This document shows positions 1-64,000 of a DNA stretch of 64,000 bases, piece after piece (positions within the stretch are counted from its first letter, which is position 1; each line of letters opens with the position of its first letter). The notes under the pieces were generated by a model that was given only the letters and a program-made list of their open reading frames with translations, was not told where the DNA came from and made no database searches. The stretch is from Escherichia coli (lineage in GTDB: Bacteria; Pseudomonadota; Gammaproteobacteria; Enterobacterales; Enterobacteriaceae). Location of the stretch: the NCBI RefSeq assembly GCF_048403405.1, contig NZ_CP183129.1, one strand, 5' to 3'. Made by a program: the position numbers and the translations under genes.

Positions 1-627
1 AAATTGCTGATGAACGGCACGTAAAGCGGCGACATGCTCATTGCTGCGGTCGCCGGAGTTCCCCACCAGAATGGTCATTTTTCCTTCACGTTGCCGATCG
101 TTCGCCATCGTATTGAGAGAAGGGTCCATCCGCGTCGGGAAGTACAGCAGTTCTCCCCGCACCTTTGGGTGCGTTTTGGCAAAAAAGCTCAAATCGCCGC
201 GGGTGGCAAATACACAGCCGACTCGCTTTTGCGCCAGGCGACGTAGTGGGTAAAAAAGCTTATATCTCAAGCCACTGGAAAGCTCATACAGGTCTGCCCC
301 CCAGATATGCCAGAAAAACTGGCTGGGCTTAATGCCACCACTCAGCAGAGCCAGCCACAGTGTGGGATTGAACTGACCGTGGAAAAAAAATCGCTGCTGA
401 CGGTTAGCTTTTGCTTTCGCGATGACCGCTTCCGCCAGCGATTTTTTCCCAGGGAAAAATTGCACAGAAAGCGCCGGACAGCTATCACTTAAGCCGTCGT
501 CCTTGCCAACAACCATAAACTCGCGCGCGTGCTCGCTCGTCGCAGCCAGCGCGTCATTGAAAAACCGCAAAACGGTTCGGTTATGGTGAGGGATATCCGA
601 TCCCAGTACGTGAATCAGTACAGTCAT
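1..627 (-). CDS. wecF: TDP-Fuc4NAc:lipid II transferase WecF (5' part; gene continues past window start)
   Basis: Minus-strand frame reads M-T-V-L from ATG at 625-627 and ...[20 protein letters not shown] at the window edge; ATGA overlap with wzxE stop; expected position in wec cluster. Confidence 0.8.
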
Positions 628-1874
628 GCCCGCCTACGCCAGAGTAAAAACACGCCACAACAAAGAGAAAAATAGACGATATAGGTTGCCATATAGGCCT
701 GCGCCGCGCCCAGTGCACCATGCGCAGGGATTAGCCAGTGGGCAAATACCATCAATAAAGTGAACTGGCTGACTTCCGCCAGAATATAAAACCGCAGTGA
801 CGCTTTGGCGATCACCAGATAACCAAAGACATAAGCGCCCACTTTTAACACATCACCCACTAACTGCCAGGCAAAGAGATCGCGCATAGCGGTAAATTTA
901 TTCGACAACAGCAGCCAGATAGCAAAATCACGCAGCAACCAGACGGTAAAACTCGCCGCCGCCACTGCCGGTAAGACAAATTTCAGCGATTTAACCACTT
1001 CCCGGGTGATATCGCGCTTTTCCGTTAGCCGCGACAACGTGGGCAGCAAATATACGCTGAACGATGCCGTAATAAATTGCAGGTAGGCATCGGAAATACT
1101 ACTCACCCCTTGCCAGATCCCCACTTCATCCCAGCTATACTGCGCCGCCAGCAGTTTACGCATCATGATGTAAGCAACGGGCAAGGTCACCGACGTAATC
1201 AACGCCATGAGCGTAAATTTGCTCAACTGCCCTGCCAGGCCGTTATCCCAGCTGGGTTTCAGATAGCTTAACGGGATTGCACCACGCTTAATTAGCATGA
1301 TGACGGCAGGAATCACCACCAGCGCGGGAATCAACGCCAGCCCCAGCAACGCCCCTTCATAACCGCCCAAACGGTAACTGACGTAGTACGCGAGAACGCC
1401 AATCAGGCTGCCGACAATCAGGGATAACGCATTACCTGCGGCATCGCGAAAGCCTTTCATCAACGCCAGTAACAGGTTGCCCCAGGCAATCCCCATTTGC
1501 ACCAGCGCCACTAAACGCACCAGTCCCTGATAGTCGGTATTACCAAACAATCCCTGGCTGATTGGCGCTGCTGCCAGCACAAAAACCAGCGCCATTAGCG
1601 TAGAGAAGCCAAGTACCATCGCTGATGAAGTGCCGACCACGCGGCGCAGCTGTTGGGGATTATCATGGTACTGAGCAACGTATTTGGTTACGCCATTAAA
1701 GATGCCAGCCCCGGCAAGCACGCCGAGCACGGTAATCAACTGGCGGAAATTTGCCGCCAGCCCAAGCCCCGCCGGACCAAATGACACCGCCAGCAACTTA
1801 CCGACCAGTAACCCGGCACCAATCTTGACCAGTGTACTGGCCGCCGTCCACAAGGACGCTTTTGCCAACGACAT
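624..1874 (-). CDS. wzxE: ECA lipid III flippase WzxE
   Basis: 416-aa ORF, multi-pass hydrophobic protein matching WzxE; ATG at 1872-1874; stop overlaps wecF start. Confidence 0.9.
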
Positions 1875-1875
1875 A

Positions 1876-3006
1876 TCAGGAGAAGTAGTTCAACAAAGTC
1901 GCAATTACCGTACGCTGATTGACGGGCGACAGGTTGTAGAACAGCGGCAGGCGCAGCAGGCGCTCACTCTCTTTGGTGGTGTAGCGATCTTCACCGTGGA
2001 ACTCACCAAAGCGTTCCCCCGCAGGGCAACCGTGCAGCGGAATGTAATGGAACACCGCCATGATTTCCGCTTCTTTCAGAAAGTTAATCAACGCGCTCCG
2101 GTCATCAATATCCCGCAGTTTAATGTAGAACATATGCGCGTTCTGCACGCAGCCATCGGGAATCGACGGCAGCTCGATACGCCCGGCTTTCGCCAGAGGT
2201 GCTAACGCATCGTAGTAGTTTTGCCACAGCGCCAGACGTTGCTGATTGATACGATCTGCTGCTTCCAGTTGCGCCCACAGGTACGCAGCTTGCAGATCGG
2301 ACATCAAATAGCTGGAGCCGATATCGCGCCAGGTATATTTATCGACCTGACCACGGAAGAACTGGCTGCGGTTTGTGCCTTTTTCACGGATGATCTCGGC
2401 TCGTTCGATCAACGCTTTATCGTTAATCAGCGTCGCGCCGCCTTCACCGCCCGCCGTGTAGTTTTTGGTTTCATGGAAGCTAAAGCAGCCAATATGACCA
2501 ATGGTTCCCAGTGCACGCCCTTTGTAAGTGGACATCACGCCCTGAGCAGCATCTTCCACCACAAACAGATTATGCTTTTTCGCCAACGCCATAATGGTGT
2601 CCATTTCGCAGGCCACACCCGCGTAATGGACCGGCACGATAACGCGCGTTTTGTCGGTGATCGCTGCTTCAATCAACGTTTCGTCGATGTTCATGGTGTC
2701 CGGGCGAACATCCACAAAAACGATTTTTGCGCCACGCAGCACAAAGGCATTGGCAGTGGAGACAAAGGTGTAGCTCGGCATGATCACTTCATCGCCAGGC
2801 TGGATATCGAGCAGCAGCGCCGCCATCTCCAGCGAAGCGGTGCAGGACGGCGTCAGTAACACTTTGGCGCTGCCAAAACGTTGCTCCAGCCACTGCTGGC
2901 AGCGACGGGTAAAACCGCCATCGCCACACAGTTTGCCACTACCCATTGCCGACTGCATATAGTCGAGTTCGGTTCCCACCACCGGCGGTGCGTTAAATGG
3001 AATCAT
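1876..3006 (-). CDS. wecE: dTDP-4-keto-6-deoxy-D-glucose aminotransferase WecE
   Basis: 376-aa ORF starting MIPFNAPPVVGTELDYM; DegT/aminotransferase-like; ATG at 3004-3006. Confidence 0.92.
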   Translation of the reverse strand: MIPFNAPPVVGTELDYMQSAMGSGKLCGDGGFTRRCQQWLEQRFGSAKVLLTPSCTASLEMAALLLDIQPGDEVIMPSYTFVSTANAFVLRGAKIVFVDVRPDTMNIDETLIEAAITDKTRVIVPVHYAGVACEMDTIMALAKKHNLFVVEDAAQGVMSTYKGRALGTIGHIGCFSFHETKNYTAGGEGGATLINDKALIERAEIIREKGTNRSQFFRGQVDKYTWRDIGSSYLMSDLQAAYLWAQLEAADRINQQRLALWQNYYDALAPLAKAGRIELPSIPDGCVQNAHMFYIKLRDIDDRSALINFLKEAEIMAVFHYIPLHGCPAGERFGEFHGEDRYTTKESERLLRLPLFYNLSPVNQRTVIATLLNYFS

Positions 3007-3010
3007 GTGA

Positions 3011-3685
3011 TCACCTGTATAACCAGTACGCGGTGCTTTCTACATTCGCACCACTTTGTATGTATCGTTTTAGCGCGGCGGTGTTGCCCATTTGGGTCGC
3101 CACCCGCAAAGTTGTTTTACCGCGAGCATACGCCCAGTTTAGCGCCGTTTGCATCAGCTCAGCACCTGCACCTCGTCCAGCCAGCAGGCCAATTCGCGCA
3201 TCTGTCGCATTGAGTTCCCGTAAAGAGACATAGCCGCGAATATCGCCGGACGCCGCACGTAAAATCAGACATTGATGATCAAAGGTGCCGCGCACGGCAT
3301 TTTCAATCCACTGTGCATAAAAGCGTCCGCTGGCGTCAGGCGCATACCACGGCGCACGAAAACGGCTTTGCGCAAATGCGGCGCTGGCTAACTGACGTAA
3401 TGCGGGAATATCGGTCTCTTGTGCCACTACAGCACCACTATCACTGACATTGTTCACGGGTAGCGCCAAATCAACTTCACCTTCTACCAGGGAGAATCCC
3501 AGCTGTTGCAGGGCATCCAGTTCACCCGTATTTGATGCCGCAATTTTGGCCTGTACCCGTGACCACGGCGCTAAGGCGTCTGACGTCAGGAGCGGTGCTT
3601 CAGGCGTGATGCGCACGATGGCGCTGTTAACACCAAAGAAGGCGTTTTCCCAGGTTAGTGGCTCAATACTGGCGCGGAAGGGCAC
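3011..3685 (-). CDS. wecD: dTDP-fucosamine acetyltransferase WecD
   Basis: 224-aa ORF with GTG start at 3683-3685; C-terminal GNAT-like region; 23-nt overlap with rffH 3' end. Start choice uncertain. Confidence 0.8.
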
Positions 3686-4544
3686 GAAGTAACTCCAGCA
3701 GATATTGGCCGTAGCCAGTTTTCGCCAGCGAGCTGGCGGCGCGCTTCACGCCTTCGTCATCAAGCCAGCCGTTACGCCAGGCGATCTCTTCCAGGCAGGC
3801 AATCTTAAAGCCCTGGCGTTTTTCCACCGTCTGTACAAAGGTGCTGGCTTCAATCAGGCTGTCGTGAGTGCCAGTATCCAGCCAGGCAAATCCGCGCCCG
3901 AGCAGTTCAACGGTCAGGTTGCCCGCCTCGAGGTACATCTGGTTGATGGAGGTAATCTCCAGTTCACCACGCTCCGACGGCTTCACCAGCTTTGCGTACT
4001 CCACGACTTTACTGTCGTAGAAATAAAGCCCGGTCACCGCCCAGTTTGACTTCGGCTGTTTTGGCTTTTCTTCCAGCGAGATAGCGCGGAAATTGTCGTC
4101 AAACTCCACGACGCCAAAGCGTTCCGGATCCATCACCTGATAGCCAAATACCGTCGCGCCTTGCGTGCGCGCCGCAACATGACGCAACTTCGGACTGAAG
4201 CCCTGTCCGAAGAAGATGTTATCGCCCAGCACCAGACAAGAAGGTTCACCGTTGAGGAAGGTTTCACCGATGATAAAGGCCTGCGCCAGACCGTCCGGAC
4301 TGGGCTGTTCGGCATATTCCAGCTGGATACCGAACTCACTACCATCGCCCAGCAGGCGCTGGAAATAACCTTTATCTTCCGGCGTAGTGATGATGAGAAT
4401 TTCGCGGATACCGGCCAGCATCAGCACCGACAGCGGATAGTAAATCATTGGCTTATCGTAAATCGGCAACAGTTGCTTCGATACGCCGCGCGTAATCGGA
4501 TGCAATCGGGTGCCGGAACCGCCCGCCAGGATAATACCTTTCAT
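3663..4544 (-). CDS. rffH: glucose-1-phosphate thymidylyltransferase RffH
   Basis: 293-aa [21 protein letters not shown]... (nucleotidyltransferase G-x-G-T-R motif); ATG at 4542-4544. Confidence 0.93.
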
Positions 4545-4562
4545 GTTTGCCTCCGCTGAAAA

Positions 4563-5630
4563 TTAGCCTTTCAGACCTAAACGCTCGCCCTGATAGCTGC
4601 CGTCCTGCACCTGCTTCCACCAGCTTTCATTAGCCAGATACCACTGCACCGTTTTACGCATTCCACTTTCAAAGGTTTCCTGCGGCAGCCAGCCAAGTTC
4701 ATGGACAATTTTCGAAGCATCAATGGCATAACGCAGATCATGCCCCGGACGGTCAGCGACAAAGGTGATCAGGTCACGATAGTGCGCCACGCCGTGCGGC
4801 TTGTTCGGAGCCAGTTCTTCCAGCAGCTCGCAAATGGTTTCCACAACATCGAGATTCTTACGCTCGTTGTGACCACCAATATTATAGGTTTCACCGACTT
4901 TCCCGGTGGTCGCTACGCAATACAGCGCACGGGCGTGATCTTCAACATACAGCCAGTCACGGATTTGCTGCCCGTTGCCATATACCGGCAGCGGTTTACC
5001 CGCCAGCGCGTTGAGGATCATCAGCGGGATCAGTTTTTCCGGAAAGTGGTAAGGGCCGTAGTTATTCGAGCAGTTGGTGATAAGCGTCGGCAGACCATAG
5101 GTCCGCAGCCAGGCGCGTACCAGATGGTCGCTGCTGGCTTTTGAAGCGGAATAAGGGCTGCTCGGCGCATACGGCGTGGTTTCGGTGAAGAAATCATCCG
5201 TCGAGTGCAGGTCACCATATACTTCGTCGGTGGAAATATGATGAAAACGGAACGCTGATTTTTTATCTTCCGTCAGCGCATTCCAGTAAGTCCGCGCCGC
5301 TTCAAGCAATGTATAAGTCCCGACAATGTTGGTTTCAATAAACGCTGCCGGGCCGTCAATAGAACGGTCAACATGGCTTTCGGCTGCCAGATGCATGACA
5401 CAGTCTGGCTGATGCTCAGTGAATACGCGCGCCAGTTCTGCCCGACCGCAGATATCAACTTTCTCAAAGGCAAAGCGCTCGCTTTGCGCGACCGGTGCCA
5501 GCGACATCAGATTTCCGGCGTAGGTCAGCTTATCGACCACTATCACCGCGTCGCTCGTTTCGTTGATGATATAACGCACCAGCGCTGAGCCAATAAACCC
5601 GGCACCACCTGTTATCAGAATCTTTCTCAT
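4563..5630 (-). CDS. rffG: dTDP-glucose 4,6-dehydratase RffG
   Basis: ORF-track frame; canonical start [15 protein letters not shown] (Rossmann NAD motif) at ATG 5628-5630, 355 aa; track ORF begins at upstream TTG. Confidence 0.92.
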
Positions 5631-6892
5631 CAGCGCCAAACTCCTTTGGCATCGACGACATACTGCTGATGGACATTGTCGCCATTGATAACTTTGAACT
5701 GACTATGATCGACCAGCATCACCAGCACGTCTGCCGTTGCCAGCGCCTCGTCAAGCTGCGCCAGTGTACAAAGCCCGGTCAGTTTTTTCGGCAACTGGTG
5801 GATGTTAGGCTCAACAACCAGCGTTTCGCCGCTGTGCCACTGGGCGATCAGTTCAGCGATTTCCATCGCCGGGCTTTCGCGCAGGTCATCAATATTCGGT
5901 TTAAACGCCAGACCAAAGCAGGCGATTTTCAGTTCACTGGCGCGTTTATCGGTAGCAGCAAGGCAGTCGGCAACCGCCGCTTTCACCTGATCGATAACCC
6001 AGAACGGTTTGTGATCGTTCACTTCGCGCGCAGTACGGATAAGCCGCGCCTGCTGGGGGTTCTGTGCCACGATAAACCACGGATCAACAGCGATGCAGTG
6101 ACCGCCCACGCCAGGGCCAGGCTGAAGAATATTGACGCGAGGGTGGCGATTCGCCAGGCGAATCAGTTCCCAGACGTTAATTCCCTGATCGGCACAAATC
6201 AGCGACAGTTCGTTAGCAAAAGCGATATTCACATCGCGGAAGCTGTTTTCGGTGAGCTTACACATTTCCGCCGTCCGCGAGTTAGTGACGACACACTCAC
6301 CTTCGAGGAAAATTTTGTACAGTTCGCTGGCGCGGGCCGAACAAACCGGCGTCATACCACCAATCACGCGATCGTTTTTAATCAGCTCGACCATTACCTG
6401 GCCCGGTAACACGCGTTCCGGGCAGTAAGCAATGTTGACGTCCGCCTGCTCGCCCACCTGCTGCGGGAAAGTGAGATCTGGACGCATCTCTGCTAACCAT
6501 TCTGCCATCTTCTCGGTTGACCCCACCGGCGAGGTGGATTCAAGGATCACCAGCGCGCCTTTTTTCAGCACTGGCGCAATGGAGCGAGCAGCCGATTCAA
6601 CGTAGGTCATATCTGGCTCATGATCGCCTTTAAACGGCGTGGGTACAGCAATCAGCCAGGCATCCGCTTCAACTGGCGTCGTGCTCGCTCGTAAAAAACC
6701 GCCTTCTACGGCAGTTTTTACTACGCTCGCCAAATCAGGTTCGACGATATGGATTTCGCCACGATTGATGGTATCAACCGCATGTTTGTTGATATCGACA
6801 CCAATCACCTGTTTTTGCCGAGAGGCAAACGCAGCTGCTGTAGGCAGCCCGATGTAACCCAGTCCGATAACAGAAATGGTCGCAAAACTCAT
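5630..6892 (-). CDS. wecC: UDP-N-acetyl-D-mannosamine dehydrogenase WecC
   Basis: 420-aa [25 protein letters not shown]...; ATG at 6890-6892; 1-nt overlap with rffG start. Confidence 0.93.
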
Positions 6893-8019
6893 AGTGATAT
6901 CCGATTATTTTTTAACGCTTCCAGAATGCGAGAGCATGCCTGACCATCACCATACGGGTTATGGGCGCGGCTCATAGCTTGATATTCGTTTTCGTCTTTT
7001 AAAAGACGCGTCACTTCCTCGACAATTCGCTGCTTATCCGTGCCTACCAGACGCACCGTACCCGCCGTCACCGCTTCCGGACGCTCAGTGGTATCGCGCA
7101 TTACCAGCACCGGTTTCCCCAGCGAAGGCGCTTCTTCCTGAATGCCGCCTGAGTCGGTCAAAATCAGCCAGGCGTGGTTCATCAGCCAGACAAACGGTAA
7201 ATACTCCTGGGGATCGATCAGAATGACATTTTTCACGTGCCCCAGAATGCGATTGACCGGCTCTCTGACGTTCGGGTTGAGATGCACTGGATAGACAATC
7301 TGGATGTCCTGGTGCGTGGTGGCGATGTCTGCCAGCGCATGGCAGATTTCTTCAAAGCCACGACCGAAGCTCTCACGCCTGTGACCGGTCACCAGAATCA
7401 TTTTTTTATTGGGGTCGATAAACGGGTAATTTGCCGCCAGTTCTGAACGCAGCGTATCGCTGCTCATCACCTGGTCACGCACCCATAACAGTGCATCAAT
7501 AACTGTATTACCGGTAATGAAGATTCGGCTGTCAGCAACATTTTCACGCAGCAAGTTTTGCCGGGAAGTTTCGGTTGGAGAGAAGTGATACATCGCCAGA
7601 TGCCCGGTCAATGTACGGTTAGCCTCTTCCGGCCACGGCGAATAGAGATCGCCCGTGCGCAGACCAGCCTCAACGTGACCAACAGGAATACGCTGATAAA
7701 ACGCCGCCAGGCTGGTTGCCAGCGTCGTCGTAGTATCGCCGTGAACCAGCACGACGTCTGGTTTGAACTCGGCAAGAATTGGTTTTAGCCCTTCCAGAAT
7801 CCGACAGGTTATCTCTGTCAGGCCCTGTCCTGGCTGCATTATGTTGAGATCGTAGTCAGGTACAATGGAAAAGAGTTTCAGCACCTGATCGAGCATCTCC
7901 CGATGCTGCGCAGTGACGCAAACTTTAGCCTCAAAAAAAGGATCTTTTGCCAACGCATGCACCAACGGAGCCATCTTGATGGCTTCCGGGCGCGTACCAA
8001 ATACAGTCAGTACTTTCAC
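6889..8019 (-). CDS. wecB: UDP-GlcNAc 2-epimerase WecB
   Basis: ORF frame 6889-8061; canonical N-terminus (M)[19 protein letters not shown] corresponds to GTG at 8017-8019 (376 aa); upstream in-frame GTG at 8061 is the alternative. Confidence 0.88.
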
Positions 8020-8074
8020 ATCGATTCTCTTCGAATAAGCGGCGAGCGCCTTTGCGCTCACCGCAGCAGTGTTG

Positions 8075-9121
8075 CTATTTCGAGCAACGGCGGGTTAATG
8101 CGACACCAGCCCCGATCAGCCCCCCGACAATGCCCCACATAATCATCAGGAAGGCACGACGTGGGCTATCGCGTTTTACCGGTTCTTCCGGCGTACGCAA
8201 ATAGCGATAGGTCTGAAAACGCGGATCCAGGGTTGGACCAACATTCAGGGTGTTTAACATGGCCCGATTCTGATCATAGTCGAGATCAAAGGCCGGACCG
8301 ACGGCCTGTAAATTTTCCAGTCGAGCCTGGAGCATTGGACGCCCAAGCAGGAACATTTCTGAATCAGGCAATTCCTCGGCAGGCACATCTGTCGCACTGC
8401 GCGAAATATTATGCTGCTCAGCAATTTTCAGCGCCTGTTCAATACTGTTCATCCGGCGGTCGTAGATGGCTTTCGCCACCTCTTCCTGACGCTTCACCTG
8501 TGCTTTCATCTGGATGGTACGCGCCGCCCATGCGCCTTTCAGCTCATCATTCAGATGGCTGGCTGCACGCTGGCTGGCAAAAGCAACATACTGACGTAAC
8601 AGGTTATTAGCGTCAGGCGCGGTTTCGGCAATCAGCTTCACGCTGTCATTGATCGCGCGGGTAAAGTCTCCGGGGATAAACTGGATGTTGTTGATCATTT
8701 CATCCAGCAACGCCGCATCGGCTTTGCTGTTGCCCACCATCCGCTGCTTGTAATAGTCGGTTTGCAGCCAGAACTCTCTGCGGGTATCCCACGAGGCCAG
8801 TTGCATAACAAACTCTTTATAGGCTTCGTCCATGACCGATGGTTGGTCGGCAGAAGCCATGTTTGAACGGACATCCAGGTTACGCAAAAATTGCTGCTGT
8901 GAGTAATATCCCCCCAGCATATTCACCGTTGGACGATCGGTAATCGCCGTCGAGCTCCACTCCTGACGAGCAAAAAAAGTATACGCCAGCGCGATTAACG
9001 CAAACGCCAGCCCCATGCCAATAATCCATAGCTTCCCAGCCCACAAGGTACGAAACAACCCACGAATATCCAGTTCATTTTCAGCGTCTTCGGCCGGTTT
9101 CCCAGGCATTGGTTGTGTCAT
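8075..9121 (-). CDS. wzzE: ECA polysaccharide chain-length modulator WzzE
   Basis: 348 aa from ATG at 9119-9121 ([18 protein letters not shown]...); two predicted TM segments flanking a periplasmic domain. Confidence 0.92.
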
Positions 9122-9132
9122 CACATCCTCAT

Positions 9133-10236
9133 TTATTTGGTTAAATTGGGGCTGCCACCACGATTTCTACGCAGTCTGCGTTTTACGCGCTTAATAAAGC
9201 GAGCAACTTTCCAGGCACGCTTAATGCAATATCCATAGAGGAAGAATGCTAGCAAAAAGAGCACCAGCATGACCCACTCCGGGACAAAATGAGAATATTC
9301 TGCCAGCACCCCAATGGAGGCGAGCAGAGCTGCGGCAAGGGTAATCAGCACAAACGCCTGGCGGGAAGTAAACCCGGCACGCATGATCAAATGGTGAATA
9401 TGCTGGCGATCAGGAGAGAACGGACTCATGCCTTTACGCAGGCGACGGTACATAATCGCCACCATATCCATTAGCGGAATGGCGATTATCCACAAAGCGG
9501 TAACCGGGCTGATGGGATGGGTTTTGCCCTGGGTCGTTTCGAGCAGGATCCAGATAACGGTAAAACCAATCAGCGTACTGCCCGCATCACCCATAAAGAC
9601 TTTGTAGCGGCGACCCAGGATACCAAGGTTAAGCATGATGTATGGCAGGATGGCGGCGATCATCGCAAAACACCAGATTGCAAGGCTGGTTTGCCCGTCG
9701 AACCACAAAATCATACCGATTGCTGCAAACGAGACGCAGGACAACCCGCCCAGCAAGCCATCAATGCCATCAACCATGTTGAACGCATTAATGGCCGCCC
9801 AGACGGCAAATAGCGTCAGGAAGTAGCCAAACGGTCCGAGCACCATCTCCCAGGAGCCAAAGATATAACCCAGGCTACTGAGATAAAGTTTGCCGAACAC
9901 CATCATAACAATGCCAACAGCGGCCTGTATGGTGGCACGGATTTTTACGCTGATATCAAAACGGTCATCCAGCGCGCCAATGAAAACAAGCACACCGGCA
10001 CAAGCGAGATAGAGAGATGCATGCGGAATATAGTAATCGACAATTCCGAACGTGAAGCAAATCCCTGCGTAGACCGAAATCCCCCCAACGAGAGGTATCA
10101 ATCCCTGGTGACGTTTGCGGAAGTTAGGTTTATCCACTAAACCGACTTTTTTTGCCACCTTACGGGCAAAAAACAGAAACAGTGTCGTGAATAAAAAAAT
10201 ACTGATGAGATCAGTACTCACTGTCAGTAAATTCAC
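9133..10236 (-). CDS. wecA: UDP-GlcNAc:undecaprenyl-phosphate GlcNAc-1-phosphate transferase WecA
   Basis: 367-aa polytopic membrane ORF MNLLTVSTDLISIF...; GTG start at 10234-10236. Confidence 0.92.
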   Translation of the reverse strand: MNLLTVSTDLISIFLFTTLFLFFARKVAKKVGLVDKPNFRKRHQGLIPLVGGISVYAGICFTFGIVDYYIPHASLYLACAGVLVFIGALDDRFDISVKIRATIQAAVGIVMMVFGKLYLSSLGYIFGSWEMVLGPFGYFLTLFAVWAAINAFNMVDGIDGLLGGLSCVSFAAIGMILWFDGQTSLAIWCFAMIAAILPYIMLNLGILGRRYKVFMGDAGSTLIGFTVIWILLETTQGKTHPISPVTALWIIAIPLMDMVAIMYRRLRKGMSPFSPDRQHIHHLIMRAGFTSRQAFVLITLAAALLASIGVLAEYSHFVPEWVMLVLFLLAFFLYGYCIKRAWKVARFIKRVKRRLRRNRGGSPNLTK

Positions 10237-10409
10237 AATGCATGCTCTCAGAGAAAAATATTAGCAGAAGTATAACCACGAAGGCCATTATTCAGAAGGG
10301 AAACTCTGCTCTGAACCCACCAACCTTGTGCAAAAAAAAACCACGTGATTCGTGTTATGCGCAATAAACAAACATAACTCGTATTTGTTATAACGCCGTT
10401 AAGATTACA

Positions 10410-10450
10410 GATATAAAAACAAAACGCCACGTAAACACGTGGCGTTTTTG
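10410..10450 (-). terminator. Rho-independent terminator downstream of rho
   Basis: 12-bp perfect stem aaaacgccacgt/acgtggcgtttt (10421-10448) followed on the minus strand by a T-run. Confidence 0.8.
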
Positions 10451-10463
10451 GCATAAGACAAAT

Positions 10464-11723
10464 TTATGAGCGTTTCATCATTTCGAAGAAATCGTCATTG
10501 GTCTTGGTCATTGCCAGTTTATTAATGAGGAATTCCATTGCATCGATTTCGCCCATCGGGTGAATGATTTTGCGCAGGATCCACATTTTCTGCAGTTCTT
10601 CCTGAGTAGTGAGCAGCTCTTCTTTACGGGTACCGGAACGGTTGTAGTCGATTGCCGGGAAGACGCGTTTTTCAGCGATCTTACGAGAGAGGTGCAGTTC
10701 CATGTTGCCTGTACCTTTAAACTCTTCGTAGATAACTTCGTCCATCTTGGAACCGGTATCGATAAGCGCGGTAGCGATGATGGTCAGGCTGCCGCCCTCT
10801 TCCACGTTACGCGCCGCACCGAAGAAGCGTTTCGGACGATGCAGGGCGTTGGCATCCACACCACCGGTCAGCACTTTACCTGACGCCGGAACAACGGTGT
10901 TGTAAGCGCGCGCCAGACGAGTGATGGAGTCGAGCAGAATGATAACGTCTTTCTTGTGCTCAACCAGGCGTTTCGCCTTCTCGATCACCATTTCCGCAAC
11001 CTGAACGTGGCGAGATGCGGGTTCGTCAAAGGTAGAAGCAACAACTTCACCTTTAACCAGACGCTGCATCTCGGTTACTTCTTCCGGACGTTCGTCGATC
11101 AGCAGAACCATCAGTACGCAATCCGGGTGGTTGTAAGCAATGCTCTGAGCAATGTTCTGCAGCAGCATGGTTTTACCGGCTTTCGGCGGTGCCACAATCA
11201 GACCACGCTGACCACGACCGATAGGTGATGCCAGATCCAGTACGCGAGCGGTTAAATCTTCCGTAGAACCGTTACCACGTTCCATACGCAGACGAGAGTT
11301 TGCGTGCAGCGGGGTTAAGTTCTCAAAGAGGATTTTGTTGCGGGCGTTTTCAGGTTTGTCGAAGTTAACTTCGTTAACTTTCAGCAGCGCAAAATAGCGT
11401 TCACCTTCTTTCGGCGGGCGAATCTTACCAGAGATGGTATCACCAGTGCGGAGGTTGAAACGGCGGATTTGGCTAGGGGAAACGTAGATGTCATCAGGAC
11501 CGGCGAGGTAGGAGCTGTCTGCGGAACGGAGGAAACCAAATCCATCCTGCAATATCTCCAGTACGCCATCACCAAAGATATCTTCGCCACTCTTTGCGTG
11601 CTGCTTCAGGATGGCAAAAATAATGTCCTGCTTACGCATACGAGCCAGGTTTTCCAGCCCCATATTTTCGCCGAGAGTGATCAGCTCAGAAACCGGCGTA
11701 TTCTTTAATTCGGTAAGATTCAT
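10464..11723 (-). CDS. rho: transcription termination factor Rho
   Basis: 419 aa from ATG at 11721-11723 ([40 protein letters not shown]...); Walker A GKTMLL; track ORF carries a 24-codon upstream extension. Confidence 0.97.
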
Positions 11724-11807
11724 AGTGGTGTGAGTTCTTAAACTTGGGGTAAATCTCGAACTTAATGTTGTGAATGGTATGGCAGGATCATCCATGCCTG
11801 TTTACGG

Positions 11808-11909
11808 TCATCGACTCATGTCTTTTCGCTGCCTGGTCACAGGAGAGTACGCAGAACTGAAACGACAAGACGGATTGAGTGACAAACCAGAAATCTGTTC
11901 ACTTCGCAT
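11808..11909 (-). CDS. rhoL: rho operon leader peptide RhoL
   Basis: 33-codon minus-strand ORF translated by hand: MRSEQISGLSLNPSCRFSSAYSPVTRQRKDMSR, immediately upstream of rho. Confidence 0.75.
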   Translation of the reverse strand: MRSEQISGLSLNPSCRFSSAYSPVTRQRKDMSR

Positions 11910-12047
11910 TAGATAAAACGGGAAGCGTTGGATATTACAAGATTCAAACTTAATAAGGTAAGTTTAATACGAAGTCAACATTAAGTTAGCATGGCTCACG
12001 CCGGGCGTCCAGTTTTTAGCGACGGGGCACCCGAACATGAAATTCCC

Positions 12048-12377
12048 TTACGCCAGATTAGCGTCGAGGAACTCTTTCAACTGACCTTTAGACAGTGCGC
12101 CCACTTTGGTTGCCGCCACTTCACCGTTTTTGAACAGTAGCAGAGTCGGGATACCGCGGATGCCATATTTCGGCGCAGTGCCAGGGTTTTGATCGATGTT
12201 CAGTTTTGCAACGGTCAGTTTGCCCTGATATTCGTCAGCGATTTCATCCAGAATCGGGGCGATCATTTTGCACGGACCGCACCACTCTGCCCAGAAATCG
12301 ACGAGGATCGCCCCGTCCGCTTTGAGTACATCCGTGTCAAAACTGTCGTCAGTCAGGTGAATAATTTTATCGCTCAT
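12048..12377 (-). CDS. trxA: thioredoxin 1
   Basis: 109 aa from ATG at 12375-12377 ([47 protein letters not shown]...); WCGPC active site. Confidence 0.97.
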
Positions 12378-12507
12378 ATTTAACTCCACAGGAATAAGCC
12401 TGGCGTGTTGGTTTCGTTGTTGGTGTAACATTAACCAACTAAAGGTTGACTTTATTTCACCGGATACGCTTTCGTAAAGCAATAGTAAGCTGATATTCTA
12501 CCACACT

Positions 12508-13773
12508 ATGAGCAAAACACATTTAACAGAACAGAAGTTTTCCGACTTCGCCCTGCATCCGAAGGTTGTAGAAGCCCTTGAAAAAAAAGGGTTTCATAAC
12601 TGTACGCCCATTCAGGCACTGGCCCTTCCGCTGACGCTGGCGGGTCGTGACGTAGCCGGGCAGGCGCAAACCGGTACCGGAAAAACGATGGCGTTTCTTA
12701 CGTCAACGTTTCATTATCTTCTCTCTCATCCCGCGATTGCCGATCGCAAGGTGAATCAACCGCGTGCCTTAATTATGGCACCGACGCGTGAACTTGCCGT
12801 GCAGATCCATGCCGACGCAGAACCGCTGGCGGAAGCTACTGGCCTGAAGCTGGGTCTGGCTTACGGTGGTGATGGCTACGACAAACAGCTGAAAGTGCTG
12901 GAAAGCGGCGTTGACATTCTGATTGGCACCACGGGTCGTTTAATTGACTACGCCAAGCAGAACCACATTAACCTCGGTGCCATTCAGGTAGTGGTACTGG
13001 ACGAAGCCGATCGTATGTACGATCTGGGCTTTATTAAAGATATCCGCTGGCTGTTCCGCCGTATGCCGCCTGCAAACCAGCGCCTCAACATGCTGTTCTC
13101 CGCCACGCTTTCGTACCGGGTACGTGAACTGGCGTTCGAGCAGATGAACAATGCCGAATATATTGAAGTGGAACCGGAACAGAAAACGGGCCACCGTATT
13201 AAAGAAGAGCTTTTCTACCCTTCTAACGAAGAAAAAATGCGTTTGCTGCAAACGCTGATCGAAGAAGAGTGGCCAGACAGAGCGATTATTTTCGCCAACA
13301 CCAAACACCGTTGTGAAGAGATCTGGGGCCACCTGGCGGCAGATGGTCATCGTGTCGGTTTGTTGACAGGCGATGTCGCGCAGAAAAAACGTCTGCGTAT
13401 TCTTGATGAATTTACCCGTGGGGATCTGGATATTCTGGTTGCCACCGACGTTGCCGCGCGTGGCCTGCATATCCCGGCTGTGACGCACGTCTTTAACTAC
13501 GATTTACCCGATGACTGTGAAGATTACGTTCACCGTATTGGTCGTACAGGTCGTGCAGGCGCAAGTGGTCATTCCATCAGCCTGGCATGTGAAGAGTATG
13601 CATTGAATTTGCCTGCTATTGAGACCTATATTGGTCACTCAATTCCGGTAAGCAAATACAATCCGGACGCATTGATGACCGATCTGCCTAAACCGCTGCG
13701 CCTCACGCGCCCGCGCACAGGCAATGGTCCGCGTCGTACTGGCGCTCCGCGTAATCGTCGTCGTTCAGGTTAA
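12508..13773 (+). CDS. rhlB: ATP-dependent RNA helicase RhlB
   Basis: 421-aa ORF; DEAD-box motifs ([22 protein letters not shown]); ATG at 12508. Confidence 0.96.
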
Positions 13774-13908
13774 ATAAAAAATGTCATACTCAAAATCATT
13801 CAAACTGTATCAAGATGGCCAGAGAATGAACCCCGATGAGCTTACTGTAGTAAGTGATTCAGGTGAAAGAATGCAGCCAACACAGAGACAGATTGAAGGA
13901 TGAAGAGT

Positions 13909-15393
13909 ATGGGTTCCACCTCGTCGCTGTATGCAGCCATTGATCTCGGTTCGAATAGTTTTCATATGCTGGTTGTGCGCGAGGTGGCTGGAAGCATCCA
14001 GACGCTGACGCGAATTAAACGCAAAGTGCGTCTGGCTGCTGGCCTGAATAGCGAAAATGCCCTCTCTAATGAAGCAATGGAGCGCGGTTGGCAATGTCTG
14101 CGCCTGTTTGCTGAACGTCTGCAAGATATCCCTCCCTCGCAAATTCGCGTTGTCGCTACGGCGACATTACGACTTGCCGTCAATGCGGGTGATTTTATTG
14201 CCAAAGCACAGGAAATCCTCGGTTGTCCGGTACAGGTGATCAGCGGTGAAGAGGAAGCACGTCTGATTTATCAGGGCGTTGCTCACACAACTGGCGGTGC
14301 CGATCAGCGCCTGGTGGTGGATATAGGCGGTGCCAGTACTGAACTGGTAACCGGCACGGGTGCACAAACCACCTCGTTGTTCAGCCTGTCGATGGGCTGT
14401 GTCACCTGGCTGGAACGCTATTTTGCCGATCGTAATCTGGGGCAGGAAAATTTTGATGCTGCAGAAAAAGCGGCACGCGAAGTGTTACGTCCGGTTGCCG
14501 ATGAATTACGGTATCACGGCTGGAAAGTGTGCGTTGGCGCTTCCGGCACCGTGCAGGCGTTACAGGAAATCATGATGGCACAGGGGATGGATGAACGCAT
14601 TACCCTGGAAAAGTTGCAGCAACTGAAACAGCGAGCCATTCATTGCGGTCGGCTGGAGGAACTGGAGATTGACGGGCTGACGCTGGAACGTGCGTTAGTG
14701 TTCCCGAGTGGTCTGGCAATCCTGATAGCCATTTTTACCGAACTGAATATTCAGTGTATGACCCTGGCGGGTGGTGCGCTGCGTGAAGGCCTGGTCTACG
14801 GCATGTTGCATCTGACCGTCGAGCAGGATATTCGCAGCCGTACGCTGCGTAATATTCAGCGCCGCTTTATGATCGATATTGATCAGGCACAGCGCGTAGC
14901 CAAAGTTGCGGCTAACTTCTTCGATCAGGTGAAAAACGAATGGCATCTTGAAGCAATAAGCCGCGATTTGCTCATCAGCGCCTGCCAGCTTCATGAAATC
15001 GGCCTGAGCGTTGACTTCAAACAAGCGCCGCAACACGCTGCTTATCTGGTACGTAATCTGGATCTTCCCGGTTTTACCCCCGCACAGAAAAAACTGCTGG
15101 CGACGCTACTGCTCAACCAGACGAATCCGGTCGATCTCTCATCGCTGCATCAGCAAAATGCCGTACCGCCGCGCGTCGCAGAACAACTCTGCCGCTTACT
15201 TCGCCTGGCCATCATTTTTGCCAGCCGTCGCCGTGACGATCTCGTGCCAGAGATGACATTACAGGCTAACCATGAACTGTTGACCTTGACGCTTCCGCAA
15301 GGTTGGCTAACCCAACATCCGCTCGGTAAAGAGATTATTGCTCAGGAAAGCCAGTGGCAGAGCTATGTCCACTGGCCGCTGGAAGTGCATTAA
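13909..15393 (+). CDS. gppA: guanosine pentaphosphate phosphohydrolase GppA
   Basis: 494 aa from ATG 13909 ([23 protein letters not shown]...); Ppx/GppA fold; an in-frame ATG at 13900 is an alternative start. Confidence 0.94.
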
Positions 15394-15402
15394 TGAGTAA
15401 GT

Positions 15403-15435
15403 GCCGGATGCGATGCTGACGCATCTTTTCCGGCC
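15403..15435. repeat. REP (repetitive extragenic palindrome) element
   Basis: gccggatgcgatgctgacgcatcttttccggc, typical GCCGGATG...CCGGC REP architecture, between convergent gppA and rep. Confidence 0.7.
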
Positions 15436-15439
15436 TTGA

Positions 15440-17461
15440 TTATTTCCCTCGTTTTGCCGCCATCATCGCTTTCAGATTCGCCAGATGGCTTTGCCCTTTC
15501 TGCATCCGTTCTTCGGCGCTGACCACTTTGCGCTCCTGTTCCCAAATCAGATCATCCTGCGGCAGCTCCAGCAAAAAGCGGCTCGGCTCCGGGCGCACCA
15601 GTTCGCCGTACTGACGGCGTTCTTTACACAGCGTAAAGGTCAATTCCTTCTGGGCGCGGGTAATGCCGACATAGGCCAGCCGCCGCTCCTCATCGATATT
15701 ATCTTCATCGATACTGCTCTGGTGCGGCAAAAACCCTTCTTCCATACCGACCATGTAGACATAAGGAAACTCCAGCCCTTTCGACGCGTGCAGAGTCATC
15801 AGTTGTACCTGATCTAACTCTTCATCACTCTCGCCGCGCTCCATCATGTCGCGCAGAGTAAAGCGCGTCACCACCTGGGTGAGCGTCATCGGCTCATCCA
15901 GTTCGCTACCTTCCAGCATCTCCGTCATCCAGCTAAACAGTTGGTTGACGTTCTTCATGCGCATTTCGGCGGCTTTCGGGCTGGGCGATGTTTCGTACAG
16001 CCAGGATTCATAATCCATGCCGTGGATCAGATCGCGTACCGCGGCAATCGGCTCCCGCTCCGCCAGACGCTGGATTTCTGCCAACCAATGAGTGAAGCGG
16101 GTCAATGCTTCATAACCACGTCCGCTAAGCGTCTGACTCAGGCCCATATCAAAGCTGGCGGTAAACATGCTTTTATTGCGCGTCATCGCCCACTCACCCA
16201 GCTTTTTCAGCGTAGCCGGGCCAATCTCTCGCTTCGGCGTGTTAACAATACGCAGAAATGCGCTGTCATCGTCCGGGTTAGTCAGCACGCGCAGATAAGC
16301 CAGCAAATCCTTGATTTCAGGACGAGAGAAAAACGACGTACCACCAGAAATTTTGTACGGGATGCGGTTTTGCATCAGGAATTTTTCAAACACCCGCGAC
16401 TGATGGTTACCGCGATAAAGAATGGCGTAATCTTTGTACTGCGTTTTATTGACGAAGTGATGCGCGATCAGCTCGCCAGTAACGCGCTCGGCTTCATGTT
16501 CCTCGTTATTCGCGCTTAAAACTTTTAGCTCTGTGCCGTAGCCCAGTTCGGAGAACAGACGCTTTTCAAAGACGTGCGGGTTATTGGCAATGAGGATGTT
16601 CGCCGCTTTCAGAATACGTCCGGAAGAGCGGTAGTTCTGCTCAAGCTTAATCACCTTCAGTGCCGGGAAATCCTGACTCAGCAGCACCAGGTTTTGCGGA
16701 CGTGCACCGCGCCAGGAGTAGATCGACTGGTCGTCATCGCCAACTACGGTAAAGCGCGCGCGGCTGCCCACCAGCAGTTTCACCAGTTCATACTGGCTGG
16801 TGTTGGTGTCCTGATACTCATCCACCAGCAGGTAGCGAATTTTGTTCTGCCAGCGCTCGCGGACTTCTTCATTGCGTTGCAGCAGTAACGTCGGCAATAA
16901 AATCAGATCATCGAAGTCGAGCACATTACAGGCTTTCAGGTGTGCATCATACAGCCCATAACAATGGGCAAAAATACGGTCCCGCTCGCCAATCGCACTG
17001 GCTGCCGCCTGGGACGGTGTTTTGAGATCGTTCTTCCAGTTAGAGATGGTCGAAATCAGCTGTTGCAGGAGGACTTTGTCATCTTCAATCAGCCCCTCGG
17101 TCAGCTCTTTAAGCAACGCCAGCTGATCGGTGTCATCAAACAGCGAAAAGTTCGCTTTCATCCCCAACGCCGCATACTCACGCTTGATGATATCCAGCCC
17201 CAGCGTGTGGAAGGTGGAAATCATCAGCCCGCGCGCCTCTTTGCGCCCCAGCGTCTGCCCGACACGCTCTTTCATCTCGCGCGCCGCCTTATTGGTAAAG
17301 GTCACCGCCGCGATATGTCGCGCCTGATAACCGCAACCGCGGATCAGATGGGCGATTTTATTGGTGATGACACGAGTTTTACCGGAACCCGCGCCTGCCA
17401 GCACCAGGCAGGGGCCGGTAACGAATTCGACAGCTTGTTGTTGGCCGGGGTTTAGACGCAT
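15440..17461 (-). CDS. rep: ATP-dependent DNA helicase Rep
   Basis: 673 aa from ATG at 17459-17461 ([31 protein letters not shown]...); UvrD/Rep SF1 motifs; track ORF has a 17-codon extension. Confidence 0.96.
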
Positions 17462-17677
17462 AGGTGTATTGCTCAATCTTCGAACGGGGGGAGGATTGTA
17501 GCAGAATCGCATTTGAATGTGACCGAGTGAAAACCGCTAACCGGATGGCTGCGGATGTTTAAATCAGAGAGGGAAGGCCGAAACCGGAGTTCATCATGAA
17601 TCCATTAGACTTAGAAAATATCGGGTCGTAACGTTGTGTTATTACTTTTTCAGAGTTTACTAAGGAGAGGTTTACTC

Positions 17678-18127
17678 GTGGCGATTAATTTCAGCCCCAA
17701 GGTTGGTGAAATACTGGAATGCAACTTTGGTAACTATCCTGTTAGCCAGAATGGACAGTTCAGCACGACGTATTACGATGGCCGCATTCCACCTGAGATG
17801 ATAAAAAATAGGTTGGTTGTCGTGCTCAACGGAAAAATTAATGGCAACGCATGTATCGTCGTTCCATTATCAACCACTCGCGACCATGACAAGTTAAATC
17901 GTGGAATGCATGTTGAAATAGCCAGTAATGTTATCAATGACATGCATTTCTTTGATCAGCAGATACGTTGGGCTAAAGCCGACCTGGTACAACAAGTCAG
18001 TCGAAACCGATTAAACAGAGCAAGGACTTATCGGGGGTATCTTAATCAATGTTTGCCACATGAGTTGGTTGCAGACATACAGAGGGCAGTCATCAAGTCA
18101 ATCAATGCCATATCGCTCATAAATTGA
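17678..18127 (+). CDS. yifN: PemK/MazF-like toxin-family protein (yifN-like), intact
   Basis: ORF-track frame 17636-18127; best start is GTG 17678 preceded by SD taaggagagg (17661-17670); sequence VAINFSPKVGEILECNF...RLVVVLNG...CIVVPLSTT resembles the PemK/MazF fold pattern; visibly A+T-rich relative to flanks. Confidence 0.6.
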   Translation: MAINFSPKVGEILECNFGNYPVSQNGQFSTTYYDGRIPPEMIKNRLVVVLNGKINGNACIVVPLSTTRDHDKLNRGMHVEIASNVINDMHFFDQQIRWAKADLVQQVSRNRLNRARTYRGYLNQCLPHELVADIQRAVIKSINAISLIN

Positions 18128-18254
18128 CAATAAAATCACCATCCCCGATAATGACTCTGTAGCCCATAGAGGCCCTAAGTTTTCTCCCCTTGAGGGACCT
18201 GCGAAGCCCGGATTTTCCGGGCTTTTGCCATATATGTCCCCCCTCCCTGACTGA

Positions 18255-18560
<306 letters not shown>

Positions 18561-18564
18561 TAGC

Positions 18565-18589
18565 AAGGCCTTCTCCGGGAGAAGGCCTT
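18565..18589. terminator. Hairpin between convergent ppiC and ilvC (probable bidirectional terminator)
   Basis: 11-bp stem aaggccttctc/gagaaggcctt with 3-nt loop, directly after the ppiC stop and before the ilvC stop. Confidence 0.6.
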
Positions 18590-18605
18590 GAACTCTGAAT
18601 CGCAC

Positions 18606-20081
18606 TTAACCCGCAACAGCAATGCGTTTCATATCTGTCATATAGCCGCGCAGTTTCTTACCTACCTGCTCAATCGCATGACTGCGAATCGCTTCGTTCA
18701 CATCACGCAACTGCGCGTTATCTACCGCACCTTCCGGAATAGCTTTACCCAGGTCGCCCGGTTGCAGCTCTGCCATAAACGGTTTCAGCAGCGGCACACA
18801 AGCGTAAGAGAACAGATAGTTACCGTACTCAGCGGTATCAGAGATAACCACGTTCATTTCGTACAGACGCTTACGGGCGATGGTGTTGGCAATCAGCGGC
18901 AGTTCGTGCAGTGATTCATAGTAAGCAGACTCTTCAATGATGCCGGAATCAACCATGGTTTCAAACGCCAGCTCAACGCCCGCTTTCACCATCGCGATCA
19001 TCAGTACGCCTTTATCGAAGTACTCCTGCTCGCCGATTTTGCCTTCATATTGCGGCGCGGTTTCGAACGCGGTTTTGCCGGTCTCTTCACGCCAGGTCAG
19101 CAGTTTCTTATCATCGTTGGCCCAGTCCGCCATCATACCGGAAGAGAATTCGCCGGAGATGATGTCATCCATATGTTTCTGGAACAGGGGTGCCATGATC
19201 TCTTTCAGCTGTTCAGAAAGCGCGTAAGCACGCAGTTTCGCCGGGTTAGAGAGACGGTCCATCATCAGCGTGATGCCGCCCTGTTTCAGTGCTTCGGTGA
19301 TGGTTTCCCAACCGAACTGAATCAGTTTTTCTGCGTATGCCGGATCGGTGCCTTCTTCCACCAGTTTGTCGAAGCACAGCAGAGAACCAGCCTGCAACAT
19401 ACCGCACAGGATGGTTTGCTCGCCCATCAGGTCAGATTTCACTTCCGCAACAAAAGAGGATTCCAGCACGCCCGCACGGTGACCGCCGGTTGCAGCCGCC
19501 CATGCTTTAGCGATCGCCATGCCTTCGCCTTTCGGATCGTTTTCCGGGTGAACGGCAATCAGCGTCGGTACGCCGAATCCACGTTTGTATTCTTCACGCA
19601 CTTCGGTGCCTGGGCATTTCGGCGCAACCATCACCACGGTGATGTCTTTACGGATCTGCTCTCCCACTTCGACGATGTTGAAACCGTGCGAGTAACCCAG
19701 CGCCGCGCCGTCTTTCATCAGTGGCTGTACGGTGCGCACTACATCAGAGTGCTGCTTGTCCGGCGTCAGGTTAACCACCAGATCCGCCTGCGGGATCAGT
19801 TCTTCGTAAGTACCAACTTTAAAACCGTTTTCGGTCGCTTTACGCCAGGATGCGCGCTTTTCGGCAATCGCTTCTTTACGCAGAGCGTAGGAGATATCGA
19901 GACCAGAATCACGCATGTTCAGGCCCTGGTTCAGACCCTGTGCGCCACAGCCGACGATGACTACTTTTTTACCCTGAAGGTAGCTCGCGCCATCGGCGAA
20001 TTCATCGCGCCCCATAAAGCGACATTTGCCCAGCTGTGCCAGCTGCTGGCGCAGATTCAGTGTATTGAAGTAGTTAGCCAT
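18606..20081 (-). CDS. ilvC: ketol-acid reductoisomerase IlvC
   Basis: 491 aa from ATG at 20079-20081 ([23 protein letters not shown]...); track ORF has a 74-codon upstream extension that I reject. Confidence 0.96.
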
Positions 20082-20230
20082 GGTGATTCCTCGTGATGTT
20101 GTGCTTCTTATTGTTCGGTTCGCGTTTGCGAGATTGAATTCACTATATGACAGGAAATTTATTGCGGAAATTGATATATTCACAACGTCACATTGCAATT
20201 TCTGCAACGTCAACATTGAGGGCTGCGCCA
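20082..20230. promoter_or_regulatory. ilvC-ilvY divergent promoter/operator region
   Basis: 149-bp divergent intergenic region between ilvC ATG and ilvY TTG start; the position of the IlvY operators is known from the literature, not mapped here. Confidence 0.6.
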
Positions 20231-21121
20231 TTGGATTTACGCGATCTGAAAACCTTCCTGCATCTGGCGGAAAGCCGCCATTTTGGCCGCAGCGCACGGG
20301 CAATGCACGTTAGCCCGTCTACGCTTTCGCGACAAATACAGCGCCTGGAAGAAGATCTCGGTCAGCCGCTGTTTGTGCGCGATAACCGCACGGTAACGCT
20401 GACGGAAGCGGGCGAAGAACTGCGCGTTTTCGCCCAGCAAACGCTGTTGCAATATCAGCAATTGCGCCACACCATCGACCAGCAAGGACCGTCGCTCTCT
20501 GGCGAATTACATATCTTCTGCTCGGTGACCGCTGCCTACAGCCATCTGCCGCCGATTCTGGATCGCTTCCGCGCGGAACACCCGTCGGTGGAGATTAAAC
20601 TCACTACTGGTGATGCGGCAGATGCAATGGAAAAAGTGGTCACTGGCGAAGCGGACCTGGCGATTGCCGGGAAGCCGGAGACGCTACCCGGCGCAGTGGC
20701 GTTTTCGATGCTGGAGAATCTGGCAGTGGTGCTGATTGCCCCCGCGCTGCCCTGCCCGGTGCGTAATCAGGTGTCGGTAGAGAAGCCGGACTGGTCAACG
20801 GTGCCGTTTATCATGGCCGATCAGGGGCCGGTACGCCGCCGCATTGAACTGTGGTTTCGACGCAATAAAATCAGCAACCCGATGATTTACGCCACGGTTG
20901 GCGGACATGAAGCGATGGTATCGATGGTGGCGCTCGGCTGTGGCGTGGCGCTGTTGCCGGAAGTGGTGCTGGAAAACAGCCCCGAACCGGTGCGGAACCG
21001 CGTGATGATTTTAGAGCGCAGCGATGAGAAAACGCCGTTTGAGCTGGGCGTGTGTGCGCAAAAAAAGCGGCTGCATGAGCCGCTGATTGAGGCATTCTGG
21101 AAGATTTTGCCGAACCACTAA
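20231..21121 (+). CDS. ilvY: LysR-family transcriptional regulator IlvY
   Basis: ORF frame 20147-21121; the canonical N-terminus (M)[39 protein letters not shown] (HTH) begins at TTG 20231-20233. Confidence 0.9.
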
Positions 21122-22662
21122 CCCGCCAAAAAGAACCTGAACGCCGGGTTATTGGTTTCGTCGTGGCAATCGTAGCCCAGCTCATTCAGCCGGGTTTCGA
21201 AATCCGGTTCATGGTCGCCAAGTTCGAACGCCGCCAGTACGCGCCCGTAGTCGGTACCGTGGCTGCGATAATGGAACAAAGAAATGTTCCAGTGCGTACC
21301 CAGCGTGTTGAGGAAGCGCAACAGCGCCCCCGGTGACTCCGGGAATTCGAAGCTGTAGAGGCGTTCCTGCAACGGATGCGATGGACGCCCGCCAACCATA
21401 TAGCGCACATGCAGCTTCGCCATTTCGTCGTCGGAGAGATCAACCACGCTGTAGCCACCGTCGTTGAGCATCTGCAAAATTTCTTTGCGCTCTTCGAGAC
21501 CGCGGCTCAGGCGCACGCCGACAAAAATGCAGGCGTTTTTGGCATCAGCAAAGCGGTAGTTGAACTCGGTGACCGAGCGCCCACCAAGTAACTGGCAGAA
21601 TTTGAGGAAGCTGCCCTTTTCTTCCGGAATGGTCACCGCCAGTAACGCTTCACGCTGTTCGCCCAGTTCGCAGCGTTCCGAGACGTAGCGCAGACCGTGA
21701 AAGTTCACGTTAGCACCGGAAAGAATATGCGCCAGCCGTTCACCGCGAATGTTGTTCTGAGCGATGTATTTTTTCATCCCCGCCAGCGCCAGCGCGCCGG
21801 AGGGTTCCGCCACTGCGCGCACATCTTCGAACAGGTCTTTCATCGCCGCACAGATGGCATCGCTATCGACGGTGATGATGTCGTCAAGATACTCCTGGCA
21901 TAAACGGAAGGTTTCATCGCCGATGCGTTTTACCGCGACGCCTTCAGCAAACAGCCCCACGCGGGGCAGATCAACGGGATGACCTGCATCAAGTGCCGCT
22001 TTCAGGCAGGCGGAATCTTCCGCTTCCACGGCGATCACTTTGATTTGCGGCATCAATTGTTTGATCAGTACCGCGACGCCCGCCGCCAGACCGCCGCCGC
22101 CGACCGGTACAAATACGCGGTCGAGATGGGCGTCCTGCTGGAGCAGTTCCAGCGCCAGCGTGCCTTGCCCGGCGATCACCATCGGATGGTCGAACGGCGG
22201 TACCCAGGTGAAACCCTGCTGCTGTGACAGTTCGATCGCTTTCGCTTTCGCTTCATCGAAATTTGCGCCGTGAAGCAGCACTTCGCCGCCAAAGCCGCGC
22301 ACCGCATCAACTTTGATATCGGCGGTGGCGGTTGGCATGACGATCAGCGCCTTCACGCCTAACCGTGCGGAAGAAAACGCGACGCCCTGCGCGTGGTTAC
22401 CCGCAGAAGCGGTGATCACGCCGTGCGCTTTTTGTTCTTCCGTCAGGCCCGCCATCATGGCGTATGCGCCGCGCAGCTTAAAGCTGTGTACTGGCTGGCG
22501 ATCTTCGCGCTTCACCAGAATCACGTTATCAAGACGCGACGACAGTTTTTCCATTTTCTGTAGCGGCGTGACCTGCGCCGCTTCGTAGACCGGCGCGCGC
22601 AGCACCGCTCTTAAATATTCGGCACCTTCAGGGGCACCGGACAGGGGTTGTGAGTCTGCCAT
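21118..22662 (-). CDS. ilvA: threonine deaminase (threonine dehydratase, biosynthetic) IlvA
   Basis: 514 aa from the second ATG (22660-22662): MADSQPLSGAPEGAEYLRAV...; 3' end overlaps the ilvY stop by 4 nt. Confidence 0.96.
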   Translation of the reverse strand: MADSQPLSGAPEGAEYLRAVLRAPVYEAAQVTPLQKMEKLSSRLDNVILVKREDRQPVHSFKLRGAYAMMAGLTEEQKAHGVITASAGNHAQGVAFSSARLGVKALIVMPTATADIKVDAVRGFGGEVLLHGANFDEAKAKAIELSQQQGFTWVPPFDHPMVIAGQGTLALELLQQDAHLDRVFVPVGGGGLAAGVAVLIKQLMPQIKVIAVEAEDSACLKAALDAGHPVDLPRVGLFAEGVAVKRIGDETFRLCQEYLDDIITVDSDAICAAMKDLFEDVRAVAEPSGALALAGMKKYIAQNNIRGERLAHILSGANVNFHGLRYVSERCELGEQREALLAVTIPEEKGSFLKFCQLLGGRSVTEFNYRFADAKNACIFVGVRLSRGLEERKEILQMLNDGGYSVVDLSDDEMAKLHVRYMVGGRPSHPLQERLYSFEFPESPGALLRFLNTLGTHWNISLFHYRSHGTDYGRVLAAFELGDHEPDFETRLNELGYDCHDETNNPAFRFFLAG

Positions 22663-22664
22663 CA

Positions 22665-24515
22665 TTAACCCCCCAGTTTCGATTTATCGCGCACCGCGCC
22701 TTTGTCGGCGCTGGTTGCCAGGCTGGCGTAGGCACGCAGCGCAAAGGAAACCTGGCGTTCACGGTTTTTCGGCGTCCAGGCTTTGTCGCCACGAGCTTCC
22801 TGCGCTTCACGACGCGCCGCCAGTTCGGCATCGCTTACCTGTAACTGAATGCCACGGTTCGGAATGTCGATAGCGATCAGGTCGCCGTCTTCAATCAGGC
22901 CAATGCTACCGCCGCTTGCCGCTTCCGGTGAGACGTGGCCGATAGAAAGGCCAGAGGTACCGCCAGAGAAACGACCGTCGGTGATCAGCGCACAGGCTTT
23001 ACCGAGACCCATTGATTTCAGGAAGCTGGTTGGGTAGAGCATTTCCTGCATCCCCGGACCGCCTTTCGGGCCTTCATAGCGGATCACCACCACATCGCCC
23101 GCGACAACCTTGCCGCCGAGAATCGCTTCTACCGCGTCGTCCTGGCTTTCGTATACTTTCGCCGGGCCGGTGAATTTGAGGATGCTGTCATCCACGCCTG
23201 CGGTTTTCACGATGCAGCCGTTTTCCGCAAAGTTACCGTAGAGTACCGCCAAGCCGCCGTCTTTGCTGTAGGCGTGTTCCAGCGAGCGGATACAGCCGTT
23301 TGCGCGATCGTCATCGAGAGAATCCCAACGGCAATCCTGCGAGAATGCCTGGGTGGTACGAATGCCCGCCGGGCCAGCGCGGAACATATTTTTTACCGCG
23401 TCATCCTGGGTCAGCATAACGTCGTATTGTTCCAGCGTTTGCGGCAACGTCAGGCCAAGTACGTTTTTCACATCACGGTTCAGTAATCCCGCACGATCCA
23501 GCTCGCCGAGAATACCGATAACACCACCAGCACGATGAACATCTTCCATATGGTATTTCTGGGTGCTCGGCGCAACTTTACACAGCTGCGGAACCTTGCG
23601 GGAAAGCTTATCGATATCACTCATGGTGAAGTCGATTTCCGCTTCCTGCGCCGCCGCCAGCAGGTGAAGTACGGTGTTGGTAGAGCCGCCCATCGCGATA
23701 TCGAGCGTCATGGCGTTTTCAAACGCCGCCTTACTGGCGATATTACGCGGCAGTGCACTTTCGTCATTTTGCTCGTAGTAACGTTTGGTCAATTCAACAA
23801 TGCGTTTACCGGCATTGAGGAACAGCTGCTTACGGTCGGCGTGAGTTGCCAGCAGCGAGCCGTTGCCCGGCTGCGACAGGCCCAGCGCTTCGGTCAGGCA
23901 GTTCATTGAGTTAGCGGTAAACATCCCGGAGCAGGAACCGCAGGTCGGACACGCGGAACGTTCAACCTGATCGCTCTGGGAGTCAGAAACTTTCGGGTCT
24001 GCGCCCTGGATCATCGCATCAACCAGATCGAGCTTAATGATCTGATCGGACAGTTTGGTTTTCCCGGCTTCCATCGGTCCGCCGGAAACAAAGATCACCG
24101 GAATATTCAGGCGCAGGGAAGCCATCAGCATCCCCGGGGTGATTTTGTCGCAGTTAGAGATGCAGACCATGGCGTCGGCGCAGTGAGCGTTGACCATATA
24201 CTCAACGGAATCAGCGATCAGTTCGCGAGATGGCAGTGAATAAAGCATCCCCCCGTGGCCCATGGCAATCCCATCATCCACCGCAATGGTGTTGAACTCT
24301 TTGGCAACGCCGCCAGCCGCTTCAATTTGTTCGGCGACCAGTTTACCGAGATCGCGCAGATGGACGTGACCCGGTACAAATTGGGTGAACGAGTTCACAA
24401 CCGCGATAATCGGCTTACCGAAATCGGCGTCGGTCATTCCGGTGGCGCGCCACAGCGCACGAGCACCCGCCATATTACGACCATGAGTGGTGGTGGCGGA
24501 ACGGTACTTAGGCAT
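22665..24515 (-). CDS. ilvD: dihydroxy-acid dehydratase IlvD
   Basis: 616-aa [30 protein letters not shown]...; ATG at 24513-24515. Confidence 0.97.
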
Positions 24516-24579
24516 ACTTTATTTACTCCCAGTGTCTGTCTCGTAAATGGGACGGTGCGTGCCGTCCCATTTTTTGTAT

Positions 24580-38092: not shown

Positions 38093-39520
38093 ATGAGCGA
38101 TAAAAAGAAGCGCAGTATGGCGGGTTTGCCGTGGATCGCGGCGATGGCCTTCTTCATGCAGGCACTTGATGCCACTATTCTGAATACCGCCTTACCCGCA
38201 ATCGCTCATAGCCTTAATCGTTCTCCTCTCGCGATGCAATCAGCCATCATCAGTTATACGCTGACGGTGGCGATGCTTATTCCGGTAAGCGGATGGCTAG
38301 CCGATCGCTTCGGTACGCGTCGCATATTTACCCTTGCCGTGAGTCTGTTCACGTTGGGTTCTCTGGCCTGCGCACTTTCTAACTCGCTACCACAGCTGGT
38401 TGTCTTCCGGGTTATTCAGGGGATAGGCGGCGCAATGATGATGCCTGTTGCTCGGCTGGCCTTACTGCGCGCTTATCCTCGTAATGAGCTTCTTCCTGTA
38501 TTGAATTTTGTCGCCATGCCGGGTCTGGTGGGGCCAATTTTAGGCCCCGTTCTTGGCGGCGTGCTGGTCACCTGGGCAACCTGGCACTGGATATTTTTAA
38601 TCAATATCCCCATAGGTATTGCGGGCCTTCTTTACGCGCGCAAACATATGCCCAATTTCACCACCGCACGACGCAGATTCGATATCACTGGCTTTTTGCT
38701 GTTTGGCCTTAGCCTTGTTCTCTTCTCAAGCGGAATAGAGCTATTCGGGGAAAAGATTGTCGCCAGTTGGATTGCCTTGACGGTAATTGTCACCAGCATC
38801 GGGTTACTGCTTCTCTATATTCTCCATGCACGACGCACGCCAAACCCATTAATTTCATTAGATTTATTTAAAACCCGCACTTTCTCGATCGGTATCGTAG
38901 GCAATATTGCAACCCGTCTGGGGACCGGCTGTGTACCGTTCCTTATGCCATTGATGTTACAGGTAGGATTTGGTTATCAGGCGTTTATTGCCGGCTGTAT
39001 GATGGCACCGACAGCGTTAGGTTCCATTATTGCAAAATCGATGGTTACCCAAGTCTTACGTCGTCTGGGCTATCGCCATACGTTAGTGGGGATCACGGTG
39101 ATTATTGGGCTAATGATCGCTCAGTTCTCTTTGCAATCACCAGCAATGGCGATATGGATGCTGATCTTGCCGTTGTTTATATTAGGGATGGCTATGTCGA
39201 CGCAATTTACCGCAATGAATACCATCACACTTGCCGATCTGACCGATGACAACGCCAGCAGCGGTAACAGTGTTCTGGCGGTCACGCAGCAACTGTCTAT
39301 CAGTTTAGGCGTTGCTGTAAGTGCGGCCGTCCTTCGCGTTTATGAAGGGATGGAAGGTACAACGACTGTCGAACAATTCCACTATACGTTTATCACAATG
39401 GGCATTATTACTGTTGCTTCAGCAGCAATGTTCATGCTTCTGAAAACAACCGATGGTAATAATTTGATCAAAAGACAGCGTAAATCTAAGCCGAACCGCG
39501 TTCCATCAGAATCGGAGTAA
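38093..39520 (+). CDS. hsrA: MFS transporter HsrA (YieO)
   Basis: 475-aa ORF, polytopic membrane protein with MFS-type repeated hydrophobic segments; ATG at 38093. Confidence 0.92.
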
Positions 39521-40478
39521 GTTGTAATCGTTGTTGCTGAAGGGTCGGTTGGGTTATCCGATGGATGAGTACATCAATCGCCAGCTCCCCCAGTTCATCT
39601 TTCGGTTGGTGGATAGTGGTTAATGGTGGCGTCATAAAGCTTGCCAGTTCGATATCGTCATAGCCAATCACCGCGATATCCTGCGGAACCTGTAACTCTG
39701 CCTGATACAGCGCCTGGTAAACGCCAACAGCCATAGCGTCATTTCCGGTAAAGACGGCCTGAGGACGCAGCGGGTGTGATAACAGTTGGCGCATAGCGTC
39801 AAACCCGCCGTTAAATTCAAAATCACCAGTGACTTCATAGCCATCAGGAATGTTGAGGCCCGCACGTTTCATCGCCGTCCGATAACCTTCCAACCGCAGG
39901 CGCGCCGGAGTTTTATCCAGCGGACCGGTAATACAGGCGATACGGGTATGACCTTTATCGATCAGATATTGCGTTGCTAAGTCTCCGCCCAGCAACGAGT
40001 TATCCTGAATAAGATCGCTGTCGCCATCGAACGGAGCCCAGTCCATCATCACAGTAGGCACTGTCGGATAACGTTGCATGATTTCACGCGAAGGTTGATG
40101 CGTTTCGGTGCACAGTAACAGCAAGCCATCAACGCGTTTTTGCATCAGCGTTTCCAGATTGCGATTCATCCGCTGTTCATCGCCTTCGGTATTGCAAAGG
40201 ACGAGACTATAACCGCGTTCGAAGCAGCTGCGTTCAACGCCACGCACCAGTTCTGAATAGAAAGGATTGGTACTGGCAGTGATCAACATGCCAATGGTAT
40301 GTGTTTGATTGAGTTTGAGGCTACGCGCCAGGGCTGATGGCGCGTAATTGAGTTCTTTAATCGCCGCTTCAACTTTGGCGGTAATCGCTTCACTGACGAA
40401 GCGATCTTTATTGATAACGTGAGAAACTGTTGAGGTAGAAACGCCCGCCAGGCGGGCAACATCTTTCATTGTAGCCAA
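39486..40478 (-). CDS. rbsR: ribose operon repressor RbsR (LacI family)
   Basis: 330-aa [58 protein letters not shown] (LacI HTH); 3' end overlaps hsrA 3' end. Confidence 0.96.
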
Positions 40479-40481
40479 GCG

Positions 40482-41411
40482 TCACCTCTGCCTGTCTAAA
40501 AATGCGTCGATCTCTTCACGCCACGGTACGGAAGGTTGTGCGCCTTTACGTGTTACGGCAATCGCAGCGGCAGCATGGGCAAACCGAATCGCCTCTGGCA
40601 ATGGTTTTTCTTCCAGCAATGCCGTGATTAACGCGCCGTTAAAGGTATCTCCGGCAGCAATGGTATCGACAGCCTGCACCCGGAATCCAGGAACGCGCTG
40701 ACCTTCACCATTCACGCTAACCCATACACCACGACTTCCTAAAGTAATCAGTACAGTACGGATACCTTTTTCATGCAGTACCTGCGCCGCCTTCGCTGCA
40801 TCTTCATCATTTTCAACACGAATACCGGTGAGCTTTTCTGCTTCCGTTTCGTTTGGCGTAATAATGTCCACCAGCGCCAGCAGTTCGTCAGGAAGTTCGC
40901 GAGCCGGAGCCGGGTTAAGCGCAACGATAGTCTTATTTTGATGGGCGATTTTCGCCGCTGCCATCACACTTTCGAGTGGTGATTCCAGCTGCATTAATAA
41001 TGCTGACGCGTTGGCAATACGCTCACGTTGCGCTTCCACCAGCGCCGGGGAAAGGGCAGCATTAGCGCCGGCATGAATACCGATGACATTCTCACCTTCG
41101 CCATTAACAAAAATCAGCGCCACACCTGTTGATTCGCCTTTGATCACGCTGACCGGAGAAATATCGATGTTATCAGTGGCGAGCTGCTGGCGAACGCTCT
41201 CACCAATGCTGTCATCGCCAGTGCAGGCAATAAACGCGATATTCGCACCGCTACGCCCAGCAGCCACAGCCTGATTCGCGCCTTTGCCGCCAAATGCAAC
41301 CTGATAGTGGTTACCGGTTACGGTTTCGCCTGGGGTAGGAAAAGATTGAAGATTAAGAATGTGGTCAGCATTAATGCTGCCAAGAACAACGAGGCTGCCT
41401 GCGTTTTGCAT
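40482..41411 (-). CDS. rbsK: ribokinase RbsK
   Basis: 309 aa from ATG at 41409-41411 (MQNAGSLVVLGSINADHILNL...); PfkB family GG and DTxxAGD motifs; track ORF starts at an upstream GTG. Confidence 0.95.
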   Translation of the reverse strand: MQNAGSLVVLGSINADHILNLQSFPTPGETVTGNHYQVAFGGKGANQAVAAGRSGANIAFIACTGDDSIGESVRQQLATDNIDISPVSVIKGESTGVALIFVNGEGENVIGIHAGANAALSPALVEAQRERIANASALLMQLESPLESVMAAAKIAHQNKTIVALNPAPARELPDELLALVDIITPNETEAEKLTGIRVENDEDAAKAAQVLHEKGIRTVLITLGSRGVWVSVNGEGQRVPGFRVQAVDTIAAGDTFNGALITALLEEKPLPEAIRFAHAAAAIAVTRKGAQPSVPWREEIDAFLDRQR

Positions 41412-41536
41412 ATTCGGGATGTCCATAAAATGCGCCACCGTGTTAGGGTGGCGCGTGCCCTGCTTTTCTTTATATTACACGTTCATCTGTCGATGACGTA
41501 TTTATGTCACCATCAGGTCATACAACCTGATTAATA

Positions 41537-42427
41537 CTACTGCTTAACAACCAGTTTCAGATCAACCGGATACTTAGCCTGAACTTTCTCGCCTTTCAGC
41601 ACTTTATCTGCGGTTTCGACGCCTTTCGCGCCAATCTGATCGGGTAGCTGAGCGATAGTCGCTGCTAGTTTGCCATCATTCACCGCTTTTTCGCCATCCG
41701 GTGTACCGTCAAATCCGACGACCATCACATCCGATTTACCGGCAGTTTGCAGTGCGCGCAGCGCGCCCAGCGCCATTTCATCATTCTGCGCGAATACAGC
41801 CTGAACATCCGGATGAGCGGTCAACAGGTTCTGCATTACGTTCAAACCTTTGGTGCGATCAAAATCTGCTGGCTGGCTGGCAAGAACATTAAACTTGTGA
41901 GCAGCAACGGCCTGCTGGAAGCCTTCGCCACGTTCACGGGCTGCGGATGTACCAGCAATGCCTTGCAGCTCGATAACTTTGGCACCTTCGCCCGCTTTCT
42001 TCGCGATGTAATCACCGGCGATTTTGCCGCCCAGTACGTTATCAGAAGCAATGTGGCTCACCACTTCACCTTTCGTTGCCTGGCGGTCAAGAGTGATAAC
42101 CGGGATGTTCGCCTGATTAGCCATCTTCACAGCATTACCCACTGCGTCGGAGTCGGTCGGGTTAATCAGCAGAATTTTGGTGCCGCGAACGGTTAAGTCC
42201 TGCACGTTCGCCAGCTCTTTCGCCGGGTTGTTCTGGGAGTCCAGCACCACCAGGTTATAGCCAAGTTTATCCGCCTCTTTCTGCGCGCCATCTTTCAGCG
42301 ATACAAAGAACGGGTTGTTAAGCGTGGAGACCACCAGCGCGATGGTATCTTTTGCCATCGCATTCGCACTGACGGTGGCGCTTAGCGCAACAGCGGAAAC
42401 CAGGGTAGCCAGTTTTTTCATGTTCAT
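41537..42427 (-). CDS. rbsB: ribose ABC transporter periplasmic binding protein RbsB
   Basis: 296 aa from [34 protein letters not shown] (signal peptide then mature protein). Confidence 0.95.
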
Positions 42428-42451
42428 ATTCAAGATGTCCTGTAGTCGTTA

Positions 42452-43417
42452 TTACTGCTTTTTGTTGTCTACCAGCACCGCCAGCAAAATCACCACCGCT
42501 TTGACGATCATCTGGTAATAGGAGGAAACACCTAACAAATTCAATCCATTATTAAGGAAGCCAAGAATTAATGCGCCGATCAACGTCCCAACAATGCGAC
42601 CTTTTCCGCCCGCCAGACTCGTACCGCCCAGAACCACCGCAGCAATAGCATCCAGCTCATAGCCAGTCCCCGCCGTGGGTTGTGCGGAGGAGAGACGCGC
42701 CACTTCAATGATCCCGGCCAGCGATGCCAGCAGACCACAAAGAGAATAGACGATGATTTTGATTTTATTGACGTTGATACCAGAAAGACGCGTTGCCGCT
42801 TCGTTGCCGCCCAGCGCGTAGATGTAACGCCCCAGACGCGTGTGATGCAGCATGTACCAGGCCGCGAGGAAGACAATCCCCATGATCCAGACTGGCGTCG
42901 GTACGCCCAGCGGACGACCGATCCCAAACCAGCCAAACAGATCGGCGTTCTCAGTAAAGCCGGTATTCACTGGGCTACCGTTGGTATAAACCATGGTCAC
43001 GCCGCGCAGTAAAAGCATCATAACCAGCGTAGCGATAAACGCCTGGACGCGACCTTTCGCTACAATCACCCCGGTTACCGCACCAATTGCGGCACCTAAT
43101 GCGAGAGCAGCAGCGACAGCCACCAGCGCATTGACTTCAATGCCAACGATAGATGCAGCAACTGCGCCGGTCAGCGCCAACAGAGAACCTACCGACAAGT
43201 CGATGCCCGACGTCAGGATCACCAGCGTCATCCCGACTGCCATAATGGCGTTCACCGAGGTTTGCTGGAGAATATTGAATAAGTTATTGATGGTGAAAAA
43301 GTTCGGACTTAACGTCGAGACAATCGCGATCAGCACCAGCAGAGCGATAAGCGATTTCTGCTCCATCAGCCACGCTTTCGTGAAATAACGGCGACCAGAG
43401 ACAGTCTGGGTTGTCAT
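42452..43417 (-). CDS. rbsC: ribose ABC transporter permease RbsC
   Basis: 321-aa polytopic membrane ORF MTTQTVSGRRYFTKAWLMEQKSLIALLVLIAIVSTL... Confidence 0.95.
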   Translation of the reverse strand: MTTQTVSGRRYFTKAWLMEQKSLIALLVLIAIVSTLSPNFFTINNLFNILQQTSVNAIMAVGMTLVILTSGIDLSVGSLLALTGAVAASIVGIEVNALVAVAAALALGAAIGAVTGVIVAKGRVQAFIATLVMMLLLRGVTMVYTNGSPVNTGFTENADLFGWFGIGRPLGVPTPVWIMGIVFLAAWYMLHHTRLGRYIYALGGNEAATRLSGINVNKIKIIVYSLCGLLASLAGIIEVARLSSAQPTAGTGYELDAIAAVVLGGTSLAGGKGRIVGTLIGALILGFLNNGLNLLGVSSYYQMIVKAVVILLAVLVDNKKQ

Positions 43418-43421
43418 TTTT

Positions 43422-44927
43422 TTACTCCTGATTCACGCGATTAAGCTTGCCCACAGCGGCAGCCATTAACACTTCCTGGGTGGCCTGCTCACGAGTAAAT
43501 TCCCCGCTGAGATGCCCTTCATGCATGACGATGATGCGATCGCTCATGCCTAATACTTCTGGCATCTCCGATGACACCAGAATGATGCTCAAGCCATCGG
43601 CTTTGAACTGGTTAATCAGTTGATAGATCTCTTTTTTCGCGCCGACATCTACGCCACGGGTAGGCTCATCGAGGATCAACACTTTGGGGCGTGTCATCAG
43701 ACCACGGGCAATCGCCACTTTTTGCTGATTGCCACCGGAAAGCAGACCAATTGCCTGTTCCATCGACGGCGTTTTCACATTAAACAGACGAATGAAATCA
43801 CTTACTGCCTGCTGTTCATCGGCATGCTTCAAACTGCCGCCAGCGCGGCTGAAGTAGCGCAGCGCGGTCAGCGACATATTCTCTTTTACTGACATGCCCA
43901 GCACTAAACCGTCACGTTTACGGTCTTCGGAGATATACACAATGCCGTTTGCCAGGCCATCCTGCGGTGAACGGGTAACAACTTCATGCCCATCCAGGGT
44001 GACGTAACCGCTGGTGCGCGGCAGTGCGCCGTAGAGCACTTTCATCAGTTCGGTACAACCTGCGCCCATCAAACCAGAGACGCCAAGAATTTCGCCTTTG
44101 CGTAAAGTAAAAGAGACATCGTTAACGCCAGGTCCGCAGAGATTATCGACTTTCAGGCGAATATCTCCTGGCGCTTTGTCCAGGTGCGGATATTGATCTT
44201 CCAGCTTGCGGCCCACCATCATCTCAATCAGCGAATCTTCGGTCAGTGATGCTACTTCACGCTCAGCAATAAATTGCCCATCACGAAAAACGGTAACGTC
44301 ATCGCAAATCTCGAAGATTTCTTTCATGCGGTGGGAAATATAGACAATACCGCGGCCTTGCGATTTCAGCTCGCGGATGACGCGGAACAAGGATTCGGTT
44401 TCGGTATCGGTCAGCGCATCGGTCGGTTCATCCATAATGATGACTTTCGACTCAAAGCTCAGCACTTTGGCGATTTCAACCATTTGCTGGTCACCGATGG
44501 AAAGATCGCCCACTAACTTGTCGCTTTTAAAGCGCAGGTTAAGTTTAGCCAGCAATTTATCCGCTTCGGCATACATGGTTTTCCAGTCAATTTTGCCAAA
44601 GCGATTAACAAACTCACGACCGAGGAAAATGTTTTCGGCAATGGTCAACTGCGGGATCAGGTTCAGTTCCTGATGGATAATCCCAATCCCGGCTTCCTGG
44701 GAAGATTTCGGCCCGGTAAACGTCGTTTCTTTCCCCAGCCATAAAAGCGTACCGGCATCGCGAGTATAGATACCCGTAAGCACTTTCATCATGGTGGATT
44801 TACCCGCACCGTTTTCGCCCACCAGCGCCATCACGCGGCCAGGATAGACATTTAACGCTGCACCCGAGAGGGCTTTTACGCCCGGGAAGGCTTTATCGAT
44901 GCCTTTAAGCTGAAGTAATGCTTCCAT
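43422..44927 (-). CDS. rbsA: ribose ABC transporter ATP-binding protein RbsA (tandem ABC domains)
   Basis: 501-aa ORF with two Walker A motifs ([18 protein letters not shown]) and two LSGG signatures. Confidence 0.96.
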
Positions 44928-44934
44928 GACGGCC

Positions 44935-45354
44935 TCAGAACGTCACGCCAGCACAGAGAATGATATTCGCATACGGAGAACATTCTCCGCTGCGAATTAC
45001 CGCCTGACTTTCTGCGGTTTGTTGTTTGAATTGTTCATGCGTGGTGTAACGAATTTCAATGGTATTTCCCTGGTGTTTTTGCAGCTGCTCAAAGTGAGTG
45101 AGCAACGTTTCGTGGAGTTGCGGATTATGTTGTTTGATCTCTTCCGCGATAATGGCTGCCTCGACCTGCATTTCATTTGTGACGACGCCCAGCACCTGCA
45201 TAAAAGAAGGTACACCCTGGGTTAATGCCATATCGATACGCGTTGTACTTTTGGGGATGGGTAAACCTGCATCACACACCACCAGCGTATCGGTATGTCC
45301 CAGTCGGGAGATCACCGATGAAATATCAGAATTAAGAACGGTGCCTTTTTTCAT
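44935..45354 (-). CDS. rbsD: D-ribose pyranase RbsD
   Basis: 139 aa from ATG at 45352-45354 ([34 protein letters not shown]...), SD ggag 6 nt upstream. Confidence 0.94.
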
Positions 45355-45366
45355 TTTTTTCTCCAT

Positions 45367-45384
45367 CAGCGAAACGTTTCGCTG
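45367..45384. promoter_or_regulatory. Probable RbsR operator (perfect 18-bp palindrome) at the rbsD 5' end
   Basis: cagcgaaacgtttcgctg is a perfect inverted repeat of LacI/GalR-operator type, immediately upstream of the rbsD SD. Confidence 0.75.
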
Positions 45385-45520
45385 ACCCGCAGTTTAATCC
45401 TGACTGAGTTGGGAAAACCATCATGACGTTACGGAAATGTGATCAACCTCGAAACGTTTTACATGGTGATTAACCATGAAAACAAAAACGCCCCCTTATG
45501 GAGAAAGGAGGCGTCTGGCG

Positions 45521-47389
45521 TTAGATTTCGACCTGAGTACCCAGTTCGATAACCCTGTTTGGCGGGATTTCAAATTGATCTGGTGCACGCAGCGCATTAC
45601 GTTGCAGCAGCAAGTACAGTTTGCCGCGCAGACGCAAATACCACGGGCGTTTGCCGAGGATCAACGACTCATGCGACATAAAGAAGGAGGTTTCCATCAT
45701 CCGGCAACTTAATCCTTCCAGACCGCAGCGGTGGAAAACTTCTTCCACGTTTGGCGTTTCTCGCCAACCATAACTTGCTACCACGCGCCAGAAAGTGGGC
45801 GACAGTTGTTCAATCTGTACCCGACGGACGTTATGGACATAAGGCGCGTCTTCGGTGCGCAGAGTTAACAGAATCACCCGCTCATGCAATACCTTGTTAT
45901 GTTTAAGGTTATGCATCAGCGCAAAGGGAATGACGTTGATTGCACGTGACATATACACCGCGGTCCCGGGCACGCGAACGGGCGGTGATTTCTCCAGCGA
46001 AGCAATCATCGCTTCCAGAGAGTTACCATGTTCATGCCTCCGCCGCAGCAAACGGAAACGTTCGCTCTTCCAGGTGGTCATCACGATAAACATCACCGTA
46101 CCGAGGCTCAATGGCAACCAGCCGCCGGAGAGCAGTTTATCGAGGTTAGCGGTGAACAATGGAATATCGACACAAAGGAAAGCAATCAGGATCAGCGCAA
46201 CAAAATACTTATTCCAGTGCCAGTTCTGACGCGCCACGGTAGTCGAGAGAATAGACGTCAGCACCATGGTTCCGGTCACCGCAATCCCGTACGCCGCCGC
46301 CAGGTTGCTGGAGTGCTCAAAGCTGACAATCACAATCACGACCGCGACATAGAGCATCCAGTTCACAAACGGAATATAGATTTGCCCTGACTCCATTTCG
46401 GAGGTGTGAATAATGCGCATCGGCGACAAATATCCCAGACGTACCGCCTGACGCGTCAATGAGAAGACGCCAGAGATAACCGCCTGCGAGGCAATTACCG
46501 TCGCCAGTGCGGCGATGATCAGCAGCGGGATCAGCGCCCAGTCCGGTGCCAACAGGAAGAACGGGTTCTTAATCGCTTCCGGGTTCTTTAACAACAACGC
46601 TCCCTGACCGAAGTAATTAAGGGTCAAGGAAGGTAATACGACGGTGAACCACGCCAGGCGAATAGGGAACTTACCAAAGTGCCCCATATCAGCATACAGC
46701 GCCTCGACCCCCGTAATCGACAGCACCACTGCCCCTAATGCAATAAAAGAAACCGTTTTGTATTCAAGGAAGAAATGCACCGCCCACATCGGATTCAGCG
46801 CATGCAGCACTTCCGGGTTAGCAATAATGCTACGTAACCCCAGTACTGCCAGAATCAAAAACCAGGTCAGCATGATCGGCGCAAACAGCTTACCGACCAT
46901 AGCCGTGCCATGTTTTTGAATCATAAATAGTAAAGTGAGAACGATGATTGAGAGGGGAACTATCCAGGTATCCAGCTGCGGGGCGACGATTTCCAGACCT
47001 TCAATGGCTGACATCACCGAAATAGCGGGTGTTATGACGACTTCACCATAGAAAAAGCTGCCGCCGATTAGCCCCATAATCACCAGCATTGATGTGGTTC
47101 GCGCCGACGTATTACGCCCGGCAAGCGACATCAACGTCAGGATCCCCCCTTCACCGGCGTTATCTGCCCGCATCACGAAGGTGAGATATTTAATGGAAAC
47201 CACAAAGATTAGCAGCCAGAAGATCAGCGATAAAAAGCCAAACACGGCATCGCGTTCAACGCCAAAACCAAACTGGCCGGACAAACATTCACGAAGTGTA
47301 TATAACGGGCTGGTACCAATATCGCCGTAGACAACTCCAATCGCCGCGAGGGTAATCGCGGGCAATGATTGCTTATTATCAGTGCTCAT
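45521..47389 (-). CDS. kup: low-affinity K+ uptake transporter Kup (TrkD)
   Basis: 622-aa [37 protein letters not shown]...; KUP/HAK family. Confidence 0.96.
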
Positions 47390-47611
47390 AGACTAGTCTT
47401 TCGTTGAAATATGAAATGTGTGCTTAGTCCCTTGGCCCACAAAAAAGCGCACAGTATGCACGATTAACGGCAAAATCGTACTCCTAAATGCGGCCACATT
47501 AACCTGGCTCAAAGAAAAATACCCCCCCTTTGAGACTATTTTAGCCACCAGCAAGAAACGTCTATACTCGCAATTTACGCAGAACTTTTGACGAAAGGAC
47601 GCCACTTCATT

Positions 47612-49108
47612 ATGGCTCACCCTCATTTATTAGCGGAAAGAATTTCCCGCCTGAGCAGTTCGTTGGAAAAGGGGCTTTATGAACGTAGCCACGCCATCCG
47701 CTTGTGTTTATTAGCGGCATTAAGTGGTGAAAGTGTGTTCCTCCTTGGCCCGCCAGGCATTGCCAAAAGTTTGATCGCCCGGCGCTTAAAATTCGCCTTT
47801 CAGAATGCCCGCGCGTTTGAATATCTGATGACCCGCTTCTCCACGCCGGAAGAGGTTTTTGGTCCCCTTTCTATTCAGGCGCTAAAAGATGAAGGGCGCT
47901 ATGAACGTTTAACCAGCGGTTACCTGCCGGAAGCAGAAATCGTCTTTCTGGATGAGATCTGGAAAGCGGGCCCGGCAATTCTTAATACCTTGCTCACCGC
48001 CATTAACGAGCGCCAGTTCCGCAACGGTGCACACGTAGAAAAAATCCCGATGCGCCTGCTGGTGGCGGCCTCCAACGAGCTGCCGGAAGCAGACAGCAGT
48101 CTGGAAGCGTTATATGACCGCATGCTGATTCGTCTGTGGTTAGATAAAGTGCAGGATAAAGCGAATTTCCGCTCCATGCTGACCAGTCAACAGGATGAAA
48201 ACGACAATCCGGTTCCTGCCTCCTTGCAGGTCACAGATGAAGAATATGAACGCTGGCAGAAAGAGATTGGTGAAATTACGCTGCCCGATCATGTATTTGA
48301 GCTGATTTTTATGCTGCGCCAGCAACTGGATAAATTACCGGATGCGCCTTATGTCTCGGATCGTCGCTGGAAAAAAGCGATTCGATTATTGCAGGCCAGC
48401 GCCTTTTTTAGCGGTCGCAGTGCTGTTGCCCCGGTTGATCTCATTTTGCTGAAAGATTGCCTGTGGTATGACGCGCAAAGCCTGAATTTGATACAACAAC
48501 AAATTGATGTATTGATGACCGGTCATGCCTGGCAACAGCAAGGGATGTTGACCCGTCTGGGCGCGATTGTGCAACGTCACCTGCAACTCCAGCAGCAACA
48601 AAGCGATAAAACAGCCTTAACGGTAATTCGTCTGGGCGGCATTTTCAGCCGTCGTCAGCAGTATCAACTTCCTGTTAACGTTACTGCTTCCACTCTGACT
48701 CTGCTGCTGCAAAAACCGTTAAAATTGCATGATATGGAAGTGGTTCATATCTCCTTTGAGCGTAACGCGCTGGAACAGTGGCTGAGTAAAGGTGGTGAAA
48801 TTCGCGGCAAACTGAACGGTATCGGCTTTGCCCAGAAACTGAATCTGGAAGTTGATAGTGCCCAACATCTTGTTGTACGCGATGTAAGTTTACAAGGCAG
48901 TACGCTGGCACTTCCCGGTTCATCGGCTGAAGGTCTGCCAGGTGAAATAAAACAACAACTGGAAGAGCTTGAAAGCGACTGGCGCAAGCAACACGCTTTA
49001 TTCAGCGAACAGCAAAAATGTCTGTTTATCCCTGGCGACTGGTTAGGTCGCATTGAAGCCAGCCTACAGGATGTCGGCGCACAGATTCGCCAGGCACAAC
49101 AATGCTAA
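47612..49108 (+). CDS. ravA: MoxR-family AAA+ ATPase RavA
   Basis: 498 aa from ATG 47612 ([53 protein letters not shown]...); Walker A and B present. Confidence 0.95.
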
Positions 49109-50553
49109 CGCTGGATACGCTTAATGTGATGCTGGCCGTCAGCGAAGAGGGATTGATCGAAGAGATGATCATCGCGCTGCTGGCCTCACCGCAGCTGGCA
49201 GTCTTCTTTGAAAAATTCCCACGACTGAAGGCGGCAATCACTGATGATGTTCCCCGCTGGCGTGAGGCACTGCGCAGTCGGCTGAAAGATGCCCGAGTCC
49301 CGCCGGAACTCACCGAAGAGGTGATGTGCTATCAGCAAAGCCAGCTCCTCTCCACGCCGCAGTTTATTGTGCAGCTACCACAGATCCTGGACTTACTGCA
49401 TCGTCTGAATTCTCCATGGGCAGAACAAGCCCGACAGTTGGTTGATGCTAACTGCACGATCACTTCAGCGTTACACACGCTTTTTCTCCAGCGTTGGCGT
49501 TTAAGTCTGATCGTGCAAGCAACGACGTTAAATCAACAGCTATTAGAAGAAGAACGCGAACAACTGTTGAGTGAAGTTCAGGAACGCATGACGCTGAGCG
49601 GACAACTTGAACCGATTCTCGCAGATAACAATACCGCAGCTGGTCGTCTGTGGGATATGAGCGCCGGTCAGCTTAAACGTGGCGACTATCAGTTGATTGT
49701 GAAATACGGTGAATTTCTTAACGAACAGCCGGAACTGAAACGCCTGGCAGAACAGCTGGGGCGTTCCCGGGAAGCCAAATCAATACCGCGCAACGATGCG
49801 CAGATGGAAACCTTCCGCACCATGGTGCGCGAACCGGCGACGGTTCCTGAGCAGGTTGATGGTCTGCAACAAAGCGATGATATTTTACGTCTCCTGCCGC
49901 CAGAACTGGCGACACTAGGGATAACAGAACTGGAGTATGAGTTTTACCGTCGGCTGGTGGAAAAACAGTTGCTCACCTATCGCCTGCACGGTGAGTCGTG
50001 GCGAGAAAAAGTGATCGAACGTCCGGTGGTACATAAAGATTACGACGAACAGCCGCGCGGACCGTTTATTGTCTGTGTGGATACTTCCGGCTCAATGGGC
50101 GGCTTTAATGAACAGTGTGCGAAAGCGTTCTGCCTGGCCTTGATGCGCATTGCTCTCGCTGAAAACCGGCGCTGCTATATTATGCTATTTTCCACCGAGA
50201 TCGTCCGTTATGAGCTTTCAGGCCCACAAGGCATCGAACAAGCGATCCGCTTTTTAAGTCAGCAGTTTCGTGGCGGCACCGATCTGGCCAGTTGTTTTCG
50301 CGCCATTATGGAACGCTTGCAAAGTCGGGAGTGGTTTGACGCCGATGCGGTGGTGATTTCTGATTTTATCGCCCAGCGGTTGCCTGACGACGTGACGAGC
50401 AAAGTGAAAGAGTTGCAGCGGGTACATCAGCATCGCTTTCATGCCGTGGCGATGTCGGCACATGGCAAACCCGGCATCATGCGCATTTTCGATCATATCT
50501 GGCGCTTTGATACCGGGATGCGAAGCCGCCTGCTCAGACGCTGGCGGCGATAA
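49102..50553 (+). CDS. viaA: VWA-domain protein ViaA (RavA partner)
   Basis: 483-aa [42 protein letters not shown]...; start overlaps ravA stop by 7 nt; C-terminal VWA/MIDAS-like DTSGSM. Confidence 0.95.
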
Positions 50554-50557
50554 ACAA

Positions 50558-51550
50558 TTACAGCAGAGAAGGGACGCTCTCGCGAACAGCTGCCGGCCAT
50601 ACACCACACTGAACCTGGCCGATATGCGGCAGTTGCAGCAGCAGCATGGTCAAACGAGACTGGCCGATACCGCCGCCGATGGTCTGCGGCATTTCACCGC
50701 GCAGCAGCGCCTGATGCCACTCCAGCTGCAGACGATCTTCATCACCGGTCAGCGCCAGCTGATGCTTCAACGTATCGGCATCCACGCGGATCCCCATGGA
50801 AGAAAGCTCAAACGCATCTTCCAGTACCGGGTTCCATACCAGAATATCGCCGTTCAGACCCGCATGGCCCAGCTCTGACGGGGTGCTCCAGTCATCATAA
50901 TCCGGTGCGCGCACGTCGTGACGATGACCATCACTCAACTTGCCGCCAATCCCGACGAGGAATACCGCGCCAAGATCTTTCGCAATCGCCCGCTCACGCC
51001 CTTTGGCATCGAGATCCGGATAACGAGACAGTAACTCCTGGCTGTGTACGAAGTGGATCTGATCCGGCAGGAACGGTGCCAGGCCAAACTCTTCGCTAAC
51101 CGCAGCTTCGGTTGCTTTAATTCCCGCCCAGATCGCCTCTACCGTGCTTTTCAGAGTCGAGAATTGACGCTCGCCGTCGCCCATTACGCGTTCCCAGTCC
51201 CACTGGTCTACATAGACCGAGTGCAACGGAGAAAGACGGTCTTCATCGGGGCGAAGGGCTTTCATGTGCGTGTACAGCCCTTCGCCCGCGCTGAAGTCGT
51301 GTTGCCCTAAGGTCTGACGTTTCCACTTCGCCAGTGAATGAACCACTTCGAACTGGGCATCAGGCAGAGCTTTTACTTTTACCTGCACCGCTTTTTCACA
51401 GCCCGACAAGTTATCCTGCGTGCCATCCCCCACACGGCTAAGAATCGGCGCCTGGACTTCGATCAGCCCCAGACGTTCTTCCAGTTGACGAGAAAAGTGA
51501 GATTTCACGAAGCTAATTTGGCGTTGTTTGGCAATGTAAGCGGTTTTCAT
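50558..51550 (-). CDS. asnA: aspartate-ammonia ligase (asparagine synthetase A)
   Basis: 330-aa [53 protein letters not shown]... Confidence 0.96.
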
Positions 51551-51701
51551 TTTTTATACTCCTGCGTCCTGTTGCTTATGATTAAGCAACAAAAACCGGC
51601 ACACATGCAATAATCATTCAATAAAAAGCCTAACTCACTTTTGATTCATTAAAAAAGAAGGCTAAAATAGAATGAATCATCAATCCGCATAAGAAAATCC
51701 T

Positions 51702-52160
51702 ATGGAAAATTATCTAATCGACAATCTGGACCGTGGCATCCTGGAAGCATTAATGGGCAATGCGCGCACCGCTTACGCCGAACTGGCGAAACAATTTGGC
51801 GTCAGTCCGGGGACGATTCACGTTCGAGTAGAGAAAATGAAGCAGGCGGGAATCATTACCGGGGCGCGTATTGATGTCAGCCCGAAGCAGCTTGGTTATG
51901 ACGTAGGCTGCTTTATCGGCATTATATTAAAGAGCGCCAAAGACTATCCTTCCGCGCTGGCAAAGCTGGAAAGCCTCGATGAAGTCACTGAAGCCTATTA
52001 CACAACCGGCCACTACAGCATCTTTATAAAAGTGATGTGCCGTTCGATCGATGCTCTCCAGCATGTACTTATCAACAAGATCCAAACAATTGATGAAATT
52101 CAGTCCACCGAGACACTGATCGTCCTGCAGAACCCGATCATGCGTACCATTAAGCCCTGA
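51702..52160 (+). CDS. asnC: Lrp/AsnC-family regulator AsnC
   Basis: 152-aa ORF MENYLIDNLDRGILEALMGNARTAYAELAKQFGVSPGTIHVRVEKMKQAGIITG... Confidence 0.96.
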   Translation: MENYLIDNLDRGILEALMGNARTAYAELAKQFGVSPGTIHVRVEKMKQAGIITGARIDVSPKQLGYDVGCFIGIILKSAKDYPSALAKLESLDEVTEAYYTTGHYSIFIKVMCRSIDALQHVLINKIQTIDEIQSTETLIVLQNPIMRTIKP

Positions 52161-52169
52161 TCGGCTTTT

Positions 52170-52249
52170 TTAATCCCATACTTTTCCACAGGTAGATCCC
52201 AACGCGTTCACAGCGTACAATACGCCACTCTTAATAAAGGTGGCGGTTT
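52170..52249 (+). promoter_or_regulatory. mioC promoter region with DnaA-box-like sequence
   Basis: ttttccaca at 52182-52190 approximates the DnaA box consensus TTWTNCACA, upstream of mioC. Confidence 0.5.
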
Positions 52250-52693
52250 ATGGCAGATATCACTCTTATCAGCGGCAGCACCCTCGGCGGTGCCGAATAT
52301 GTGGCAGAACACCTGGCTGAAAAGCTGGAAGAGGCGGGTTTTACCACCGAAACGCTGCACGGTCCGCTGTTGGAAGATTTATCTGCCTCGGGGATCTGGC
52401 TGGTTATCAGCTCAACCCACGGTGCCGGAGATATTCCGGATAACCTTTCTCCTTTCTATGAAGCATTGCAGGAACAGAAGCCCGATCTTTCTGCGGTCCG
52501 CTTTGGCGCTATCGGTATTGGCAGTCGTGAATATGACACCTTTTGTGGGGCTATCGATAAACTCGAGGCAGAACTCAAAAATTCCGGTGCAAAACAGACA
52601 GGCGAAACACTGAAGATCAACATTCTTGATCACGACATCCCGGAAGATCCGGCAGAAGAATGGCTGGGATCGTGGATTAATTTACTCAAATAA
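52250..52693 (+). CDS. mioC: FMN-binding flavodoxin-like protein MioC
   Basis: 147-aa ORF MADITLISGSTLGGAEYVAEHLAEKLEEAGFTTETLHGPLLEDL... (flavodoxin signature). Confidence 0.95.
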   Translation: MADITLISGSTLGGAEYVAEHLAEKLEEAGFTTETLHGPLLEDLSASGIWLVISSTHGAGDIPDNLSPFYEALQEQKPDLSAVRFGAIGIGSREYDTFCGAIDKLEAELKNSGAKQTGETLKINILDHDIPEDPAEEWLGSWINLLK

Positions 52694-52705
52694 GTATACA
52701 GATCG

Positions 52706-52975
52706 TGCGATCTACTGTGGATAACTCTGTCAGGAAGCTTGGATCAACCGGTAGTTATCCAAAGAACAACCGTTGTTCAGTTTTTGAGTTGTGTATAACC
52801 CCTCATTCTGATCCCAGCTTATACGGTCCAGGATCACCGATCATTCACAGTTAATGATCCTTTCCAGGTTGTTGATCTTAAAAGCCGGATCCTTGTTATC
52901 CACAGGGCAGTGCGATCCTAATAAGAGATCACAATAGAACAGATCTCTAAATAAATAGATCTTCTTTTTAATACC
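52706..52975. other. oriC: chromosomal replication origin oriC
   Basis: DnaA boxes (tgtggataa at 52716-52724; ttatccaca at 52896-52904), three AT-rich 13-mers ending in gatc (52918-52962), and 14 GATC tetramers by my count between 52701 and 52982. Confidence 0.95.
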
Positions 52976-53071
52976 CAGGATCCCAGGTCTTTCTCAAGCC
53001 GACAAAGTTGAGTAGAATCCACGGCCCGGGCTTCAATCCATTTTCATACCGCGTTATGCGAGGCAATCACC

Positions 53072-54961
53072 ATGTTTTATCCGGATCCTTTTGACGTCAT
53101 CATCATTGGCGGGGGTCATGCAGGCACCGAGGCCGCGATGGCCGCGGCGCGTATGGGTCAACAGACTCTGCTTTTGACACACAATATCGACACTCTGGGG
53201 CAGATGAGCTGCAACCCGGCGATCGGCGGTATTGGGAAGGGACATCTGGTAAAAGAAGTGGATGCACTCGGCGGTCTGATGGCGAAAGCGATCGATCAGG
53301 CGGGTATCCAGTTTAGGATACTAAACGCAAGCAAGGGACCAGCGGTTCGCGCTACCCGTGCTCAGGCGGATCGTGTGCTCTACCGGCAGGCGGTACGTAC
53401 GGCGCTGGAGAACCAACCGAACCTGATGATCTTCCAGCAGGCGGTTGAAGATCTTATTGTCGAAAACGATCGCGTGGTCGGTGCTGTTACCCAAATGGGA
53501 CTGAAGTTCCGTGCCAAAGCCGTCGTGCTCACCGTTGGGACGTTCCTCGACGGTAAAATTCATATCGGTCTGGATAACTACAGCGGTGGTCGTGCTGGTG
53601 ATCCGCCGTCCATTCCGCTCTCTCGCCGTTTGCGTGAACTGCCGCTGCGCGTTGGTCGTCTGAAAACCGGGACACCGCCGCGTATTGATGCGCGTACTAT
53701 CGACTTCAGCGTGCTGGCGCAACAGCATGGCGATAACCCAATGCCGGTATTCTCGTTTATGGGTAATGCGTCCCAGCATCCACAGCAGGTGCCGTGTTAT
53801 ATCACCCATACCAACGAGAAAACCCATGATGTGATCCGCAGTAACCTCGATCGTAGCCCAATGTATGCAGGGGTGATCGAAGGTGTCGGCCCACGCTACT
53901 GCCCGTCGATCGAAGACAAAGTCATGCGCTTCGCCGACAGAAATCAGCATCAGATCTTCCTTGAACCGGAAGGGCTGACCTCAAACGAAATTTATCCGAA
54001 CGGTATCTCCACCAGCCTGCCGTTCGATGTGCAGATGCAAATCGTCCGCTCCATGCAGGGGATGGAAAACGCGAAGATCGTGCGTCCGGGTTATGCCATT
54101 GAGTATGACTTCTTCGATCCACGCGACCTGAAACCGACGCTGGAGAGCAAGTTTATCCAGGGGCTGTTCTTTGCTGGTCAGATTAACGGCACTACCGGTT
54201 ACGAAGAAGCCGCTGCGCAAGGTTTGCTGGCTGGTCTTAACGCTGCCCGTCTGTCTGCTGACAAAGAAGGTTGGGCTCCGGCGCGTTCTCAGGCGTATCT
54301 CGGCGTACTGGTTGATGACCTGTGCACTTTAGGAACCAAAGAACCGTATCGTATGTTTACTTCGCGCGCAGAATATCGTCTGATGCTGCGCGAAGATAAT
54401 GCGGATCTGCGTTTGACTGAAATCGGTCGTGAACTGGGCCTGGTGGATGACGAACGTTGGGCGCGCTTTAACGAGAAACTTGAGAATATCGAGCGTGAGC
54501 GTCAGCGTCTGAAATCGACCTGGGTAACCCCGTCGGCGGAAGCTGCAGCCGAAGTGAATGCTCACCTGACTGCGCCGCTTTCCCGTGAAGCCAGTGGTGA
54601 AGATCTGCTGCGTCGTCCGGAAATGACTTATGAAAAATTAACCACGCTGACGCCGTTTGCCCCTGCGTTGACAGACGAACAGGCGGCGGAACAGGTTGAG
54701 ATTCAGGTTAAATACGAAGGTTATATCGCGCGCCAGCAAGATGAGATCGAAAAGCAGCTGCGTAACGAGAACACCCTGCTACCAGCGACGCTGGATTACC
54801 GCCAGGTATCCGGTCTTTCTAACGAAGTGATCGCCAAACTTAACGATCACAAACCGGCCTCTATCGGTCAGGCTTCGCGTATTTCTGGCGTCACGCCTGC
54901 GGCCATCTCCATTCTGCTGGTGTGGCTGAAAAAACAGGGTATGCTGCGTCGTAGCGCATAA
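53072..54961 (+). CDS. mnmG: tRNA uridine-5-carboxymethylaminomethyl synthesis enzyme MnmG (GidA)
   Basis: 629-aa [56 protein letters not shown] (FAD GxGxxG). Confidence 0.97.
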
Positions 54962-55024
54962 CGCATTAAAAATGCCTGGTAAGCACCCGCTTACCGGGCA
55001 ACGCATCAAGAACAGGTAATCACC

Positions 55025-55648
55025 GTGCTCAACAAACTCACCTCTCTGCTGAAAGACGCAGGAATTTCGCTTACCGATCACCAGAAAAACCAGCTAATTG
55101 CCTACGTGAATATGCTGCATAAATGGAATAAAGCGTACAACCTGACTTCGGTCCGCGATCCTAATGAGATGCTGGTACGCCATATTCTCGATAGCATTGT
55201 GGTGGCACCGTATCTGCAAGGTGAACGGTTCATCGATGTCGGCACCGGACCAGGACTGCCTGGCATTCCACTCTCTATCGTGCGTCCTGAAGCCCATTTC
55301 ACGTTGTTGGATAGCCTTGGTAAACGCGTGCGTTTCCTTCGTCAGGTGCAACATGAGCTTAAACTGGAGAATATTGAGCCAGTACAGAGCAGGGTAGAAG
55401 AGTTTCCTTCAGAGCCGCCATTTGATGGCGTAATTAGCCGCGCTTTTGCCTCTCTGAACGATATGGTGAGCTGGTGTCACCATCTTCCTGGTGAGCAAGG
55501 CCGTTTCTACGCGCTGAAAGGCCAAATGCCGGAAGATGAAATCGCTTTGTTGCCCGAAGAATATCAGGTCGAATCAGTGGTTAAACTTCACGTTCCGGCC
55601 CTGGATGGCGAACGTCATCTGGTGGTGATTAAAGCAAATAAAATTTAA
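55025..55648 (+). CDS. rsmG: 16S rRNA m7G527 methyltransferase RsmG (GidB)
   Basis: 207-aa ORF (GTG start at 55025) ...[41 protein letters not shown]...; SAM motif [10 protein letters not shown]. Confidence 0.95.
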
Positions 55649-56145
55649 TTTTTATCAAAAAAATCATAAAAAATTGACCGGTTAGACTGTTAACAACAAC
55701 CAGGTTTTCTACTGATATAACTGGTTACATTTAACGCCACGTTCACTCTTTTGCATCAACAAGATAACGTGGCTTTTTTTGGTAAGCAGAAAATAAGTCA
55801 TAAGTGAAAATATCAGTCTGCTAAAAATCGGCGCTAAGAATCATCATTGGCTGTTAAAACATTATTAAAAATGTCAATGGGTGGTTTTTGTTGTGTAAAT
55901 GTCATTTATTAAAACAGTATCTGTTTTTAGACTGAAATATCATAAACTTGCAAAGGCATCATTTGCCAAGTAAATAAATATGCTGTGCGCGAACATGCTC
56001 AATATGTGATCTGAAGCACGCTTTATCACCAGTGTTTACGCGTTATTTACAGTTTTTCATGATCGAACAGGGTTTGCAGAAAAGTCGCAATTGTATGCAC
56101 TGGAAAAATATTTAAACATTTATTCACCTTTTGGCTACTTATTGT

Positions 56146-56173
56146 TTGAAATCACGGGGGCGCACCGTATAAT
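56146..56173 (+). promoter_or_regulatory. atp operon promoter (sigma70 -35/-10)
   Basis: ttgaaa (56146-56151), 16-nt spacer, tataat (56168-56173), about 90 nt upstream of atpI. Confidence 0.65.
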
Positions 56174-56264
56174 TTGACCGCTTTTTGATGCTTGACTCTA
56201 AGCCTTAAAGAAAGTTTTATACGACACGCGGCATACCTCGAAGGGAGCAGGAGTGAAAAACGTG

Positions 56265-57469
<1,205 letters not shown>

Positions 57470-57497
57470 TTTACCAACACTACTACGTTTTAACTGA

Positions 57498-57772
<275 letters not shown>

Positions 57773-57816
57773 TAAAGAGCAATATCAGAACGTTAACTAA
57801 ATAGAGGCATTGTGCT

Positions 57817-58287
57817 GTGAATCTTAACGCAACAATCCTCGGCCAGGCCATCGCGTTTGTCCTGTTCGTTCTGTTCTGCATGAAGTACGTATGGCCGCCA
57901 TTAATGGCAGCCATCGAAAAACGTCAAAAAGAAATTGCTGACGGCCTTGCTTCCGCAGAACGAGCACATAAGGACCTTGACCTTGCAAAGGCCAGCGCGA
58001 CCGACCAGCTGAAAAAAGCGAAAGCGGAAGCCCAGGTAATCATCGAGCAGGCTAACAAACGCCGCTCGCAGATTCTGGACGAAGCGAAAGCTGAGGCAGA
58101 ACAGGAACGTACTAAAATCGTGGCCCAGGCGCAGGCGGAAATTGAAGCCGAGCGTAAACGTGCCCGTGAAGAGCTGCGTAAGCAAGTTGCTATCCTGGCT
58201 GTTGCTGGCGCCGAGAAGATCATCGAACGTTCCGTGGATGAAGCTGCTAACAGCGACATCGTGGATAAACTTGTCGCTGAACTGTAA
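57817..58287 (+). CDS. atpF: F0 ATP synthase subunit b
   Basis: 156-aa ORF, GTG start at 57817; (M)[43 protein letters not shown]... Confidence 0.96.
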
Positions 58288-58301
58288 GGAGGGAGGGGCT
58301 G

Positions 58302-58835
58302 ATGTCTGAATTTATTACGGTAGCTCGCCCCTACGCCAAAGCAGCTTTTGACTTTGCCGTCGAACACCAAAGTGTAGAACGCTGGCAGGACATGCTGGCG
58401 TTTGCCGCCGAGGTAACCAAAAACGAACAAATGGCAGAGCTTCTCTCTGGCGCGCTTGCGCCAGAAACGCTCGCCGAGTCGTTTATCGCAGTTTGTGGTG
58501 AGCAACTGGACGAAAACGGTCAGAACCTGATTCGGGTAATGGCTGAAAATGGTCGTCTTAACGCGCTCCCGGATGTTCTGGAGCAGTTTATTCACCTGCG
58601 TGCCGTGAGTGAGGCTACCGCTGAGGTAGACGTCATTTCCGCTGCCGCACTGAGTGAACAACAGCTCGCGAAAATTTCTGCTGCGATGGAAAAACGTCTG
58701 TCACGCAAAGTTAAGCTGAATTGCAAAATCGATAAGTCTGTAATGGCAGGCGTTATCATCCGAGCGGGTGATATGGTCATTGATGGCAGCGTACGCGGTC
58801 GTCTTGAGCGCCTTGCAGACGTCTTGCAGTCTTAA
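58302..58835 (+). CDS. atpH: F1 ATP synthase subunit delta
   Basis: 177-aa [41 protein letters not shown]... Confidence 0.96.
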
Positions 58836-58847
58836 GGGGACTGGAGC

Positions 58848-60389
58848 ATGCAACTGAATTCCACCGAAATCAGCGAACTGATCAAGCAGCGCATTGCTCA
58901 GTTCAATGTTGTGAGTGAAGCTCACAACGAAGGTACTATTGTTTCTGTAAGTGACGGTGTTATCCGCATTCACGGCCTGGCCGATTGTATGCAGGGTGAA
59001 ATGATCTCCCTGCCGGGTAACCGTTACGCTATCGCACTGAACCTCGAGCGCGACTCGGTAGGTGCGGTTGTTATGGGTCCGTACGCTGACCTTGCCGAAG
59101 GTATGAAAGTTAAGTGTACTGGCCGTATCCTGGAAGTTCCGGTTGGCCGTGGCCTGCTGGGCCGTGTGGTTAACACTCTGGGTGCACCAATCGACGGTAA
59201 AGGTCCGCTGGATCACGACGGCTTCTCTGCTGTAGAAGCAATCGCTCCGGGCGTTATCGAACGTCAGTCCGTAGATCAGCCGGTACAGACCGGTTATAAA
59301 GCCGTTGACTCCATGATCCCAATCGGTCGTGGTCAGCGTGAATTGATCATCGGTGACCGTCAGACCGGTAAAACCGCACTGGCTATCGATGCCATCATCA
59401 ACCAGCGCGATTCCGGTATCAAATGTATCTATGTCGCTATCGGCCAGAAAGCGTCCACCATTTCTAACGTGGTACGTAAACTGGAAGAGCACGGCGCACT
59501 GGCTAACACCATCGTTGTGGTAGCAACCGCGTCTGAATCCGCTGCACTGCAATACCTGGCACCGTACGCTGGTTGCGCAATGGGCGAATACTTCCGTGAC
59601 CGCGGTGAAGATGCGCTGATCATTTACGATGACCTGTCTAAACAGGCTGTTGCTTACCGTCAGATCTCCCTGCTGCTCCGTCGTCCGCCAGGACGTGAAG
59701 CATTCCCGGGCGACGTATTCTACCTCCACTCTCGTCTGCTGGAGCGTGCTGCGCGTGTTAACGCCGAATACGTTGAAGCCTTCACCAAAGGTGAAGTGAA
59801 AGGGAAAACCGGTTCTCTGACTGCGCTGCCGATTATCGAAACTCAGGCGGGTGACGTTTCTGCGTTCGTTCCGACCAACGTAATCTCCATTACCGATGGT
59901 CAGATCTTCCTGGAAACCAACCTGTTCAACGCCGGTATTCGTCCTGCGGTTAACCCGGGTATTTCCGTATCCCGTGTTGGTGGTGCAGCACAGACCAAGA
60001 TCATGAAAAAACTGTCCGGTGGTATCCGTACCGCTCTGGCACAGTATCGTGAACTGGCAGCGTTCTCTCAGTTTGCATCCGACCTTGACGATGCAACACG
60101 TAAACAGCTTGACCACGGTCAGAAAGTGACCGAACTGCTGAAACAGAAACAGTATGCGCCGATGTCCGTAGCGCAACAGTCTCTGGTTCTGTTCGCAGCA
60201 GAACGTGGTTACCTGGCGGATGTTGAACTGTCGAAAATCGGCAGCTTCGAAGCCGCTCTGCTGGCTTACGTCGACCGTGATCACGCTCCGTTGATGCAAG
60301 AGATCAACCAGACCGGTGGCTACAACGACGAAATCGAAGGCAAGCTGAAAGGCATCCTCGATTCCTTCAAAGCAACCCAATCCTGGTAA
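58848..60389 (+). CDS. atpA: F1 ATP synthase subunit alpha
   Basis: 513-aa [37 protein letters not shown]...; Walker A GDRQTGKT. Confidence 0.98.
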
Positions 60390-60439
60390 CGTCTGGCGGC
60401 TTGCCTTAGGGCAGGCCGCAAGGCATTGAGGAGAAGCTC

Positions 60440-62712
<2,273 letters not shown>

Positions 62713-62732
62713 CGCCTTAATCGGAGGGTGAT

Positions 62733-63152
62733 ATGGCAATGACTTACCACCTGGACGTCGTCAGCGCAGAGCAACAAATGTTCTCTGGTCTGGTCGAGAA
62801 AATCCAGGTAACGGGTAGCGAAGGTGAACTGGGGATCTACCCTGGCCACGCACCGCTGCTCACCGCCATTAAGCCTGGTATGATTCGCATCGTGAAACAG
62901 CACGGTCACGAAGAGTTTATCTATCTGTCTGGCGGCATTCTTGAAGTGCAGCCTGGCAACGTGACCGTTCTGGCCGACACCGCAATTCGCGGCCAGGATC
63001 TCGACGAAGCGCGAGCCATGGAAGCGAAACGTAAGGCTGAAGAGCACATTAGCAGCTCTCACGGCGACGTAGATTACGCTCAGGCGTCTGCGGAACTGGC
63101 CAAAGCGATCGCGCAGCTGCGCGTTATCGAGTTGACCAAAAAAGCGATGTAA
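62733..63152 (+). CDS. atpC: F1 ATP synthase subunit epsilon
   Basis: 139-aa [57 protein letters not shown]... Confidence 0.97.
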
Positions 63153-63171
63153 CACCGGCTTGAAAAGCACA

Positions 63172-63205
63172 AAAGCCAGTCTGGTAACAGGCTGGCTTTT
63201 TTTAC
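63172..63205 (+). terminator. atp operon Rho-independent terminator
   Basis: aaagccagtctggtaacaggctggc hairpin followed by a 7-T run, 20 nt after the atpC stop. Confidence 0.8.
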
Positions 63206-63503
63206 GCGTATTGACCCGTCCTGAAGAGCGTTCACATAGATCCTGCTGATATAAAACCCCCTGTTTTCCCGTTTATTCATTGATCGAAATAAGAGCAAAA
63301 ACATCCACCTGACGCTTAAATGAAGGTACTGCCTTAATTTTCTGCAGACAAAAGGTGTGACGATGGTCGAAAATGGCGCTTTCGTCAGCGGGGATAATCC
63401 GTTATTGAACAATTTATCCTCTGTCCATTTCACGATGAAAAAAATGTAGTTTTTTCAAGGTGAAGCGGTTTAAATTCGTTCTCAAATTACAGTCAGGACG
63501 CGT

Positions 63504-64000
63504 ATGTTGAATAATGCTATGAGCGTAGTGATCCTTGCCGCAGGCAAAGGCACGCGCATGTATTCCGATCTTCCGAAAGTGCTGCATACCCTTGCCGGGA
63601 AAGCGATGGTTCAGCATGTCATTGATGCTGCGAATGAATTAGGCGCAGCGCACGTTCACCTGGTTTACGGTCACGGCGGCGATCTGCTTAAACAGGCGCT
63701 GAAAGATGACAACCTGAACTGGGTGCTTCAGGCAGAACAGCTGGGTACAGGTCATGCGATGCAGCAGGCCGCACCTTTCTTTGCCGATGATGAAGACATT
63801 TTAATGCTCTACGGCGACGTGCCGCTGATCTCTGTCGAAACACTCCAGCGCCTGCGTGATGCTAAACCGCAGGGTGGCATTGGTCTGCTGACGGTAAAAC
63901 TGGATGATCCGACCGGTTATGGACGTATCACCCGTGAAAACGGCAAAGTTACCGGCATTGTTGAGCACAAAGATGCCACCGACGAGCAGCGTCAGATTCA
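63504..64000 (+). CDS. glmU: bifunctional GlcNAc-1-P uridyltransferase/GlcN-1-P acetyltransferase GlmU (5' part; continues past window end)
   Basis: ATG at 63504; [62 protein letters not shown]... runs to the window edge. Confidence 0.93.

Follow-up and report, generated by a model that had tools for sequence, protein, structure and literature searches.

Conserved gene junctions in the wec/rff ECA operon of Escherichia coli are typical of operons and probably combine reinitiation with independent initiation

Termination-reinitiation (TeRe) coupling at ATGA and TGATG sites, with trpB-trpA and atpH-atpA as the classic pairs, is the closest described system for the gene junctions considered here (Huber et al. 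2019, PMC6728339; 2023, PMC10666635). In E. coli, experiments with other native pairs have demonstrated it for −4 and −1 overlaps; its efficiency drops sharply with distance, and the final 15 nt of the upstream cistron are enough (PMC6728339, PMC10666635). Of the native −4 pairs of Huber et al., four out of five were coupled while bioBF was not (PMC6728339), which means that the geometry alone is no proof of coupling. The distances −4 and −1 are the commonest in all prokaryotes, and 707 of 2987 unidirectional E. coli pairs (24%) lie in the range −8 to +6 (PMC10666635). A literature search found no published experiments on any wec junction.

The window analyzed here is a stretch of 64,000 nucleotides of E. 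coli chromosome, of which positions 1-12000 are 100% identical to E. coli GN02461. The minus strand at 1-10236 carries the wec/rff ECA operon, from wecA through the 5' part of rffT, recognizable by the Enterobacterales order wecA-wzzE-wecB-wecC-rffG-rffH-rffC-rffA-wzxE-rffT directly downstream of rho; the 100% identity to annotated E. coli bears out the earlier assignment of the cluster to ECA. In the RefSeq annotation the genes are wecA (rfe; 9133-10236), which is the first of the operon, the chain-length regulator wzzE (8075-9121), the UDP-GlcNAc 2-epimerase wecB (6889-8019, with a GTG start also read from the sequence), the UDP-ManNAc dehydrogenase wecC (5630-6892), the dTDP-glucose 4,6-dehydratase rffG (4563-5630), the rmlA paralogue rffH (3663-4544, named rfbA in RefSeq), the acetyltransferase rffC (wecD; 3011-3685, GTG start), the transaminase rffA (wecE; 1876-3006), the lipid III flippase wzxE (624-1874) and the 5' part of rffT (wecF; 1-627, ATG start at 627), cut by the window edge. 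WecB is the enzyme common to ECA and the phage-N4 receptor glycan. The operon has been listed as rfe...rffM (PMC5927463), and its distal genes wzyE and rffM (wecG) lie outside the window, which begins inside rffT. This order recurs in 80 Enterobacteriaceae loci, 42 of which lack rffGH. Like the O-antigen (rfb) and capsule clusters, this is a long polysaccharide operon that contains rmlA/rmlB paralogues and numerous short overlaps; unlike them, it has native GC content (0.49-0.57 across 1-10236), a gene content that is invariant except for rffGH, and no JUMPStart/ops element.

We now turn to the individual junctions, whose distances (in nt; negative for overlaps, positive for spacers) were taken straight from the sequence. 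Conservation was scored among 80 Enterobacteriaceae species, all with at least 86% WecC identity. At wecB>wecC the two genes share an ATGA (6889-6892, −4), a distance that is kept in 80/80 loci with 58 distinct junction sequences among them, and the SD of wecC is weak (−3.3 kcal/mol). At rffA>wzxE, the arrangement is TGAtATG (1872-1878), with the single spacer nucleotide 1875 (+1; 73 of 76 loci). The wzxE gene is without a Shine-Dalgarno sequence (+0.4 kcal/mol), which makes this junction the best candidate for obligatory reinitiation. Another ATGA is present at wzxE>rffT (624-627, −4; 75 of 76 Enterobacteriaceae loci), where the SD-like AGGCGG upstream of rffT is weak to moderate (−6.2 kcal/mol).

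Three other junctions have their SD inside the upstream gene. The TGATG of wecC>rffG (5628-5632) gives a −1 overlap at 5630, and the AAGGAG 10 nt upstream of rffG, inside wecC, has an energy of −8.2 kcal/mol; across species, 18 loci share this distance and 20 have −4 (TTGA/GTGA) instead. The rffH>rffC overlap of −23 (GTGCCCTTCCGCGCCAGTATTGA, 3663-3685), with its GTG start, is found in 35 of the 36 rffH-bearing loci. Here, the SD of rffC is the GGAG at 3693-3696, within the Leu-Glu codons of rffH, and the C-terminus of RffH (14 residues) is almost invariant. At rffC>rffA (3007-3016) the spacer is +4 (3007-3010; 75 of 78 loci), the anti-SD-complementary AGGTGATC at 3009-3016 spans the rffC TGA stop, and ACAGGTGA is conserved at 90% or more in the aligned loci. 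Two short spacers remain. That of wecA>wzzE (+11, 9122-9132, SD GAGGA) fits the E. coli junction class called "+10 nt" (PMC10666635) and varies between 11 and 23 nt among species. That of rffG>rffH (+18, 4545-4562), with the strong SD GGAGG (−9.5 kcal/mol), varies between 3 and 33 nt, apart from one locus with 227 nt, and the junction has the sequence characteristics of the independent-initiation type. The SD energies computed here are in line with the aSD column in PMC5318159. On the plus strand, ravA>viaA overlaps by −7 (ATGCTAA, 49102-49108). All junctions listed in the preliminary description are indeed present (624-627, 1875, 3663-3685, 5630, 6889-6892 and 49102-49108), and the coordinates that it gave are right. 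The tight coupling it saw across the cluster holds for six of the nine wec junctions and not for the rest, and four junctions (+4, +11, +18 and +55) had gone unmentioned.

The tight junctions are nearly invariant in the 80 species, with 46-68 distinct sequences per junction at unchanged distances, while the spacers drift in length. Since the loci are all from Enterobacteriaceae at the WecC identity given above, part of this invariance is shared ancestry and dual-coding constraint. In the 42 species without rffG-rffH, the new wecC>rffC junction is −4 in 22 and −1 in 2, and spans −4 to +78 overall. Five of the nine wec junctions (−4, −1, +4, +1 and −4) fall in the −8 to +6 class, with −23, +11, +18 and +55 outside it. 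Compared to the genome-wide 24%, this gives a binomial P of 0.039; compared to the 20 other operon-like pairs in the window (at most 65 nt apart), the difference is not significant, with P=0.24 for the −8 to +6 class and P=0.056 for overlaps. The junctions do follow a real pattern, though one that is typical of operons. The packing of the ECA operon is already known biology, and the overlaps, which had been described as not novel, are ordinary for bacterial operons.

The translation output could be compared using the K-12 ribosome profiling of Burkhardt et al. 2017 (PMC5318159, Supplementary file 1), in which wzxE and rffT are absent from the table. The densities of the other eight genes are 95.6 for wecA, 80.6 for wzzE, 138.3 for wecB, 166.9 for wecC, 110.8 for rffG, 62.8 for rffH, 24.5 for rffC and 130.0 for rffA, that is, a 6.8-fold range. 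The upstream:downstream ratios are 1:1.2 (1.21) for wecB:wecC, 1:0.66 for wecC:rffG, 1:0.39 for rffH:rffC and 1:5.3 for rffC:rffA. The first two are compatible with reinitiation. The downstream flux is within the limit set by the upstream gene at wecC>rffG and rffH>rffC, borderline at wecB>wecC and exceeded at rffC>rffA, where reinitiation alone is impossible and de novo initiation at rffA has to take place. The slight excess of wecC over wecB cannot come from pure reinitiation either, and thus reflects noise or some de novo initiation despite the weak SD. Translation efficiency (TE) does not track SD strength in the operon, as rffH with the strongest SD has a TE of 0.35 and rffA one of 1.10; TE has been attributed mainly to ORF-wide mRNA structure (PMC5318159). 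The mRNA is continuous across the wec genes, with abundances that drop ca 2-fold from wecA to rffA (247 to 118, PMC5318159) and a fall of 35% from rffH to rffC, across the overlap.

Taken together, we consider it likely that 3663-8019 is the core of a polycistronic wec/rff mRNA with mixed, ordinary junction types, at which reinitiation and independent initiation are combined. At wecB>wecC, rffA>wzxE and wzxE>rffT, where genes overlap or abut and there is little or no SD, we infer from the sequence that reinitiation of the terminating ribosome at the neighboring start is most likely; translation of the downstream gene would then depend on that of the upstream one and could not exceed it. At wecC>rffG, rffH>rffC and rffC>rffA, with a usable SD within the upstream gene, reinitiation and de novo 30S loading would both contribute, the latter dominating at rffA. 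The short spacers and strong SDs of wecA>wzzE and rffG>rffH point to independent initiation, and wecB is predicted to start de novo at its GUG, in an invariant purine-rich leader behind a hairpin. Overall, the genes would be co-expressed to within roughly a factor of ten, each with an output of its own and not at 1:1, from an mRNA that is continuously translated. The likeness to the TeRe pairs lies in the same −4/−1/+1 geometry, the polycistronic mRNA, an SD embedded upstream or absent, and conserved distances. The −23 junction, however, is outside the −8 to +6 range of that class, and rffA has a higher output than rffC, so that coupling is not the chief source of rffA translation.

The spacer between wzzE and wecB (8020-8074) is the only one in the operon of at least 25 nt; it measures 55 nt here and 55-62 nt across species. 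It contains, on the minus strand at 8039-8064, a stem-loop with an 11-bp stem, GCGGUGAGCGC-AAAG-GCGCUCGCCGC, which begins 10 nt past the stop of wzzE and lacks a U-tract. The fold z-score is −3.7, while RNA structure at the tight junctions is unremarkable (z between −1.6 and +1.2). Compensatory changes occur in 8/8 pairs, 91% of the cells are paired, and none of 500 shuffles reaches the observed values. Such a stable, conserved hairpin shortly past the stop resembles the ribosome termination structures (RTS) of Chemla et al. 2020 (PMC7518266), and its presence only in the spacer longer than 25 nt, with none at the tight junctions, matches their rule. However, RTS function was demonstrated only in a synthetic operon, and a role in mRNA stability or processing is just as conceivable for this hairpin. 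The mRNA falls only 10% across it. By analogy, it probably insulates wecB against reinitiation. The GTG start of wecB sits inside AUGUGA (8016-8021), with an SD energy of −2.9 kcal/mol, and wecB has been named among atGTG genes without SD (PMC9841429). As at the ambiguous AUGUGA/GUGUGA start sites of that work, the GUG of AUGUGA is used as the start. The difference is that in several species the upstream AUG becomes UUG, CUG or ACG while the GUG is invariant, which means that the start-stop AUGUGA is not a conserved requirement. In the literature consulted we found no description of the hairpin or of the invariant leader.

Other explanations of the overlaps have to be weighed. That they are annotation artefacts, with the real starts farther downstream, has a nearly negligible probability, although rffC and wecB have GTG starts and a TTG, as an alternative start of rffG, lies 9 nt upstream. 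The preliminary description had named re-annotated starts as what would remove the overlaps; on examination the starts are supported and the overlaps stay. Depending on the gene, 37-80 of the 80 species have the start codon at the aligned position, including all scored loci for wecC (ATG, 80/80), rffT (ATG, 76/76), wzxE (75/75) and rffA (77/77). The Rossmann GxGxxG motif is at residues 8-15 of the WecC and RffG translations, so these starts cannot move downstream. The rffC start is the same aligned codon in species lacking rffH, where nothing overlaps it, and the 224-aa WecD has been crystallized, the construct of 2FS5/2FT0 aligning from residue 2. The overlaps could instead be neutral by-products of operon compaction, arising when a stop codon is lost or a start codon drifts, and have no effect on expression. 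The prevalence of −4 and −1 in prokaryotes agrees with this, as do the similarity to the other operon-internal pairs in the window, the free switching of wecC>rffG between −1 and −4, and the wide range of distances once rffGH is lost. We nevertheless regard it as unlikely. Tight distances stay constant over many distinct sequences while spacers drift, wzxE without SD and wecC with a weak one need some initiation route, the wecC density being the highest of the operon, and coupling was seen in most of the comparable native pairs tested directly.

The preliminary description had taken the overlaps as consistent with stoichiometric co-expression. Short overlaps are indeed 4.5-fold enriched in E. 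coli pairs encoding heteromeric complexes (PMC10666635), the wecB:wecC:rffG densities are within 1.5-fold, and label-free proteomics gives 29-179 copies per cell for all products (PMC6544118, Table S3). The other overlaps in the window are ilvG/ilvM and ravA/viaA, which encode proteins that interact with each other. Still, we find it very improbable that the overlaps enforce ca 1:1 synthesis of the ECA enzymes, as the published ribosome densities, with their 6.8-fold range and the unequal rffH:rffC and rffC:rffA ratios, have already largely refuted it; the copy numbers are not equal either. Unlike complex subunits made in proportion, such as IlvGM, adjacent wec products are according to reviews separate enzymes, of two sugar-nucleotide branches, next to a flippase and a transferase; WecD, for instance, forms homodimers. 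A complex has been proposed only for Wzx/Wzy/Wzz, with WzzE:WzyE at 8:1 and the two genes not adjacent. Furthermore, 69.6% of E. coli pairs between −8 and +10 encode no complexes (PMC10666635), and the atp operon, in the same window, makes a fixed-stoichiometry complex without overlaps (gaps of 8-61 nt). One can also speculate that the gap-free junctions mainly shield the ca 13-kb operon, which has no RfaH/ops antitermination, from Rho-dependent premature termination (polarity). The ops element (GGCGGTAGNNTG) is absent from the wecA leader and the cluster, with 1-mismatch matches only elsewhere, the mRNA declines only modestly from wecA to rffA, and the one untranslated gap above 18 nt in ca 10 kb is filled by the stable hairpin. 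On the other hand, the 35% fall occurs across an overlap. This purely inferential proposal, which would be complementary to coupling, is in our view doubtful, with some chance of being correct. Less probable still, and in our judgment rather far-fetched, is that the geometries, instead of being generic packing, form a conserved tuned code for non-equimolar ratios (ATGA giving ca 1:1, the 23-nt overlap ca 0.4 and the SD over the rffC stop a 5-fold increase), with the hairpin and the invariant AAGAGAAUCGAUGUGAAAG leader as a dedicated control point of wecB translation, maybe targeted by an sRNA or a protein.

In practical terms, gene overlap in the wec operon is not to be taken as evidence of equimolar enzymes. 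Deletions and insertions in the wec genes must keep the overlapping stop and start signals in order to avoid polar effects, and this matters most at wecB>wecC, rffA>wzxE and wzxE>rffT, whose downstream genes have little or no SD of their own. A mildly useful by-product of the analysis is the structurally conserved hairpin with the invariant leader before wecB.

The genes for biosynthesis of the enterobacterial common antigen (ECA) are found on the minus strand, with coordinates taken from the RefSeq annotation of the best-matching E. coli chromosome: wecA (9133-10236), wzzE (8075-9121), wecB (6889-8019), wecC (5630-6892), rffG (4563-5630), rffH (3663-4544), rffC/wecD (3011-3685), rffA/wecE (1876-3006), wzxE (624-1874) and rffT/wecF (1-627, truncated at the edge of the window). 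On the same strand rho lies at 10464-11723, and the remaining window contains ilv, an rrn operon, rbs, ravA-viaA, the oriC neighbourhood and the atp operon. The region 1-12000 is carried by 5425 of 5426 complete E. coli genomes, and several chromosomes are 100% identical to it. The operon has been listed with 12 genes, without junction-specific information (Dar & Sorek 2018 supplement, PMC5927463).

Every junction distance was read directly off the sequence. In transcription order, wecA and wzzE are separated by 11 nt, wzzE and wecB by 55 nt (8020-8074), wecB and wecC overlap by 4 nt (ATGA, 6889-6892), wecC and rffG by 1 nt (TGATG, 5630), rffG and rffH are 18 nt apart, rffH and rffC overlap by 23 nt with a GTG start (3663-3685), rffC and rffA are 4 nt apart, rffA and wzxE 1 nt (at 1875), and wzxE and rffT overlap by 4 nt (ATGA, 624-627). 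Elsewhere in the window, ravA and viaA overlap by 7 nt (ATGCTAA, 49102-49108). The overlaps and positions in the preliminary description, ravA/viaA included, are thus all correct. Its picture of tight coupling across the cluster is a slight overstatement, as it applies to the six of nine junctions that overlap or lie within 4 nt; the other three are two spacers bearing a Shine-Dalgarno (SD) sequence plus the structured 55-nt spacer.

Of the 2987 unidirectional pairs in E. coli, 707 (24%) have a distance of −8 to +6 nt; in prokaryotes generally, the distances met most often are −4 and −1 (PMC10666635). Five of the nine wec junctions fall in this range (binomial P=0.039 against the genome-wide 24%), the 23-nt overlap being extra. 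When the window's 20 other operon-like pairs serve as the reference, neither the −8 to +6 range (P=0.24) nor overlaps (P=0.056) are significantly enriched. The pattern is real, yet it is the normal look of operons.

The preliminary description had named re-annotated start codons as what would remove the overlaps. This does not occur. In 80 Enterobacteriaceae loci, fetched with WecC as query and with genes placed by tblastn and ORF extension, a start codon is found exactly at the E. coli-aligned position for wecC (80/80, ATG), rffT (76/76), wzxE (75/75) and rffA (77/77). The Rossmann GxGxxG motifs of WecC and RffG are at residues 8-15 of the translations, and these two starts can therefore not shift downstream. 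The least certain start is the GTG of rffC. In the 42 of 80 species where wecC adjoins rffC directly, the rffC start aligns with the E. coli one to within a single codon, for example as an ATG after a 33-nt spacer in Pseudocitrobacter, and the crystallised WecD (2FS5/2FT0) matches the 224-residue product. Wrong start codons are thus rejected, and the overlaps will survive re-annotation.

Other origins of the pattern were also considered. An internal transcription signal is rejected, as the consensus scan of 1-12000 gives none that explains the pattern: promoter-like sites number 5 against 10.8 in shuffles, terminator-like sites are somewhat commoner (23 vs 14.1), and the only convincing terminator is that of rho (10421-10448). 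No Rfam family matches inside the ECA cluster in a scan of the whole window, and the wec leader lacks the RfaH ops/JUMPStart element. The idea that RNA structure hides the downstream starts is likewise rejected, since no tight junction is more stably folded than its shuffled versions (z −1.6 to +1.2) or differs significantly from them; wecC/rffG has a small hairpin with GGAG in the loop and the AUG paired, with a z of only −1.4. Horizontal transfer of the cluster is rejected on the basis of its uniform GC content (0.49-0.57).

The tight distances are nearly invariant among the closest 80 species: −4 at wecB/wecC in 80/80 loci, −4 at wzxE/rffT in 75/76, +1 at rffA/wzxE in 73/76, +4 at rffC/rffA in 75/78 and −23 at rffH/rffC in 35/36. 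This holds over 46-68 distinct sequences per junction, the invariance being partly shared ancestry within one family, Enterobacteriaceae, with indels in dual-coding sequence doubly constrained. The wecC/rffG distance alternates, with 18 loci at −1 and 20 at −4. In species without rffGH, 22 loci again have −4 at the new wecC/rffC junction and 2 have −1. Spacer lengths drift across species (11-23 nt; 3-33 nt, with one locus at 227 nt; 55-62 nt). Within the 23-nt overlap the C-terminus of RffH (14 residues) is nearly fixed, and residue 2 of WecD is P, L, R, H or F.

Two further observations concern these genes. At position 3679 (minus-strand T; rffC codon 3, TTC) one substitution alters both overlapping proteins, giving WecD V3F and an R-to-L change five residues from the RffH C-terminus, which reads RALPRQY in this strain and is near-invariantly RARPRQY; this state is absent from all 35 other overlap-bearing loci compared. 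The rffG-rffH pair is missing between wecC and rffC in 42 of the 80 species (42 of loci L004-L083, including L013, L015, L017-L020, L022, L027, L028, L030, L035, L037, L039 and L040), namely in Enterobacter, Lelliottia, Leclercia and some Klebsiella, Raoultella and Citrobacter, patchily within genera. K. michiganensis and Raoultella retain a 78-nt remnant whose beginning is collinear with the 5' end of rffG, suggesting a scar left by deletion and not primary absence.

By its pairing energy (kcal/mol), the SD was found to be absent or weak for wzxE (+0.4), wecB (−2.9), wecC (−3.3) and rffA (−3.8 with the short anti-SD), moderate for rffC (−5.9), rffT (−6.2) and wzzE (−7.0), and strong for rffG (−8.2) and rffH (−9.5), and the energies match those in Burkhardt et al.'s aSD column (PMC5318159). 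The TGA stop of rffC is embedded in AGGTGATC (3009-3016, minus strand), complementary to the 16S rRNA 3' end and 2 nt ahead of the rffA ATG; ACAGGTGA is at least 90% conserved. In other native E. coli pairs, termination-reinitiation, where the terminating ribosome restarts at the adjoining start, couples four of five tested −4 overlaps, the upstream gene's final 15 nt are enough, and the efficiency is down by 40-80% at +14 nt and nearly gone at +38 nt (PMC6728339, PMC10666635). Taken together, these experiments and the SD energies would make wecB/wecC, rffA/wzxE and wzxE/rffT good candidates for reinitiation-dependent translation; de novo ribosome loading could be a further route for rffG, rffC and rffA, and initiation of wzzE and rffH would be independent. 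Translational coupling in the cluster is plausible; a literature search found no paper testing it in the wec operon.

The K-12 values of translation efficiency (TE), ribosome density and mRNA (Burkhardt et al. 2017, Supplementary file 1, PMC5318159) are 0.39, 95.6 and 247 for wecA, 0.31, 80.6 and 263 for wzzE, 0.59, 138.3 and 236 for wecB, 0.77, 166.9 and 217 for wecC, 0.55, 110.8 and 202 for rffG, 0.35, 62.8 and 180 for rffH, 0.21, 24.5 and 118 for rffC, and 1.10, 130.0 and 118 for rffA. Ribosome density is within 1.5-fold for wecB, wecC and rffG, and spans a 6.8-fold range over the eight genes. The rffH:rffC pair, with its 23-nt overlap, stands at 1:0.39, and rffA, with the highest TE of the operon and only 4 nt past rffC with the lowest, is translated 5.3 times more than the latter; reinitiation alone can therefore not give the rffA output. 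The mRNA is only ~2-fold lower at rffA than at wecA. We infer that continuous translation may help to protect the long operon, whose leader has no RfaH ops element, from Rho-dependent polarity. The 35% mRNA step from rffH to rffC and rffA falls at the 23-nt overlap (~3663-3700), a hint of partial termination, or of processing, close to the 3' end of rffH.

Protein levels in BW25113, as label-free copies per cell, are 179 for wecA, 126 for wzzE, 115 for wecB, 88 for wecC, 55 for rffG, 29 for rffH, 106 for wecE and 42 for wecF (PMC6544118, Table S3), that is, of the same order of magnitude and unequal. According to reviews, adjoining wec products are separate enzymes, the only defined complex being WzzE:WzyE (8:1), and 69.6% of E. 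coli pairs at −8 to +10 encode no complex (PMC10666635). All eight internal junctions of the atp operon (~55100-62450, plus strand) are gaps of 8-61 nt, without overlaps. Its products form a textbook complex of fixed, unequal stoichiometry, and the operon is an in-window counter-example to the notion that overlap means stoichiometry. The two non-wec overlaps in the window, ilvG/ilvM and ravA/viaA, do encode partner proteins. In view of the unequal densities and copy numbers, the separate enzymes and the atp operon, the earlier interpretation holds only in part: it is plausible as to coupling, and unsupported as to stoichiometric co-expression. The pattern had been called not novel, and rightly so, as textbooks cover both overlapping stop and start codons and translational coupling, and any annotation shows the wec overlaps, K-12 coordinates included. 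Genome-wide surveys of overlap and coupling already exist (PMC10666635). The observation is confirmed, and with an ordinary mechanism, already known biology and nothing departing from the known kind it is of low interest.

The wzzE-wecB spacer, the only long one, contains an 11-bp hairpin (stem 8039-8064, minus strand; fold z = −3.7). Its structure is conserved over 65 distinct Enterobacteriaceae sequences, with compensatory changes in 8/8 pairs and 91% of cells paired (slid controls 31-65%), values reached by 0/500 shuffles, and an invariant leader AAGAGAAT..GTGAAAGT lies 3' of it. A U-tract is lacking, and the K-12 mRNA level is only ~10% lower past the hairpin. 'Ribosome termination structures' are depleted at junctions under 25 nt and enriched at longer ones (PMC7518266), the same distribution as in the wec cluster, where the tight junctions show no such folding. 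The hairpin fits the description of such a structure, or could alternatively be a stability or processing element.

The wecB start is the GTG of AUGUGA (8016-8021, minus strand), so that an AUG-UGA start-stop overlaps the real start, and there is no SD of at least 4 nt. PMC9841429 already lists the gene among the AUGUG starts, and as lacking such an SD. All species compared keep the GTG, but several genera have TTG, CTG or ACG in place of the ATG upstream, so that the start-stop itself is not conserved.

Elsewhere in the window, an IS200C-family element lies between hdfR and tRNA-Trp (~30940-31638; tnpA ORF 31037-31546, minus strand), and an Rfam STnc490 match (31505-31628) is part of it. At this site the element is present in only 6 of 5426 complete E. 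coli genomes, and it is missing from the strain that best matches the wec region. Between rep and ppiC, the annotation has a toxin ORF of the PemK/MazF family (17678-18127, plus strand), with no adjoining antitoxin gene annotated in the RefSeq record. Rfam gathering-score matches on the minus strand are the TrxA 5'UTR thermometer (12348-12447), Rev39_5p_UTR over the ilv leader region (27455-27744) and the sRNA STnc410 between glmU and atpC (63263-63420).

Follow-up and report, generated by a model that had tools for sequence, protein, structure and literature searches.

The palindrome between rhlB and gppA of Escherichia coli is the tip of an ERIC element whose right end appears to have become the gppA start

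[quoted passage not shown] In the 64-kb stretch of DNA analysed here (the window), both genes lie on the + strand, and a gap of 135 bp separates the end of rhlB at 13773 from the gppA ATG at 13909. No feature is annotated in the rhlB-gppA gap of the K-12 RefSeq record. The original prediction had pointed to a short perfect palindrome in the gap, cttact-gt-agtaag, ending 55 nt upstream of the gppA ATG. After rechecking of the coordinates, the palindrome, the 135-bp gap and the 55-nt distance all proved to be as claimed. The features that will be referred to are the following:

12508..13773, + strand: rhlB, the upstream cistron (421 aa)
13781..13903, + strand: 40-codon upstream ORF, starting at the putative ancestral gppA ATG, 7 nt after the rhlB stop, and ending in the TGA at 13901-13903
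13785..13911, + strand: ERIC (also IRU or RU-1) miniature inverted-repeat element, 127 bp, CATAC...GTATG, with the Wilson & Sharp consensus orientation on the + strand
13785..13806, + strand: left terminal inverted repeat, forming the left basal arm (helices 1-2) of the consensus fold
13841..13854, + strand: the reported palindrome, CTTACTGTAGTAAG, with perfect 6-bp arms and a 2-nt spacer
13890..13911, + strand: right terminal inverted repeat, forming the right basal arm, which holds the gppA Shine-Dalgarno sequence, an internal in-frame ATG, the stop of the upstream ORF and the gppA start
13896..13900, + strand: AAGGA, the gppA Shine-Dalgarno sequence, 8 nt before the ATG and inside the ERIC right arm
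13900..13902, + strand: ERIC-internal ATG in frame with gppA, which would add MKS; it overlaps the stop of the upstream ORF as ATGA and has poor Shine-Dalgarno spacing
13909..13911, + strand: annotated gppA start codon, the last three bases of the element
13909..15393, + strand: gppA, the downstream cistron (494 aa)

A consensus scan of positions 13774-13908 returned neither a sigma-70-like promoter nor an intrinsic terminator. The hairpin described below, which is followed by GGGUUCCACC, was itself considered as such a terminator and rejected, as there is no G+C-rich stem with a U run in this interval. Two other matches were recorded in the neighbourhood. The TrxA 5' UTR thermometer (RF02773) lies at 12348-12447 on the - strand (81.7 bits versus a gathering score of 58), upstream of trxA, as expected for E. 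coli. A sub-threshold match to naRNA4/CssrE at 15374-15435 on the + strand (26.2 bits versus a gathering score of 59.5) extends over the gppA stop into the convergent gppA-rep spacer and is possibly a REP-type palindromic unit.

Taken by itself, the 6-bp palindrome is a chance-level feature. Perfect inverted repeats with 6-bp arms and spacers of 0-8 nt occur 255 times in the window, or about 1 per 250 bp, and 0.3-0.5 of them are expected per 135 bp. Dinucleotide shuffles of the window contain 156 +/- 16 such repeats; this surplus of approximately 1.6-fold is window-wide and is not particular to the rhlB-gppA site. The motif count that had been proposed along with the palindrome, made here over the 64-kb window, gave the motif no distinction of its own: beside the chance frequency of the inverted repeat, the exact 14-mer is unique, and its half-sites occur 8 and 12 times, which is the chance expectation. 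Within the species the site is nearly constant. The 261 bases around it are present at 90% identity or more in 5424 of 5426 complete E. coli genomes, and the identical palindrome is found in K-12.

It is the 127-nt hairpin, not the bare palindrome, that exceeds chance, and the support from the alignment is strong. Minimum-free-energy folding of the whole gap produces a single long imperfect hairpin with the palindrome at its tip, at -28.7 kcal/mol (z = -2.7) on the + strand and -32.9 kcal/mol (z = -3.0) on the - strand. The consensus fold of 16 full-length orthologous copies, 15 of them 127 bp long and one 128 bp, comprises 35 pairs with 95.7% of the cells paired, versus 31-44% in a control with slid partners. 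Compensatory changes are seen at five pairs, and the covariation score was reached in none of 500 shuffles. The folding strand is more likely to be the + strand (mRNA sense), because G.U cells outnumber A.C cells by 36 to 6 (our own count from the pair types).

The palindrome corresponds to helix 6 of the consensus fold, in which 13840-13845 pairs with 13850-13855 around a UGUA loop. The predicted RNA tip consists of five Watson-Crick pairs, one G.U pair and a loop of 4 nt instead of the 2-nt spacer, because a loop of 2 nt is impossible in RNA. The arms of the helix change by compensation, from CTTAC/GTAAG to CTGAC/GTCAG: at columns 63 and 72, U-A is found in 11 species, G-C in two and single-sided intermediates in three. 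The letters of the loop differ freely among the orthologues (TGTA, TTTA, AAAA and CTGG). In E. albertii, C. gillenii and Citrobacter sp. 18056 the apex has been lost together with the palindrome by internal deletions of 21 or 45 nt, with both arms kept. The tip is therefore the least essential part of the element. Two of the earlier suggestions thus held in part. Conservation in relatives applies to the structure of the hairpin, which is kept in the relatives carrying the element, and not to the exact 14-mer. Likewise, the idea of a small RNA hairpin was correct in kind but far too small in extent, given that the palindrome forms just the apical helix of a hairpin 127 nt long, which takes up nearly all of the rhlB-gppA gap.

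This palindrome is the apical stem-loop of a 127-bp ERIC (IRU/RU-1), a non-autonomous mobile element of Enterobacteriaceae. The core at the palindrome, GAGCTTAC-TGTA-GTAAGTGA, is the junction of two primer sequences that are found together in the literature and that we take to be the standard ERIC-PCR primers; 31 of the 44 positions of the core defined by both primer sequences are identical. As the reference we used the 127-nt E. coli ERIC/RU-1 consensus of Wilson & Sharp, printed in Table 1a of PMC2759123 and aligned as its reverse complement. Positions 13785-13911 match it without a gap over 127 nt in both, with 92 of 127 bases identical (72%); shuffled controls averaged 34 identities and reached 50 at most. 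A profile built from the gppA-site copies (nhmmer) detected full-length copies elsewhere in the loci examined, some on the + strand (such as L062 3709-3834) and some on the - strand (such as L009 1010-890), including sites downstream of gppA. The identity was thus borne out in two ways: the similarity to the consensus reaches beyond the core, and further copies exist. We consider this identity of the palindrome as an ERIC tip, together with the insertion into the gppA start proposed below, to be very probably the best explanation of the locus.

The literature on the ERIC, IRU or RU-1 family reportedly includes Sharples & Lloyd 1990, Hulton, Higgins & Sharp 1991 and Wilson & Sharp 2006. The family itself is already known, and nothing here alters the knowledge of it. 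In reviews, ERIC is described as a MITE of approximately 127 bp that has inverted repeats at its ends, carries TA at each terminus and is transcribed into a hairpin; it is present in about 30 copies in K-12 and also found in Vibrionaceae (PMC2229807, PMC3184786, PMC10969869). By blastn, 1-5 places are detectable in each E. coli genome (median 3), and there is no second ERIC copy within the 64-kb window. In several Citrobacter species a second ERIC, in the opposite orientation, is located in the trxA-rhlB spacer (L009 890-1010, L010 1027-1148, L011 and L020 891-1010, L014 and L017 1022-1141, all on the - strand); the E. coli window has none there.

The gppA-site copy resembles the rest of the family in its length, its colinearity with the consensus, its GAGCTTAC-N-GTAAGTGA core, its terminal inverted repeats and its long imperfect hairpin, and also in its position in a transcribed spacer beside a stop codon, the existence of dispersed copies and the polymorphism of presence and absence. 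It differs from the family in two respects. First, its outermost bases are C...G, not T...A, and no intact TA duplication is visible. Second, it breaks the 5' end of a coding sequence instead of lying purely in a spacer, and its terminal triplet is now the gppA start.

Only one Rfam family matched the element at permissive thresholds, RF02818 (V_AS5, "Vibrio RNA AS5"), at 25.5 bits (E = 0.002-0.03) and over the full length of the model (positions 1-129). This is below the gathering threshold of 96 bits; the gppA-site element is homologous to V_AS5, not a member of it as curated. The consensus sequences of V_AS5 and ERIC are identical at 88 of 117 positions (score 118, versus 43.5 +/- 5.6 for shuffles), and other ERIC copies match V_AS5 at 32-37 bits. 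From these comparisons, V_AS5 appears to describe the ERIC repeat as it occurs in Vibrio. Unlike the gppA-site copy, this is a diverged Vibrio form, and it is filed as an antisense RNA gene.

We compared the gppA locus from 80 species of Enterobacteriaceae, 77 of which gave loci with both flanks. The site is filled by the element in 23 of the 77 species and empty in 54. RhlB ends in ...RRRSG* in all 77 loci, with a close variant in a few. At the empty sites, the gppA ATG is found 4-11 nt past the rhlB stop (for example, TAA-GAAAAT-ATG CTC AGC TCC ACC...). At the filled sites (23 species and the window), there are approximately 127 extra bases, which start after ATGC, that is, after the old start codon and one base, and end with GTATG. 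The empty sites have ATG CT(A/C) and continue with the downstream codons of their filled sister species. Close sister species differ in state, among them S. diarizonae, which carries the element, and S. arizonae, which lacks it. The two agree at 93-99% of positions right to the junction on either side, and no donor-like recombination segment was seen between them at 100-nt resolution; alignments in this comparison that rhlB indels had thrown out of register were set aside. The empty sites have an ancestral look, and no simple deletion of the present filled form would yield them. On the neighbour-joining tree of gppA, the filled and empty states imply at least 12 changes, and this patchy pattern fits no simple path of gain or loss. 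All the filled copies have the derived C...G termini in common, a feature which argues for a single origin.

The ends of the element provide some clues regarding its history. All 24 gppA-site copies begin with CATAC and end with GTATG; copies elsewhere end with GTATA, GTAAA or GCATA. GAAGGATGA is common to most ERIC copies, beyond the gppA site. Set out around the expected TA termini, the gppA-site ends read CA-TAC...GTA-TG and the empty sites read ATGC-TA-A.. (for example, in S. arizonae and C. sedlakii). The simplest history that we infer is insertion at TA, followed by a T-to-C and an A-to-G change. The ERIC would have entered the ancestral gppA within codon 2 (ATG CTA ...), at its TA, and so have parted the old start codon from the gene. 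A new Shine-Dalgarno sequence (AAGGA) would have come with the right end of the ERIC, and the A-to-G change of the terminal base there would have made the new ATG; the matching T-to-C change at the other end would have kept the terminal pair. The two later substitutions are needed in this model because the flanks are CA...TG, not the canonical TA...TA. On the whole, the take-over of the gppA start by the element appears to be well supported by the comparison of filled and empty sites.

The old start codon is still in place at the filled sites, where it opens the 40-codon upstream ORF. In K-12 this ORF corresponds to complement(3964235..3964357). Its ATG is invariant among the filled sites, and its stop is located 5 nt before the gppA ATG in 19 of the 24 and within 12 nt in 22 of the 24. 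Independent changes of -21, -45, -45, -9 and +30 nt leave the frame intact; altogether, the change is a multiple of three in 6 of 8 indel variants (binomial p ~0.02, our own calculation). In silico, the probability of being unpaired in the free mRNA is 0.92 for the AUG of the upstream ORF, 0.26 for the gppA Shine-Dalgarno sequence and 0.00 for the gppA AUG. Holding the left arm open raises the last two values to 0.74 (Shine-Dalgarno sequence) and 0.47 (gppA AUG). The layout of a coupled ORF is thus seen in silico, with a stop near the start and with a Shine-Dalgarno sequence and an AUG masked by the coding sequence of the upstream ORF.

These observations are consistent with the following mechanism. 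In the rhlB-gppA mRNA, the hairpin would bury the Shine-Dalgarno sequence and the AUG of gppA. Ribosomes could start at the old, accessible AUG (13781), the site where the ancestral gppA start would have been coupled to rhlB termination. As these ribosomes read the 40-codon ORF, a relay, through the left arm, they would melt the hairpin, and termination 5 nt before the gppA AUG would permit initiation or re-initiation there. The ancestral translational coupling of rhlB to gppA would thus be preserved despite the insertion. That the hairpin is opened in this way, by a translated relay ORF that passes ribosomes to gppA, is, on this modelling, quite possible, if short of probable. The fuller version, in which the ERIC would have been domesticated as a complete translational relay for gppA and the only role of the relay ORF would be to open the hairpin for the handover from rhlB to gppA, is proposed more tentatively. 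In the literature that we searched, there is no description of an ERIC-built translational relay for gppA.

There are partial parallels in known systems. In structure-masked coupled cistrons with leader ORFs, as at gppA, the upstream start is accessible, the Shine-Dalgarno sequence and AUG are held in a stem with the upstream ORF, and the stop may be 5 nt before the AUG. At gppA, in contrast, a transposable repeat supplies all four of stem, Shine-Dalgarno sequence, stop and AUG, and the arrangement is a prediction. In Neisseria REP2 and the inverted-repeat units of Borrelia, a small repeat likewise gives a downstream gene its translation start signals; however, these repeats are unrelated in sequence and bring a promoter, whereas the gppA-site ERIC has no promoter consensus (PMC3184786).

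Several observations bear on how much of this arrangement is under selection. Long stop-free frames are found in ERIC copies generally (PMC2759123), and in our set they are common on both strands, with 31-42 codons in unrelated copies. Because ERIC copies are commonly open, an open frame alone is weak evidence; the position of the stop and the in-frame indels were weighed instead. The majority ERIC consensus, read in the frame of the upstream ORF, gives YPK*FELQQGGK*VNPQELT*VSDWGERTQPTQLQLEI*, with three stops in that frame. In 2 of the 8 indel variants, those of K. oxytoca and K. pneumoniae, the relay is frameshifted. In Raoultella terrigena and Enterobacter sp. 10-1, an extra insert of 72 nt splits the gppA-site ERIC (L055 ~2385-2456 and L050 ~1703-1774, respectively) and gives the relay an early stop 142 nt upstream. 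With the relay shifted or shortened in these four species, gppA is evidently expressible without the full relay. As to the codons themselves, synonymous and nonsynonymous changes number 442 and 718 in the frame of the ORF, versus 299 and 837 or 314 and 946 in the control frames, and the third codon positions are barely more variable. This points to a weak codon-level constraint. The peptide is probably not a functional product. Neither rhlB nor gppA has an entry in the one supplement of the small-ORF ribosome-profiling study of Stringer et al. that was consulted.

A different reading is that the element is a selfish relic with no regulatory role: gppA merely had to gain a start codon, and the hairpin and the frame would persist through slow decay of an ERIC that is poor in stops. 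The open frames of 31-42 codons in unrelated copies fit this reading, as do the 54 of 77 species that live without the element and the species in which the relay ORF is disrupted or 21-45 nt of the element have been deleted. However, the compensatory changes and the asymmetry of G.U over A.C indicate selection on the fold of the sense-strand RNA, and 6 of the 8 indels are multiples of three. Moreover, the element diverges less than the flanking genes. Between S. diarizonae and Citrobacter sp. wls619, it is approximately 5.5% diverged by our own count, compared with approximately 12-23% for gppA. We therefore regard a relic with no role as rather unlikely.

Alternatively, the hairpin could act mainly as an element of mRNA stability or processing. 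Ribosomes would keep it from folding and thereby uncover an RNase E site within the 3' repeat, destabilising the rhlB segment relative to gppA; in another form of this proposal, the long duplex would be a substrate of RNase III. The proposal as a whole is compatible with the coupling model. Reviews, as far as they relay the primary work, report such behaviour for ERICs co-transcribed just past stop codons (PMC2229807, PMC3184786, PMC10969869). In particular, De Gregorio et al. 2005 are quoted there for an RNase E-dependent destabilisation of the upstream cistron by Yersinia ERICs (via PMC2229807, PMC10969869). The gppA-site element starts 11 nt past the rhlB stop, an ORF enters it, and the hairpin is conserved at the RNA level. 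By these review accounts, the Yersinia elements are similarly co-transcribed just downstream of a stop codon, and entry of ribosomes is expected to hinder their folding (PMC2229807, PMC10969869); it is the upstream cistron that is destabilised in that case, whereas at gppA we propose an unmasking of the downstream ribosome-binding site. The Yersinia effect goes with the orientation of the element (class A or B), and its extension to the gppA-site copy is conjectural. Our literature searches returned no RNA cleavage data for the rhlB-gppA locus. In Dickeya, rhlB and gppA form one transcription unit with similar RNA levels, which would speak against the proposal if the Dickeya site carries an ERIC. 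A main role in stability or processing seems unlikely to us.

Some nr records name the 40-codon ORF "addiction module toxin RelE", which raises the question of a real small-protein gene. Gene calls for the ORF exist in several Escherichia genomes, and there is the mild synonymous excess in its frame. However, it matches no Pfam family at E <= 10, and its 40 aa fall far short of the length of RelE; on these grounds the RelE toxin was rejected. Within Escherichia most of the differences are nonsynonymous, the ERIC repeat determines what the ORF encodes, and in-frame deletions take out 7-15 codons. A real small-protein gene is thus highly improbable, and the RelE name (proteins P0001-P0007) is almost certainly a propagated misannotation.

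Finally, the suggestion of a protein-binding site, in the form of a DNA operator for a dimeric gppA regulator, draws on the perfect 6-bp inverted repeat upstream of the gene, but it is close to refuted and has a negligible probability, given the chance-level frequency of the repeat, the lack of a promoter-like site nearby, the compensated variation of arms and free variation of loop letters (which mark a structure, not a sequence-specific protein site), the deletion of the palindrome from an otherwise retained element in three species, and its nature as the core of a repeat with tens to hundreds of copies per enterobacterial genome.

The gap between rhlB and gppA in E. coli is therefore an ERIC copy and not an anonymous spacer, although it is unlabelled in the K-12 RefSeq record, and some pipelines misname the ORF within it as a RelE toxin. 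The locus offers a concrete case of a miniature transposon in the 5' end of a housekeeping gene, which would have been tolerated by giving the gene a new ribosome-binding site and start codon. If the ERIC indeed acts as a translational relay, the level of a pppGpp hydrolase would be tied to the translation of a degradosome helicase. This leads to a testable hypothesis: the synthesis of GppA, and hence the balance of pppGpp and ppGpp, may be linked to the translation of rhlB.

What the first reader, a model, noticed from the sequence alone, without database searches (positions are those of the whole stretch)
15403..15435. REP element between convergent gppA and rep
gccggatgcg...ccggc palindromic unit with the classic REP organisation at the 3' ends of two convergent genes, where such elements typically stabilise mRNA 3' ends or act as terminators.
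Basis: partly seen in the sequence, partly recalled or inferred. Interest (0 to 1): 0.1.

Follow-up and report, generated by a model that had tools for sequence, protein, structure and literature searches.

The report
Known REP hairpin between gppA, rep
The 33-base palindrome is real and is an already catalogued E. coli repetitive extragenic palindrome (REP286 of strain K-12), a single, slightly decayed copy wedged between the stop codons of gppA and rep, where it marks the stable 3' end of the gppA message; it is ordinary.

Summary
Confirmed and ordinary. The window is E. coli. The 46-bp gap between convergent gppA (stop 15391-15393) and rep (stop 15440-15442, minus strand) holds one imperfect palindrome, 15402-15438. 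It folds at about -18 to -21 kcal/mol on either strand (z -4.6 to -5.7). A covariance model trained on 22 other K-12 REP units finds exactly this site in 64 kb: 33.4 bits, E about 1e-6, next best 9.8 bits. The 96 bases around it are identical in K-12, where the element is annotated as REP286 (3962701-3962736). The REP-specific insertion sequence IS1397 sits in its 4-nt loop in two strains examined. It is a divergent single unit. It scores below canonical copies (42-60 bits), has CTTG where the family has the conserved CTAC/GTAG, and has one broken outer pair. It is therefore probably no longer mobile. Published Term-seq puts the gpp mRNA 3' end at window 15440, just past the hairpin. A strong bicyclomycin-sensitive Rho termination region lies about 200 nt further on. 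The best reading is a 3'-end protective hairpin with Rho-dependent termination downstream, not a strong intrinsic terminator. REP-like hairpins occupy the same junction, in the same orientation and spacing, in many enterobacterial genera. Novelty: already known.

The parts
13900..15393 (+). gppA (gpp) coding sequence; stop codon TAA at 15391-15393
   Evidence: ORF. NCBIfam NF008260 guanosine-5'-triphosphate,3'-diphosphate diphosphatase, 977.8 bits. RefSeq annotation of matching genomes.
15402..15438 (+). Single REP / palindromic unit, equivalent to K-12 REP286: TGCCGGATGCGATGCTGACGCATCTTTTCCGGCCTTG, written head (GCCGGATG) to tail
   Evidence: Covariance model R1, trained on 22 other K-12 REP units, gives 33.4 bits, E 8.8e-7, full model length, and is the only significant hit in 64 kb. 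The 96 bases around it are identical in K-12. Listed as REP286 at 3962701-3962736, which maps to window 15402-15437.
15403..15408 (+). 5' arm of the outer stem (GCCGGA); pairs with 15429-15434 (TCCGGC)
   Evidence: MFE and centroid structures on both strands.
15412..15416 (+). 5' arm of the inner stem (GATGC); pairs with 15421-15425 (GCATC). The internal loops are 15409-15411 and 15426-15428.
   Evidence: Relative to the 37-nt REP form GACGC/GCGTC this stem carries a compensatory C-G to T-A change.
15417..15420 (+). Hairpin loop TGAC; insertion site and 4-bp target duplication of IS1397 in strains JNE25-005 and MS 16-3
   Evidence: Loci L087 and L088...GATGCTGAC|TGAACTGCACCCC...GGGGTTCAGTTCA|TGACGCATC..., annotated 'IS3-like element IS1397 family transposase'.
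15435..15438 (+). Position of the family's conserved tetranucleotide CTAC (GTAG on the other strand); here it is the degenerate CTTG
   Evidence: CTAC is present in 32 of 38 K-12 reference units. The cmsearch alignment shows CUUG opposite CUAC. GTAG is required for TnpA-REP binding and cleavage (PMC3333891).
15440..15440 (+). Published steady-state 3' end of the gpp mRNA: 6 nt after the core stem and 2 nt after the extended stem that reaches 15438
   Evidence: PMC7815308 supp. file 1: 3' end at 3962698(-), 'primary' for gpp. Its 61-nt sequence string equals window 15390-15450. Extended stem.
15440..17461 (-). rep (DNA helicase Rep) coding sequence; stop TAA at 15442-15440. The 690-aa ORF to 17512 overshoots the annotated start by 17 codons.
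   Evidence: ORF. NF008172 Rep matches residues 18-689 at 1531.9 bits. K-12 rep is 2022 nt.
15321..15426 (-). In-vitro Rho-binding (rut) peak on the rep-sense strand. It overlaps the REP by 24 bp and runs into antisense gppA.
   Evidence: bioRxiv 10.64898/2026.03.23.713779 supp. file 2: peak P_R10_3328, 3962712-3962817 (+), 'NusG minus', no overlapping bicyclomycin-sensitive transcript. Coordinates mapped by window = 15440 + 3962698 - x.
15640..15640 (+). Peak coordinate of a bicyclomycin-sensitive Rho termination region on the gppA-sense strand, about 200 nt past the REP and antisense to rep. The position is coarse because it rests on 800-nt windows.
   Evidence: PMC7815308 supp. file 2: 3962498(-). 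Reads upstream/downstream are 202/29 without BCM and 235/369 with BCM; Rho score 10.9, p 2.7e-39.

Best explanation
The element is a single, somewhat decayed member of the E. coli REP (palindromic unit) family, the one catalogued in K-12 as REP286. It fills the 46-bp gap between the stop codons of convergent gppA and rep. It is transcribed at the end of both mRNAs and folds into a stable two-step hairpin of about -18 to -21 kcal/mol on either strand. For gppA, RNA polymerase reads through the REP and is stopped by Rho within the next few hundred nucleotides, antisense to rep. 3'-to-5' exonucleases then trim back to the hairpin, which sets the steady-state 3' end at window 15440. The palindrome is expected to do the same for rep on the other strand, where a Rho-binding site overlaps and follows it. 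The identity, the fold, the gpp 3' end and the Rho dependence of read-through are shown. Exonucleolytic trimming at this particular site, any effect on rep, and any effect on translation termination are inferred. The last is suggested because the hairpin starts 9 nt (core) or 4 nt (extended stem) after the gppA stop, and 5 nt or 1 nt after the rep stop. The copy lacks the GTAG tetranucleotide, so it is probably an immobile relic rather than an active TnpA-REP substrate.
For: Identity. The REP covariance model was trained without this copy. It gives one hit in the window, 15402-15438, at 33.4 bits and E 8.8e-7, with the next best at 9.8 bits. The same model scores canonical K-12 REPs at 42-60 bits and noise at 15 bits or less. 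It also recovers the untrained REP292 at its published coordinates (coordinates). The element aligns gap-free, 29/37, with the 37-nt REP form, and two of the difference pairs are compensatory. There is a weak hit to Rfam naRNA4 (26.2 bits, E 0.011, below gathering); I recall this family as derived from REP325. The 43-nt query finds a median of 24 copies per E. coli genome. The element is listed as REP286. IS1397, which inserts specifically into E. coli REPs (PMC1525189), lies in its loop with a TGAC duplication in two strains. Mechanism. The fold is stable on both strands. A Term-seq primary gpp 3' end lies at window 15440. A Rho termination region lies about 200 nt downstream on the same strand, where reads in the downstream window rise from 29 to 369 with bicyclomycin. 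In the published model, Rho-dependent transcripts are trimmed back to a protective stem-loop, and REPs are among those stem-loops (PMC6061677). An in-vitro Rho rut peak overlaps the REP on the rep strand. No strong intrinsic terminator was called here. Constraint. The junction is intact in 5417 of 5426 complete E. coli genomes. Hairpins at the same junction in other genera keep 97.1% of cells paired, with compensatory changes at 6 of 12 pairs.
Against: No experiment has deleted or mutated REP286 itself. The Rho score uses 800-nt windows, so it locates termination only roughly. BCM also de-represses other antisense transcripts within rep, which could inflate the downstream count. The sequence after the hairpin on the + strand (CUUGAUUAUUU, 7 U in 12) could support some intrinsic termination, and the 3' end 6 nt after the stem is compatible with that. 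No 3' end for rep appears in the curated Term-seq list, and no in-vivo Rho region was called on the rep strand. [quoted passage not shown] The covariation alignment was fitted to the model's structure, which biases the pair counts towards it.
Confidence: 0.8

Rival explanations
1. It is a bidirectional intrinsic (Rho-independent) terminator. The hairpin itself releases RNA polymerase coming from gppA and from rep, and the resemblance to REPs is secondary.
For: The hairpin is GC-rich and stable on both strands. On the + strand it is followed by a U-rich stretch (CUUGAUUAUUU), and the mapped gpp 3' end is 6 nt after the stem. The 2026 preprint reports 78 REPs inside 306 previously identified bidirectional terminators between convergent genes.
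Against: With Rho inhibited, coverage downstream of the REP on the gppA strand rises from 29 to 369 reads, exceeding the upstream window at 235. The hairpin alone therefore does not stop most polymerases. The consensus terminator scan called nothing here. On the - strand the hairpin is followed by ACUUACUCAUUAAUG, which has no U run. I could not check whether REP286 is among the 78, because the stored supplement is cut.
Confidence: 0.15
2. Its main role is translational. Because the hairpin lies within 15 nt of both stop codons, it stalls terminating ribosomes and lowers GppA and Rep output.
For: [quoted passage not shown] 2015, as summarised in PMC12306157 section 8). Here the core stem starts 9 nt after the gppA stop and 5 nt after the rep stop. 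The extended stem starts after 4 nt and 1 nt. In 30 of 34 species with a junction hit, the REP starts 8-12 nt after the gppA stop.
Against: There are no data for gppA or rep. The primary paper could not be read and the RepRanger supplements do not list these genes. Tight spacing is also expected simply because the intergenic gap is only 46 bp. This role is compatible with the best explanation rather than exclusive of it.
Confidence: 0.25
3. It is an active mobile REP/REPIN-type element, a current substrate of the TnpA-REP (RAYT) transposase, and its location is a recent insertion.
For: It belongs to the family that TnpA-REP binds and cleaves in vitro (PMC3333891). REP presence can differ between strains, as at ilvA/ilvY in this same window.
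Against: The GTAG/CTAC tetranucleotide needed for TnpA-REP binding and cleavage is CAAG/CTTG here. It is a lone unit with no inverted partner, so it is not a BIME or REPIN doublet. It is fixed at this site in 5417 of 5426 E. coli genomes. It is identical in two other Escherichia species representatives. REP-like hairpins are found at the same place, strand and spacing in many genera.
Confidence: 0.03
4. It acts mainly at the DNA level, as a binding site for gyrase or nucleoid proteins, or as a cruciform that relieves supercoiling between converging transcription units.
For: [quoted passage not shown] The site lies between convergent genes, where I would expect positive supercoils to accumulate (my knowledge, not tested).
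Against: As I recall, not tested here, gyrase and IHF binding were described for BIME clusters with particular linkers; this is a single unit with no linker. The 2026 preprint found no chromosome-compaction role or REP-REP contacts for REP325 or for REPs generally (abstract and section headings). Nothing in my data addresses DNA-level binding here.
Confidence: 0.05

Closest known systems
E. coli REP / palindromic unit (PU) family, types Y and Z2; specifically K-12 REP286
   Same: The head is GCCGGATGCG and the tail is TCCGGCCT. It is an imperfect palindrome of about 35 nt with an internal mismatch loop. It is extragenic, lies at the 3' ends of convergent genes, and is multicopy. The 96 bases around it are identical in K-12 and it has the coordinates listed for REP286. 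The REP covariance model finds it at full length.
   Different: It scores 33.4 bits against 42-60 for canonical copies. It combines a Y-type outer stem (G...C) with an inner stem of Z2 length. CTTATC has become CTTTTC, which breaks the seventh outer pair. CTAC has become CTTG. It is a single unit; only 84 of 584 K-12 REPs are single occurrences (PMC3333891).
BIME (bacterial interspersed mosaic element) clusters such as REP325 (yjdM-yjdN), source of naRNA4 (Rfam RF02564)
   Same: The building block is the same. The Rfam naRNA4 model gives a weak match on 15374-15435 (26.2 bits, E 0.011). REP325 was shown to act both as a partly Rho-dependent terminator and as an mRNA stabiliser (abstract), and those are the roles inferred here.
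   Different: REP325 is a tandem array of alternating Y and Z2 units (12 units seen). This is a single unit with no partner or linker. The Rfam score is far below the gathering threshold of 59.5 bits.
Protective 3' stem-loops of Rho-dependent transcripts (Dar and Sorek 2018)
   Same: A stable hairpin lies at the steady-state 3' end, and Rho-dependent read-through control lies downstream.
   Different: That class is defined by function, not sequence. Only 24% of such ends were associated with annotated REPs. Trimming has not been shown for gpp.
Intrinsic (Rho-independent) terminators
   Same: A GC-rich hairpin followed on one strand by a moderately U-rich stretch, with the 3' end a few nt after the stem.
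   Different: There is no uninterrupted U tract. Nothing was called by the consensus scan. Read-through is strongly Rho-dependent.

Membership tests
E. coli REP / palindromic unit | Imperfect palindrome of 30-40 nt able to form a hairpin (PMC3333891) | tested here: met
   The unit is 37 nt, 15402-15438. The fold is -18.3 and -18.8 kcal/mol with z -4.7 and -5.2.
E. coli REP / palindromic unit | Sequence and structure similarity to other genomic REP copies (Y, Z1, Z2 consensus) | tested here: met
   Covariance model R1 was built from 22 distinct K-12 units excluding this one. It gives 33.4 bits, E 8.8e-7, over model positions 1-35 of 35, with noise at 9.8 bits or less in the window. This is at the low end of the family range of 31.7-60.6 bits. 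Identity to the 37-nt form is 29/37.
E. coli REP / palindromic unit | Non-complementary bases (mismatch or internal loop) in the stem | tested here: met
   There is a 3x3 internal loop, UGC/UUU, where canonical units have GC/UU.
E. coli REP / palindromic unit | Highly conserved GTAG tetranucleotide at the foot of the palindrome (CTAC on the strand written here) | tested here: not met
   The sequence is CTTG at 15435-38 (CAAG on the - strand). 32 of 38 K-12 reference units have CTAC; 6 others also lack it, and those 6 score 31.7-56.4 bits with the REP model. GTAG is a near-invariant feature rather than an absolute one. Its loss argues against current mobility, not against common descent.
E. coli REP / palindromic unit | High copy number in the genome | tested here: met
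   The 43-nt query finds 9-34 places per genome, median 24, in 5425 genomes. 38 regex units and 47 model hits at E below 0.001 were found in 199 kb of K-12.
E. coli REP / palindromic unit | Extragenic, typically between tandem or convergent genes | tested here: met
   It lies wholly inside the 46-bp gppA-rep gap between two stop codons.
E. coli REP / palindromic unit | Listed in the curated MG1655 REP annotation | tested here: met
   'REP286 Convergent 3962736 3962701 rep gpp' appears in supplementary file 2 of bioRxiv 10.64898/2026.03.23.713779. The RefSeq feature table available to me showed no REP or repeat features in any of the six K-12 stretches fetched, about 260 kb, even where the model found canonical REPs, so it could not be used.
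E. coli REP / palindromic unit | Recognised as a target by REP-specific insertion sequences (IS1397 inserts into E. coli REPs) | tested here: met
   IS1397 lies at the TGAC loop with a 4-bp duplication in NZ_AP045057.1. The same site is used in NZ_CP146667.1. Specificity is from PMC1525189 and the references it cites.
BIME (paired REP cluster) / REPIN doublet | [quoted passage not shown] | tested here: not met
   Only one unit is present. The 46-bp gap has no room for a partner, and there is no other hit within the window.
TnpA-REP (RAYT) substrate | Binding and cleavage by TnpA-REP, which require GTAG and the stem mismatch | not testable with these tools
   This is a biochemical property. The sequence lacks GTAG, and mutation of GTAG abolished binding and cleavage in vitro (PMC3333891), so a negative result is predicted.
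Intrinsic terminator | GC-rich hairpin immediately followed by a U tract; termination independent of Rho | tested here: not met
   The scan made no call at this site. Published BCM data show strong Rho-dependent control of read-through. Partial intrinsic activity is not excluded.

The most novel reading that the evidence does not exclude
The REP at the gppA-rep junction may be one ancient insertion inherited vertically across much of the Enterobacteriaceae (Escherichia, Citrobacter, Salmonella diarizonae, Kluyvera, Enterobacter, Lelliottia, Pseudocitrobacter and others). It keeps the same orientation, sits 8-12 nt after the gppA stop, and in several species supplies the rep stop codon from its CTAC. 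Its stem evolves by compensatory changes, and the local copy differs in sequence from genus to genus. That would make it a domesticated, selected 3'-end structure shared by two housekeeping genes. It would also be a tractable case for asking whether fixed REPs are kept by selection or homogenised by gene conversion with the genome's other copies. The E. coli copy would then be a late, GTAG-less stage of that history.
Probability: 0.45. Interest if true: 0.3.

Novelty: already known. Interest (0 to 1): 0.08.

Why it matters
It matters little by itself: this is one of several hundred catalogued REP units of E. coli, and its likely role matches what is already proposed for REPs between convergent genes. 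It is useful as a clean annotation. It explains the 46-bp gap, gives the gppA transcript a defined 3' end, and warns that antisense transcription into rep is held back by Rho rather than by this hairpin. It is also a convenient natural example of three REP properties: near-fixation within a species, use as an IS1397 target, and persistence of a hairpin at the same junction across genera.

Tried and rejected
1. My first IUPAC pattern for the REP had the wrong spacer length and matched nothing, not even the element. I replaced it with regex scans and a covariance model.
2. The RefSeq K-12 feature tables showed no REP or repeat_region features in any of the six stretches fetched, even where canonical REPs are present. 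The lack of an annotation there says nothing, and the REP286 label came from a paper's supplement instead.
3. Rfam has no REP family as such. The only match is a sub-threshold hit to naRNA4.
4. The RepRanger supplements do not list gpp or rep.
5. Dar and Sorek supplements are not held.
6. Liang et al. 2015 and Liang and Deutscher 2016 are not held, so whether gppA or rep were among their REP-regulated genes is unknown.
7. The stored supplement of the 2026 preprint is cut, and the table labels I searched for were not found. I could not check REP286 against the list of bidirectional terminators or read its conservation scores.
8. Chance palindrome was rejected on shuffles, the model score and copy number.
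9. Within-species covariation was not informative. Only three SNPs were seen and none is compensatory: G15421A breaks the loop-closing pair, C15425T gives G-U, and T15428C lies in the internal loop.
10. The 318-aa ORF inserted between gppA and rep in L024 has no Pfam match, and I dropped it. L025, L027 and L030 have gaps of similar size whose content I did not examine.

Full report
**What is there.** The window is Escherichia coli. A 1051-bp stretch around the finding is 100% identical to strain TUM14771 and 95-99% identical to nearly all of 5426 complete genomes. The + strand ORF 13900-15393 is gppA (NCBIfam equivalog, 977.8 bits). The - strand ORF ending at 15440 is rep (1531.9 bits), and rhlB lies upstream of gppA. 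This matches the K-12 order rep / gpp / rhlB. The two stop codons are 46 bp apart.

**Is it more than chance?**
- As RNA it folds on either strand into a 6-bp outer stem, a 3x3 internal loop, a 5-bp inner stem and a 4-nt loop.
- The energy is -18.3 kcal/mol (+ strand) and -18.8 (- strand) for the 33-mer. With four extra pairs from the flanks it reaches -21.3 and -21.6.
- The z-scores run from -4.6 to -5.7, and none of 200 shuffles folds as well.
- A 43-nt query around it finds a median of 24 places per E. coli genome. It therefore belongs to a dispersed repeat family.

**Family membership, tested rather than recalled.**
- I fetched 199 kb of K-12 and collected 38 REP units by a head/tail regex. 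The K-12 copy of this element was excluded, leaving 22 distinct sequences.
- I aligned these (A1) and built a covariance model with the canonical two-stem structure (R1).
- With filters off, R1 finds exactly one significant site in the 64-kb window: 15402-15438, + strand, 33.4 bits, E 8.8e-7, full model length. The next best hit scores 9.8 bits.
- In K-12 the same model scores canonical units at 42-60 bits, this element at 33.4, and noise at 15 or below. It also recovers units not in the training set, such as REP292 at its published coordinates.
- The element aligns without gaps to the 37-nt REP form at 29/37. Two of the differences are compensatory pairs: T/A to G/C in the outer stem and C/G to T/A in the inner stem.
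- It is thus a hybrid, with a Y-type outer stem and an inner stem of Z2 length.
- The only REP-related Rfam family I know of, naRNA4, gives a weak sub-threshold match (26.2 bits, E 0.011).

**It is already catalogued.** The 96 bases around the element are identical in K-12. Mapping uses window = 15440 + 3962698 - x, anchored on both stop codons. With it, the entry 'REP286, Convergent, 3962736..3962701, rep gpp' corresponds to window 15402-15437. That entry is in supplementary file 2 of bioRxiv 10.64898/2026.03.23.713779. The RefSeq feature table I could query showed no REP or repeat features in any K-12 stretch fetched, so its silence is uninformative.

**A natural assay.**
- Seven of 5424 genomes that match this junction lack an uninterrupted match.
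- In the two I examined, JNE25-005 and MS 16-3, an IS3-family IS1397 is inserted in the element. It sits in the predicted tetraloop TGAC (15417-15420), and in JNE25-005 that tetranucleotide is cleanly duplicated.
- IS1397 is known experimentally to insert specifically into E. coli REP sequences (PMC1525189 and the references it cites).
- The transposase thus treats this copy as a bona fide unit.

**How it departs from the canonical family.**
- Ton-Hoang et al. define E. coli REPs as 30-40-nt imperfect palindromes with a highly conserved GTAG at the foot. They show that GTAG and the stem mismatch are both required for TnpA-REP binding and cleavage (PMC3333891).
- Here the tetranucleotide is CTTG/CAAG instead of CTAC/GTAG. 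32 of 38 reference units keep CTAC.
- CTTATC has become CTTTTC, which breaks the seventh outer pair.
- There is no inverted partner, so this is not a BIME.
- It is the only REP in the 64 kb.
- I conclude that it is a diverged, probably immobile single unit.

**What it does.**
- *The gppA strand.* Adams et al. list a curated Term-seq 3' end at 3962698(-), classed as the primary 3' end of gpp. Its 61-nt sequence string equals window 15390-15450, which places the end at 15440. That is 6 nt past the core stem and 2 nt past the extended stem (PMC7815308 supp. 1).
- *Rho dependence.* Their DirectRNA-seq comparison with and without bicyclomycin lists a Rho termination region peaking at 3962498(-), about 200 nt further on and antisense to rep. 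Upstream/downstream reads are 202/29 without the drug and 235/369 with it. The Rho score is 10.9 and p is 2.7e-39.
- *Reading.* When Rho is blocked, transcription from gppA runs through the REP, so the hairpin is not an efficient terminator on its own. This fits the published model in which Rho terminates downstream and exonucleases trim back to a protective stem-loop, REPs included (PMC6061677).
- *The rep strand.* An in-vitro Rho-binding peak at 3962712-3962817(+) overlaps the REP by 24 bp and extends into antisense gppA. No in-vivo rep 3' end or Rho region is listed, so the role for rep is inferred by symmetry.
- *Other scans.* The simple scan finds no promoter-like site and no terminator-like site in the gap. 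The + strand tail CUUGAUUAUUU leaves some room for weak intrinsic termination.
- *Translation.* The hairpin begins 9 nt (core) or 4 nt (extended) after the gppA stop, and 5 nt or 1 nt after the rep stop. That satisfies the reported rule that REPs closer than 16 nt to a stop codon can lower translation (Liang et al. 2015, as cited in PMC12306157). I could not read the primary paper, and there are no data for these genes.

**Population and comparative context.**
- The junction is intact in 5417 of 5426 complete E. coli genomes.
- Three SNPs were seen: one breaks the loop-closing pair, one gives G-U, and one lies in the internal loop.
- A scan of one genome per species with the GppA C-terminus returned 80 enterobacterial loci, of which 71 hold both genes.
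- The E. coli-trained model hits the junction in 34 of them at E below 1. Every hit is on the gppA-sense strand, and 30 of the 34 start 8-12 nt after the gppA stop. In several species the rep stop codon overlaps the model's CTAC tail.
- The sequences differ by genus. Citrobacter has GCCGGATGGCGCTACGCTTATCCGGCCTAC and Enterobacter has GCCGGGTGGCGGCTTCGCCTTACCCGGCCTAC.
- An alignment of 24 distinct junction elements keeps 97.1% of cells paired. Compensatory changes occur at 6 of 12 pairs, in 17 cells against 3.9 +/- 1.5 in shuffles, with at most 2 in slid controls. The alignment was fitted to the model, which favours pairing.
- This suggests an old, retained hairpin at this junction. I did not test orthology against repeated insertion on a tree.

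**Verdict.** The element is a known, ordinary REP (REP286). This copy is also a degenerate single unit, not a classic BIME.

Noticed in passing
L087 4025-5506 (NZ_AP045057.1) and L088 2543-4023 (NZ_CP146667.1); insertion point is window 15417-15420: In two E. coli strains an IS1397 (IS3 family) copy of about 1.43 kb is inserted in the tetraloop of this REP. JNE25-005 shows a clean TGAC target duplication. In MS 16-3 the transposase is frameshifted and the adjacent G15421A SNP is present. Seven of 5424 genomes that match this junction lack an uninterrupted match.
   Followed up: partly
window 21118 (ilvA/ilvY junction) against L002 21877-21933 (K-12 3956877-3956933): K-12 carries a 57-bp segment containing a short REP (TGCCTGATAGCGCTTCGCTTATCAGGCCTAC; 36.3 bits with the REP model) between ilvA and ilvY. 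The segment is precisely absent from this window's strain. Here the ilvA stop TAG is followed directly by sequence that in K-12 lies inside the 3' end of ilvY, so the ilvY C-terminus must differ between the strains. This is a REP presence/absence polymorphism, in contrast to the near-fixed REP286.
   Followed up: partly
L004-L083, about 2100-2150 in each locus (gppA-rep junction in other Enterobacteriaceae): REP-like hairpins occupy the same junction in at least 34 of 71 species. All are in the same orientation, most start 8-12 nt after the gppA stop, and the sequences vary by genus. In several species (for example L012, L016, L018, L019, L020, L028) the rep stop codon overlaps the model's four-base CTAC tail; in L019 the gap ends at ...CCGGC, so the stop would be the reverse complement of the canonical CTA, which I inferred and did not read.
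   Followed up: partly
L024 2112-3068 (-); gaps of similar size in L025, L027, L030: In some Citrobacter and Superficieibacter genomes the gppA-rep gap is about 1 kb instead of the short REP-bearing gap. In L024 it holds a 318-aa ORF on the rep strand with no Pfam match.
   Followed up: partly
L050 2101-2201 (Enterobacter sp. kpr-6): Here the junction holds a different 101-nt palindromic repeat (GCCCCTCACCC...CCCTCTCCC...GGGAGAGGG...GGGGTGAGGGG, -73 kcal/mol). It resembles the element seen after ilvC in K-12 (the 3' end string at 3959467 in Adams et al.). A different repeat family fills the same niche.
   Followed up: no
window 15440-17512 (-): The mechanical ORF for rep is 690 aa, but the Rep family model and the K-12 annotation start at residue 18, which puts the start codon at 17461. 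The upstream 17 codons are probably not translated.
   Followed up: no
window 15350-15376 (+), inside the 3' end of gppA: A perfect 8-bp inverted repeat, GCCAGTGG / CCACTGGC, with an 11-nt spacer lies within the last 45 nt of the gppA coding sequence, just upstream of the REP.
   Followed up: no

Follow-up and report, generated by a model that had tools for sequence, protein, structure and literature searches.

The rep–ppiC interval of Escherichia coli was analysed here within a stretch of 64,000 nucleotides (NZ_CP183129.1; the window). It carries an intact copy of yifN, encoding a protein with a PemK/MazF fold, followed on the same strand by a small RNA gene with its own promoter and terminator (Table 1). 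Alignment with strain uk_P46212, in which rep and ppiC are separated by a spacer of about 86 bp, showed that both genes lie on an insert of about 790 bp. With a GC content of 0.429 (GC3 0.453), yifN is more A+T-rich than rep (0.539; GC3 0.647) and ppiC (0.504; GC3 0.543), as an earlier first-pass annotation of this DNA had estimated by eye. That annotation also suggested an old horizontally acquired island, of which the A+T-rich insert itself is now established and the old horizontal origin is plausible, given that Superficieibacter shows the identical gene order rep-yifN-sRNA-ppiC and that homologous modules occur on many plasmids. Of 5426 complete E. coli genomes, 3982 contain at least 80% of a 901-bp stretch with yifN, and about 26% lack the insert; the module is present in about three quarters of them, and intact in roughly half. 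The species offers natural variants of the locus: yifN is intact in strains such as EDL933 and frameshifted in K-12, and there are island-less B2 strains.

Table 1. Features of the yifN locus, with positions in the window.
Feature	Position	Strand	Basis and details
yifN-sRNA insert	17478..18266	.	Alignment with the island-less E. coli strain uk_P46212
11-codon mini-ORF	17596..17631	+	From the first-pass annotation; judged to lie outside the module
Upstream in-frame GTG	17636..17638	+	Open reading frame list; 163-aa isoform if used
yifN Shine-Dalgarno sequence AAGGAGAGG	17662..17670	+	Read straight off the sequence
yifN coding sequence	17678..18127	+	GTG start, intact, 149 aa, PemK/MazF fold
T deleted in K-12, B, and HS30-1	17887..17887	+	Alignments; frameshift after codon 69
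sRNA promoter	18124..18152	+	-35 box TTGACA 18124-18129; 17-nt spacer; -10 box GATAAT 18147-18152
sRNA gene, ecr3777(d+)	18159..18231	+	3' end about 18229-18237; about 75 nt
Hairpin 1, GCC[CAUAGA]GGC	18162..18173	+	RNAalifold prediction
Hairpin 2, UCCC[CUUGA]GGGA	18185..18197	+	Found in 39/39 sRNAs
Intrinsic terminator GCGAAGCCCGG-AUUUU-CCGGGCUUUUGC	18201..18228	+	99% paired, six pairs with compensatory changes

The 149-codon frame with a GTG start at 17678 and a strong Shine-Dalgarno sequence, as originally described, is backed by the open reading frame list, by AAGGAGAGG at 17662–17670, and by the NCBI PGAP annotation of an identical E. coli genome, which uses the same start (WP_000996699.1). 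Ribo-RET data revealed initiation signals for yifN at the annotated start and at an upstream in-frame start (bioRxiv 10.1101/520783), the latter presumably being the GTG listed in Table 1. A consensus promoter scan of the DNA 5' of yifN returned no promoter-like site. The statement that yifN is disrupted in K-12 and full length here proved correct: in K-12, whose yifN (b3777) carries a pseudogene annotation, the alignment revealed a frameshift caused by the loss of one T in codon 70 (CCATGAC to CCAGAC), and strains B and HS30-1 carry the same deletion. The exact K-12 61-mer over this lesion is shared by 1224 of the 5426 complete E. coli genomes (~23%). Where the gene is intact, dN/dS ranges from 0.03 to 0.27, and yifN is there under strong purifying selection.

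The proposed PemK/MazF fold was confirmed by a profile search as well as by structure comparison. Pfam PF02452.23 (PemK_toxin), the only Pfam family reported for YifN, matches residues 37–141 with an E-value of 2.5e-10 and 40.9 bits, covering model positions 14–108 of 109, and a precomputed PF02452 match exists for most of the YifN homologues listed, being absent from some truncated fragments. An AlphaFold2 model of YifN (pLDDT 78.6, pTM 0.73) was compared with the PDB via Foldseek, and the best 50 matches were all MazF proteins with a probability of 1.0 and target-normalised TM-scores mostly between 0.62 and 0.78, at a sequence identity to solved MazFs of merely 8–19%. A phmmer search of YifN against the PDB sequences gave one chance match only, and scans with NCBIfam and PADLOC gave none. 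The residues invariant in an alignment of 35 YifN family sequences include E40, R45, P63, and S65, which hhalign pairs with E24, R29, P50, and T52 of MazF; the probability of this pairing is low because a profile was compared with a single sequence, so it is supportive only, suggesting that the positions of the catalytic arginine (R29 of EcMazF) and of Thr/Ser (T52) have been kept in YifN.

MazF and PemK are textbook type II toxins, and automated annotation labels every YifN homologue as “type II toxin-antitoxin system PemK/MazF family toxin”, despite the lack of a protein antitoxin. In an all-against-all BLAST of 1422 open reading frames flanking 37 yifN loci of other genera, no flanking family of at least 40 aa recurred across these loci; the only groups were the yifN family itself and opposite-strand shadow frames overlapping yifN, and the same-strand upstream frames at individual loci were mutually unrelated. 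The initial impression that no protein antitoxin is co-transcribed with yifN is therefore upheld. The 11-codon mini-ORF, previously pointed out as the only frame upstream, is not credible as an antitoxin, since similarity to the 200 bp 5' of yifN that contain it was detectable only in Superficieibacter (locus L004); no equivalent was found at the other yifN loci. At L058 and L059, the two plasmid loci that diverge most, a small open reading frame without a significant family match abuts the toxin gene upstream. This frame could encode a protein antitoxin, and the RNA would then have another role there. Phage genomes yielded only distant Vibrio PemK genes (27% identity) preceded by a LexA-like gene, which were not counted in the yifN family, and a Fluviibacter locus (30% identity) with a 126-aa frame upstream and no recognisable sRNA was treated as an outgroup.

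The sRNA gene begins 32 nt past the yifN stop codon, beyond the interval considered in the first-pass annotation. In K-12, a 79-nt RNA between yifN and ppiC (U00096.2 3957925–3958004) was detected by RNA-seq and northern blot, with a mapped transcription start, and was reported by Romero et al. (2014) as ecr3777(d+), an uncharacterised new sRNA without an assigned function (PMC4681348); its interval corresponds to positions ~18158–18237 of the window. The RNA also appears in the list of Conway et al. (2014). Our covariance models R1 and R2 score the sRNA of the window with 81.7 and 79.8 bits, and its fold has a z-score of -2.65. A cmscan of positions 17300–18400 against Rfam 15 at E-values up to 1 yielded no family for the sRNA, the only two matches being chance ones to viral elements, both inside the open reading frame.

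The promoter of the sRNA is a near-consensus sigma-70 promoter (11/12 in the consensus scan), whose -35 box contains the yifN stop codon TGA (18125–18127). An equivalent promoter with 7–11 of 12 matches precedes all 36 aligned sRNA genes, at a distance of 5–9 nt, mostly 7–8 nt, between the end of the -10 box and the RNA start, and in at least 13 of them transcription starts 32–33 nt after the yifN stop. The orientation of the gene is variable, being convergent with yifN in Shewanella and divergent from it, about 0.8 kb off, in Massilia and Herbaspirillum. Together with the mapped start and the northern band in K-12, the conserved promoter and the variable orientation show that the sRNA is transcribed independently of yifN. 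The sequence between the yifN stop and the terminator hairpin of the sRNA contains no other terminator, and the sRNA terminator probably also ends transcripts reading through from yifN.

Two short GC hairpins precede the terminator. Hairpin 1, present in 39/39 sRNAs, is 99.1% paired over the 39 sequences, in which GC and CG pairs replace each other, and in Pasteurellaceae its stem is substituted by CGG/CCG with the loop retained. The stem of hairpin 2 occurs as UCCC/GGGA, UUCC/GGAA, GUCC/GGAC, GCC/GGC, or CCC/GGG. As a whole, the two-hairpin model is 94.4% paired and reveals 10 pairs with compensatory changes, a result matched by 0/500 shuffles. A long-range helix P1 (GGCCC with GGG-A-CC) and an alternative P1' were rejected, both being 81–84% paired with one covarying pair; compared with these, the two-hairpin model gained 8–21 bits on divergent members and showed more covariation. 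Three hairpin units instead of two were seen at two loci (L030 and L032), and the distant sRNA copies of five others (L055, L056, L058, L059, and L040) display clear direct sequence repeats, while the two units of the E. coli sRNA have diverged from each other. Loop sequences are not universal, some lineages having UUCG or GNRA tetraloops, and so do not by themselves define a recognition element.

An sRNA of this type was found beside yifN in all of the approximately 45 loci of the yifN clade examined, spanning Enterobacterales, Pseudomonas, Pasteurellaceae, Legionellaceae, Xanthomonas, and Burkholderiales; in the Haemophilus, Actinobacillus, and Glaesserella loci it was identified by eye. It adjoins yifN in 36/36 genomic loci whose gene is complete or almost so (L004–L039), and both occur together on pCAR1, on an E. 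coli IncX1/F plasmid, and on plasmids of Klebsiella, P. syringae, Drgb7, and V. vulnificus. Among the 5426 E. coli genomes, 4015 contain the sRNA, which is near the number holding at least 80% of the yifN region. The pCAR1-type sRNA matches 24 plasmids (Pseudomonas 18, Escherichia 5, Pantoea 1), counts that equal those of YifN-matching plasmids in the same genera; wherever a record lists both coordinates, this sRNA follows yifN at a distance of about 60 nt. When metagenomes were searched with a pattern for the sRNA only, yifN was found directly upstream on the same strand in 33/42 contigs. In the other nine, which represent six distinct types and have plasmid-like or ICE-like surroundings, no yifN lies within 2.5 kb, and the RNA may therefore also act independently of it. 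The sRNA also accompanies frameshifted yifN genes, as in the K-12 type and in two further loci (L018 and L039), whereas none of the ~45 loci had an intact yifN and lacked the sRNA. Such an asymmetry, with the sRNA at times alone and intact yifN not seen without it, is what a toxin and its antitoxin would be expected to show. The label “orphan”, under which the gene was first noted, no longer applies, a conserved sRNA gene being strictly linked to it.

Between E. coli and Superficieibacter, nucleotide identity amounts to about 97% for the sRNA, 79% for yifN, and 85% for ppiC, and of 4055 E. coli records, 3995 carry the sRNA with an identity of at least 99%, though the dS of yifN reaches 0.15–0.18; the sRNA is therefore also under purifying selection. 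The distribution of yifN is patchy and plasmid-rich. The gene was found on 134 plasmids in PLSDB, including 6-kb plasmids with 5–7 annotated features, and some plasmid copies adjoin ParA or segregation genes. Carriers of the module comprise IncP-7 catabolic plasmids such as pCAR1, megaplasmids of P. aeruginosa, pig-associated E. coli plasmids, and small resistance plasmids of Pasteurellaceae. Being frequent on chromosomes and on diverse plasmids, the module may matter for plasmid persistence.

The present data show the fold, the conservation of the putative catalytic residues, the selection on both genes, their linkage, the promoter, and the hairpin architecture, expression of the RNA in K-12 being documented in the literature. 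We give an about even chance to the reading, inferred from these, that yifN and the sRNA form a type III-like toxin-antitoxin module composed of a MazF-family RNase and an RNA antitoxin. In such a mobile two-gene module, YifN would be an endoribonuclease of the MazF/PemK fold with the catalytic arginine and the Thr/Ser position kept, and the sRNA, driven by a presumably strong and constitutive promoter of its own, would display two, rarely three, tandem hairpins before its terminator. By binding the YifN dimer, possibly with one hairpin unit per protomer, the RNA would keep the putative RNase in check. If the module were lost or its transcription ceased, the YifN protein, being the more stable partner, would be set free, and its putative toxicity could result in plasmid or island addiction and possibly in abortive-infection defence. 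Against this reading, the arrangement differs from that of all known type III systems, some sRNA genes stand without yifN, L058 and L059 have a small frame upstream of the toxin gene, and the loop sequences vary. Among the options put forward in the first-pass annotation, a non-canonical partner fits best, the linked sRNA being the candidate; a protein that is not a toxin, or one that has been domesticated, are options still standing that fit less well.

A more specific version of the RNA-antitoxin reading, which we regard as a long shot, is that of a new class of RNA antitoxins for MazF-family toxins, whose hairpins would be decoys mimicking the cellular RNA target of the toxin. One candidate target would be the apex of helix 26 of 16S rRNA: nucleotides 838–848, located in the window at 36060–36050 on the minus strand, read GCC[CUUGA]GGC. 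Hairpin 1 of the Pseudomonas/pCAR1 sRNA has this very sequence, and hairpin 2 of the E. coli sRNA has the same loop, CUUGA. YifN would then be a hairpin-specific rRNA nuclease restrained by substrate mimicry, and sRNA copies without yifN on other mobile elements might act as anti-addiction immunity genes.

Other explanations have to be weighed against a toxin-antitoxin module. The sRNA could be the primary unit, e.g., a regulatory RNA of mobile elements, with YifN as its dedicated, non-toxic processing or turnover RNase or binding protein, in which case the two would make up an RNA-enzyme pair. The nine metagenome contigs with the sRNA and without yifN point in this direction, as do its near invariance in about 1200 E. 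coli genomes with a frameshifted yifN and its U-rich linker and terminator tail, which are like those of trans-acting sRNAs. However, antitoxins without toxins and antitoxins outlasting the decay of their toxins are also expected of toxin-antitoxin systems, the sRNA has no known target, YifN has kept the MazF catalytic residues, and the very small plasmids and partition-gene neighbours fit a stabilisation module, so we consider this explanation rather unlikely. Improbable as well, in our view, is a type I-like control, in which the sRNA, or its copy in the 3' UTR of yifN, would pair with the ribosome-binding region of yifN and block translation without binding the protein. The C/U-rich, anti-Shine-Dalgarno-like 5' strand of hairpin 2, UCUCCCCUU, is nearly complementary to AAGGAGAGG in E. 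coli, and with no terminator in between, a read-through yifN mRNA should have this hairpin sequence in cis. Against this, the duplex energy of the sRNA with the translation-initiation region is -19.2 kcal/mol for cognate pairs versus -19.6 kcal/mol for non-cognate pairs, and 42% of shuffles match the cognate energy. Moreover, the complementary segment is tied up in the covarying stem of hairpin 2, the hairpins of Pasteurellaceae (CGG...CCG) do not resemble an anti-Shine-Dalgarno sequence, and YifN is a soluble 149-aa protein of the MazF fold, not a small hydrophobic type I toxin.

YifN might also be a catalytically harmless MazF-fold housekeeping protein, its chromosomal copy decaying. About 23% of E. 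coli genomes being frameshifted and ~26% island-less with no obvious consequence, as well as the missing NCBIfam and PADLOC matches, would agree with such a domestication; but the strong purifying selection on intact yifN, the invariant catalytic residues, and a patchy, plasmid-rich distribution, as is usual for selfish modules but not for housekeeping genes, leave it little probability. We hold it to be very improbable that yifN encodes an orphan toxin in the strict sense, kept in check by its low expression or by a cross-reacting protein antitoxin from elsewhere in the genome, such as MazE or ChpS, with the sRNA as no more than the terminator and 3'-end element of the locus. No adjacent protein antitoxin was found across the 37 loci, the scan 5' of yifN revealed no promoter-like site, and genome surveys often turn up solo toxin homologues (PMC2701414), all of which would suit an orphan. 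A mere terminator, however, would not keep a promoter, two covarying hairpins, and ~97% identity across genera, nor would it persist in convergent or distant positions, and a fixed unlinked antitoxin is unlikely over Legionellaceae, Xanthomonas, Burkholderiales, and broad-host plasmids.

No description of the yifN-sRNA module was found in the literature or in Rfam, nor did we find a functional study in the literature on yifN, ecr3777, orphan PemK, and RNA antitoxins of MazF; the coverage of both literature searches was incomplete, and earlier work on the module is possible. In the literature on ecr3777(d+), no mention was found of a link to yifN, of the tandem-hairpin structure, or of the wide phylogenetic distribution. 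If the toxin-antitoxin reading holds true, one of the best-studied toxin folds would have exchanged its protein antidote for an RNA, which would blur the boundary between types II and III, at least one family of the “solo toxins” in genome surveys would be explained, and an orphan E. coli sRNA known since 2014 would receive a function.

Regarding systems already described, ecr3777(d+) is the same RNA as the sRNA of the window, located on the yifN strand between yifN and ppiC. MazF-mx of Myxococcus xanthus is reported to be controlled by an unlinked protein and is not known to have a conserved RNA gene next to it. Like YifN, it is a solitary MazF homologue without an adjacent protein antitoxin, mazE being absent from its vicinity (PMC2701414). 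The type II systems MazEF, PemIK (Kid/Kis), and ChpBIK share the toxin fold and family with YifN, which keeps the catalytic Arg and Thr/Ser positions and the PxS/T and DxVxxV motifs, at least as far as the alignments suggest, and both kinds of systems are found on plasmids. In contrast to them, no AbrB- or RHH-type antitoxin lies upstream of yifN in any main-clade locus, the beta1-beta2 loop of YifN is about 15 residues longer and contains an invariant PPEM(I/V)KNR motif, and YifN has a long C-terminal helix.

ToxN, the toxin of a type III system, has a Kid/MazF-like fold. Nevertheless, YifN belongs to Pfam PF02452 (PemK/MazF proper) and not to ToxN/AbiQ, CptN, or TenpN; its structural matches are MazF and not ToxN, and PADLOC gave no match. 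The sRNA is located downstream of the toxin gene and has its own sigma-70 promoter, whereas type III RNAs lie upstream and share a promoter with the toxin gene, with an intervening terminator. Its hairpins of about 12–13 nt, spaced about 25 nt apart, differ from the 34–36-nt pseudoknot repeats of type III, and its array is far shorter than that of ToxI, though AvcI demonstrates that a type III antitoxin can do without a long array of repeats (PMC10511110). With the type III systems ToxIN, CptIN, TenpIN, and AvcID, the yifN module has in common a protein toxin, putative in the case of YifN, next to an independently abundant non-coding RNA, an RNA that may likewise be made up of tandem units (two to three hairpins in the yifN sRNA), and a horizontally mobile occurrence on plasmids and chromosomes.

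The toxin-like gene yifN, taken for an orphan in the first-pass annotation, has a partner beside it that had been missed, namely a small RNA (sRNA) gene with a predicted promoter and terminator and a published northern-positive transcript. A promoter scan placed a near-consensus sigma-70 promoter across the end of yifN, whose stop codon sits inside the -35 box. Romero et al. 2014 (PMC4681348) described a 79-nt sRNA, ecr3777(d+), from the interval that separates ppiC and yifN, encoded on the same strand as yifN (U00096.2, 3957925-3958004), and verified it by northern blot; Conway et al. 2014 saw it too. In window coordinates it covers about 18158-18237, exactly the predicted transcript. The sRNA matches no Rfam family, and in the searchable literature, which is incomplete, it is present only as an unnamed new sRNA, with no functional study of yifN.

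Features of the yifN-sRNA locus and of compared loci (L-numbers; positions there are those of the locus)
Feature	Sequence	Position	Strand	Remarks
gppA	window	13900-15393	+	
rep	window	15440-17461	-	
Variable insert	window	17478-18266		~790 bp
yifN	window	17678-18127	+	149 codons, GTG start
sRNA promoter	window	18124-18152	+	TTGACA-17 nt-GATAAT, promoter scan
sRNA	window	18159-18231	+	about 75 nt
sRNA hairpin 1	window	18162-18173	+	GCC[CAUAGA]GGC
sRNA hairpin 2	window	18185-18197	+	UCCC[CUUGA]GGGA
sRNA terminator hairpin	window	18201-18228	+	strong
ppiC	window	18279-18560	+	followed by ilvC and ilvY
16S rRNA gene	window	36897-35356	-	
16S helix 26 apex (nt 838-848)	window	36060-36050	-	GCC[CUUGA]GGC
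Pasteurellaceae sRNA	L055	1945-2050		by eye
Pasteurellaceae sRNA	L056	1945-2050		by eye
Pasteurellaceae sRNA	L040	about 4440-4560		by eye
Tandem sRNA copies	L036	2973-3063, 3130-3222		Herbaspirillum
Small upstream ORF	L058	1210-1476		plasmid Drgb7, 88 aa
Small upstream ORF	L059	1287-1478		V. vulnificus plasmid, 63 aa
yifN C-terminal fragment	L066	43-153		metagenome contig
Intact sRNA gene	L066	2336-2373		2.2 kb from fragment
PemK-like gene	L048	3001-3420		Vibrio phage 10N.239.311.D05_PE001
sRNA genes lacking yifN	L070, L072, L073, L075 (type as L094, L103), L083 (type as L096), L100			promoter, two hairpins, terminator

Searched with a profile of the sRNA sequence, 33 of the other loci gave a homologous element next to yifN, and about 385 kb of sequence contained no further match. 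Covariance models placed the sRNA in the window, on six plasmids (pCAR1, E. coli IncX1/F, Klebsiella, P. syringae, Drgb7 and V. vulnificus) and at 36/36 genomic loci whose yifN is complete or almost so. The E. coli site that lacks the insert gave no match, nor did the surroundings of two outgroup PemK genes or five loci where yifN is reduced to short fragments. Both covariance models failed on three Pasteurellaceae loci, in which inspection by eye shows the same design, with a TATAAT box, a pair of exact direct repeats of the form CGG[CAUAGA or CUUAGA]CCG, and a terminator. Model-based surveys will therefore undercount the sRNA family.

No protein antitoxin is evident by yifN, in agreement with the first-pass annotation. 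Among 42 loci, taken as one genome per species, 37 carry a substantial yifN; after clustering of all flanking ORFs of at least 40 aa, no neighbour family was common to these 37, and nothing recurred apart from yifN and the shadow ORFs that overlap it. The 200 bp 5' of E. coli yifN, including an 11-codon mini-ORF pointed out earlier, show similarity only to Superficieibacter electus, which has the same rep-yifN-ppiC synteny. On plasmid Drgb7 and a V. vulnificus plasmid, the most divergent sRNA-bearing loci (32-36% identity), small ORFs with only faint RHH-like, RelB or DUF6290 hints abut or overlap the toxin start, and the sRNA repeats have GNRA tetraloops. The two loci may represent a three-component or transitional form.

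The sRNA gene has a conserved anatomy. A sigma-70-type promoter stands on 36/36 aligned copies (7-11 of 12 matches, spacing mostly 17 nt), and its -10 box ends 5-9 nt, mostly 7-8 nt, before the conserved 5' end G(U/A)(A/U)GCCC. Usually the sRNA lies on the same strand just 3' of yifN, and in at least 13 lineages the distance from stop codon to transcription start is 32-33 nt, which puts the toxin TGA within TTGACA. In Shewanella the two genes are convergent, and in Massilia and Herbaspirillum they are divergent, the sRNA lying upstream at a distance of about 0.8 kb; this variable orientation and distance argues for an independent gene, not merely a yifN 3' UTR. Herbaspirillum has two tandem sRNA copies, both with a promoter of their own, at about 0.8-1 kb from yifN, and between them and yifN lies a 176-aa ORF that belongs to no known family.

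A first structure model with a long-range helix was weak; a better model consists of two short hairpins and the terminator, with which divergent members gain 8-21 bits. In a set of 39 sequences the pairing reaches 94.4% of cells, with changes on both sides in 10 pairs, counts biased in favour of the model by the fitting of the alignment to it; 0/500 shuffles reached any of five measures, and slid controls were 27-63% paired. Both hairpins occur in every sRNA, with stem swaps between GCC/GGC, GGC/GCC, CCC/GGG, UCC/GGA and CGG/CCG. In Pasteurellaceae every stem position is swapped relative to E. coli, and because these sequences were not used in the model, this complete replacement is independent support for the hairpins.

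As for the toxin gene itself, every factual element of the earlier observation stood. The ORF, its GTG start and the Shine-Dalgarno sequence AAGGAGAGG are as described, yifN is A+T-rich relative to rep (GC 0.43 and GC3 0.45 versus 0.54 and 0.65), and K-12 yifN (b3777) is indeed an annotated pseudogene, its lesion being one T lost at 17887. This deletion is common to K-12, B and HS30-1, and the exact K-12 allele occurs in 1224/5426 complete E. coli genomes; EDL933 and three other sampled strains have intact alleles. The window segment is E. coli chromosome: strain TUM14771 is 100% identical over 17400-18300, with the gene labelled “type II toxin-antitoxin system PemK/MazF family toxin” by PGAP. 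The insert is wholly missing from about 26% of E. coli genomes, such as ST131-like uk_P46212, where the rep-ppiC spacer is about 86 bp. K-12 and most E. coli genomes carry a 47-bp segment of the sRNA-ppiC spacer that is absent from the window (about 18243/18244); matches span 947-948 bp of their records versus 901 bp in the window. According to Ribo-RET data, translation of yifN begins at two sites, the annotated one and another that lies upstream in frame (bioRxiv 10.1101/520783).

The proposed PemK/MazF relationship was borne out by profile and fold. PF02452 (PemK_toxin) matches YifN with E=2.5e-10, and the best 50 solved-structure matches of an AlphaFold2 model (35 homologues as input; pLDDT 78.6, pTM 0.73) are all MazF at probability 1.0, from M. 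tuberculosis, S. aureus, B. subtilis, B. cereus, B. anthracis and E. coli, at sequence identities of only 8-19%. Profile alignment with E. coli MazF equates E40 with E24, R45 with R29, P63 with P50 and S65 with T52, the catalytic Arg and Thr/Ser of MazF being among these positions. By profile, predicted fold and catalytic residues YifN belongs to PF02452, and the intact protein is probably catalytically competent. The 147 proteins found by a homologue search come from Enterobacterales, Pseudomonas, Aeromonas, Shewanella and Burkholderiales, and JGI names some of them “uncharacterized protein YifN (PemK superfamily)”. Conservation within the family is tight, 18 positions being invariant among 35 diverse members, and dN/dS values of 0.03-0.27, within E. 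coli and between genera, mark intact YifN as a protein under selection. A distant PemK-like gene (27% identity) is the last gene, after a LexA/signal-peptidase-like one, in small Vibrio phage genomes of the Vinavirales (class Tectiliviricetes); it has no sRNA beside it and was not counted as a family member.

Toxin gene and sRNA are closely linked. The sRNA is present in 4015/5426 complete E. coli genomes, and at least 80% of the yifN region in 3982. It is at least 99% identical in 3995/4055 E. coli records, despite a yifN synonymous divergence of 0.15-0.18 from the window allele, and between E. coli and Superficieibacter nucleotide identity is about 97% for the sRNA, 79% for yifN and 85% for ppiC. 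The synonymous divergence, measured against three other E. coli alleles (L049, L051, L052) with identical sRNAs, seems high for a within-species comparison and points to allelic exchange at this locus or to a polymorphism of long standing. The pCAR1-type sRNA matches 24 PLSDB plasmids (18 Pseudomonas, 5 Escherichia, 1 Pantoea), the same counts as for YifN in these genera, and lies about 60 nt 3' of yifN in every record listing both coordinates. When metagenomes were scanned with a pattern based solely on the sRNA, 42 contigs matched, 33 of them with yifN immediately upstream on the same strand. The other nine, of six distinct types, have a complete sRNA gene in surroundings that resemble plasmids or ICEs, and yifN is absent within 2.5 kb; they may hold orphan antitoxins, anti-addiction copies or an RNA with its own role. 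Neighbours there include a ParA-like ATPase, a relaxase-like protein and a pair resembling DUF4160/DUF2442 by eye. On contig L066, the separation of a yifN fragment from an intact downstream sRNA gene suggests an insertion or rearrangement between them.

The sRNA also stands beside dead yifN copies, in K-12-type strains and two further loci (L018, L039), and an intact toxin gene without it was seen in none of about 45 loci. The sRNA alone or with a dead toxin, and never an intact toxin alone, is what a toxin-antitoxin relation predicts. We see an even chance that both genes form a type III-like module, in which the sRNA would bind and silence a putative MazF-type RNase; toxicity, RNase activity and sRNA binding are properties we infer for YifN. 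One hairpin would serve each protomer of a YifN dimer, as the tandem units suggest, the strong constitutive promoter would supply the sRNA in excess, and the overlap of promoter and stop codon would couple the genes physically, deletions of the sRNA tending to truncate the toxin gene too. The main rival makes the sRNA the primary actor and YifN its dedicated RNase, and the asymmetry could also arise if the RNA had an independent function. A type I-like antisense, pairing with yifN mRNA, finds no support: cognate duplexes were no better than non-cognate or shuffled ones, and the hairpins of Pasteurellaceae do not resemble an anti-Shine-Dalgarno sequence.

The 11-mer at the apex of 16S helix 26 recurs exactly in the Pseudomonas/pCAR1 sRNA, as hairpin 1, and in the Roseateles sRNA, as hairpin 2, and E. 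coli hairpin 2 carries the helix 26 loop CUUGA on a CCC/GGG stem. This match was found post hoc, its chance being roughly estimated at about 0.02, and a looser motif showed no enrichment in the window. That the hairpins are decoys mimicking a toxin target in helix 26 is speculative, coincidence being the alternative.

YifN homologues occur on 134 PLSDB plasmids, 59 of which are conjugative. Among the 134 are IncP-7 pCAR1 and pND6-1, the plasmid of P. savastanoi 1448A, megaplasmids of P. aeruginosa, many E. coli plasmids associated with pigs, and Pasteurellaceae plasmids of 6 kb on which just 5-7 features are annotated. ParA or segregation genes adjoin some of the yifN copies. This distribution is compatible with a role of the module in plasmid or island stabilisation. 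PADLOC has no model for it. Type II systems are defined by an adjacent protein antitoxin, which the YifN locus lacks. With type III systems it shares a linked RNA, whose hairpin units may correspond to their tandem repeats; it differs from them in gene order, promoter arrangement and toxin family.

What the first reader, a model, noticed from the sequence alone, without database searches (positions are those of the whole stretch)
21118..21121. ilvY and ilvA stop codons overlap on opposite strands
ilvY (plus) ends with TAA at 21119-21121 and ilvA (minus) ends with TAG at 21118-21120 (read as plus-strand cta). The convergent genes share 4 nt and have no intergenic terminator space, which implies overlapping 3' UTRs.
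Basis: seen in the sequence. Interest (0 to 1): 0.15.

Follow-up and report, generated by a model that had tools for sequence, protein, structure and literature searches.

The report
ilvY–ilvA overlapping stops, embedded terminator
The two convergent genes ilvY and ilvA really do share four bases (CTAA) at their stop codons in this E. coli strain, an ordinary and ancient arrangement in enteric bacteria, and the transcription terminator of the ilvA operon lies inside the end of the ilvY coding sequence.

Summary
ilvY (+, 20231-21121) ends in TAA at 21119-21121. ilvA (-, 21118-22662) ends in TAG, read as CTA at 21118-21120. The shared bases are CTAA. RefSeq annotates the same ends in a 100%-identical strain.

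The overlap is not chance. The same -4 junction (CTAA, TTAA or CTAG) occurs in 32 of the 80 Enterobacteriaceae species loci fetched and in about 43% of complete E. coli genomes. K-12 and about 53% of E. coli carry a 58-nt REP-bearing insert exactly between the two stops. Other genera carry different REP types at the same point.

A terminator-like hairpin plus U-run for ilvA mRNA (21084-21060, - strand) lies inside ilvY codons 277-285. It is the most synonymously constrained stretch of ilvY (0.18 vs a mean of 1.02 bits; 0 of 5000 permutations). The ilvA 3' end shows no such constraint. Published K-12 data place a Rho-dependent stop about 860 nt into antisense ilvA.

Overlapping ilvA/ilvY transcription was published for K-12 in 1989. 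This is already known and of low interest. Its modest extras are a REP insertion hotspot and an in-frame A_AAA_AAG heptamer forced by the terminator.

The parts
20231..21121 (+). ilvY CDS (LysR-type activator of ilvC), 296 aa, stop TAA at 21119-21121
   Evidence: ORF list and translation. RefSeq annotation of the identical strain, locus 3232-4122 + 16999.
21118..22662 (-). ilvA CDS (biosynthetic threonine deaminase, last gene of ilvGMEDA), 514 aa, stop TAG = CTA at 21118-21120
21118..21121 (.). Shared tetranucleotide CTAA. Base 1 is the wobble base of IlvY His296 and the complement of the third base of the ilvA stop. Base 4 is the third base of the ilvY stop and the complement of the wobble base of IlvA Gly514.
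   Evidence: Variants CTAA/TTAA/CTAG in other species.
21066..21084 (-). Hairpin AGCGGCU-CAUGC-AGCCGCU (7 bp, 5 G-C, about -10.6 kcal/mol) in ilvA-sense RNA. It starts 33 nt after the ilvA stop and lies inside ilvY codons 279-285.
   Evidence: Terminator scan and MFE fold. The stem is 7/7 paired in 58/58 species with convergent ilvA.
21060..21065 (-). U-run (6 U, 7 with the last stem base) directly after the hairpin. The predicted ilvGMEDA 3' end is about 21058-21060, giving a 3' UTR of about 58 nt that is wholly antisense to ilvY codons 277-296.
   Evidence: The T-run is 6 in 54/58 species with adjacent ilvA and is 4 in 15/22 species where ilvA is not adjacent.
21061..21067 (+). In-frame A_AAA_AAG heptamer in ilvY (codons 277-279, CAA AAA AAG). 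It is the coding-strand image of the U-run and a potential -1 slippery site.
   Evidence: Heptamer properties from the PMC4066793 supplement.
21122..21926 (+). Inferred untranslated read-through of ilvY transcription, antisense to the ilvA 3' part. The end point is extrapolated from the K-12 Rho-termination region at 3956067.
   Evidence: PMC7815308 Suppl. file 2. No synonymous constraint in the ilvA 3' end. Inference only for this strain.

Best explanation
This is the compact form, probably ancestral for the family, of the convergent ilvGMEDA / ilvY junction. The two ORFs end tail-to-tail in the tetranucleotide [C/T]TA[A/G], so there is no intergenic DNA, and the signals that end each transcript lie inside the other gene. 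ilvA direction: RNA polymerase passes the ilvA stop (21120-21118), transcribes 33 nt, then a 7-bp G+C-rich hairpin (21084-21066) and a U-run (21065-21060). It terminates intrinsically at about 21060, inside ilvY codons 277-285. Because this element must also encode Q-K-K-R-L-H-E-P-L, its synonymous sites are frozen. ilvY direction: there is no conserved terminator. After the ribosome leaves at 21121 the RNA is untranslated antisense-ilvA RNA, and it is most likely ended diffusely by Rho some hundreds of nt downstream. The mature 3' ends are therefore complementary over at least 62 nt. The 4-nt overlap itself has no demonstrated function. It is a stable state because every base is constrained by a stop or a conserved codon. 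REP elements have repeatedly inserted exactly there, as in K-12. Shown: sequence, annotation, conservation, synonymous constraint. Inferred: actual 3' ends and Rho dependence in this strain.
For: Overlap and annotation. Terminator-like site found by the scan and present in the MFE fold. ilvY codons 276-284 are the lowest 9-codon window of synonymous entropy in the whole gene (0.181 vs a mean of 1.02 bits; 0/5000 permutations reach it; also true in the 32 overlap-only species). Rare codon CGG (Arg280), CCG, GAG, AAG, AAA and CAA are invariant or nearly so, while unpaired third positions (Leu281 in the loop, Leu285 outside the stem) vary. The stem is 7/7 paired in 58/58 species with convergent ilvA, and an 8th A-U/G-U pair is present in 42/58. 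Where ilvA is more than 400 nt away or absent (22 species), the T-run is 4 in 15 species and 1-2 in two more, the stem has G-U pairs or mismatches, and mean dG is -8.4 vs about -10.8. ilvA shows no comparable constraint anywhere (minimum window 0.65) and none at its 3' end. K-12 has a Rho termination region on the ilvY strand at 3956067, antisense to ilvA (Rho score 3.7, p 2e-6). Overlapping convergent 3' ends are the norm in E. coli (276/370 convergent operons, mean 286 nt), and ilvA/ilvY is cited as a classic case. The -4 junction occurs in 32 of the 80 species loci fetched and in 2335/5426 complete E. coli genomes.
Against: There are no transcript 3'-end data for this strain. The curated K-12 Term-seq list (PMC7815308 Suppl. 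1) contains no ilvA 3' end at all, so the embedded terminator is not confirmed by that data set, and K-12 has a weaker U-run (UUUUUCUG) plus the REP. The stem never varies in the adjacent group, so there is no covariation there. There is only one compensatory G-C to A-T change, in two 'far' species. The whole 96-nt 3' region does not fold better than shuffles (z = -0.5). The adjacent/far contrast is not phylogenetically independent. The invariance of the third base of codon 282 (CAT/TAT, the central loop base) is not explained by a simple terminator model.
Confidence: 0.8

Rival explanations
1. The overlap in this lineage is secondary. The E. coli ancestor had the REP-containing spacer (K-12 state), and this lineage lost it by precise excision, regenerating a -4 junction.
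For: The K-12-type 58-nt insert is in about 53% of complete E. coli genomes. An orthologous copy is present in Pseudocitrobacter faecalis, so the insert is old. From my own knowledge, not tested here: elements moved by IS200/IS605-type (RAYT) transposases can excise precisely.
Against: The same -4 junction is found in more than 15 genera, while the inserts elsewhere belong to different REP types and orientations. That fits independent insertions into an ancestral -4 site. Two distinct -4 alleles (CTAA 1201 genomes, TTAA 1134) exist in E. coli. The direction within E. coli was not resolved here.
Confidence: 0.15
2. The frozen A_AAA_AAG plus hairpin in ilvY is a programmed -1 ribosomal frameshift site. 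It would make a C-terminally truncated IlvY (residues 1-279 + AAA, stop TGA), as in dnaX.
For: The heptamer is in the correct X_XXY_YYZ frame. This heptamer is strongly under-represented in E. coli genes (z = -10.1) yet is invariant here. The -1 frame stops after 3 codons at a TGA that depends on the invariant T of codon 282 (CAT/TAT in all adjacent species).
Against: The hairpin begins inside the heptamer (spacer about -2 nt), whereas, from my own knowledge of known frameshift sites such as dnaX, stimulatory structures lie several nt downstream of the heptamer. No SD-like stimulator lies upstream. Without a stimulator the heptamer gives about 0.29% frameshifting. The run and stem decay where ilvA is no longer the convergent neighbour, which frameshifting does not predict. 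K-12 has G_AAA_AAG. ilvY is not among the 69 conserved candidate clusters of PMC4066793.
Confidence: 0.04
3. The arrangement is a functional regulatory device. Convergent transcription (polymerase collision, or antisense pairing of the 3' ends followed by RNase III cleavage) couples ilvGMEDA expression to ilvY expression, or the hairpin acts as a collision-dependent bidirectional terminator.
For: The 3' ends must be complementary over at least 62 nt. Collision-driven bidirectional termination at convergent pairs that requires a nascent stem-loop has been described in E. coli. The hairpin is a perfect palindrome, so it forms on both strands.
Against: On the + strand the hairpin is followed by GAUUGAGGCAUUCUGG (no U-run) and lies inside the translated ilvY ORF. 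Termination there would truncate ilvY. About half of E. coli separate the genes with a REP without known consequence. No expression data were available to test the coupling.
Confidence: 0.12
4. Annotation artefact: one of the two ORFs really ends elsewhere, so there is no overlap.
For: None found.
Against: Both C-terminal peptides and stop positions are conserved in dozens of genera, and the RefSeq annotation agrees.
Confidence: 0.01

Closest known systems
[quoted passage not shown]
   Same: Same genes, same convergent layout, same hairpin inside ilvY (K-12: AGCGGCUCAUGUAGCCGCU), and overlapping transcription.
   Different: K-12 has a 58-nt REP-bearing insert exactly between the stops. This gives a 51-nt gap, an IlvY of 297 aa ending PNHK, and a U-run interrupted as UUUUUCUG. 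The window has no insert and the ORFs overlap by 4 nt. I could not read the 1989 paper, so which 3' ends it mapped is not verified here.
Tail-to-tail 4-nt gene overlaps of bacteria ([C/T]TA[A/G])
   Same: Two stop codons on opposite strands are offset by one base. From my own knowledge, this is the commonest phase of convergent overlaps in bacterial genomes.
   Different: Nothing distinctive. Here the state is documented as conserved across a family and as repeatedly broken by REP insertion.
Overlapping 3' ends of convergent operons (Conway et al. 2014, PMC4161252) and bidirectional terminators (Ju et al. 2019, as described in bioRxiv 10.1101/2022.10.23.513370)
   Same: Convergent transcripts with complementary 3' ends. 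276 of 370 convergent operons overlap, by 286 nt on average.
   Different: The element here is unidirectional, with a U-run only on the ilvA-sense strand, and lies inside a coding sequence rather than in an intergenic region.
REP/BIME elements between convergent genes
   Same: About 60% of E. coli REPs lie between convergent genes and about 30% of convergent intergenic regions hold one. The ilvA-ilvY junction is such a site in K-12 and many other enterics.
   Different: The window itself has no REP at this junction. The REP tail motif CTTATCMGGCCTAC is also absent from the whole 64-kb window.

Membership tests
Convergent 4-nt overlapping gene pair | Both ORFs are real genes with their true stops at these positions | tested here: met
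   RefSeq annotation. Conserved C-termini ...ILPNH* and ...FRFFLAG* across genera.
Convergent 4-nt overlapping gene pair | Stop codons on opposite strands offset by one base, in the tetranucleotide [C/T]TA[A/G] | tested here: met
   CTAA at 21118-21121. Only CTAA, TTAA and CTAG are seen in the 33 junctions examined, i.e. 32 fetched species loci plus the window.
Intrinsic (Rho-independent) terminator, ilvA-sense | G+C-rich stem-loop immediately followed by a U-run | tested here: met
   7-bp stem with 5 G-C pairs, 5-nt loop, then 6 U (7 with the last stem base). Conserved in 54-58 of 58 species with adjacent ilvA.
Intrinsic (Rho-independent) terminator, ilvA-sense | Located downstream of the stop codon, clear of the terminating ribosome | tested here: met
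   33 nt lie between the ilvA stop (21118) and the first stem base (21084).
Intrinsic (Rho-independent) terminator, ilvA-sense | Evidence of selection on the element beyond the protein code | tested here: met
   Lowest synonymous-entropy window of ilvY, with 0/5000 permutations reaching it. The element decays when ilvA is not adjacent.
Intrinsic (Rho-independent) terminator, ilvA-sense | Transcript 3' ends map to the U-run; termination in vitro without Rho | not testable with these tools
   No RNA data exist for this strain. The K-12 curated Term-seq list has no ilvA 3' end.
Bidirectional terminator | U-run after the hairpin on both strands (A-run upstream and U-run downstream) | tested here: not met
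   On the + strand the hairpin is followed by GATTGAGGCATTCTGG, and that stretch is translated ilvY.
REP / BIME element at the junction | Imperfect palindrome with a conserved ...CTTATC(A/C)GGCCTAC tail, repeated at many intergenic sites | tested here: not met
   There is no insert in the window and the tail motif is absent from the window. It is present in K-12 and 16 other loci, at two different intergenic sites.
Programmed -1 ribosomal frameshift site | X_XXY_YYZ heptamer in the zero frame | tested here: met
   A_AAA_AAG at 21061-21067 in the ilvY frame.
Programmed -1 ribosomal frameshift site | Stimulatory structure several nt downstream of the heptamer, or an SD-like sequence upstream | tested here: not met
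   The hairpin starts at 21066, inside the heptamer. The upstream sequence GGCGTGTGTGCGC has no SD-like motif.
Programmed -1 ribosomal frameshift site | Frameshift product detected | not testable with these tools
   Needs a reporter assay or proteomics.
Rho-dependent termination of ilvY read-through | Bicyclomycin-sensitive loss of coverage downstream of the gene | tested here: inconclusive
   This was reported for K-12 at 3956067, on the ilvY strand and antisense to ilvA. It has not been measured in a REP-less strain. The C>G skew of the + strand after 21121 is only slight.

The most novel reading that the evidence does not exclude
The totally invariant CAA AAA AAG CGG CTN CAT GAG CCG in ilvY may be more than a terminator lodged in a coding sequence. 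It could be a dual-use element: the ilvGMEDA terminator on one strand, and on the other a dnaX-like -1 frameshift/stop site (A_AAA_AAG, then AAA-TGA) or a polymerase-collision point. Either would couple IlvY dosage or form to ilvGMEDA transcription. The invariant T of codon 282, which keeps the -1-frame TGA, is the one feature the plain terminator model does not explain.
Probability: 0.06. Interest if true: 0.55.

Novelty: already known. Interest (0 to 1): 0.15.

Why it matters
It matters little in itself. Tail-to-tail 4-nt overlaps and overlapping 3' ends of convergent operons are common in E. coli, and ilvA/ilvY was an early published example.

The checked picture is useful in three ways:

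- **Annotation.** The K-12 reference does not represent this junction for about 43% of E. coli.
- **A clean natural example.** This is an intrinsic terminator forced to live inside a coding sequence. Its synonymous sites are frozen across a bacterial family, and it imposes an otherwise avoided slippery A_AAA_AAG heptamer on the host gene.
- **A natural experiment.** The junction is a recurrent REP insertion site, with IS621 then targeting the REP. It therefore offers natural isogenic-like REP+ / REP- alleles for testing what REPs do to convergent transcripts.

Tried and rejected
- **Rfam.** A scan of 20000-22800 at E <= 1 gave no match.
- **ilvY-sense terminator inside ilvA.** The scan gave only weak candidates (21134-21150). 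ilvA shows no synonymous constraint there. The 146-nt downstream RNA folds no better than shuffles (z = -0.2). I rejected this as a conserved element.
- **Folding the 96-nt ilvA 3' region.** The hairpin is present in the MFE fold but the overall z-score is -0.5. Whole-region folding energy is therefore uninformative.
- **The 1989 paper.** It is not held. Full-text searches for ilvY with terminator, Sameshima, frameshifting or ilvGMEDA returned only the Conway 2014 citation or nothing.
- **Published 3'-end maps.** The Adams 2021 supplements list no ilvA 3' end. Supplements of Conway 2014, Dar and Sorek 2018, and the 2022 Term-seq paper are not held.
- **First 44-nt junction query.** It undercounted overlapped E. 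coli genomes (1201), because a central C/T difference blocks the 28-nt megablast word. A spread sample exposed this, and a second query with the TTAA allele corrected it.
- **REP in the window.** None was found, with either the full K-12 core or the tail motif.
- **Composition skew as a rut-site indicator.** Only a slight C excess was seen, which is not informative.
- **More distant outgroups** (Yersinia, Serratia, Vibrio). I did not search these. The one genome scan returned only Enterobacteriaceae among its best 80 loci, and I judged a further 13-CPU-hour protein search not worth it for this question.

Full report
**1. The observation**

The window reads ...ccgaaccact aacccgcc... at 21110-21127, so C21118-T21119-A21120-A21121.

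- The + strand ORF 20147..21121 ends with TAA at 21119-21121.
- The - strand ORF 21118..22665 ends with TAG, the reverse complement of CTA at 21118-21120.
- The 2.8-kb region is 100% identical to E. coli ST2747 and other strains.
- In RefSeq NZ_CP007394.1, ilvY corresponds to window 20231-21121 (+) and ilvA to window 21118-22662 (-), which is exactly the 4-nt overlap described.
- Neighbours are ilvC (divergent from ilvY) and ilvD-ilvE-ilvM-ilvG upstream of ilvA.

**2. The K-12 reference is different**

In MG1655, ilvA ends at 3956875 and ilvY ends at 3956927, leaving a 51-nt gap. Alignment shows a 58-nt insert in K-12 exactly between the stops:

GGGAAAAATGCCTGATAGCGCTTCGCTTATCAGGCCTACCCGCGCGACAACGTCATTT

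- It carries an imperfect palindrome ending ...CTTATCAGGCCTAC. From my own knowledge, that is the hallmark tail of REP sequences.
- The same tail motif recurs at a second intergenic site (ilvC-ppiC) in many of the fetched loci, so it is a dispersed repeat.
- The insert gives K-12 IlvY one extra residue (…PNHK, 297 aa) and a new TGA stop.

**3. Frequency in E. coli**

Counts are out of 5426 complete genomes:

| Junction type | Genomes |
|---|---|
| Contiguous junction, CTAA | 1201 |
| Contiguous junction, TTAA (a central C/T difference hid these from the first megablast query) | 1134 |
| K-12-type insert, at least 80% covered | 2888 |
| K-12-type insert, only partly covered | 184 |

- The two contiguous classes together make 2335 genomes, about 43%. 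The intact insert is in about 53%.
- In the two partly covered cases examined, an IS621 (IS110-family) transposase gene sits inside the REP.
- An even-step sample of 60 genomes agrees: 27 contiguous, 23 with a 58-nt gap, 10 with only half matched.

**4. Frequency across species**

One scan of species-representative genomes with IlvY returned 80 Enterobacteriaceae loci. I located both stops in each.

- **Overlapped (-4).** 32 of the 80 loci, plus the window, have exactly -4. They come from many genera: Klebsiella pneumoniae, Citrobacter sedlakii and freundii, Kosakonia, Enterobacter, Atlantibacter, Yokenella, Silvania, Trabulsiella, Raoultella, Pluralibacter, Lelliottia, Phytobacter and Leclercia.
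- **Tetranucleotides.** CTAA 19, TTAA 8 and CTAG 6. All keep both stops. Bases 1 and 4 are wobble positions of the last sense codon of one gene and of the stop of the other.
- **Short gaps.** 24 of the 80 loci (25 counting K-12) have gaps of 4-97 nt, nearly all made of REP-like palindromes of different kinds and orientations:
  - Z-like GCCTGATAAGCG..GCGC.ATCAGGC;
  - Y-like GCCGGATGGCGGCGCAAGCGCCTTATCCGGCCTAC;
  - an Enterobacter type AGCCGGGTGGCGCTACGCTTACCCGGCCTAC;
  - compound pairs of these.
- **Small duplication.** One locus (Kosakonia oryzendophytica) has an 8-nt tandem duplication.
- **Genes in between.** About 20 loci have other genes between ilvY and ilvA, or ilvA not nearby.

The simplest reading is that -4 is the ancestral state of the family and that REPs have entered this zero-length slot several times independently. 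The direction of change within E. coli itself was not resolved. Pseudocitrobacter faecalis carries an insert orthologous to K-12's, so the insert is old or has been exchanged between genera.

**5. Where transcription ends: ilvA direction**

The consensus scan found one good terminator-like site on the - strand. It is AGCGGCTCATGCAGCCGCT (21084 to 21066; 7 bp, 5 of them G-C; 5-nt loop) followed by T6, or T7 counting the last stem base. The hairpin is present in the minimum-free-energy fold of the RNA downstream of ilvA.

- It starts 33 nt after the ilvA stop.
- It lies entirely inside ilvY codons 277-285 (CAA AAA AAG CGG CTG CAT GAG CCG CTG = QKKRLHEPL).

I then aligned ilvY codon by codon in 56 species where ilvA is directly convergent (gap of 100 nt or less).

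- **Synonymous constraint.** Mean synonymous-codon entropy over the gene is 1.02 bits. The lowest 9-codon window of the whole gene is codons 276-284, at 0.18 bits. None of 5000 permutations of codon entropies reached this. The result holds in the 32 overlap-only species (0.207).
- **Invariant codons.** CAA, AAA, AAG, CGG (a rare Arg codon), CAT and CCG are invariant, and GAG is 98%.
- **Positions that vary.** The third base of Leu281 (first loop base) and of Leu285 (just outside the stem) vary.
- **Eighth pair.** Leu285 is CTT in 71% of species, which adds an 8th A-U pair. An 8th pair is present in 42/58 species.
- **Stem and T-run.** All 58 adjacent species have 7/7 stem pairs, and 54/58 have the full T-run.
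- **Species without adjacent ilvA.** In 22 species where ilvA is more than 400 nt away or absent, the T-run is 4 in 15 and only 1-2 in two more. The stem acquires G-U pairs and mismatches. Mean hairpin energy rises from about -10.8 to -8.4 kcal/mol. The 8th pair is present in only 4/22.
- **Covariation.** Two of those 22 species show a compensatory G-C to A-T change.

Caveats: the stem is invariant in the adjacent group, so there is no covariation there. The adjacent/far contrast is also not phylogenetically independent.

I conclude that this is very probably the intrinsic terminator of the ilvGMEDA operon lodged in the ilvY coding sequence. That gives a 3' UTR of about 58 nt, wholly antisense to the last 20 ilvY codons.

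**6. Where transcription ends: ilvY direction**

- The same synonymous-site analysis of ilvA (54 species) shows no unusual constraint. The minimum window is 0.65 bits, at codons 373-381. The last 60 codons are ordinary.
- The weak + strand candidates (21134-21150; the palindrome near 21190) are therefore not conserved elements.
- ilvY mRNA must pass its own stop at 21121. After that it is untranslated RNA antisense to ilvA.
- In K-12, Adams et al. (PMC7815308, Supplementary file 2) list a Rho termination region on the ilvY strand at 3956067, classified as antisense to ilvA. Coverage upstream/downstream was 62/22 without bicyclomycin and 86/113 with it. The Rho score is 3.70 and p = 2.3e-6.
- That position is about 860 nt beyond the K-12 ilvY stop and corresponds to about 21926 in the window.
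- Their curated Term-seq list has no ilvA 3' end, so the embedded terminator is not confirmed by that data set.

The inference for this strain is diffuse Rho-dependent termination inside antisense ilvA. The two RNAs would then be complementary over at least 21060-21121 (62 nt), and probably over much more.

**7. Comparison with what is known**

- Conway et al. 2014 (PMC4161252) found that 276 of 370 convergent E. coli operons have overlapping 3' ends, averaging 286 nt. [quoted passage not shown] I could not obtain the 1989 paper.
- Tail-to-tail 4-nt overlaps are, from my own knowledge, the standard phase of convergent overlaps.
- REPs sit preferentially between convergent genes. About 60% of REPs do so, and about 30% of convergent intergenic regions hold one (bioRxiv 10.64898/2026.03.23.713779).
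- The element is not a bidirectional terminator in the sense of Ju et al. (as summarised). The + strand has no U-run after the hairpin, and the site is translated there.
- There is no Rfam match.

**8. A side issue worth recording**

On the coding strand the U-run is read as CAA AAA AAG. This is an in-frame A_AAA_AAG heptamer, the dnaX/IS-type -1 slippery sequence.

- In the Sharma et al. 2014 supplement it is strongly under-represented in E. coli genes (z = -10.1). The three efficiency columns for it read 0.29, 4.3 and 39%. I take these to be without and with stimulators, but the column heads were not shown.
- A -1 shift here would read AAA AAA GCG GCT GCA TGA, giving IlvY 1-279 + AAA.
- The T of codon 282 that creates this TGA is invariant (CAT or TAT in every adjacent species). 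The plain terminator model does not explain that.

Four points argue against a programmed frameshift:

- The hairpin begins inside the heptamer, so the spacing is wrong for a stimulator.
- There is no upstream SD-like motif.
- The run decays when ilvA is not adjacent.
- ilvY is not among the conserved candidates of that study.

I regard the heptamer as a by-product of hosting the terminator, and give about 4-6% to a functional frameshift or coupling role.

**9. Verdict**

What this check adds:

- The overlap is the conserved, probably ancestral state of Enterobacteriaceae and of about 43% of E. coli, while the K-12 reference carries a REP insert.
- The ilvGMEDA terminator is embedded in ilvY with frozen synonymous sites.
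- ilvY has no conserved terminator of its own.

Interest is 0.15.

Noticed in passing
L083 (NZ_CP116169.1) and L084 (NZ_CP049979.1), at the junction equivalent to window 21118-21121: In some E. coli the K-12-type REP between ilvA and ilvY is itself interrupted by an IS621 (IS110-family) element. 184 genomes show only partial coverage of the insert query. From my own knowledge, IS621 is reported to target REP sequences.
   Followed up: partly
window 20231-22662 vs L002 (K-12), L003 (E. coli SCPM-O-B-8794), L008 (Pseudocitrobacter faecalis): The ilvY/ilvA haplotypes within E. coli are unusually deep. Window vs K-12 is 95.5/94.0% nt identity, and window vs another E. coli is 91.4/92.0%. Pseudocitrobacter ilvA is as close to the window (92.0%) as that second E. 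coli is, and it carries the same 58-nt REP insert as K-12. This suggests recombination or exchange of this region between lineages.
   Followed up: partly
window 1-64000: The REP tail motif CTTATC(A/C)GGCCTAC does not occur anywhere in the 64-kb window, even with one mismatch. It is present at the ilvC-ppiC and/or ilvY-ilvA junctions of 17 related loci.
   Followed up: no
window 17678-18127 (+): An intact PemK/MazF-family toxin gene lies between rep and ppiC (annotated in the identical strain). No obvious antitoxin ORF is present in the roughly 200 nt upstream.
   Followed up: partly
window 21061-21067 (+): An in-frame A_AAA_AAG slippery heptamer in ilvY, invariant across species with adjacent ilvA. 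The -1 frame gives AAA then TGA. It was treated as a rival explanation and judged a by-product of the embedded terminator.
   Followed up: partly
L034, L036, L056 (Citrobacter spp.) about 3889-3926; L028 (Kosakonia oryzendophytica) about 3889-3898: In three Citrobacter loci the REP tail GGCCTAC itself supplies the ilvA stop codon (CTA). In L028 an 8-nt tandem duplication (TAACCGAC|TAACCGGC) separates the two stops by 4 nt.
   Followed up: no
K-12 NC_000913.3 3957809 (- strand), equivalent to about window 20242: Adams et al. Term-seq lists a strong RNA 3' end 11 nt inside the ilvY ORF. ilvY codons 1-9 are also the second most synonymously constrained window of the gene (0.41 bits). This may reflect the overlapping ilvY/ilvC promoter-operator region or a 5' attenuation event.
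   Followed up: no

Follow-up and report, generated by a model that had tools for sequence, protein, structure and literature searches.

In the Escherichia coli window analysed here (64,000 nucleotides of contig NZ_CP183129.1) the genes hsrA and rbsR converge and share a 35-bp dual-coding segment at their 3' ends. The overlap is correct to the base, was already present in the K-12 reference annotation and in published catalogues of overlapping transcripts, and is a real but ordinary feature. Taken as a whole, the data are best explained by a genuine and conserved overlap that derives from a 4-nt interlock of the two stop codons, with Rho-dependent ends of the hsrA transcripts, any cross-talk between the genes being probably weak, and this explanation is considered probable. 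The features on which it is based are the following:

38093-39520, plus strand: hsrA (PGAP name 'mdtD'), ORF of 475 aa, gene of a DHA2-type MFS transporter, annotated in RefSeq
39486-40478, minus strand: rbsR, ORF of 330 aa, LacI-family repressor of the ribose operon, annotated in RefSeq
39486-39520, both strands: 35-bp dual-coding segment, the shared 3' ends of hsrA and rbsR

The stop codon of hsrA is TAA (39518-39520, from the sequence and the ORF list) and that of rbsR is TAG on the minus strand (CTA on the plus strand, 39486-39488). On the minus strand the shared segment comprises the last 11 codons of rbsR and its stop; on the plus strand it comprises the last 10 full codons of hsrA and its stop, together with the two bases that complete the Ser codon before these. 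Within this segment the third codon position of rbsR is the second codon position of hsrA, so that every synonymous change of rbsR in the overlap alters the HsrA tail.

The convergent overlap of 35 nt had been claimed in a preliminary description of this DNA and is borne out by the ORF coordinates and by RefSeq. The same 35 nt are annotated in strain CFSAN061763 (100% identical), and in K-12 MG1655 rbsR is placed at 3938227-3939219 (+) and hsrA at 3939185-3940612 (-), the overlap being likewise 35 nt. The window is collinear with K-12 and nearly identical to it at the locus, fully so at 39380-39550. A 601-bp junction was found in 5414 of 5426 complete E. coli genomes, several of them 100% identical. 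The junction is a conserved gene arrangement and no chance match. Arrangements of this type are not rare: a count in a single E. coli genome gave 75 convergent overlaps of coding sequences (PMC4161906).

Spacing of the junction among Enterobacteriaceae and possible selection on the HsrA tail

The comparison set comprises 82 loci, 80 of them enterobacterial loci fetched with an HsrA query and the others two E. coli records, and both stops of each locus were determined by walking each reading frame. The two genes are convergent and essentially touching in all 82. The length of RbsR is steady (330-336 aa) and that of HsrA is variable (461-477 aa). The spacing is distributed as follows:

35 nt overlap: 36 loci; Escherichia, Salmonella, Citrobacter, Enterobacter, Leclercia and Intestinirhabdus
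53 nt overlap: 5 loci (L030, L033, L034, L036, L044); Lelliottia/Huaxiibacter group, with RbsR 6 aa longer
24 nt overlap: 1 locus; Kosakonia oryzendophytica
9 nt overlap: 6 loci; Kosakonia group (five Kosakonia and Enterobacter sp. Bisph1)
4 nt overlap (interlocked stops): 26 loci; many genera
2-3 nt gap: 8 loci; Kluyvera, Phytobacter and relatives

Junction sequences of the 4-nt state have the two stops interlocked, one example being gcT TAg of the hsrA strand opposite TAA of the rbsR strand. Loci of the 35-nt state read hsrA in a frame displaced by one base from this arrangement (…tCT Aag ccg…), so that the old stop is skipped and about 10 residues are added, and the hsrA frame ends at a TAA or TGA made by the Leu (CTT/CTC) and Thr (ACN) codons of rbsR. 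In a neighbour-joining tree of both proteins (tails excluded, unbootstrapped) the outgroup and the basal branches have the 4-nt state, and the 35/53-nt state falls into two clades that are not sisters. The 4-nt interlock is likely ancestral and the 35-nt state derived. This unbootstrapped topology would be compatible with one origin followed by a reversal, with two origins or with a poorly resolved tree.

The proposed course of events begins with an ancestral junction in which both stop codons would have been interlocked over 4 nt. In the Escherichia/Salmonella/Citrobacter and the Enterobacter/Leclercia/Lelliottia lineages a one-base shift of the hsrA frame may have occurred just before this interlock; reading would then pass the old stop and continue for about 10 more codons, antisense to the end of rbsR, up to a TAA supplied by the Leu(CTT/CTC)-Thr(ACN) codons of rbsR. 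The RbsR of the Lelliottia/Huaxiibacter group carries a C-terminal extension of 6 residues (ending in …RGSVSAGGDL), which lengthened the overlap to 53 nt; the stops of both genes have therefore moved during the evolution of this junction.

The codon register described above permits a view of selection on the added tail. Among the 31 in-register sequences of the overlap clade, third-position diversity in the last 11 codons of rbsR is 0.239, whereas the gene averages 0.436 (sd 0.075), and none of the 315 sliding windows has a lower value; the same window in the clade without the long overlap (41 sequences) gives 0.500 versus 0.470. The ratio of diversity between the clades is 0.48 versus a mean of 0.93 (sd 0.11), also the lowest of 315 windows, the signal comprising 11 sites in related and non-independent species with no phylogenetic correction. 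These values are suggestive of selection on both frames, with an HsrA tail that would be translated and under mild purifying constraint, as far as 11 sites of related species can indicate.

The synonymous sites of rbsR are not constrained by RbsR itself, and their unusual invariance in the overlap, found only in the overlap clade (rank 1 of 315), speaks against the overlap being a neutral by-product. According to this alternative, a dispensable cytoplasmic tail of HsrA was prolonged into rbsR when the hsrA frame slipped, and the sequence of this tail is conserved only by way of the RbsR C-terminus on the other strand. The last ten residues of HsrA, those coded in the overlap, do fall outside the family profile and conserved core (only residues 13-465 are matched by MFS_1 and the MdtD-subfamily model), orthologues of 461-467 aa exist without the tail, and the residues of the tail differ between genera (e.g. 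KPSPVPSEQG), all of which agree with neutrality. However, no earlier stop has arisen within the tail in any locus of the 35/53-nt class (41 loci), and the neutral explanation is judged unlikely.

Transcript ends and pairing of the two mRNAs

At the junction no terminator-like site was identified by a pattern scan, whose counts over 6 kb were at chance level, no significant hairpin was predicted on either strand (fold z-scores -1.15 and -0.67) and no inverted repeat was found by an inverted-repeat search. An intrinsic or bidirectional hairpin terminator at this place was rejected, since pattern scan, folds and inverted repeats were not above chance. The earlier statement that the two genes cannot both have a conventional intergenic terminator holds, as there is no intergenic space either. 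Given a junction with no spacer, terminator or significant hairpin, part of each mRNA must be complementary to the other. The complementary mRNA 3' ends that had been proposed are supported by the coding overlap without terminator, by the listing of the pair as an excludon and by a captured RNA duplex, both presented below.

A search of Rfam (E<=1, positions 37000-42000) found no known RNA family at the junction and only a sub-threshold match to the Yersinia sRNA Ysr197 far upstream (37019-37270, minus strand; 84 bits, below the gathering score of 167). This match overlaps two strong sigma-70-like promoters (37225-37198 and 37106-37079, minus strand) just upstream of a 16S rRNA gene, and most likely corresponds to the promoter/leader region of an rrn operon rather than to a separate sRNA.

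For the hsrA strand the published data point to Rho. A Rho region was reported at MG1655 3938923 on the minus strand, which there is the hsrA strand, antisense to rbsR, with a Rho score of 2.78 and p 7.6e-6 (Adams et al. 2021, PMC7815308 Supplementary file 2). Its peak lies 262 nt past the hsrA stop, at about position 39782 of the window, the published score being calculated in 800-nt windows so that the position of termination is only approximate (PMC7815308). The same strand presents a patch with more C than G at about 39621-39758, a modest enrichment (C/G ratio 1.2-1.5). In the Term-seq tables of that study no 3' end is assigned to hsrA in either orientation, nor to the antisense strand of rbsR (Adams et al. 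2021, PMC7815308). The corresponding feature is:

39641-39800, plus strand: putative Rho loading/termination zone of hsrA-strand transcripts, comprising a C>G patch (39641-39738) and, after it, the published Rho-region peak; antisense to rbsR

On the rbsR strand a C>G patch was identified at 39385-39288. According to the proposed mechanism, transcription of each gene would run into the other; transcripts of the hsrA strand would end in a Rho-dependent manner about 100-300 nt inside antisense rbsR, and the 3' ends of the rbsR strand would be heterogeneous and probably also Rho-dependent.

The gene rbsR is the last of rbsDACBKR. In the published Term-seq data the 3' end at 3937278, after rbsB, has a score of 84576 versus 865 for a 3' end inside rbsR (PMC7815308). 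Because of the terminator after rbsB, most rbs transcription ends before rbsK-rbsR, and polymerase traffic at the junction from the rbsR side is thus probably low. This terminator is a strong intrinsic hairpin on the minus strand at 41432-41454 (GCGCCACCCTAACACGGTGGCGC then ATTTTAT); it matches the very abundant 3' end at MG1655 3937278, which is also the annotated 3' end of the sRNA RbsZ.

Two other elements were observed in the 5' part of rbsR. The first is a perfect 8-bp palindromic hairpin (ATCGCTTCACTGACGAAGCGAT) at 40384-40405. In the rbsR sense it is followed after 4 nt by a Term-seq 3' end from the published data (MG1655 3938325) and is adjoined by a Rho region (3938387, score 3.77), which hints at premature termination or processing within rbsR near this hairpin; on the hsrA-sense strand it is followed by CTTTATTGAT and is terminator-like. 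The second is the annotated start, a TTG at 40476-40478 (minus strand), 3 nt after the TGA stop of rbsK and preceded by GAGGTGA, with an ATG three codons downstream (MATM…). The rare TTG start and the tight coupling with rbsK may keep RbsR synthesis low.

Pairing of the two transcripts is documented in a map of p19-captured duplexes formed in vivo, which are perfectly paired over 21-22 bp, have 2-nt overhangs and reach at least 1 read per million on both strands (Huang et al. 2020, PMC7373196 Table S3). The entry "hsrA rbsR" consists of AUGGAACGCGGUUCGGCUUAGA paired with UAAGCCGAACCGCGUUCCAUCA, with 158 and 232 reads (PMC7373196 Table S3). Both 22-mers have exact and unique matches in the window, at the overlap:

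39485-39508, both strands: published p19-captured 22-bp duplex of RNase III type, with the rbsR-sense 22-mer at 39485-39506 (minus), the hsrA-sense 22-mer at 39487-39508 (plus) and 2-nt 3' overhangs

The abundance of this duplex is low, 1.9-2.7 reads per million, near the reporting floor of 1 RPM (PMC7373196). It is weak evidence for anything specific to this locus, because 87% of E. coli genes give dsRNA of at least 1 RPM (PMC7373196). The complementary 3' ends would pair in vivo and be cut by RNase III at a low level, and any regulatory cross-talk between hsrA and rbsR is probably weak. Regulation of the two genes by mutual antisense effects or transcriptional interference is plausible as a hypothesis, and the idea itself is not new.

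A stronger version of this idea is that of a functional excludon, in which transcription of yieP-hsrA and of rbsR would antagonise each other through collision of RNA polymerases and cleavage of the paired 3' ends by RNase III, the absence of a spacer being kept by selection for the coupling. Induction of the YieP-activated operon would then lower RbsR and derepress ribose uptake and catabolism, or the reverse. The E. coli core excludome, whose members are present in at least 50% of 58 MG1655 transcriptomes, does include rbsR-hsrA as one of 165 convergent excludons (ExcludonFinder, PMC12288877). The operon yieP-hsrA, with hsrA as second gene, is a conserved neighbour of the ribose operon, and its product YieP reportedly acts as an activator of this same yieP-hsrA operon (PMC11340327). 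The RNase III duplex in the overlap (PMC7373196) and the abutment of the genes in 82 of 82 sampled loci also favour it. The abutment, however, is equally explained by the interlocked stops, because any indel there alters the end of a protein, and overlap lengths ranging from -3 to 53 nt argue against a specific RNA element. The closeness of the duplex to the reporting floor and the probably low polymerase traffic, given that most rbs transcripts end after rbsB, weigh in the same direction. In the literature neither an anticorrelated expression nor a phenotype of the rbsR-hsrA pair was found, and a search for the older name yieO together with rbsR returned nothing. The functional excludon is therefore held to be quite improbable. 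If both operons did antagonise, this would be one more control of the excludon type, here between a sugar regulon and an efflux operon that has been little characterised.

The most specific form of the coupling is very improbable. The spacer-free junction would here be selected as such, YieP-driven transcription of hsrA extending about 100-300 nt into rbsR and lowering RbsR by collision and RNase III cleavage, whereby an unknown efflux or stress signal would be linked to the derepression of ribose utilisation.

The two C-termini and the names of the genes

The C-terminus of RbsR is well defined by protein models. All residues of the protein (1-330 of 330) are matched by the NCBIfam equivalog NF007743, and the effector-binding Pfam domain Peripla_BP_3 reaches residue 329; the rbsR part of the overlap thus encodes the end of a folded domain. 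In 77 of the 82 loci RbsR stops at one and the same place, and in the remaining 5 its stop is 6 codons further on. The loci of the 35/53-nt class, 41 in number and from at least 8 genera, all share the position of the hsrA stop, and each of the 36 loci with the 35-bp overlap (36 of 82 enterobacterial loci) also retains an HsrA of 475-477 aa. Both stop codons are real and neither was mis-called.

The preliminary description had named a mis-annotated C-terminus as the case in which there would be no real overlap; this was checked with the protein models and the 82-locus comparison, and mis-annotation was excluded. Although some long convergent overlaps in databases are artefacts of 3'-end annotation (PMC2478687), such an origin is extremely improbable here and was rejected on the stop positions and protein models given above, the more so as stop codons, unlike starts, leave no choice to the annotator and a sequencing error is excluded because the same sequence is found in thousands of E. 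coli genomes.

Two details of nomenclature were observed. In most E. coli genomes PGAP names the transporter 'mdtD, multidrug transporter subunit MdtD' by means of the subfamily-level model NF007799 (458.6 bits; cut-off 426), and in K-12 the name is hsrA. The original mdtD is a member of the mdtABCD operon, located elsewhere on the chromosome. In E. coli strain 746 (NZ_CP023353.1) the gene in the position of rbsR is annotated only as 'substrate-binding domain-containing protein' and the junction is 100% identical, which suggests that rbsR is truncated or disrupted further upstream in this strain.

Meaning of the overlap and comparison with known systems

The overlap of hsrA and rbsR has little importance beyond housekeeping, and it was already contained in the reference annotation and in the excludon and dsRNA catalogues. 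What the present analysis adds is that it is no annotation error, that it likely derives from an older 4-nt interlock of the stop codons and that the extra tail of HsrA may be selected. The series of states at a single junction (gap, 4, 9, 24, 35 and 53 nt) is a tidy illustration and establishes no new principle.

Bidirectional collision-driven terminators (Ju et al. 2019, as described in bioRxiv 10.1101/2022.10.23.513370) resemble this junction in that a convergent pair is devoid of canonical intrinsic terminators and the polymerases must meet. As far as that description goes, the collision model needs a stem-loop in the overlap and gives uniform 3' ends, whereas hsrA/rbsR has no significant hairpin and no sharp Term-seq 3' ends are reported for it; the hsrA strand instead has the published Rho region. 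Because no hairpin is present, hsrA/rbsR is unlike hairpin-dependent terminators of this kind.

Convergent excludons (PMC12288877; p19 map in PMC7373196) are closer, as hsrA/rbsR is explicitly listed for MG1655 and presents the 22-bp duplex of RNase III type. In the classical excludon the overlap lies in untranslated regions and opposite expression was shown, whereas the overlap of hsrA/rbsR includes coding sequence and reciprocal expression of the pair is hypothetical.

The closest class is that of the convergent overlapping gene pairs of bacteria (Rogozin et al. 2002, as cited in PMC2478687; Huvet & Stumpf 2014, PMC4161906), in which two full-length and conserved genes of opposite strands overlap at their 3' ends. 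It is accepted that such overlaps originate when a stop codon moves (PMC4161906, PMC2478687), through loss or bypass of the former stop, and in hsrA this would correspond to a one-base change of frame. The overlap is likewise short (35 nt) and conserved across related genera, and purifying selection on both frames is suggested by the 11 sites described above. There is no essential difference from this class, of which E. coli has about 75 pairs, and hsrA/rbsR consists of two genuine protein-coding genes that share their 3' nucleotides in more than one species.

Follow-up and report, generated by a model that had tools for sequence, protein, structure and literature searches.

A perfect 20-bp palindrome upstream of Escherichia coli rbsD corresponds to the RbsR operator rbsO and is accompanied by a candidate second RbsR-type box

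Introduction

Escherichia coli's ribose operon, rbsDACBKR, is preceded by a perfect palindrome in the 64,000-nucleotide stretch of chromosome analyzed here (hereafter, the window). An initial annotation, made from the letters of the window, described an 18-bp palindrome and considered it consistent with the operator of RbsR, the repressor of the operon. The locus raises two questions: whether this palindrome is the operator through which RbsR controls the ribose genes, and whether that control relies on a single site.

E. coli RbsR is presented as a ribose-responsive repressor in papers that refer to Mauzy & Hermodson 1992. RbsR has been co-crystallized with a 30-mer oligonucleotide designated 'rbsO', GTGGGTCAGCGAAACGTTTCGCTGATGGAG (bioRxiv 10.1101/2025.04.02.646877; PDB 9ny7/9ny8). 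In the RbsR-rbsO structure, hinge helices insert into the minor groove, and the DNA shows a 45-degree bend (bioRxiv 10.1101/2025.04.02.646877). Synthetic circuits have employed the wild-type 'rbsDACBK operator' as a functional operator under RbsR control, and RbsR from Serratia shifts an rbsD probe in a reaction that is abolished by 1% ribose.

Results

The palindrome lies between kup and an intact ribose operon

The window derives from the E. coli chromosome: several complete genomes contain the 901 bp around the palindrome at 100% identity, and the stretch around it has a match in 5411 of 5426 genomes. The palindrome is located on the minus-strand path between kup and rbsDACBKR, in a kup-rbsD gap of 166 bp. 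The genes of the locus are as follows.

47389-45521, minus strand: kup, the annotated upstream neighbor
44935-45354, minus strand: rbsD, D-ribose pyranase, 139 amino acids, first gene of the operon (full-length match to NCBIfam equivalog NF008761)
43422-44927, minus strand: rbsA, part of the transport/kinase set under operon control (NCBIfam equivalog, full length)
42452-43417, minus strand: rbsC, same set (NCBIfam equivalog, full length)
41537-42427, minus strand: rbsB, same set (NCBIfam equivalog, full length)
40482-41411, minus strand: rbsK, same set (NCBIfam equivalog, full length)
39486-40478, minus strand: rbsR, ribose repressor of the LacI/GalR family, 330 amino acids, last gene of the operon (equivalog NF007743, full length, 696.8 bits)

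Each of the six rbs products thus has a full-length match to the corresponding NCBIfam equivalog. The initial annotation had assumed that the repressor is encoded at the other end of the operon, and rbsR is indeed found there, intact; the best PDB matches of its product are 9ny7/9ny8, 'Ribose operon repressor' (E = 3.6e-220).

Several minor features of the locus deserve mention. An in-frame ATG at 45364-45366 lies 12 nt upstream of the annotated rbsD ATG (45352-45354) and begins on the final base of the palindrome. We rejected this ATG as the start of rbsD (it would yield a mechanically called open reading frame of 143 amino acids), as the annotated and family-matched protein has 139 amino acids and begins at 45354. 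Comparison of the locus (39486-45520) with that of K-12 revealed substitutions in RbsD (H75Q and L88F), RbsA (R291C), RbsB (I192T), RbsK (T85S and A231V), and RbsR (A201T). An Rfam scan of 39000-47600 returned no family at about 41430-41660, the window equivalent of the region over the end of rbsB and the following spacer in which the K-12 annotation places the small RNA RbsZ.

The palindrome spans 20 bp and is centered on CpG

The sequence CAGCGAAACGTTTCGCTG occupies 45367-45384, the exact coordinates of the initial annotation, and is the sole match in the window even when up to 3 mismatches are allowed. The dyad gains one further pair (T45366/A45385), so that the real palindrome is perfect over 20 bp rather than 18 (TCAGCGAAACGTTTCGCTGA, 45366-45385). 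Its center is a CpG, C45375/G45376. Operators of the LacI/GalR type are dyads of about 16-20 bp with a central CpG, and the CG-centered architecture that had been read into the site is thus borne out. We designate the palindrome O1.

45366-45385, no strand assigned: O1, rbsO, the primary RbsR operator (perfect 20-bp CG-centered palindrome, match to the rbsO oligonucleotide, conservation)
45369-45382, no strand assigned: GCGAAACGTTTCGC, the invariant 14-bp core of O1 (exact in 80 of 80 species)

TCAGCGAAACGTTTCGCTGA is the longest perfect palindrome of the window; the runner-up has 16 bp. When the window was simulated 300 times with a first-order Markov model, perfect palindromes of 18 bp or more arose in 73 simulated windows (0.24) and those of 20 bp or more in 20 (0.067). 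Palindrome length by itself is therefore modest, weakly significant evidence at the scale of the window. The chance that such a palindrome lands in the 166-bp intergenic region between kup and rbsD is about 166 x 4^-10, or 1.6e-4. The 16-bp runner-up, CGTCTTTTAAAAGACG, lies at 6993-7008 within a minus-strand open reading frame of 390 amino acids (6889-8061).

The palindrome is identical to the published rbsO

The initial annotation had proposed comparison with the published rbs operator as a check. The rbsO oligonucleotide corresponds to 45390-45361 of the window, read on the minus strand, at 29 of 30 bases, and all 20 bases of the palindrome are identical. The sole mismatch is a single-nucleotide polymorphism at 45389, 4 nt outside the palindrome, where K-12 has T and the window has C; K-12 MG1655 matches the oligonucleotide at 30 of 30 bases. 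The A201T substitution, the only difference between the RbsR of the window and the K-12 protein, lies outside the DNA-binding domain, so that results obtained with K-12 carry over. The window and K-12 rbsO share the 20-bp palindrome, the flank on the Shine-Dalgarno side, the gene context, and the repressor; they differ in the flanking polymorphism and in A201T, from which no functional difference is expected. Three intergenic polymorphisms (45501, 45423, and 45389) distinguish the window from K-12, and none falls inside O1 or inside the upstream box O2, the CRP-like site, or the -10 hexamer described below.

From its sequence, its identity to the published operator, its gene context, and its conservation, we conclude that the palindrome is almost certainly rbsO, the operator of RbsR at the E. 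coli ribose operon, as the initial annotation had suggested; binding, bending, and the response to ribose are taken from the literature. The palindrome is an already known operator that has been biochemically mapped, used in synthetic circuits, and solved with its repressor.

A 14-bp core of O1 is invariant among Enterobacteriaceae

Conservation was assessed in the rbsD loci of 80 other Enterobacteriaceae species, whose RbsD proteins are 86-99% identical and whose sequences amount to 218,682 bases. The core GCGAAACGTTTCGC is exact in all 80 and is centered 20-28 nt before the rbsD ATG. Apart from O1 and O2, no sequence in these 218,682 bases matches the core with 2 or fewer mismatches. The core columns have a mean identity of 1.0, compared with 0.45 for the 5-bp spacer that separates the -10 hexamer from the operator and 0.53 for the stretch upstream of O2. 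Only Escherichia has the full 20-bp dyad, and most genera have a dyad of 16 bp, AGCGAAACGTTTCGCT. In Proteus mirabilis, whose RbsD is 60% identical, CAGCGAAACGTTTCGCTG is present 20 nt before the ATG with an exact core. The layout is different in Vibrio species, which have a single ATCGAAACGTTTCGAT box 75-86 nt upstream of rbsD, and the regions upstream of rbsD in Photobacterium and Aeromonas also look different from those of Enterobacterales. Within E. coli, 5380 of the 5390 matched genomes have the 32-bp block that comprises the operator and the Shine-Dalgarno sequence at 100% identity. The value added by this cross-species footprint is modest: it delimits the invariant 14-bp core and brings to light the box O2.

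O1 probably overlaps the transcription start

The minus strand between kup and rbsD contains, in order, a terminator hairpin of kup, a CRP-like site, the hexamer TAAACT, the palindrome, GGAG, and the rbsD ATG.

45486-45516, minus strand: terminator-like hairpin and T-run after kup, the upper limit of the rbs control region (terminator-type sequence)
45438-45453, no strand assigned: CRP-like site TGTGAtcaaccTCGAA, center 45445.5, at -61.5 from the predicted start (2 mismatches to consensus)
45391-45396, minus strand: TAAACT, the predicted -10 hexamer of the rbs promoter (sequence; conserved as TAnACT, picked by hand)
45361-45364, minus strand: GGAG, the Shine-Dalgarno sequence of rbsD (begins 1 nt past the palindrome; ends 6 nt short of the ATG)

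The hexamer is conserved as TAnACT, with column identities in the 80 species of 0.875 (T), 1.0 (A), 0.5 (n), 1.0 (A), 0.95 (C), and 1.0 (T), and TGGAG at the Shine-Dalgarno sequence is nearly invariant across species. A generic sigma-70 promoter scan of 45250-45650 returned no site, a result that is expected for a weak, activator-dependent promoter and is no proof of one. The conserved TAnACT predicts a transcription start near 45384 and, with it, a leader of about 30 nt, an operator that extends from about -1 to +19 (center +9.5), and a CRP-like site at -61.5. A search with the CRP consensus at 2 mismatches gave 18 matches in comparison with 26 expected by chance, so that a single match is not significant; the assignment of the CRP-like site therefore rests on its position and its conservation, the half-site GATCACA being invariant in the 80 species. 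Location of the CRP-like site at the canonical class I distance of -61.5 provides an internal consistency check on the predicted start.

The initial annotation had located the palindrome between the likely rbs promoter and the rbsD Shine-Dalgarno sequence. This placement holds in that the palindrome is downstream of the predicted -10 hexamer and directly upstream of the Shine-Dalgarno sequence, and requires modification in that the operator probably overlaps the predicted transcription start (about -1 to +19) instead of lying wholly within the leader. In 1992 Mauzy and Hermodson reportedly obtained an RbsR footprint on a perfectly dyad-symmetric region overlapping the start of rbs transcription. 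Several papers on RbsR contain no map of the rbs promoter.

A second RbsR-type box lies upstream of the promoter

In comparing the 80 loci, we found a second conserved box, O2, which is centered 80 bp upstream of O1 in the window.

45446-45465 (core 45449-45462), no strand assigned: O2, second RbsR-type box (core reads GTAAAACGTTTCGA on the minus strand)

A box with the AAACGTTT center is present 78-80 bp upstream of O1 in all 80 species, where its consensus is [T/A]GCGAAACGTTTCGA[T/C]. O2 differs from the O1 core by 1 mismatch in 71 of the 80 species and by 2 in another 4 (at most 2 mismatches in 75 of 80), and Proteus exhibits the same O2/CRP/O1 layout. The box is degenerate in Escherichia, the window included: 3 of the 14 core positions are mismatched, the distal half reads GTAAAAC instead of GCGAAAC, and two of the mismatches fall at positions that separate RbsR from PurR half-sites. 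The promoter-proximal half of O2, TTCGA, is also the distal half of the CRP-like site, which results in an overlap of about 11 bp. The conserved GCGAAA of O2 lies outside the 22-bp CRP footprint; thus, CRP alone cannot account for the conservation of O2.

According to a 2012 paper, the annotation of the E. coli rbs operon includes only a single RbsR site. Searchable papers do not contain the O2 sequences; RegPrecise and Laikova et al. 2001, which stood outside the search, may list the site. The conservation pattern raises the possibility, which we rate at slightly under an even chance, that control of the ribose operon in Enterobacterales involves two RbsR operators, O1 and the candidate O2, and not the single annotated one. 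In that case O2 would be an auxiliary operator comparable to lac O3 or gal OE. Degradation of the distal half-site of O2 in Escherichia (GCG to GTA) could explain why a single operator has been recorded in E. coli. The conserved candidate O2 is the only potentially new element of the locus.

Alternative roles for the palindrome

Three other explanations of the palindrome were weighed against its identification as rbsO. The first holds that the palindrome acts mainly as RNA, forming a hairpin at the 5' end of the rbsD leader that tunes mRNA stability or translation, with protein binding being secondary. The leader that begins at the predicted start does fold at its 5' end into a 7-bp stem with a 4-nt loop (-9.3 kcal/mol, z = -2.4), a structure matched in stability by 4 of 200 shuffled sequences, and this hairpin stops just before the Shine-Dalgarno sequence. 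However, such a hairpin is an inevitable by-product, because any transcribed palindromic operator folds in this way. Conservation of the CGAAACGTTTCG core is just as strong at O2, a box located upstream of the promoter and outside the leader, suggesting that the constraint acts at the level of DNA. Moreover, the outermost pairs of the stem are lost in most genera (TCAG...CTAG) without compensating changes, and the Rfam scan of 39000-47600 detected zero families at E values up to 1, so that the palindrome is not a known RNA element. A primarily RNA-level role also has to contend with the existing crystal structure of RbsR with DNA, and we consider such a role improbable.

The second explanation assigns the site to a paralogous regulator of the LacI family, PurR or CytR, in place of RbsR. 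The pur boxes of E. coli, the operators of PurR, are likewise CG-centered dyads (16 bp) with the AAACGTTT center, a center common to all of these motifs, and are bound by the closest paralogue of RbsR (E = 5e-95). Their half-site is GCAAAC, and that of rbsO is CGAAAC; the two differ at the positions that determine specificity. Comparative work indicates that PurR was born by duplication of RbsR and that the motifs of both are related; PurR binds DNA with its ligand, whereas RbsR binds without it. Assignment to PurR or CytR is difficult to reconcile with crystallization of this exact sequence with RbsR and with the presence of the site in front of ribose genes in every species sampled. We therefore regard it as highly improbable.

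The third explanation, a palindrome that arose by chance or forms part of the kup terminator and has no regulatory role, is scarcely credible: although the simulations produced palindromes of at least 18 bp in 24% and of at least 20 bp in 6.7% of the 64-kb windows, chance is ruled out by the intergenic position and by a core that is invariant in 80 of 80 species compared with 45-53% identity in flanking spacer columns, and was rejected on this conservation and on the published complex, while identity with the kup terminator was rejected because the palindrome matches the published operator and has no T-run behind it, the terminator being a separate hairpin with a T-run at 45516-45486.

Discussion

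The identification of the palindrome as rbsO suggests a model for ribose-operon control. A dimer of RbsR, product of the last gene of the operon, would bind to the half-sites AGCGAAAC that flank the central CpG. The site would cover a weak promoter dependent on CRP from about -1 to +19, ending 1 nt before the ribosome-binding site of rbsD. Since the operator is located over the predicted start and next to this ribosome-binding site, RbsR bound to O1 would be expected to sterically block initiation or promoter clearance by RNA polymerase. Binding of D-ribose to RbsR, according to the literature, would lower its affinity for the operator and derepress the operon, and activation would be supplied by cAMP-CRP. 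O2, with its center about 79 bp upstream of that of O1 (approximately -71.5), would overlap the class I CRP site in its distal half. It is tempting to speculate that RbsR at O2 would exclude cAMP-CRP, a form of anti-activation, or possibly cooperate with O1.

The lac control region contains the primary operator O1 at +11, a CAP site at -61.5, and an auxiliary operator, O3, at -82. At its predicted positions the rbs region resembles lac in that its primary operator closely follows the start and its class I CRP site is centered at -61.5; the resemblance would extend to an auxiliary operator that adjoins or overlaps the CRP site only if O2 is functional. In contrast to the lac arrangement, O2 of rbs has about 11 bp in common with the CRP site, and the E. 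coli version of O2 is degenerate. The primary operators also differ, lacO1 having an extra central base relative to rbsO (bioRxiv 10.1101/2025.04.02.646877). Moreover, LacI is a tetramer that loops DNA, whereas RbsR behaves as a dimer (bioRxiv 10.1101/2025.04.02.646877), and the spacing of operators had no effect on an RbsR-based chimera (2012 paper).

Should O2 be functional, repression of rbs in Salmonella, Klebsiella, Enterobacter, Citrobacter, and Proteus would combine promoter block with CRP exclusion, and the rbs operon would have an atypical model in E. coli. As to O1, a reading of the sequence alone sufficed to locate a textbook operator of the LacI family.

A final observation concerns variation within E. 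coli. Among the 5411 genomes with a match to the wider locus, about 31 lack the exact 32-bp block of O1 and the Shine-Dalgarno sequence; 10 of these have a mismatch, and about 21 do not contain a 28-bp exact word. These genomes could be operator variants or local rearrangements.

What the first reader, a model, noticed from the sequence alone, without database searches (positions are those of the whole stretch)
52701..52982. oriC: extreme GATC clustering, DnaA boxes and AT-rich 13-mers; flanked by DnaA-box promoters
I count 14 GATC tetramers in about 280 bp, against roughly one expected by chance. Inverted DnaA boxes sit at 52716-52724 and 52896-52904, and three 13-mers ending in gatc form the unwinding element at 52918-52962. 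This is the canonical origin, not a new feature, but it anchors the whole window and explains the strand organisation around it.
Basis: partly seen in the sequence, partly recalled or inferred. Interest (0 to 1): 0.2.

Follow-up and report, generated by a model that had tools for sequence, protein, structure and literature searches.

The report
E. coli chromosomal replication origin oriC
This stretch is the ordinary, textbook chromosomal replication origin (oriC) of Escherichia coli, differing from the laboratory strain K-12 by one base, so it is correctly identified and not new.

Summary
There are 14 GATC in 52701-52982, against 1.0-1.4 expected, and the next-densest 282-bp stretch of the window has 7. 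Perfect inverted DnaA boxes sit at 52716-52724 (R4) and 52896-52904 (R1). Three 13-mers sit at 52918-52961.

The 436 bp around the region align without gaps to K-12 MG1655 oriC and its flanks, with 2 mismatches, only one of them inside the origin. The region lies between mioC and mnmG/gidA. The whole window is collinear with K-12 3,914,704-3,978,151 on the reverse strand. The cumulative G-C minimum of the window falls at 53104, and in a 119-kb K-12 span it falls 147 bp from the annotated oriC.

The single origin difference (52771) is the unconstrained centre base of the Fis-site palindrome. The 71 bp around it are identical in 1,263 of 5,407 matching E. coli genomes, and the site had three alleles among the eight origins compared.

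One sub-claim is only half right. The mioC promoter has a DnaA box (52182-52190). The gidA promoter does not; published work attributes its cell-cycle shut-off to SeqA binding at the adjacent GATC cluster.

Verdict: already known, low interest.

The parts
52182..52190 (+). mioC-promoter DnaA box TTTTCCACA (the old 'R5' mioC box). DnaA binding here represses mioC transcription, which otherwise reads into oriC.
   Evidence: Consensus scan; the surrounding 133 bp differ from K-12 at 2 positions, both outside the box; function from PMC5835720 and PMC4446571.
52250..52693 (+). mioC (FMN-binding flavodoxin-like protein), transcribed towards oriC.
   Evidence: ORF; Pfam Flavodoxin_1 3.1e-28; RefSeq annotation of identical hits.
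52692..52711 (-). Rob ('right oriC-binding') site ATCGCACGATCTGTATACTT, just outside box R4. It carries two of the 14 GATC.
   Evidence: Exact match to the sequence listed in PMC4285127 Table 2.
52716..52724 (-). DnaA box R4 (TTATCCACA, high affinity), the outer end of the right half of the DnaA-oligomerization region (DOR).
   Evidence: identical to K-12; role from PMC5716108.
52725..52763 (.). Right-half low-affinity DnaA sites (C1, I3, C2, C3 in published order), including the old box R3, TTATCCAAA, at 52755-52763 (+).
   Evidence: R3 match; order of sites from PMC5716108; identical to K-12. Exact 9-mer limits of the C and I sites were not mapped here.
52764..52778 (.). Fis site palindrome GAACAAC[C]GTTGTTC. 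K-12 has T at 52771 on this strand, which is the only difference from K-12 inside oriC.
   Evidence: One-mismatch match to GAACAACAGTTGTTC (PMC4285127 Table 2). It still fits the Fis consensus GnnYAnnnnnTRnnC (PMC10380432). Allele survey.
52790..52798 (-). DnaA box R2 (TTATACACA, moderate affinity), the middle of the DOR.
   Evidence: PMC5716108.
52799..52849 (.). Left-half low-affinity sites I2, I1, tau2 and R5M (TCATTCACA at 52841-52849, +). The region also holds the listed H-NS site ATGATCGGTGATCCTG at 52829-52844.
   Evidence: R5M match; H-NS sequence match to PMC4285127 Table 2; order from PMC5716108; identical to K-12.
52865..52877 (-). Primary IHF-binding core GATCAACAACCTG, between R5M and R1.
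   Evidence: Exact match to PMC4285127 Table 2; position between R1 and R5M as in PMC10325909.
52896..52904 (+). DnaA box R1 (TTATCCACA, high affinity), next to the unwinding element.
52918..52961 (-). Duplex unwinding element: 13-mers R (52918-52930), M (52933-52945) and L (52949-52961). AGATCT 6-mers lie at 52941-52946 and 52957-52962.
   Evidence: Exact matches; consensus GATCTnTTnTTTT from PMC5742627; local A+T maximum.
52962..52976 (-). A+T-rich cluster flanking 13-mer L, just outside the minimal origin. It assists unwinding.
   Evidence: Exact match to K-12 GGGTATTAAAAAGAA; role from PMC5742627 and PMC10380432.
52991..53018 (+). Promoter-like site (TTCTCA, 16-nt spacer, TAGAAT) upstream of mnmG/gidA, reading away from oriC. 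It is a candidate gidA promoter and has no DnaA box.
   Evidence: Consensus scan only (2 sites found against 1.7 expected, so weak on its own); identical to K-12; literature on the gidA promoter.
53072..54961 (+). mnmG (gidA), the first gene of the replichore on this side of the origin.
   Evidence: ORF; Pfam GIDA 1.1e-176; RefSeq annotation.

Best explanation
Window 52716-52961 is the minimal chromosomal replication origin, oriC, of an Escherichia coli strain other than K-12. With its accessory flanks it spans about 52692-52983. It is written here on the strand opposite to the conventional K-12 orientation.

The mechanism below is taken from published K-12 work. It is transferred by near-identity of sequence and was not tested here.
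- DnaA stays bound to the high-affinity boxes R1 and R4 and the moderate-affinity box R2.
- When ATP-DnaA rises, it fills two oppositely oriented arrays of low-affinity sites: R1-tau1-R5M-tau2-I1-I2 on one side and C3-C2-I3-C1-R4 on the other.
- IHF bends the DNA between R1 and R5M.
- The A+T-rich 13-mers then melt. The T-rich single strand is held by R1- and R5M-bound DnaA, and two DnaB helicases are loaded for bidirectional replication.
- After firing, the hemimethylated GATC cluster is bound by SeqA. This sequesters the origin and blocks the low-affinity sites until Dam remethylates them.
- Fis, bound between R2 and R3, opposes DnaA and IHF loading earlier in the cycle.
- mioC transcription into the origin is repressed by DnaA at its promoter box. 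gidA transcription away from the origin is silenced during sequestration.
For: Shown here:
- Gap-free alignment of 436 bp to MG1655 oriC and flanks, with 2 mismatches, one of them inside oriC. RefSeq annotates oriC at that position.
- The 431-bp region is found in 5,424 of 5,426 complete E. coli genomes, always on chromosomes and never on plasmids. It is 100% identical in at least 20 listed strains.
- The whole 64-kb window is collinear with K-12 3,914,704-3,978,151 at 95-99% identity.
- The flanking genes are mioC and mnmG.
- All named elements match at exact positions.
- There are 14 GATC against about 1 expected.
- The cumulative G-C minimum is at 53104, and at 147 bp from oriC in 119 kb of K-12.
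- No Rfam family and no ORF of 50 aa or more lies within the intergenic stretch.
- Eight sampled E. coli origins show no variation in R1, R2, R5M, the IHF core or the three 13-mers.

From the literature: origin anatomy and mechanism (PMC5742627; PMC5716108; PMC4285127; PMC10380432; PMC4446571; PMC5835720).
Against: No result contradicts this reading. Three limits apply.
- Origin firing in this particular strain is inferred from sequence identity and was not measured.
- dnaA, seqA and dam lie outside the window, so their presence in this genome was not checked.
- The one substitution lies in the Fis site, and its effect on Fis binding is unknown.
Confidence: 0.98

Rival explanations
1. The region is a Dam/SeqA-regulated GATC cluster with DnaA boxes that controls transcription of the neighbouring genes, as at the dnaA promoter, and is not an origin.
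For: GATC clusters and DnaA boxes also occur at regulated promoters (PMC5835720). The gidA promoter next door is co-sequestered.
Against: The sequence differs by one base from the experimentally defined minimal oriC, which includes the unwinding 13-mers and the IHF site. The skew switch sits here.
Confidence: 0.005
2. The region is an ectopic or extrachromosomal copy of oriC, such as a minichromosome, a plasmid-borne oriC or a second origin, and not the native locus.
For: oriC plasmids exist in laboratories. A few genomes show two 'places' for the query.
Against: All 64 kb are collinear with the native K-12 neighbourhood from glmU to wecF. None of 5,773 matching places is on a plasmid. The two-place genomes listed are assemblies whose record starts or ends inside oriC, so the match is split (H78-H80).
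Confidence: 0.005
3. The region is oriC, but a functionally altered allele: the change at the centre of the Fis site shifts Fis occupancy and therefore initiation timing relative to K-12.
For: The only difference from K-12 inside oriC is the centre base of the Fis palindrome. That position had three alleles among the eight origins compared.
Against: The position is an 'n' in the Fis consensus. The 71 bp around it are identical in 1,263 of 5,407 matching genomes, so this is a common natural form. [quoted passage not shown]
Confidence: 0.05

Closest known systems
Escherichia coli K-12 oriC (minimal 245-bp origin; RefSeq feature NC_000913.3 3,925,744-3,925,975)
   Same: It has the same locus (mioC-oriC-mnmG), length and element order. 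Sequences are identical for R1, R2, R3, R4, R5M, the IHF core, the Rob and H-NS sites, the three 13-mers, the A+T cluster and all 11 internal GATC.
   Different: One base differs at window 52771, the centre of the Fis palindrome: A on the conventional K-12 strand becomes G here. The window is written on the opposite strand. The RefSeq feature maps to 52730-52961 and stops short of R4.
oriC alleles of other E. coli lineages (O157:H7, O104:H4, O127:H6 and others)
   Same: The 301-bp origin is 100% identical to that of strains such as O157:H7 EC10, 120899 and GF75. It is at least 98.3% identical in every full-length match listed.
   Different: Other lineages carry 1-5 substitutions. These fall mostly in spacers, although R4, R3 and one GATC are hit in single strains. 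This window shows none of those substitutions.
dnaA promoter, datA and DARS loci (other chromosomal DnaA-box clusters)
   Same: They also have clusters of DnaA boxes, with IHF and/or Fis sites and, at the dnaA promoter, GATC sites.
   Different: None of them has the 13-mer unwinding element or lies between mioC and mnmG. They regulate DnaA and do not initiate replication.

Membership tests
E. coli-type chromosomal origin oriC | Sequence homology to the experimentally defined minimal oriC of K-12 | tested here: met
   Gap-free alignment with one mismatch inside the origin. RefSeq annotates origin_of_replication at the aligned K-12 position.
E. coli-type chromosomal origin oriC | Location between mioC and gidA (mnmG) in the native chromosomal neighbourhood | tested here: met
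   ORFs and Pfam hits; 64-kb collinearity with K-12; annotation of matching genomes.
E. coli-type chromosomal origin oriC | [quoted passage not shown] | tested here: met
   R4 52716-52724 (-), R2 52790-52798 (-), R5M 52841-52849 (+), R1 52896-52904 (+). Layout as in PMC5716108.
E. coli-type chromosomal origin oriC | Duplex unwinding element of three A+T-rich 13-mers (GATCTnTTnTTTT) beside R1, plus a flanking A+T cluster | tested here: met
   Exact L, M and R 13-mers at 52918-52961 and the A+T cluster at 52962-52976. This is the local A+T maximum. Consensus from PMC5742627.
E. coli-type chromosomal origin oriC | Eleven Dam/SeqA GATC sites within the minimal origin | tested here: met
   11 GATC lie in 52716-52961 and 14 in 52701-52982, against about 1 expected. 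Published number from PMC5742627.
E. coli-type chromosomal origin oriC | IHF site between R1 and R5M; Fis site between R2 and R3/C3 | tested here: met
   The IHF core is exact at 52865-52877. The Fis palindrome at 52764-52778 has one change at an unconstrained centre position and still fits GnnYAnnnnnTRnnC.
E. coli-type chromosomal origin oriC | Switch of GC skew (leading- versus lagging-strand composition) at the site | tested here: met
   Cumulative G-C minimum at 53104. Skew is -0.047 to the left and +0.041 to the right. In 119 kb of K-12 the minimum is 147 bp from oriC.
E. coli-type chromosomal origin oriC | Replication actually initiates here in a DnaA-dependent way | not testable with these tools
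   This needs marker-frequency sequencing or a minichromosome assay with the source strain's DNA. It is inferred from near-identity to K-12.
E. coli-type chromosomal origin oriC | The genome encodes DnaA, Dam and SeqA to act on the site | not testable with these tools
   In K-12, dnaA lies at 3,882,326-3,883,729, outside the span covered by the window. seqA and dam are also outside it.

The most novel reading that the evidence does not exclude
The centre base of the oriC Fis palindrome (window 52771) is a recurrently mutated position with three alleles. The alleles would tune Fis occupancy, and therefore the timing or synchrony of initiation during fast growth, differently in different E. coli lineages. 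The window would carry one of the tuned alleles.
Probability: 0.05. Interest if true: 0.25.

Novelty: already known. Interest (0 to 1): 0.04.

Why it matters
The main value is as an anchor for reading the rest of the window. It fixes the organism (E. coli), the orientation of the window (reverse of K-12) and the replichore boundary. That boundary explains the gene-strand bias and the skew on either side. It adds nothing to what is known about replication initiation. The one new detail is minor: natural origin variation in the eight alleles compared leaves R1, R2, R5M, the IHF core and the 13-mers unchanged, while the centre of the Fis site takes three different bases.

Tried and rejected
(1) I looked for any known structured RNA in 51500-54000 with permissive Rfam thresholds and found none.

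(2) I looked for coding potential inside the intergenic stretch. Only chance ORFs of 49 aa or fewer lie within it; a 63-aa antisense ORF reaches in from the mnmG coding region.

(3) I tried to get the exact 9-mer coordinates of the low-affinity sites (tau1/2, I1-3, C1-3) from the primary paper, Rozgaja et al. 2011 (PMC3192301). It is not held, and a text search for box sequences found no paper listing them. These sites are therefore reported as intervals in published order and not as exact boxes.

(4) I scanned for a DnaA box at the gidA promoter. Nothing with 2 or fewer mismatches lies between 52905 and 53076, in agreement with PMC5835720. The 'DnaA-box promoters on both sides' reading is rejected for the gidA side.

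(5) The promoter scan is not informative on its own: it found 2 sites against 1.7 expected in shuffles.

(6) I considered a plasmid or minichromosome origin and rejected it: no plasmid hits and 64-kb chromosomal collinearity.

(7) Scripts 12 and 15 failed because loci are stored together in one file. The comparison was re-run successfully.

Full report
**Observation**

A direct count gives 14 GATC tetramers starting between 52701 and 52979. The region's base composition predicts 1.0 and the window's own GATC density predicts 1.44 per 282 bp. The Poisson tail is 5e-10. The next-densest non-overlapping 282-bp stretch anywhere in the 64 kb holds only 7.

The perfect DnaA box TTATCCACA occurs on the minus strand at 52716-52724 and on the plus strand at 52896-52904, so the two boxes are inverted. 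Three 13-mers that end in GATC on the plus strand lie at 52918-52930, 52933-52945 and 52949-52961. This 45-bp stretch is 73% A+T and contains the local A+T maximum of 52001-53500.

**Identity**

The reverse strand of window 52640-53075 aligns to E. coli K-12 MG1655 3,925,630-3,926,065 over 436 columns with no gaps and two mismatches. RefSeq annotates 'origin_of_replication, oriC' at 3,925,744-3,925,975 between mnmG and mioC. That feature corresponds to window 52730-52961 and stops short of box R4.

The flanking ORFs are mioC (52250-52693; Flavodoxin_1, 3.1e-28) and mnmG/gidA (53072-54961; GIDA, 1.1e-176). A 431-bp query across the region matches 5,424 of 5,426 complete E. coli genomes. All matches are on chromosomes and none on plasmids, and at least 20 listed strains are 100% identical. 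The entire window is collinear with K-12 3,914,704-3,978,151 on the reverse strand at 95-99% identity. The only large difference is a roughly 700-bp insertion. The window is therefore the native oriC neighbourhood of a non-K-12 E. coli.

**Anatomy in window coordinates**

Exact matches to sequences printed in the literature (PMC4285127 Table 2) and to the box consensus place the elements as follows:

| Element | Coordinates |
|---|---|
| Rob site | 52692-52711 |
| R4 | 52716-52724 (-) |
| R3 | 52755-52763 (+) |
| Fis palindrome | 52764-52778 |
| R2 | 52790-52798 (-) |
| H-NS site | 52829-52844 |
| R5M | 52841-52849 (+) |
| IHF core GATCAACAACCTG | 52865-52877 (-) |
| R1 | 52896-52904 (+) |
| 13-mers R, M, L | 52918-52961 |
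| A+T cluster | 52962-52976 |

The low-affinity sites lie in the intervals between these elements. Their published order is R1-tau1-R5M-tau2-I1-I2 and C3-C2-I3-C1-R4 (PMC5716108). I could not retrieve their exact 9-mers.

Eleven of the 14 GATC lie inside the minimal origin (52716-52961), which equals the published number (PMC5742627). Two more lie in the Rob site beyond R4, and one lies in the BamHI site beyond the A+T cluster.

**The one difference from K-12**

Window 52771 is C, where K-12 has T on this strand (G against A in the conventional K-12 orientation). It is the centre base of the Fis palindrome: GAACAACAGTTGTTC in K-12 and GAACAACGGTTGTTC in the same orientation here. The centre is an unconstrained position of the Fis consensus GnnYAnnnnnTRnnC (PMC10380432).

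A 71-bp query centred on the site is 100% identical in 1,263 of the 5,407 genomes that match it, including O157:H7. Eight origins were compared: the window, K-12, O104:H4, AR434, EcPF14, O127:H6, 22AR0747 and 2 HS-C. The position took three bases among them (C, T, G on the window strand). R1, R2, R5M, the IHF core and the three 13-mers did not vary at all. This is ordinary natural polymorphism.

**Skew and strand organisation**

The cumulative G-C curve of the window reaches its minimum at 53104. Mean skew is -0.047 to the left of the origin and +0.041 to the right. Only 11 kb of the window lie to the right, so I repeated the calculation on 119 kb of the collinear K-12 reference. There the minimum is at 3,925,597, which is 147 bp from the annotated oriC.

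I transferred K-12 annotation onto the window. All 12 genes on the mnmG side (mnmG, rsmG, atpIBEFHAGDC, glmU) point away from the origin, as do 38 of 51 features on the mioC side. Near the origin, mioC and asnC, and then viaA and ravA beyond asnA, point towards it. The strongly negative skew at 30-38 kb is the rrnC ribosomal RNA operon on the minus strand.

**The flanking promoters**

The title's 'flanked by DnaA-box promoters' is half right. Upstream of mioC there is a consensus box TTTTCCACA at 52182-52190, and the box is identical to K-12. This is the well-studied mioC ('R5') box through which DnaA represses mioC transcription (PMC5835720; PMC4446571).

On the other side, no box with two or fewer mismatches lies between R1 and the mnmG coding region. 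The literature states plainly that the gidA promoter has no DnaA boxes. Its cell-cycle shut-off is attributed to SeqA binding at the adjacent hemimethylated GATC cluster. A promoter-like site (TTCTCA, 16-nt spacer, TAGAAT) lies at 52991-53018, but the scan is no better than chance on its own.

**Mechanism**

The mechanism is inferred by identity with K-12 and was not tested here. DnaA held at R1, R2 and R4 nucleates ATP-DnaA filling of the two oppositely oriented low-affinity arrays. IHF bends the R1-R5M spacer. The 13-mers then melt, and the T-rich strand is captured by R1- and R5M-bound DnaA. DnaB is loaded for bidirectional replication. After firing, SeqA binds the hemimethylated GATC cluster and sequesters the origin until Dam remethylates it. 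Fis opposes DnaA and IHF loading earlier in the cycle (PMC5742627, PMC5716108, PMC4285127).

**Rivals**

- A purely transcriptional GATC and DnaA-box cluster is excluded by the near-identity to the defined origin and by the skew switch.
- An ectopic or plasmid copy is excluded by 64-kb collinearity and the absence of plasmid hits. Genomes with 'two places' are assemblies whose record starts or ends inside oriC.
- No known RNA family and no ORF of 50 aa or more within the intergenic stretch competes for the region.
- A functionally altered Fis allele cannot be excluded. [quoted passage not shown]

**Verdict**

The feature is already known and interest is very low. Its use is as an anchor for reading the rest of the window.

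Noticed in passing
window 30940-31638: There is a roughly 700-bp insertion relative to K-12 between trpT (the end of the rrnC operon) and hdfR. It is an IS200C element. Its 152-aa transposase is on the minus strand, within ORF 31037-31546 (Pfam Y1_Tnp, 3.8e-38). Only 6 of 5,426 complete E. coli genomes carry a copy at this site.
   Followed up: yes
window 25789-27435 (- strand): ilvG is an intact 548-aa ORF here, whereas K-12 MG1655 annotates it as a pseudogene. This again shows that the window is not from K-12.
   Followed up: partly
window 52771: The centre base of the oriC Fis palindrome took three bases among the eight origins compared: C in the window, T in K-12, and G in O104:H4, AR434, EcPF14, O127:H6, 22AR0747 and 2 HS-C.
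   Followed up: partly
L007 (O127:H6 EPEC1) and L009 (strain 2 HS-C), aligned to window 52721 and 52745: Single strains carry changes inside core elements. O127:H6 EPEC1 has A to G in box R4, at the position of window 52721. Strain 2 HS-C has C to T at window 52745, which destroys the GATC at 52742-52745. Each was seen in one sampled genome only and was not verified further.
   Followed up: no
window 9486-9494 and window-wide: A perfect TTATCCACA box lies inside the wecA-equivalent coding region. The box consensus TTWTNCACA occurs 14 times in the window against 4.7 expected, and no shuffle out of 100 reached 14. This fits published statements that DnaA sites are concentrated near oriC.
   Followed up: no
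window-wide; secondary clusters at 53221-53502 and 23969-24250: GATC is over-represented across the whole window: 327 against 244 expected, with no shuffle out of 100 reaching 327. The two next-densest 282-bp stretches hold 7 each. One is in the 5' part of mnmG, right beside oriC. The other is in the ilvD-equivalent region.
   Followed up: no
K-12 NC_000913.3 3,925,744-3,925,975 (window 52730-52961): The RefSeq 'oriC' feature is 232 bp long and ends before DnaA box R4 (52716-52724). It is therefore shorter than the 245-bp minimal origin described in the literature.
   Followed up: partly
window 18591-18601 and 21118-21121: There are two small breaks in collinearity with K-12, where about 50 bp and 55 bp of K-12 sequence are absent or diverged. 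They fall near ppiC-ilvC and between ilvA and ilvY. They were not examined.
   Followed up: no
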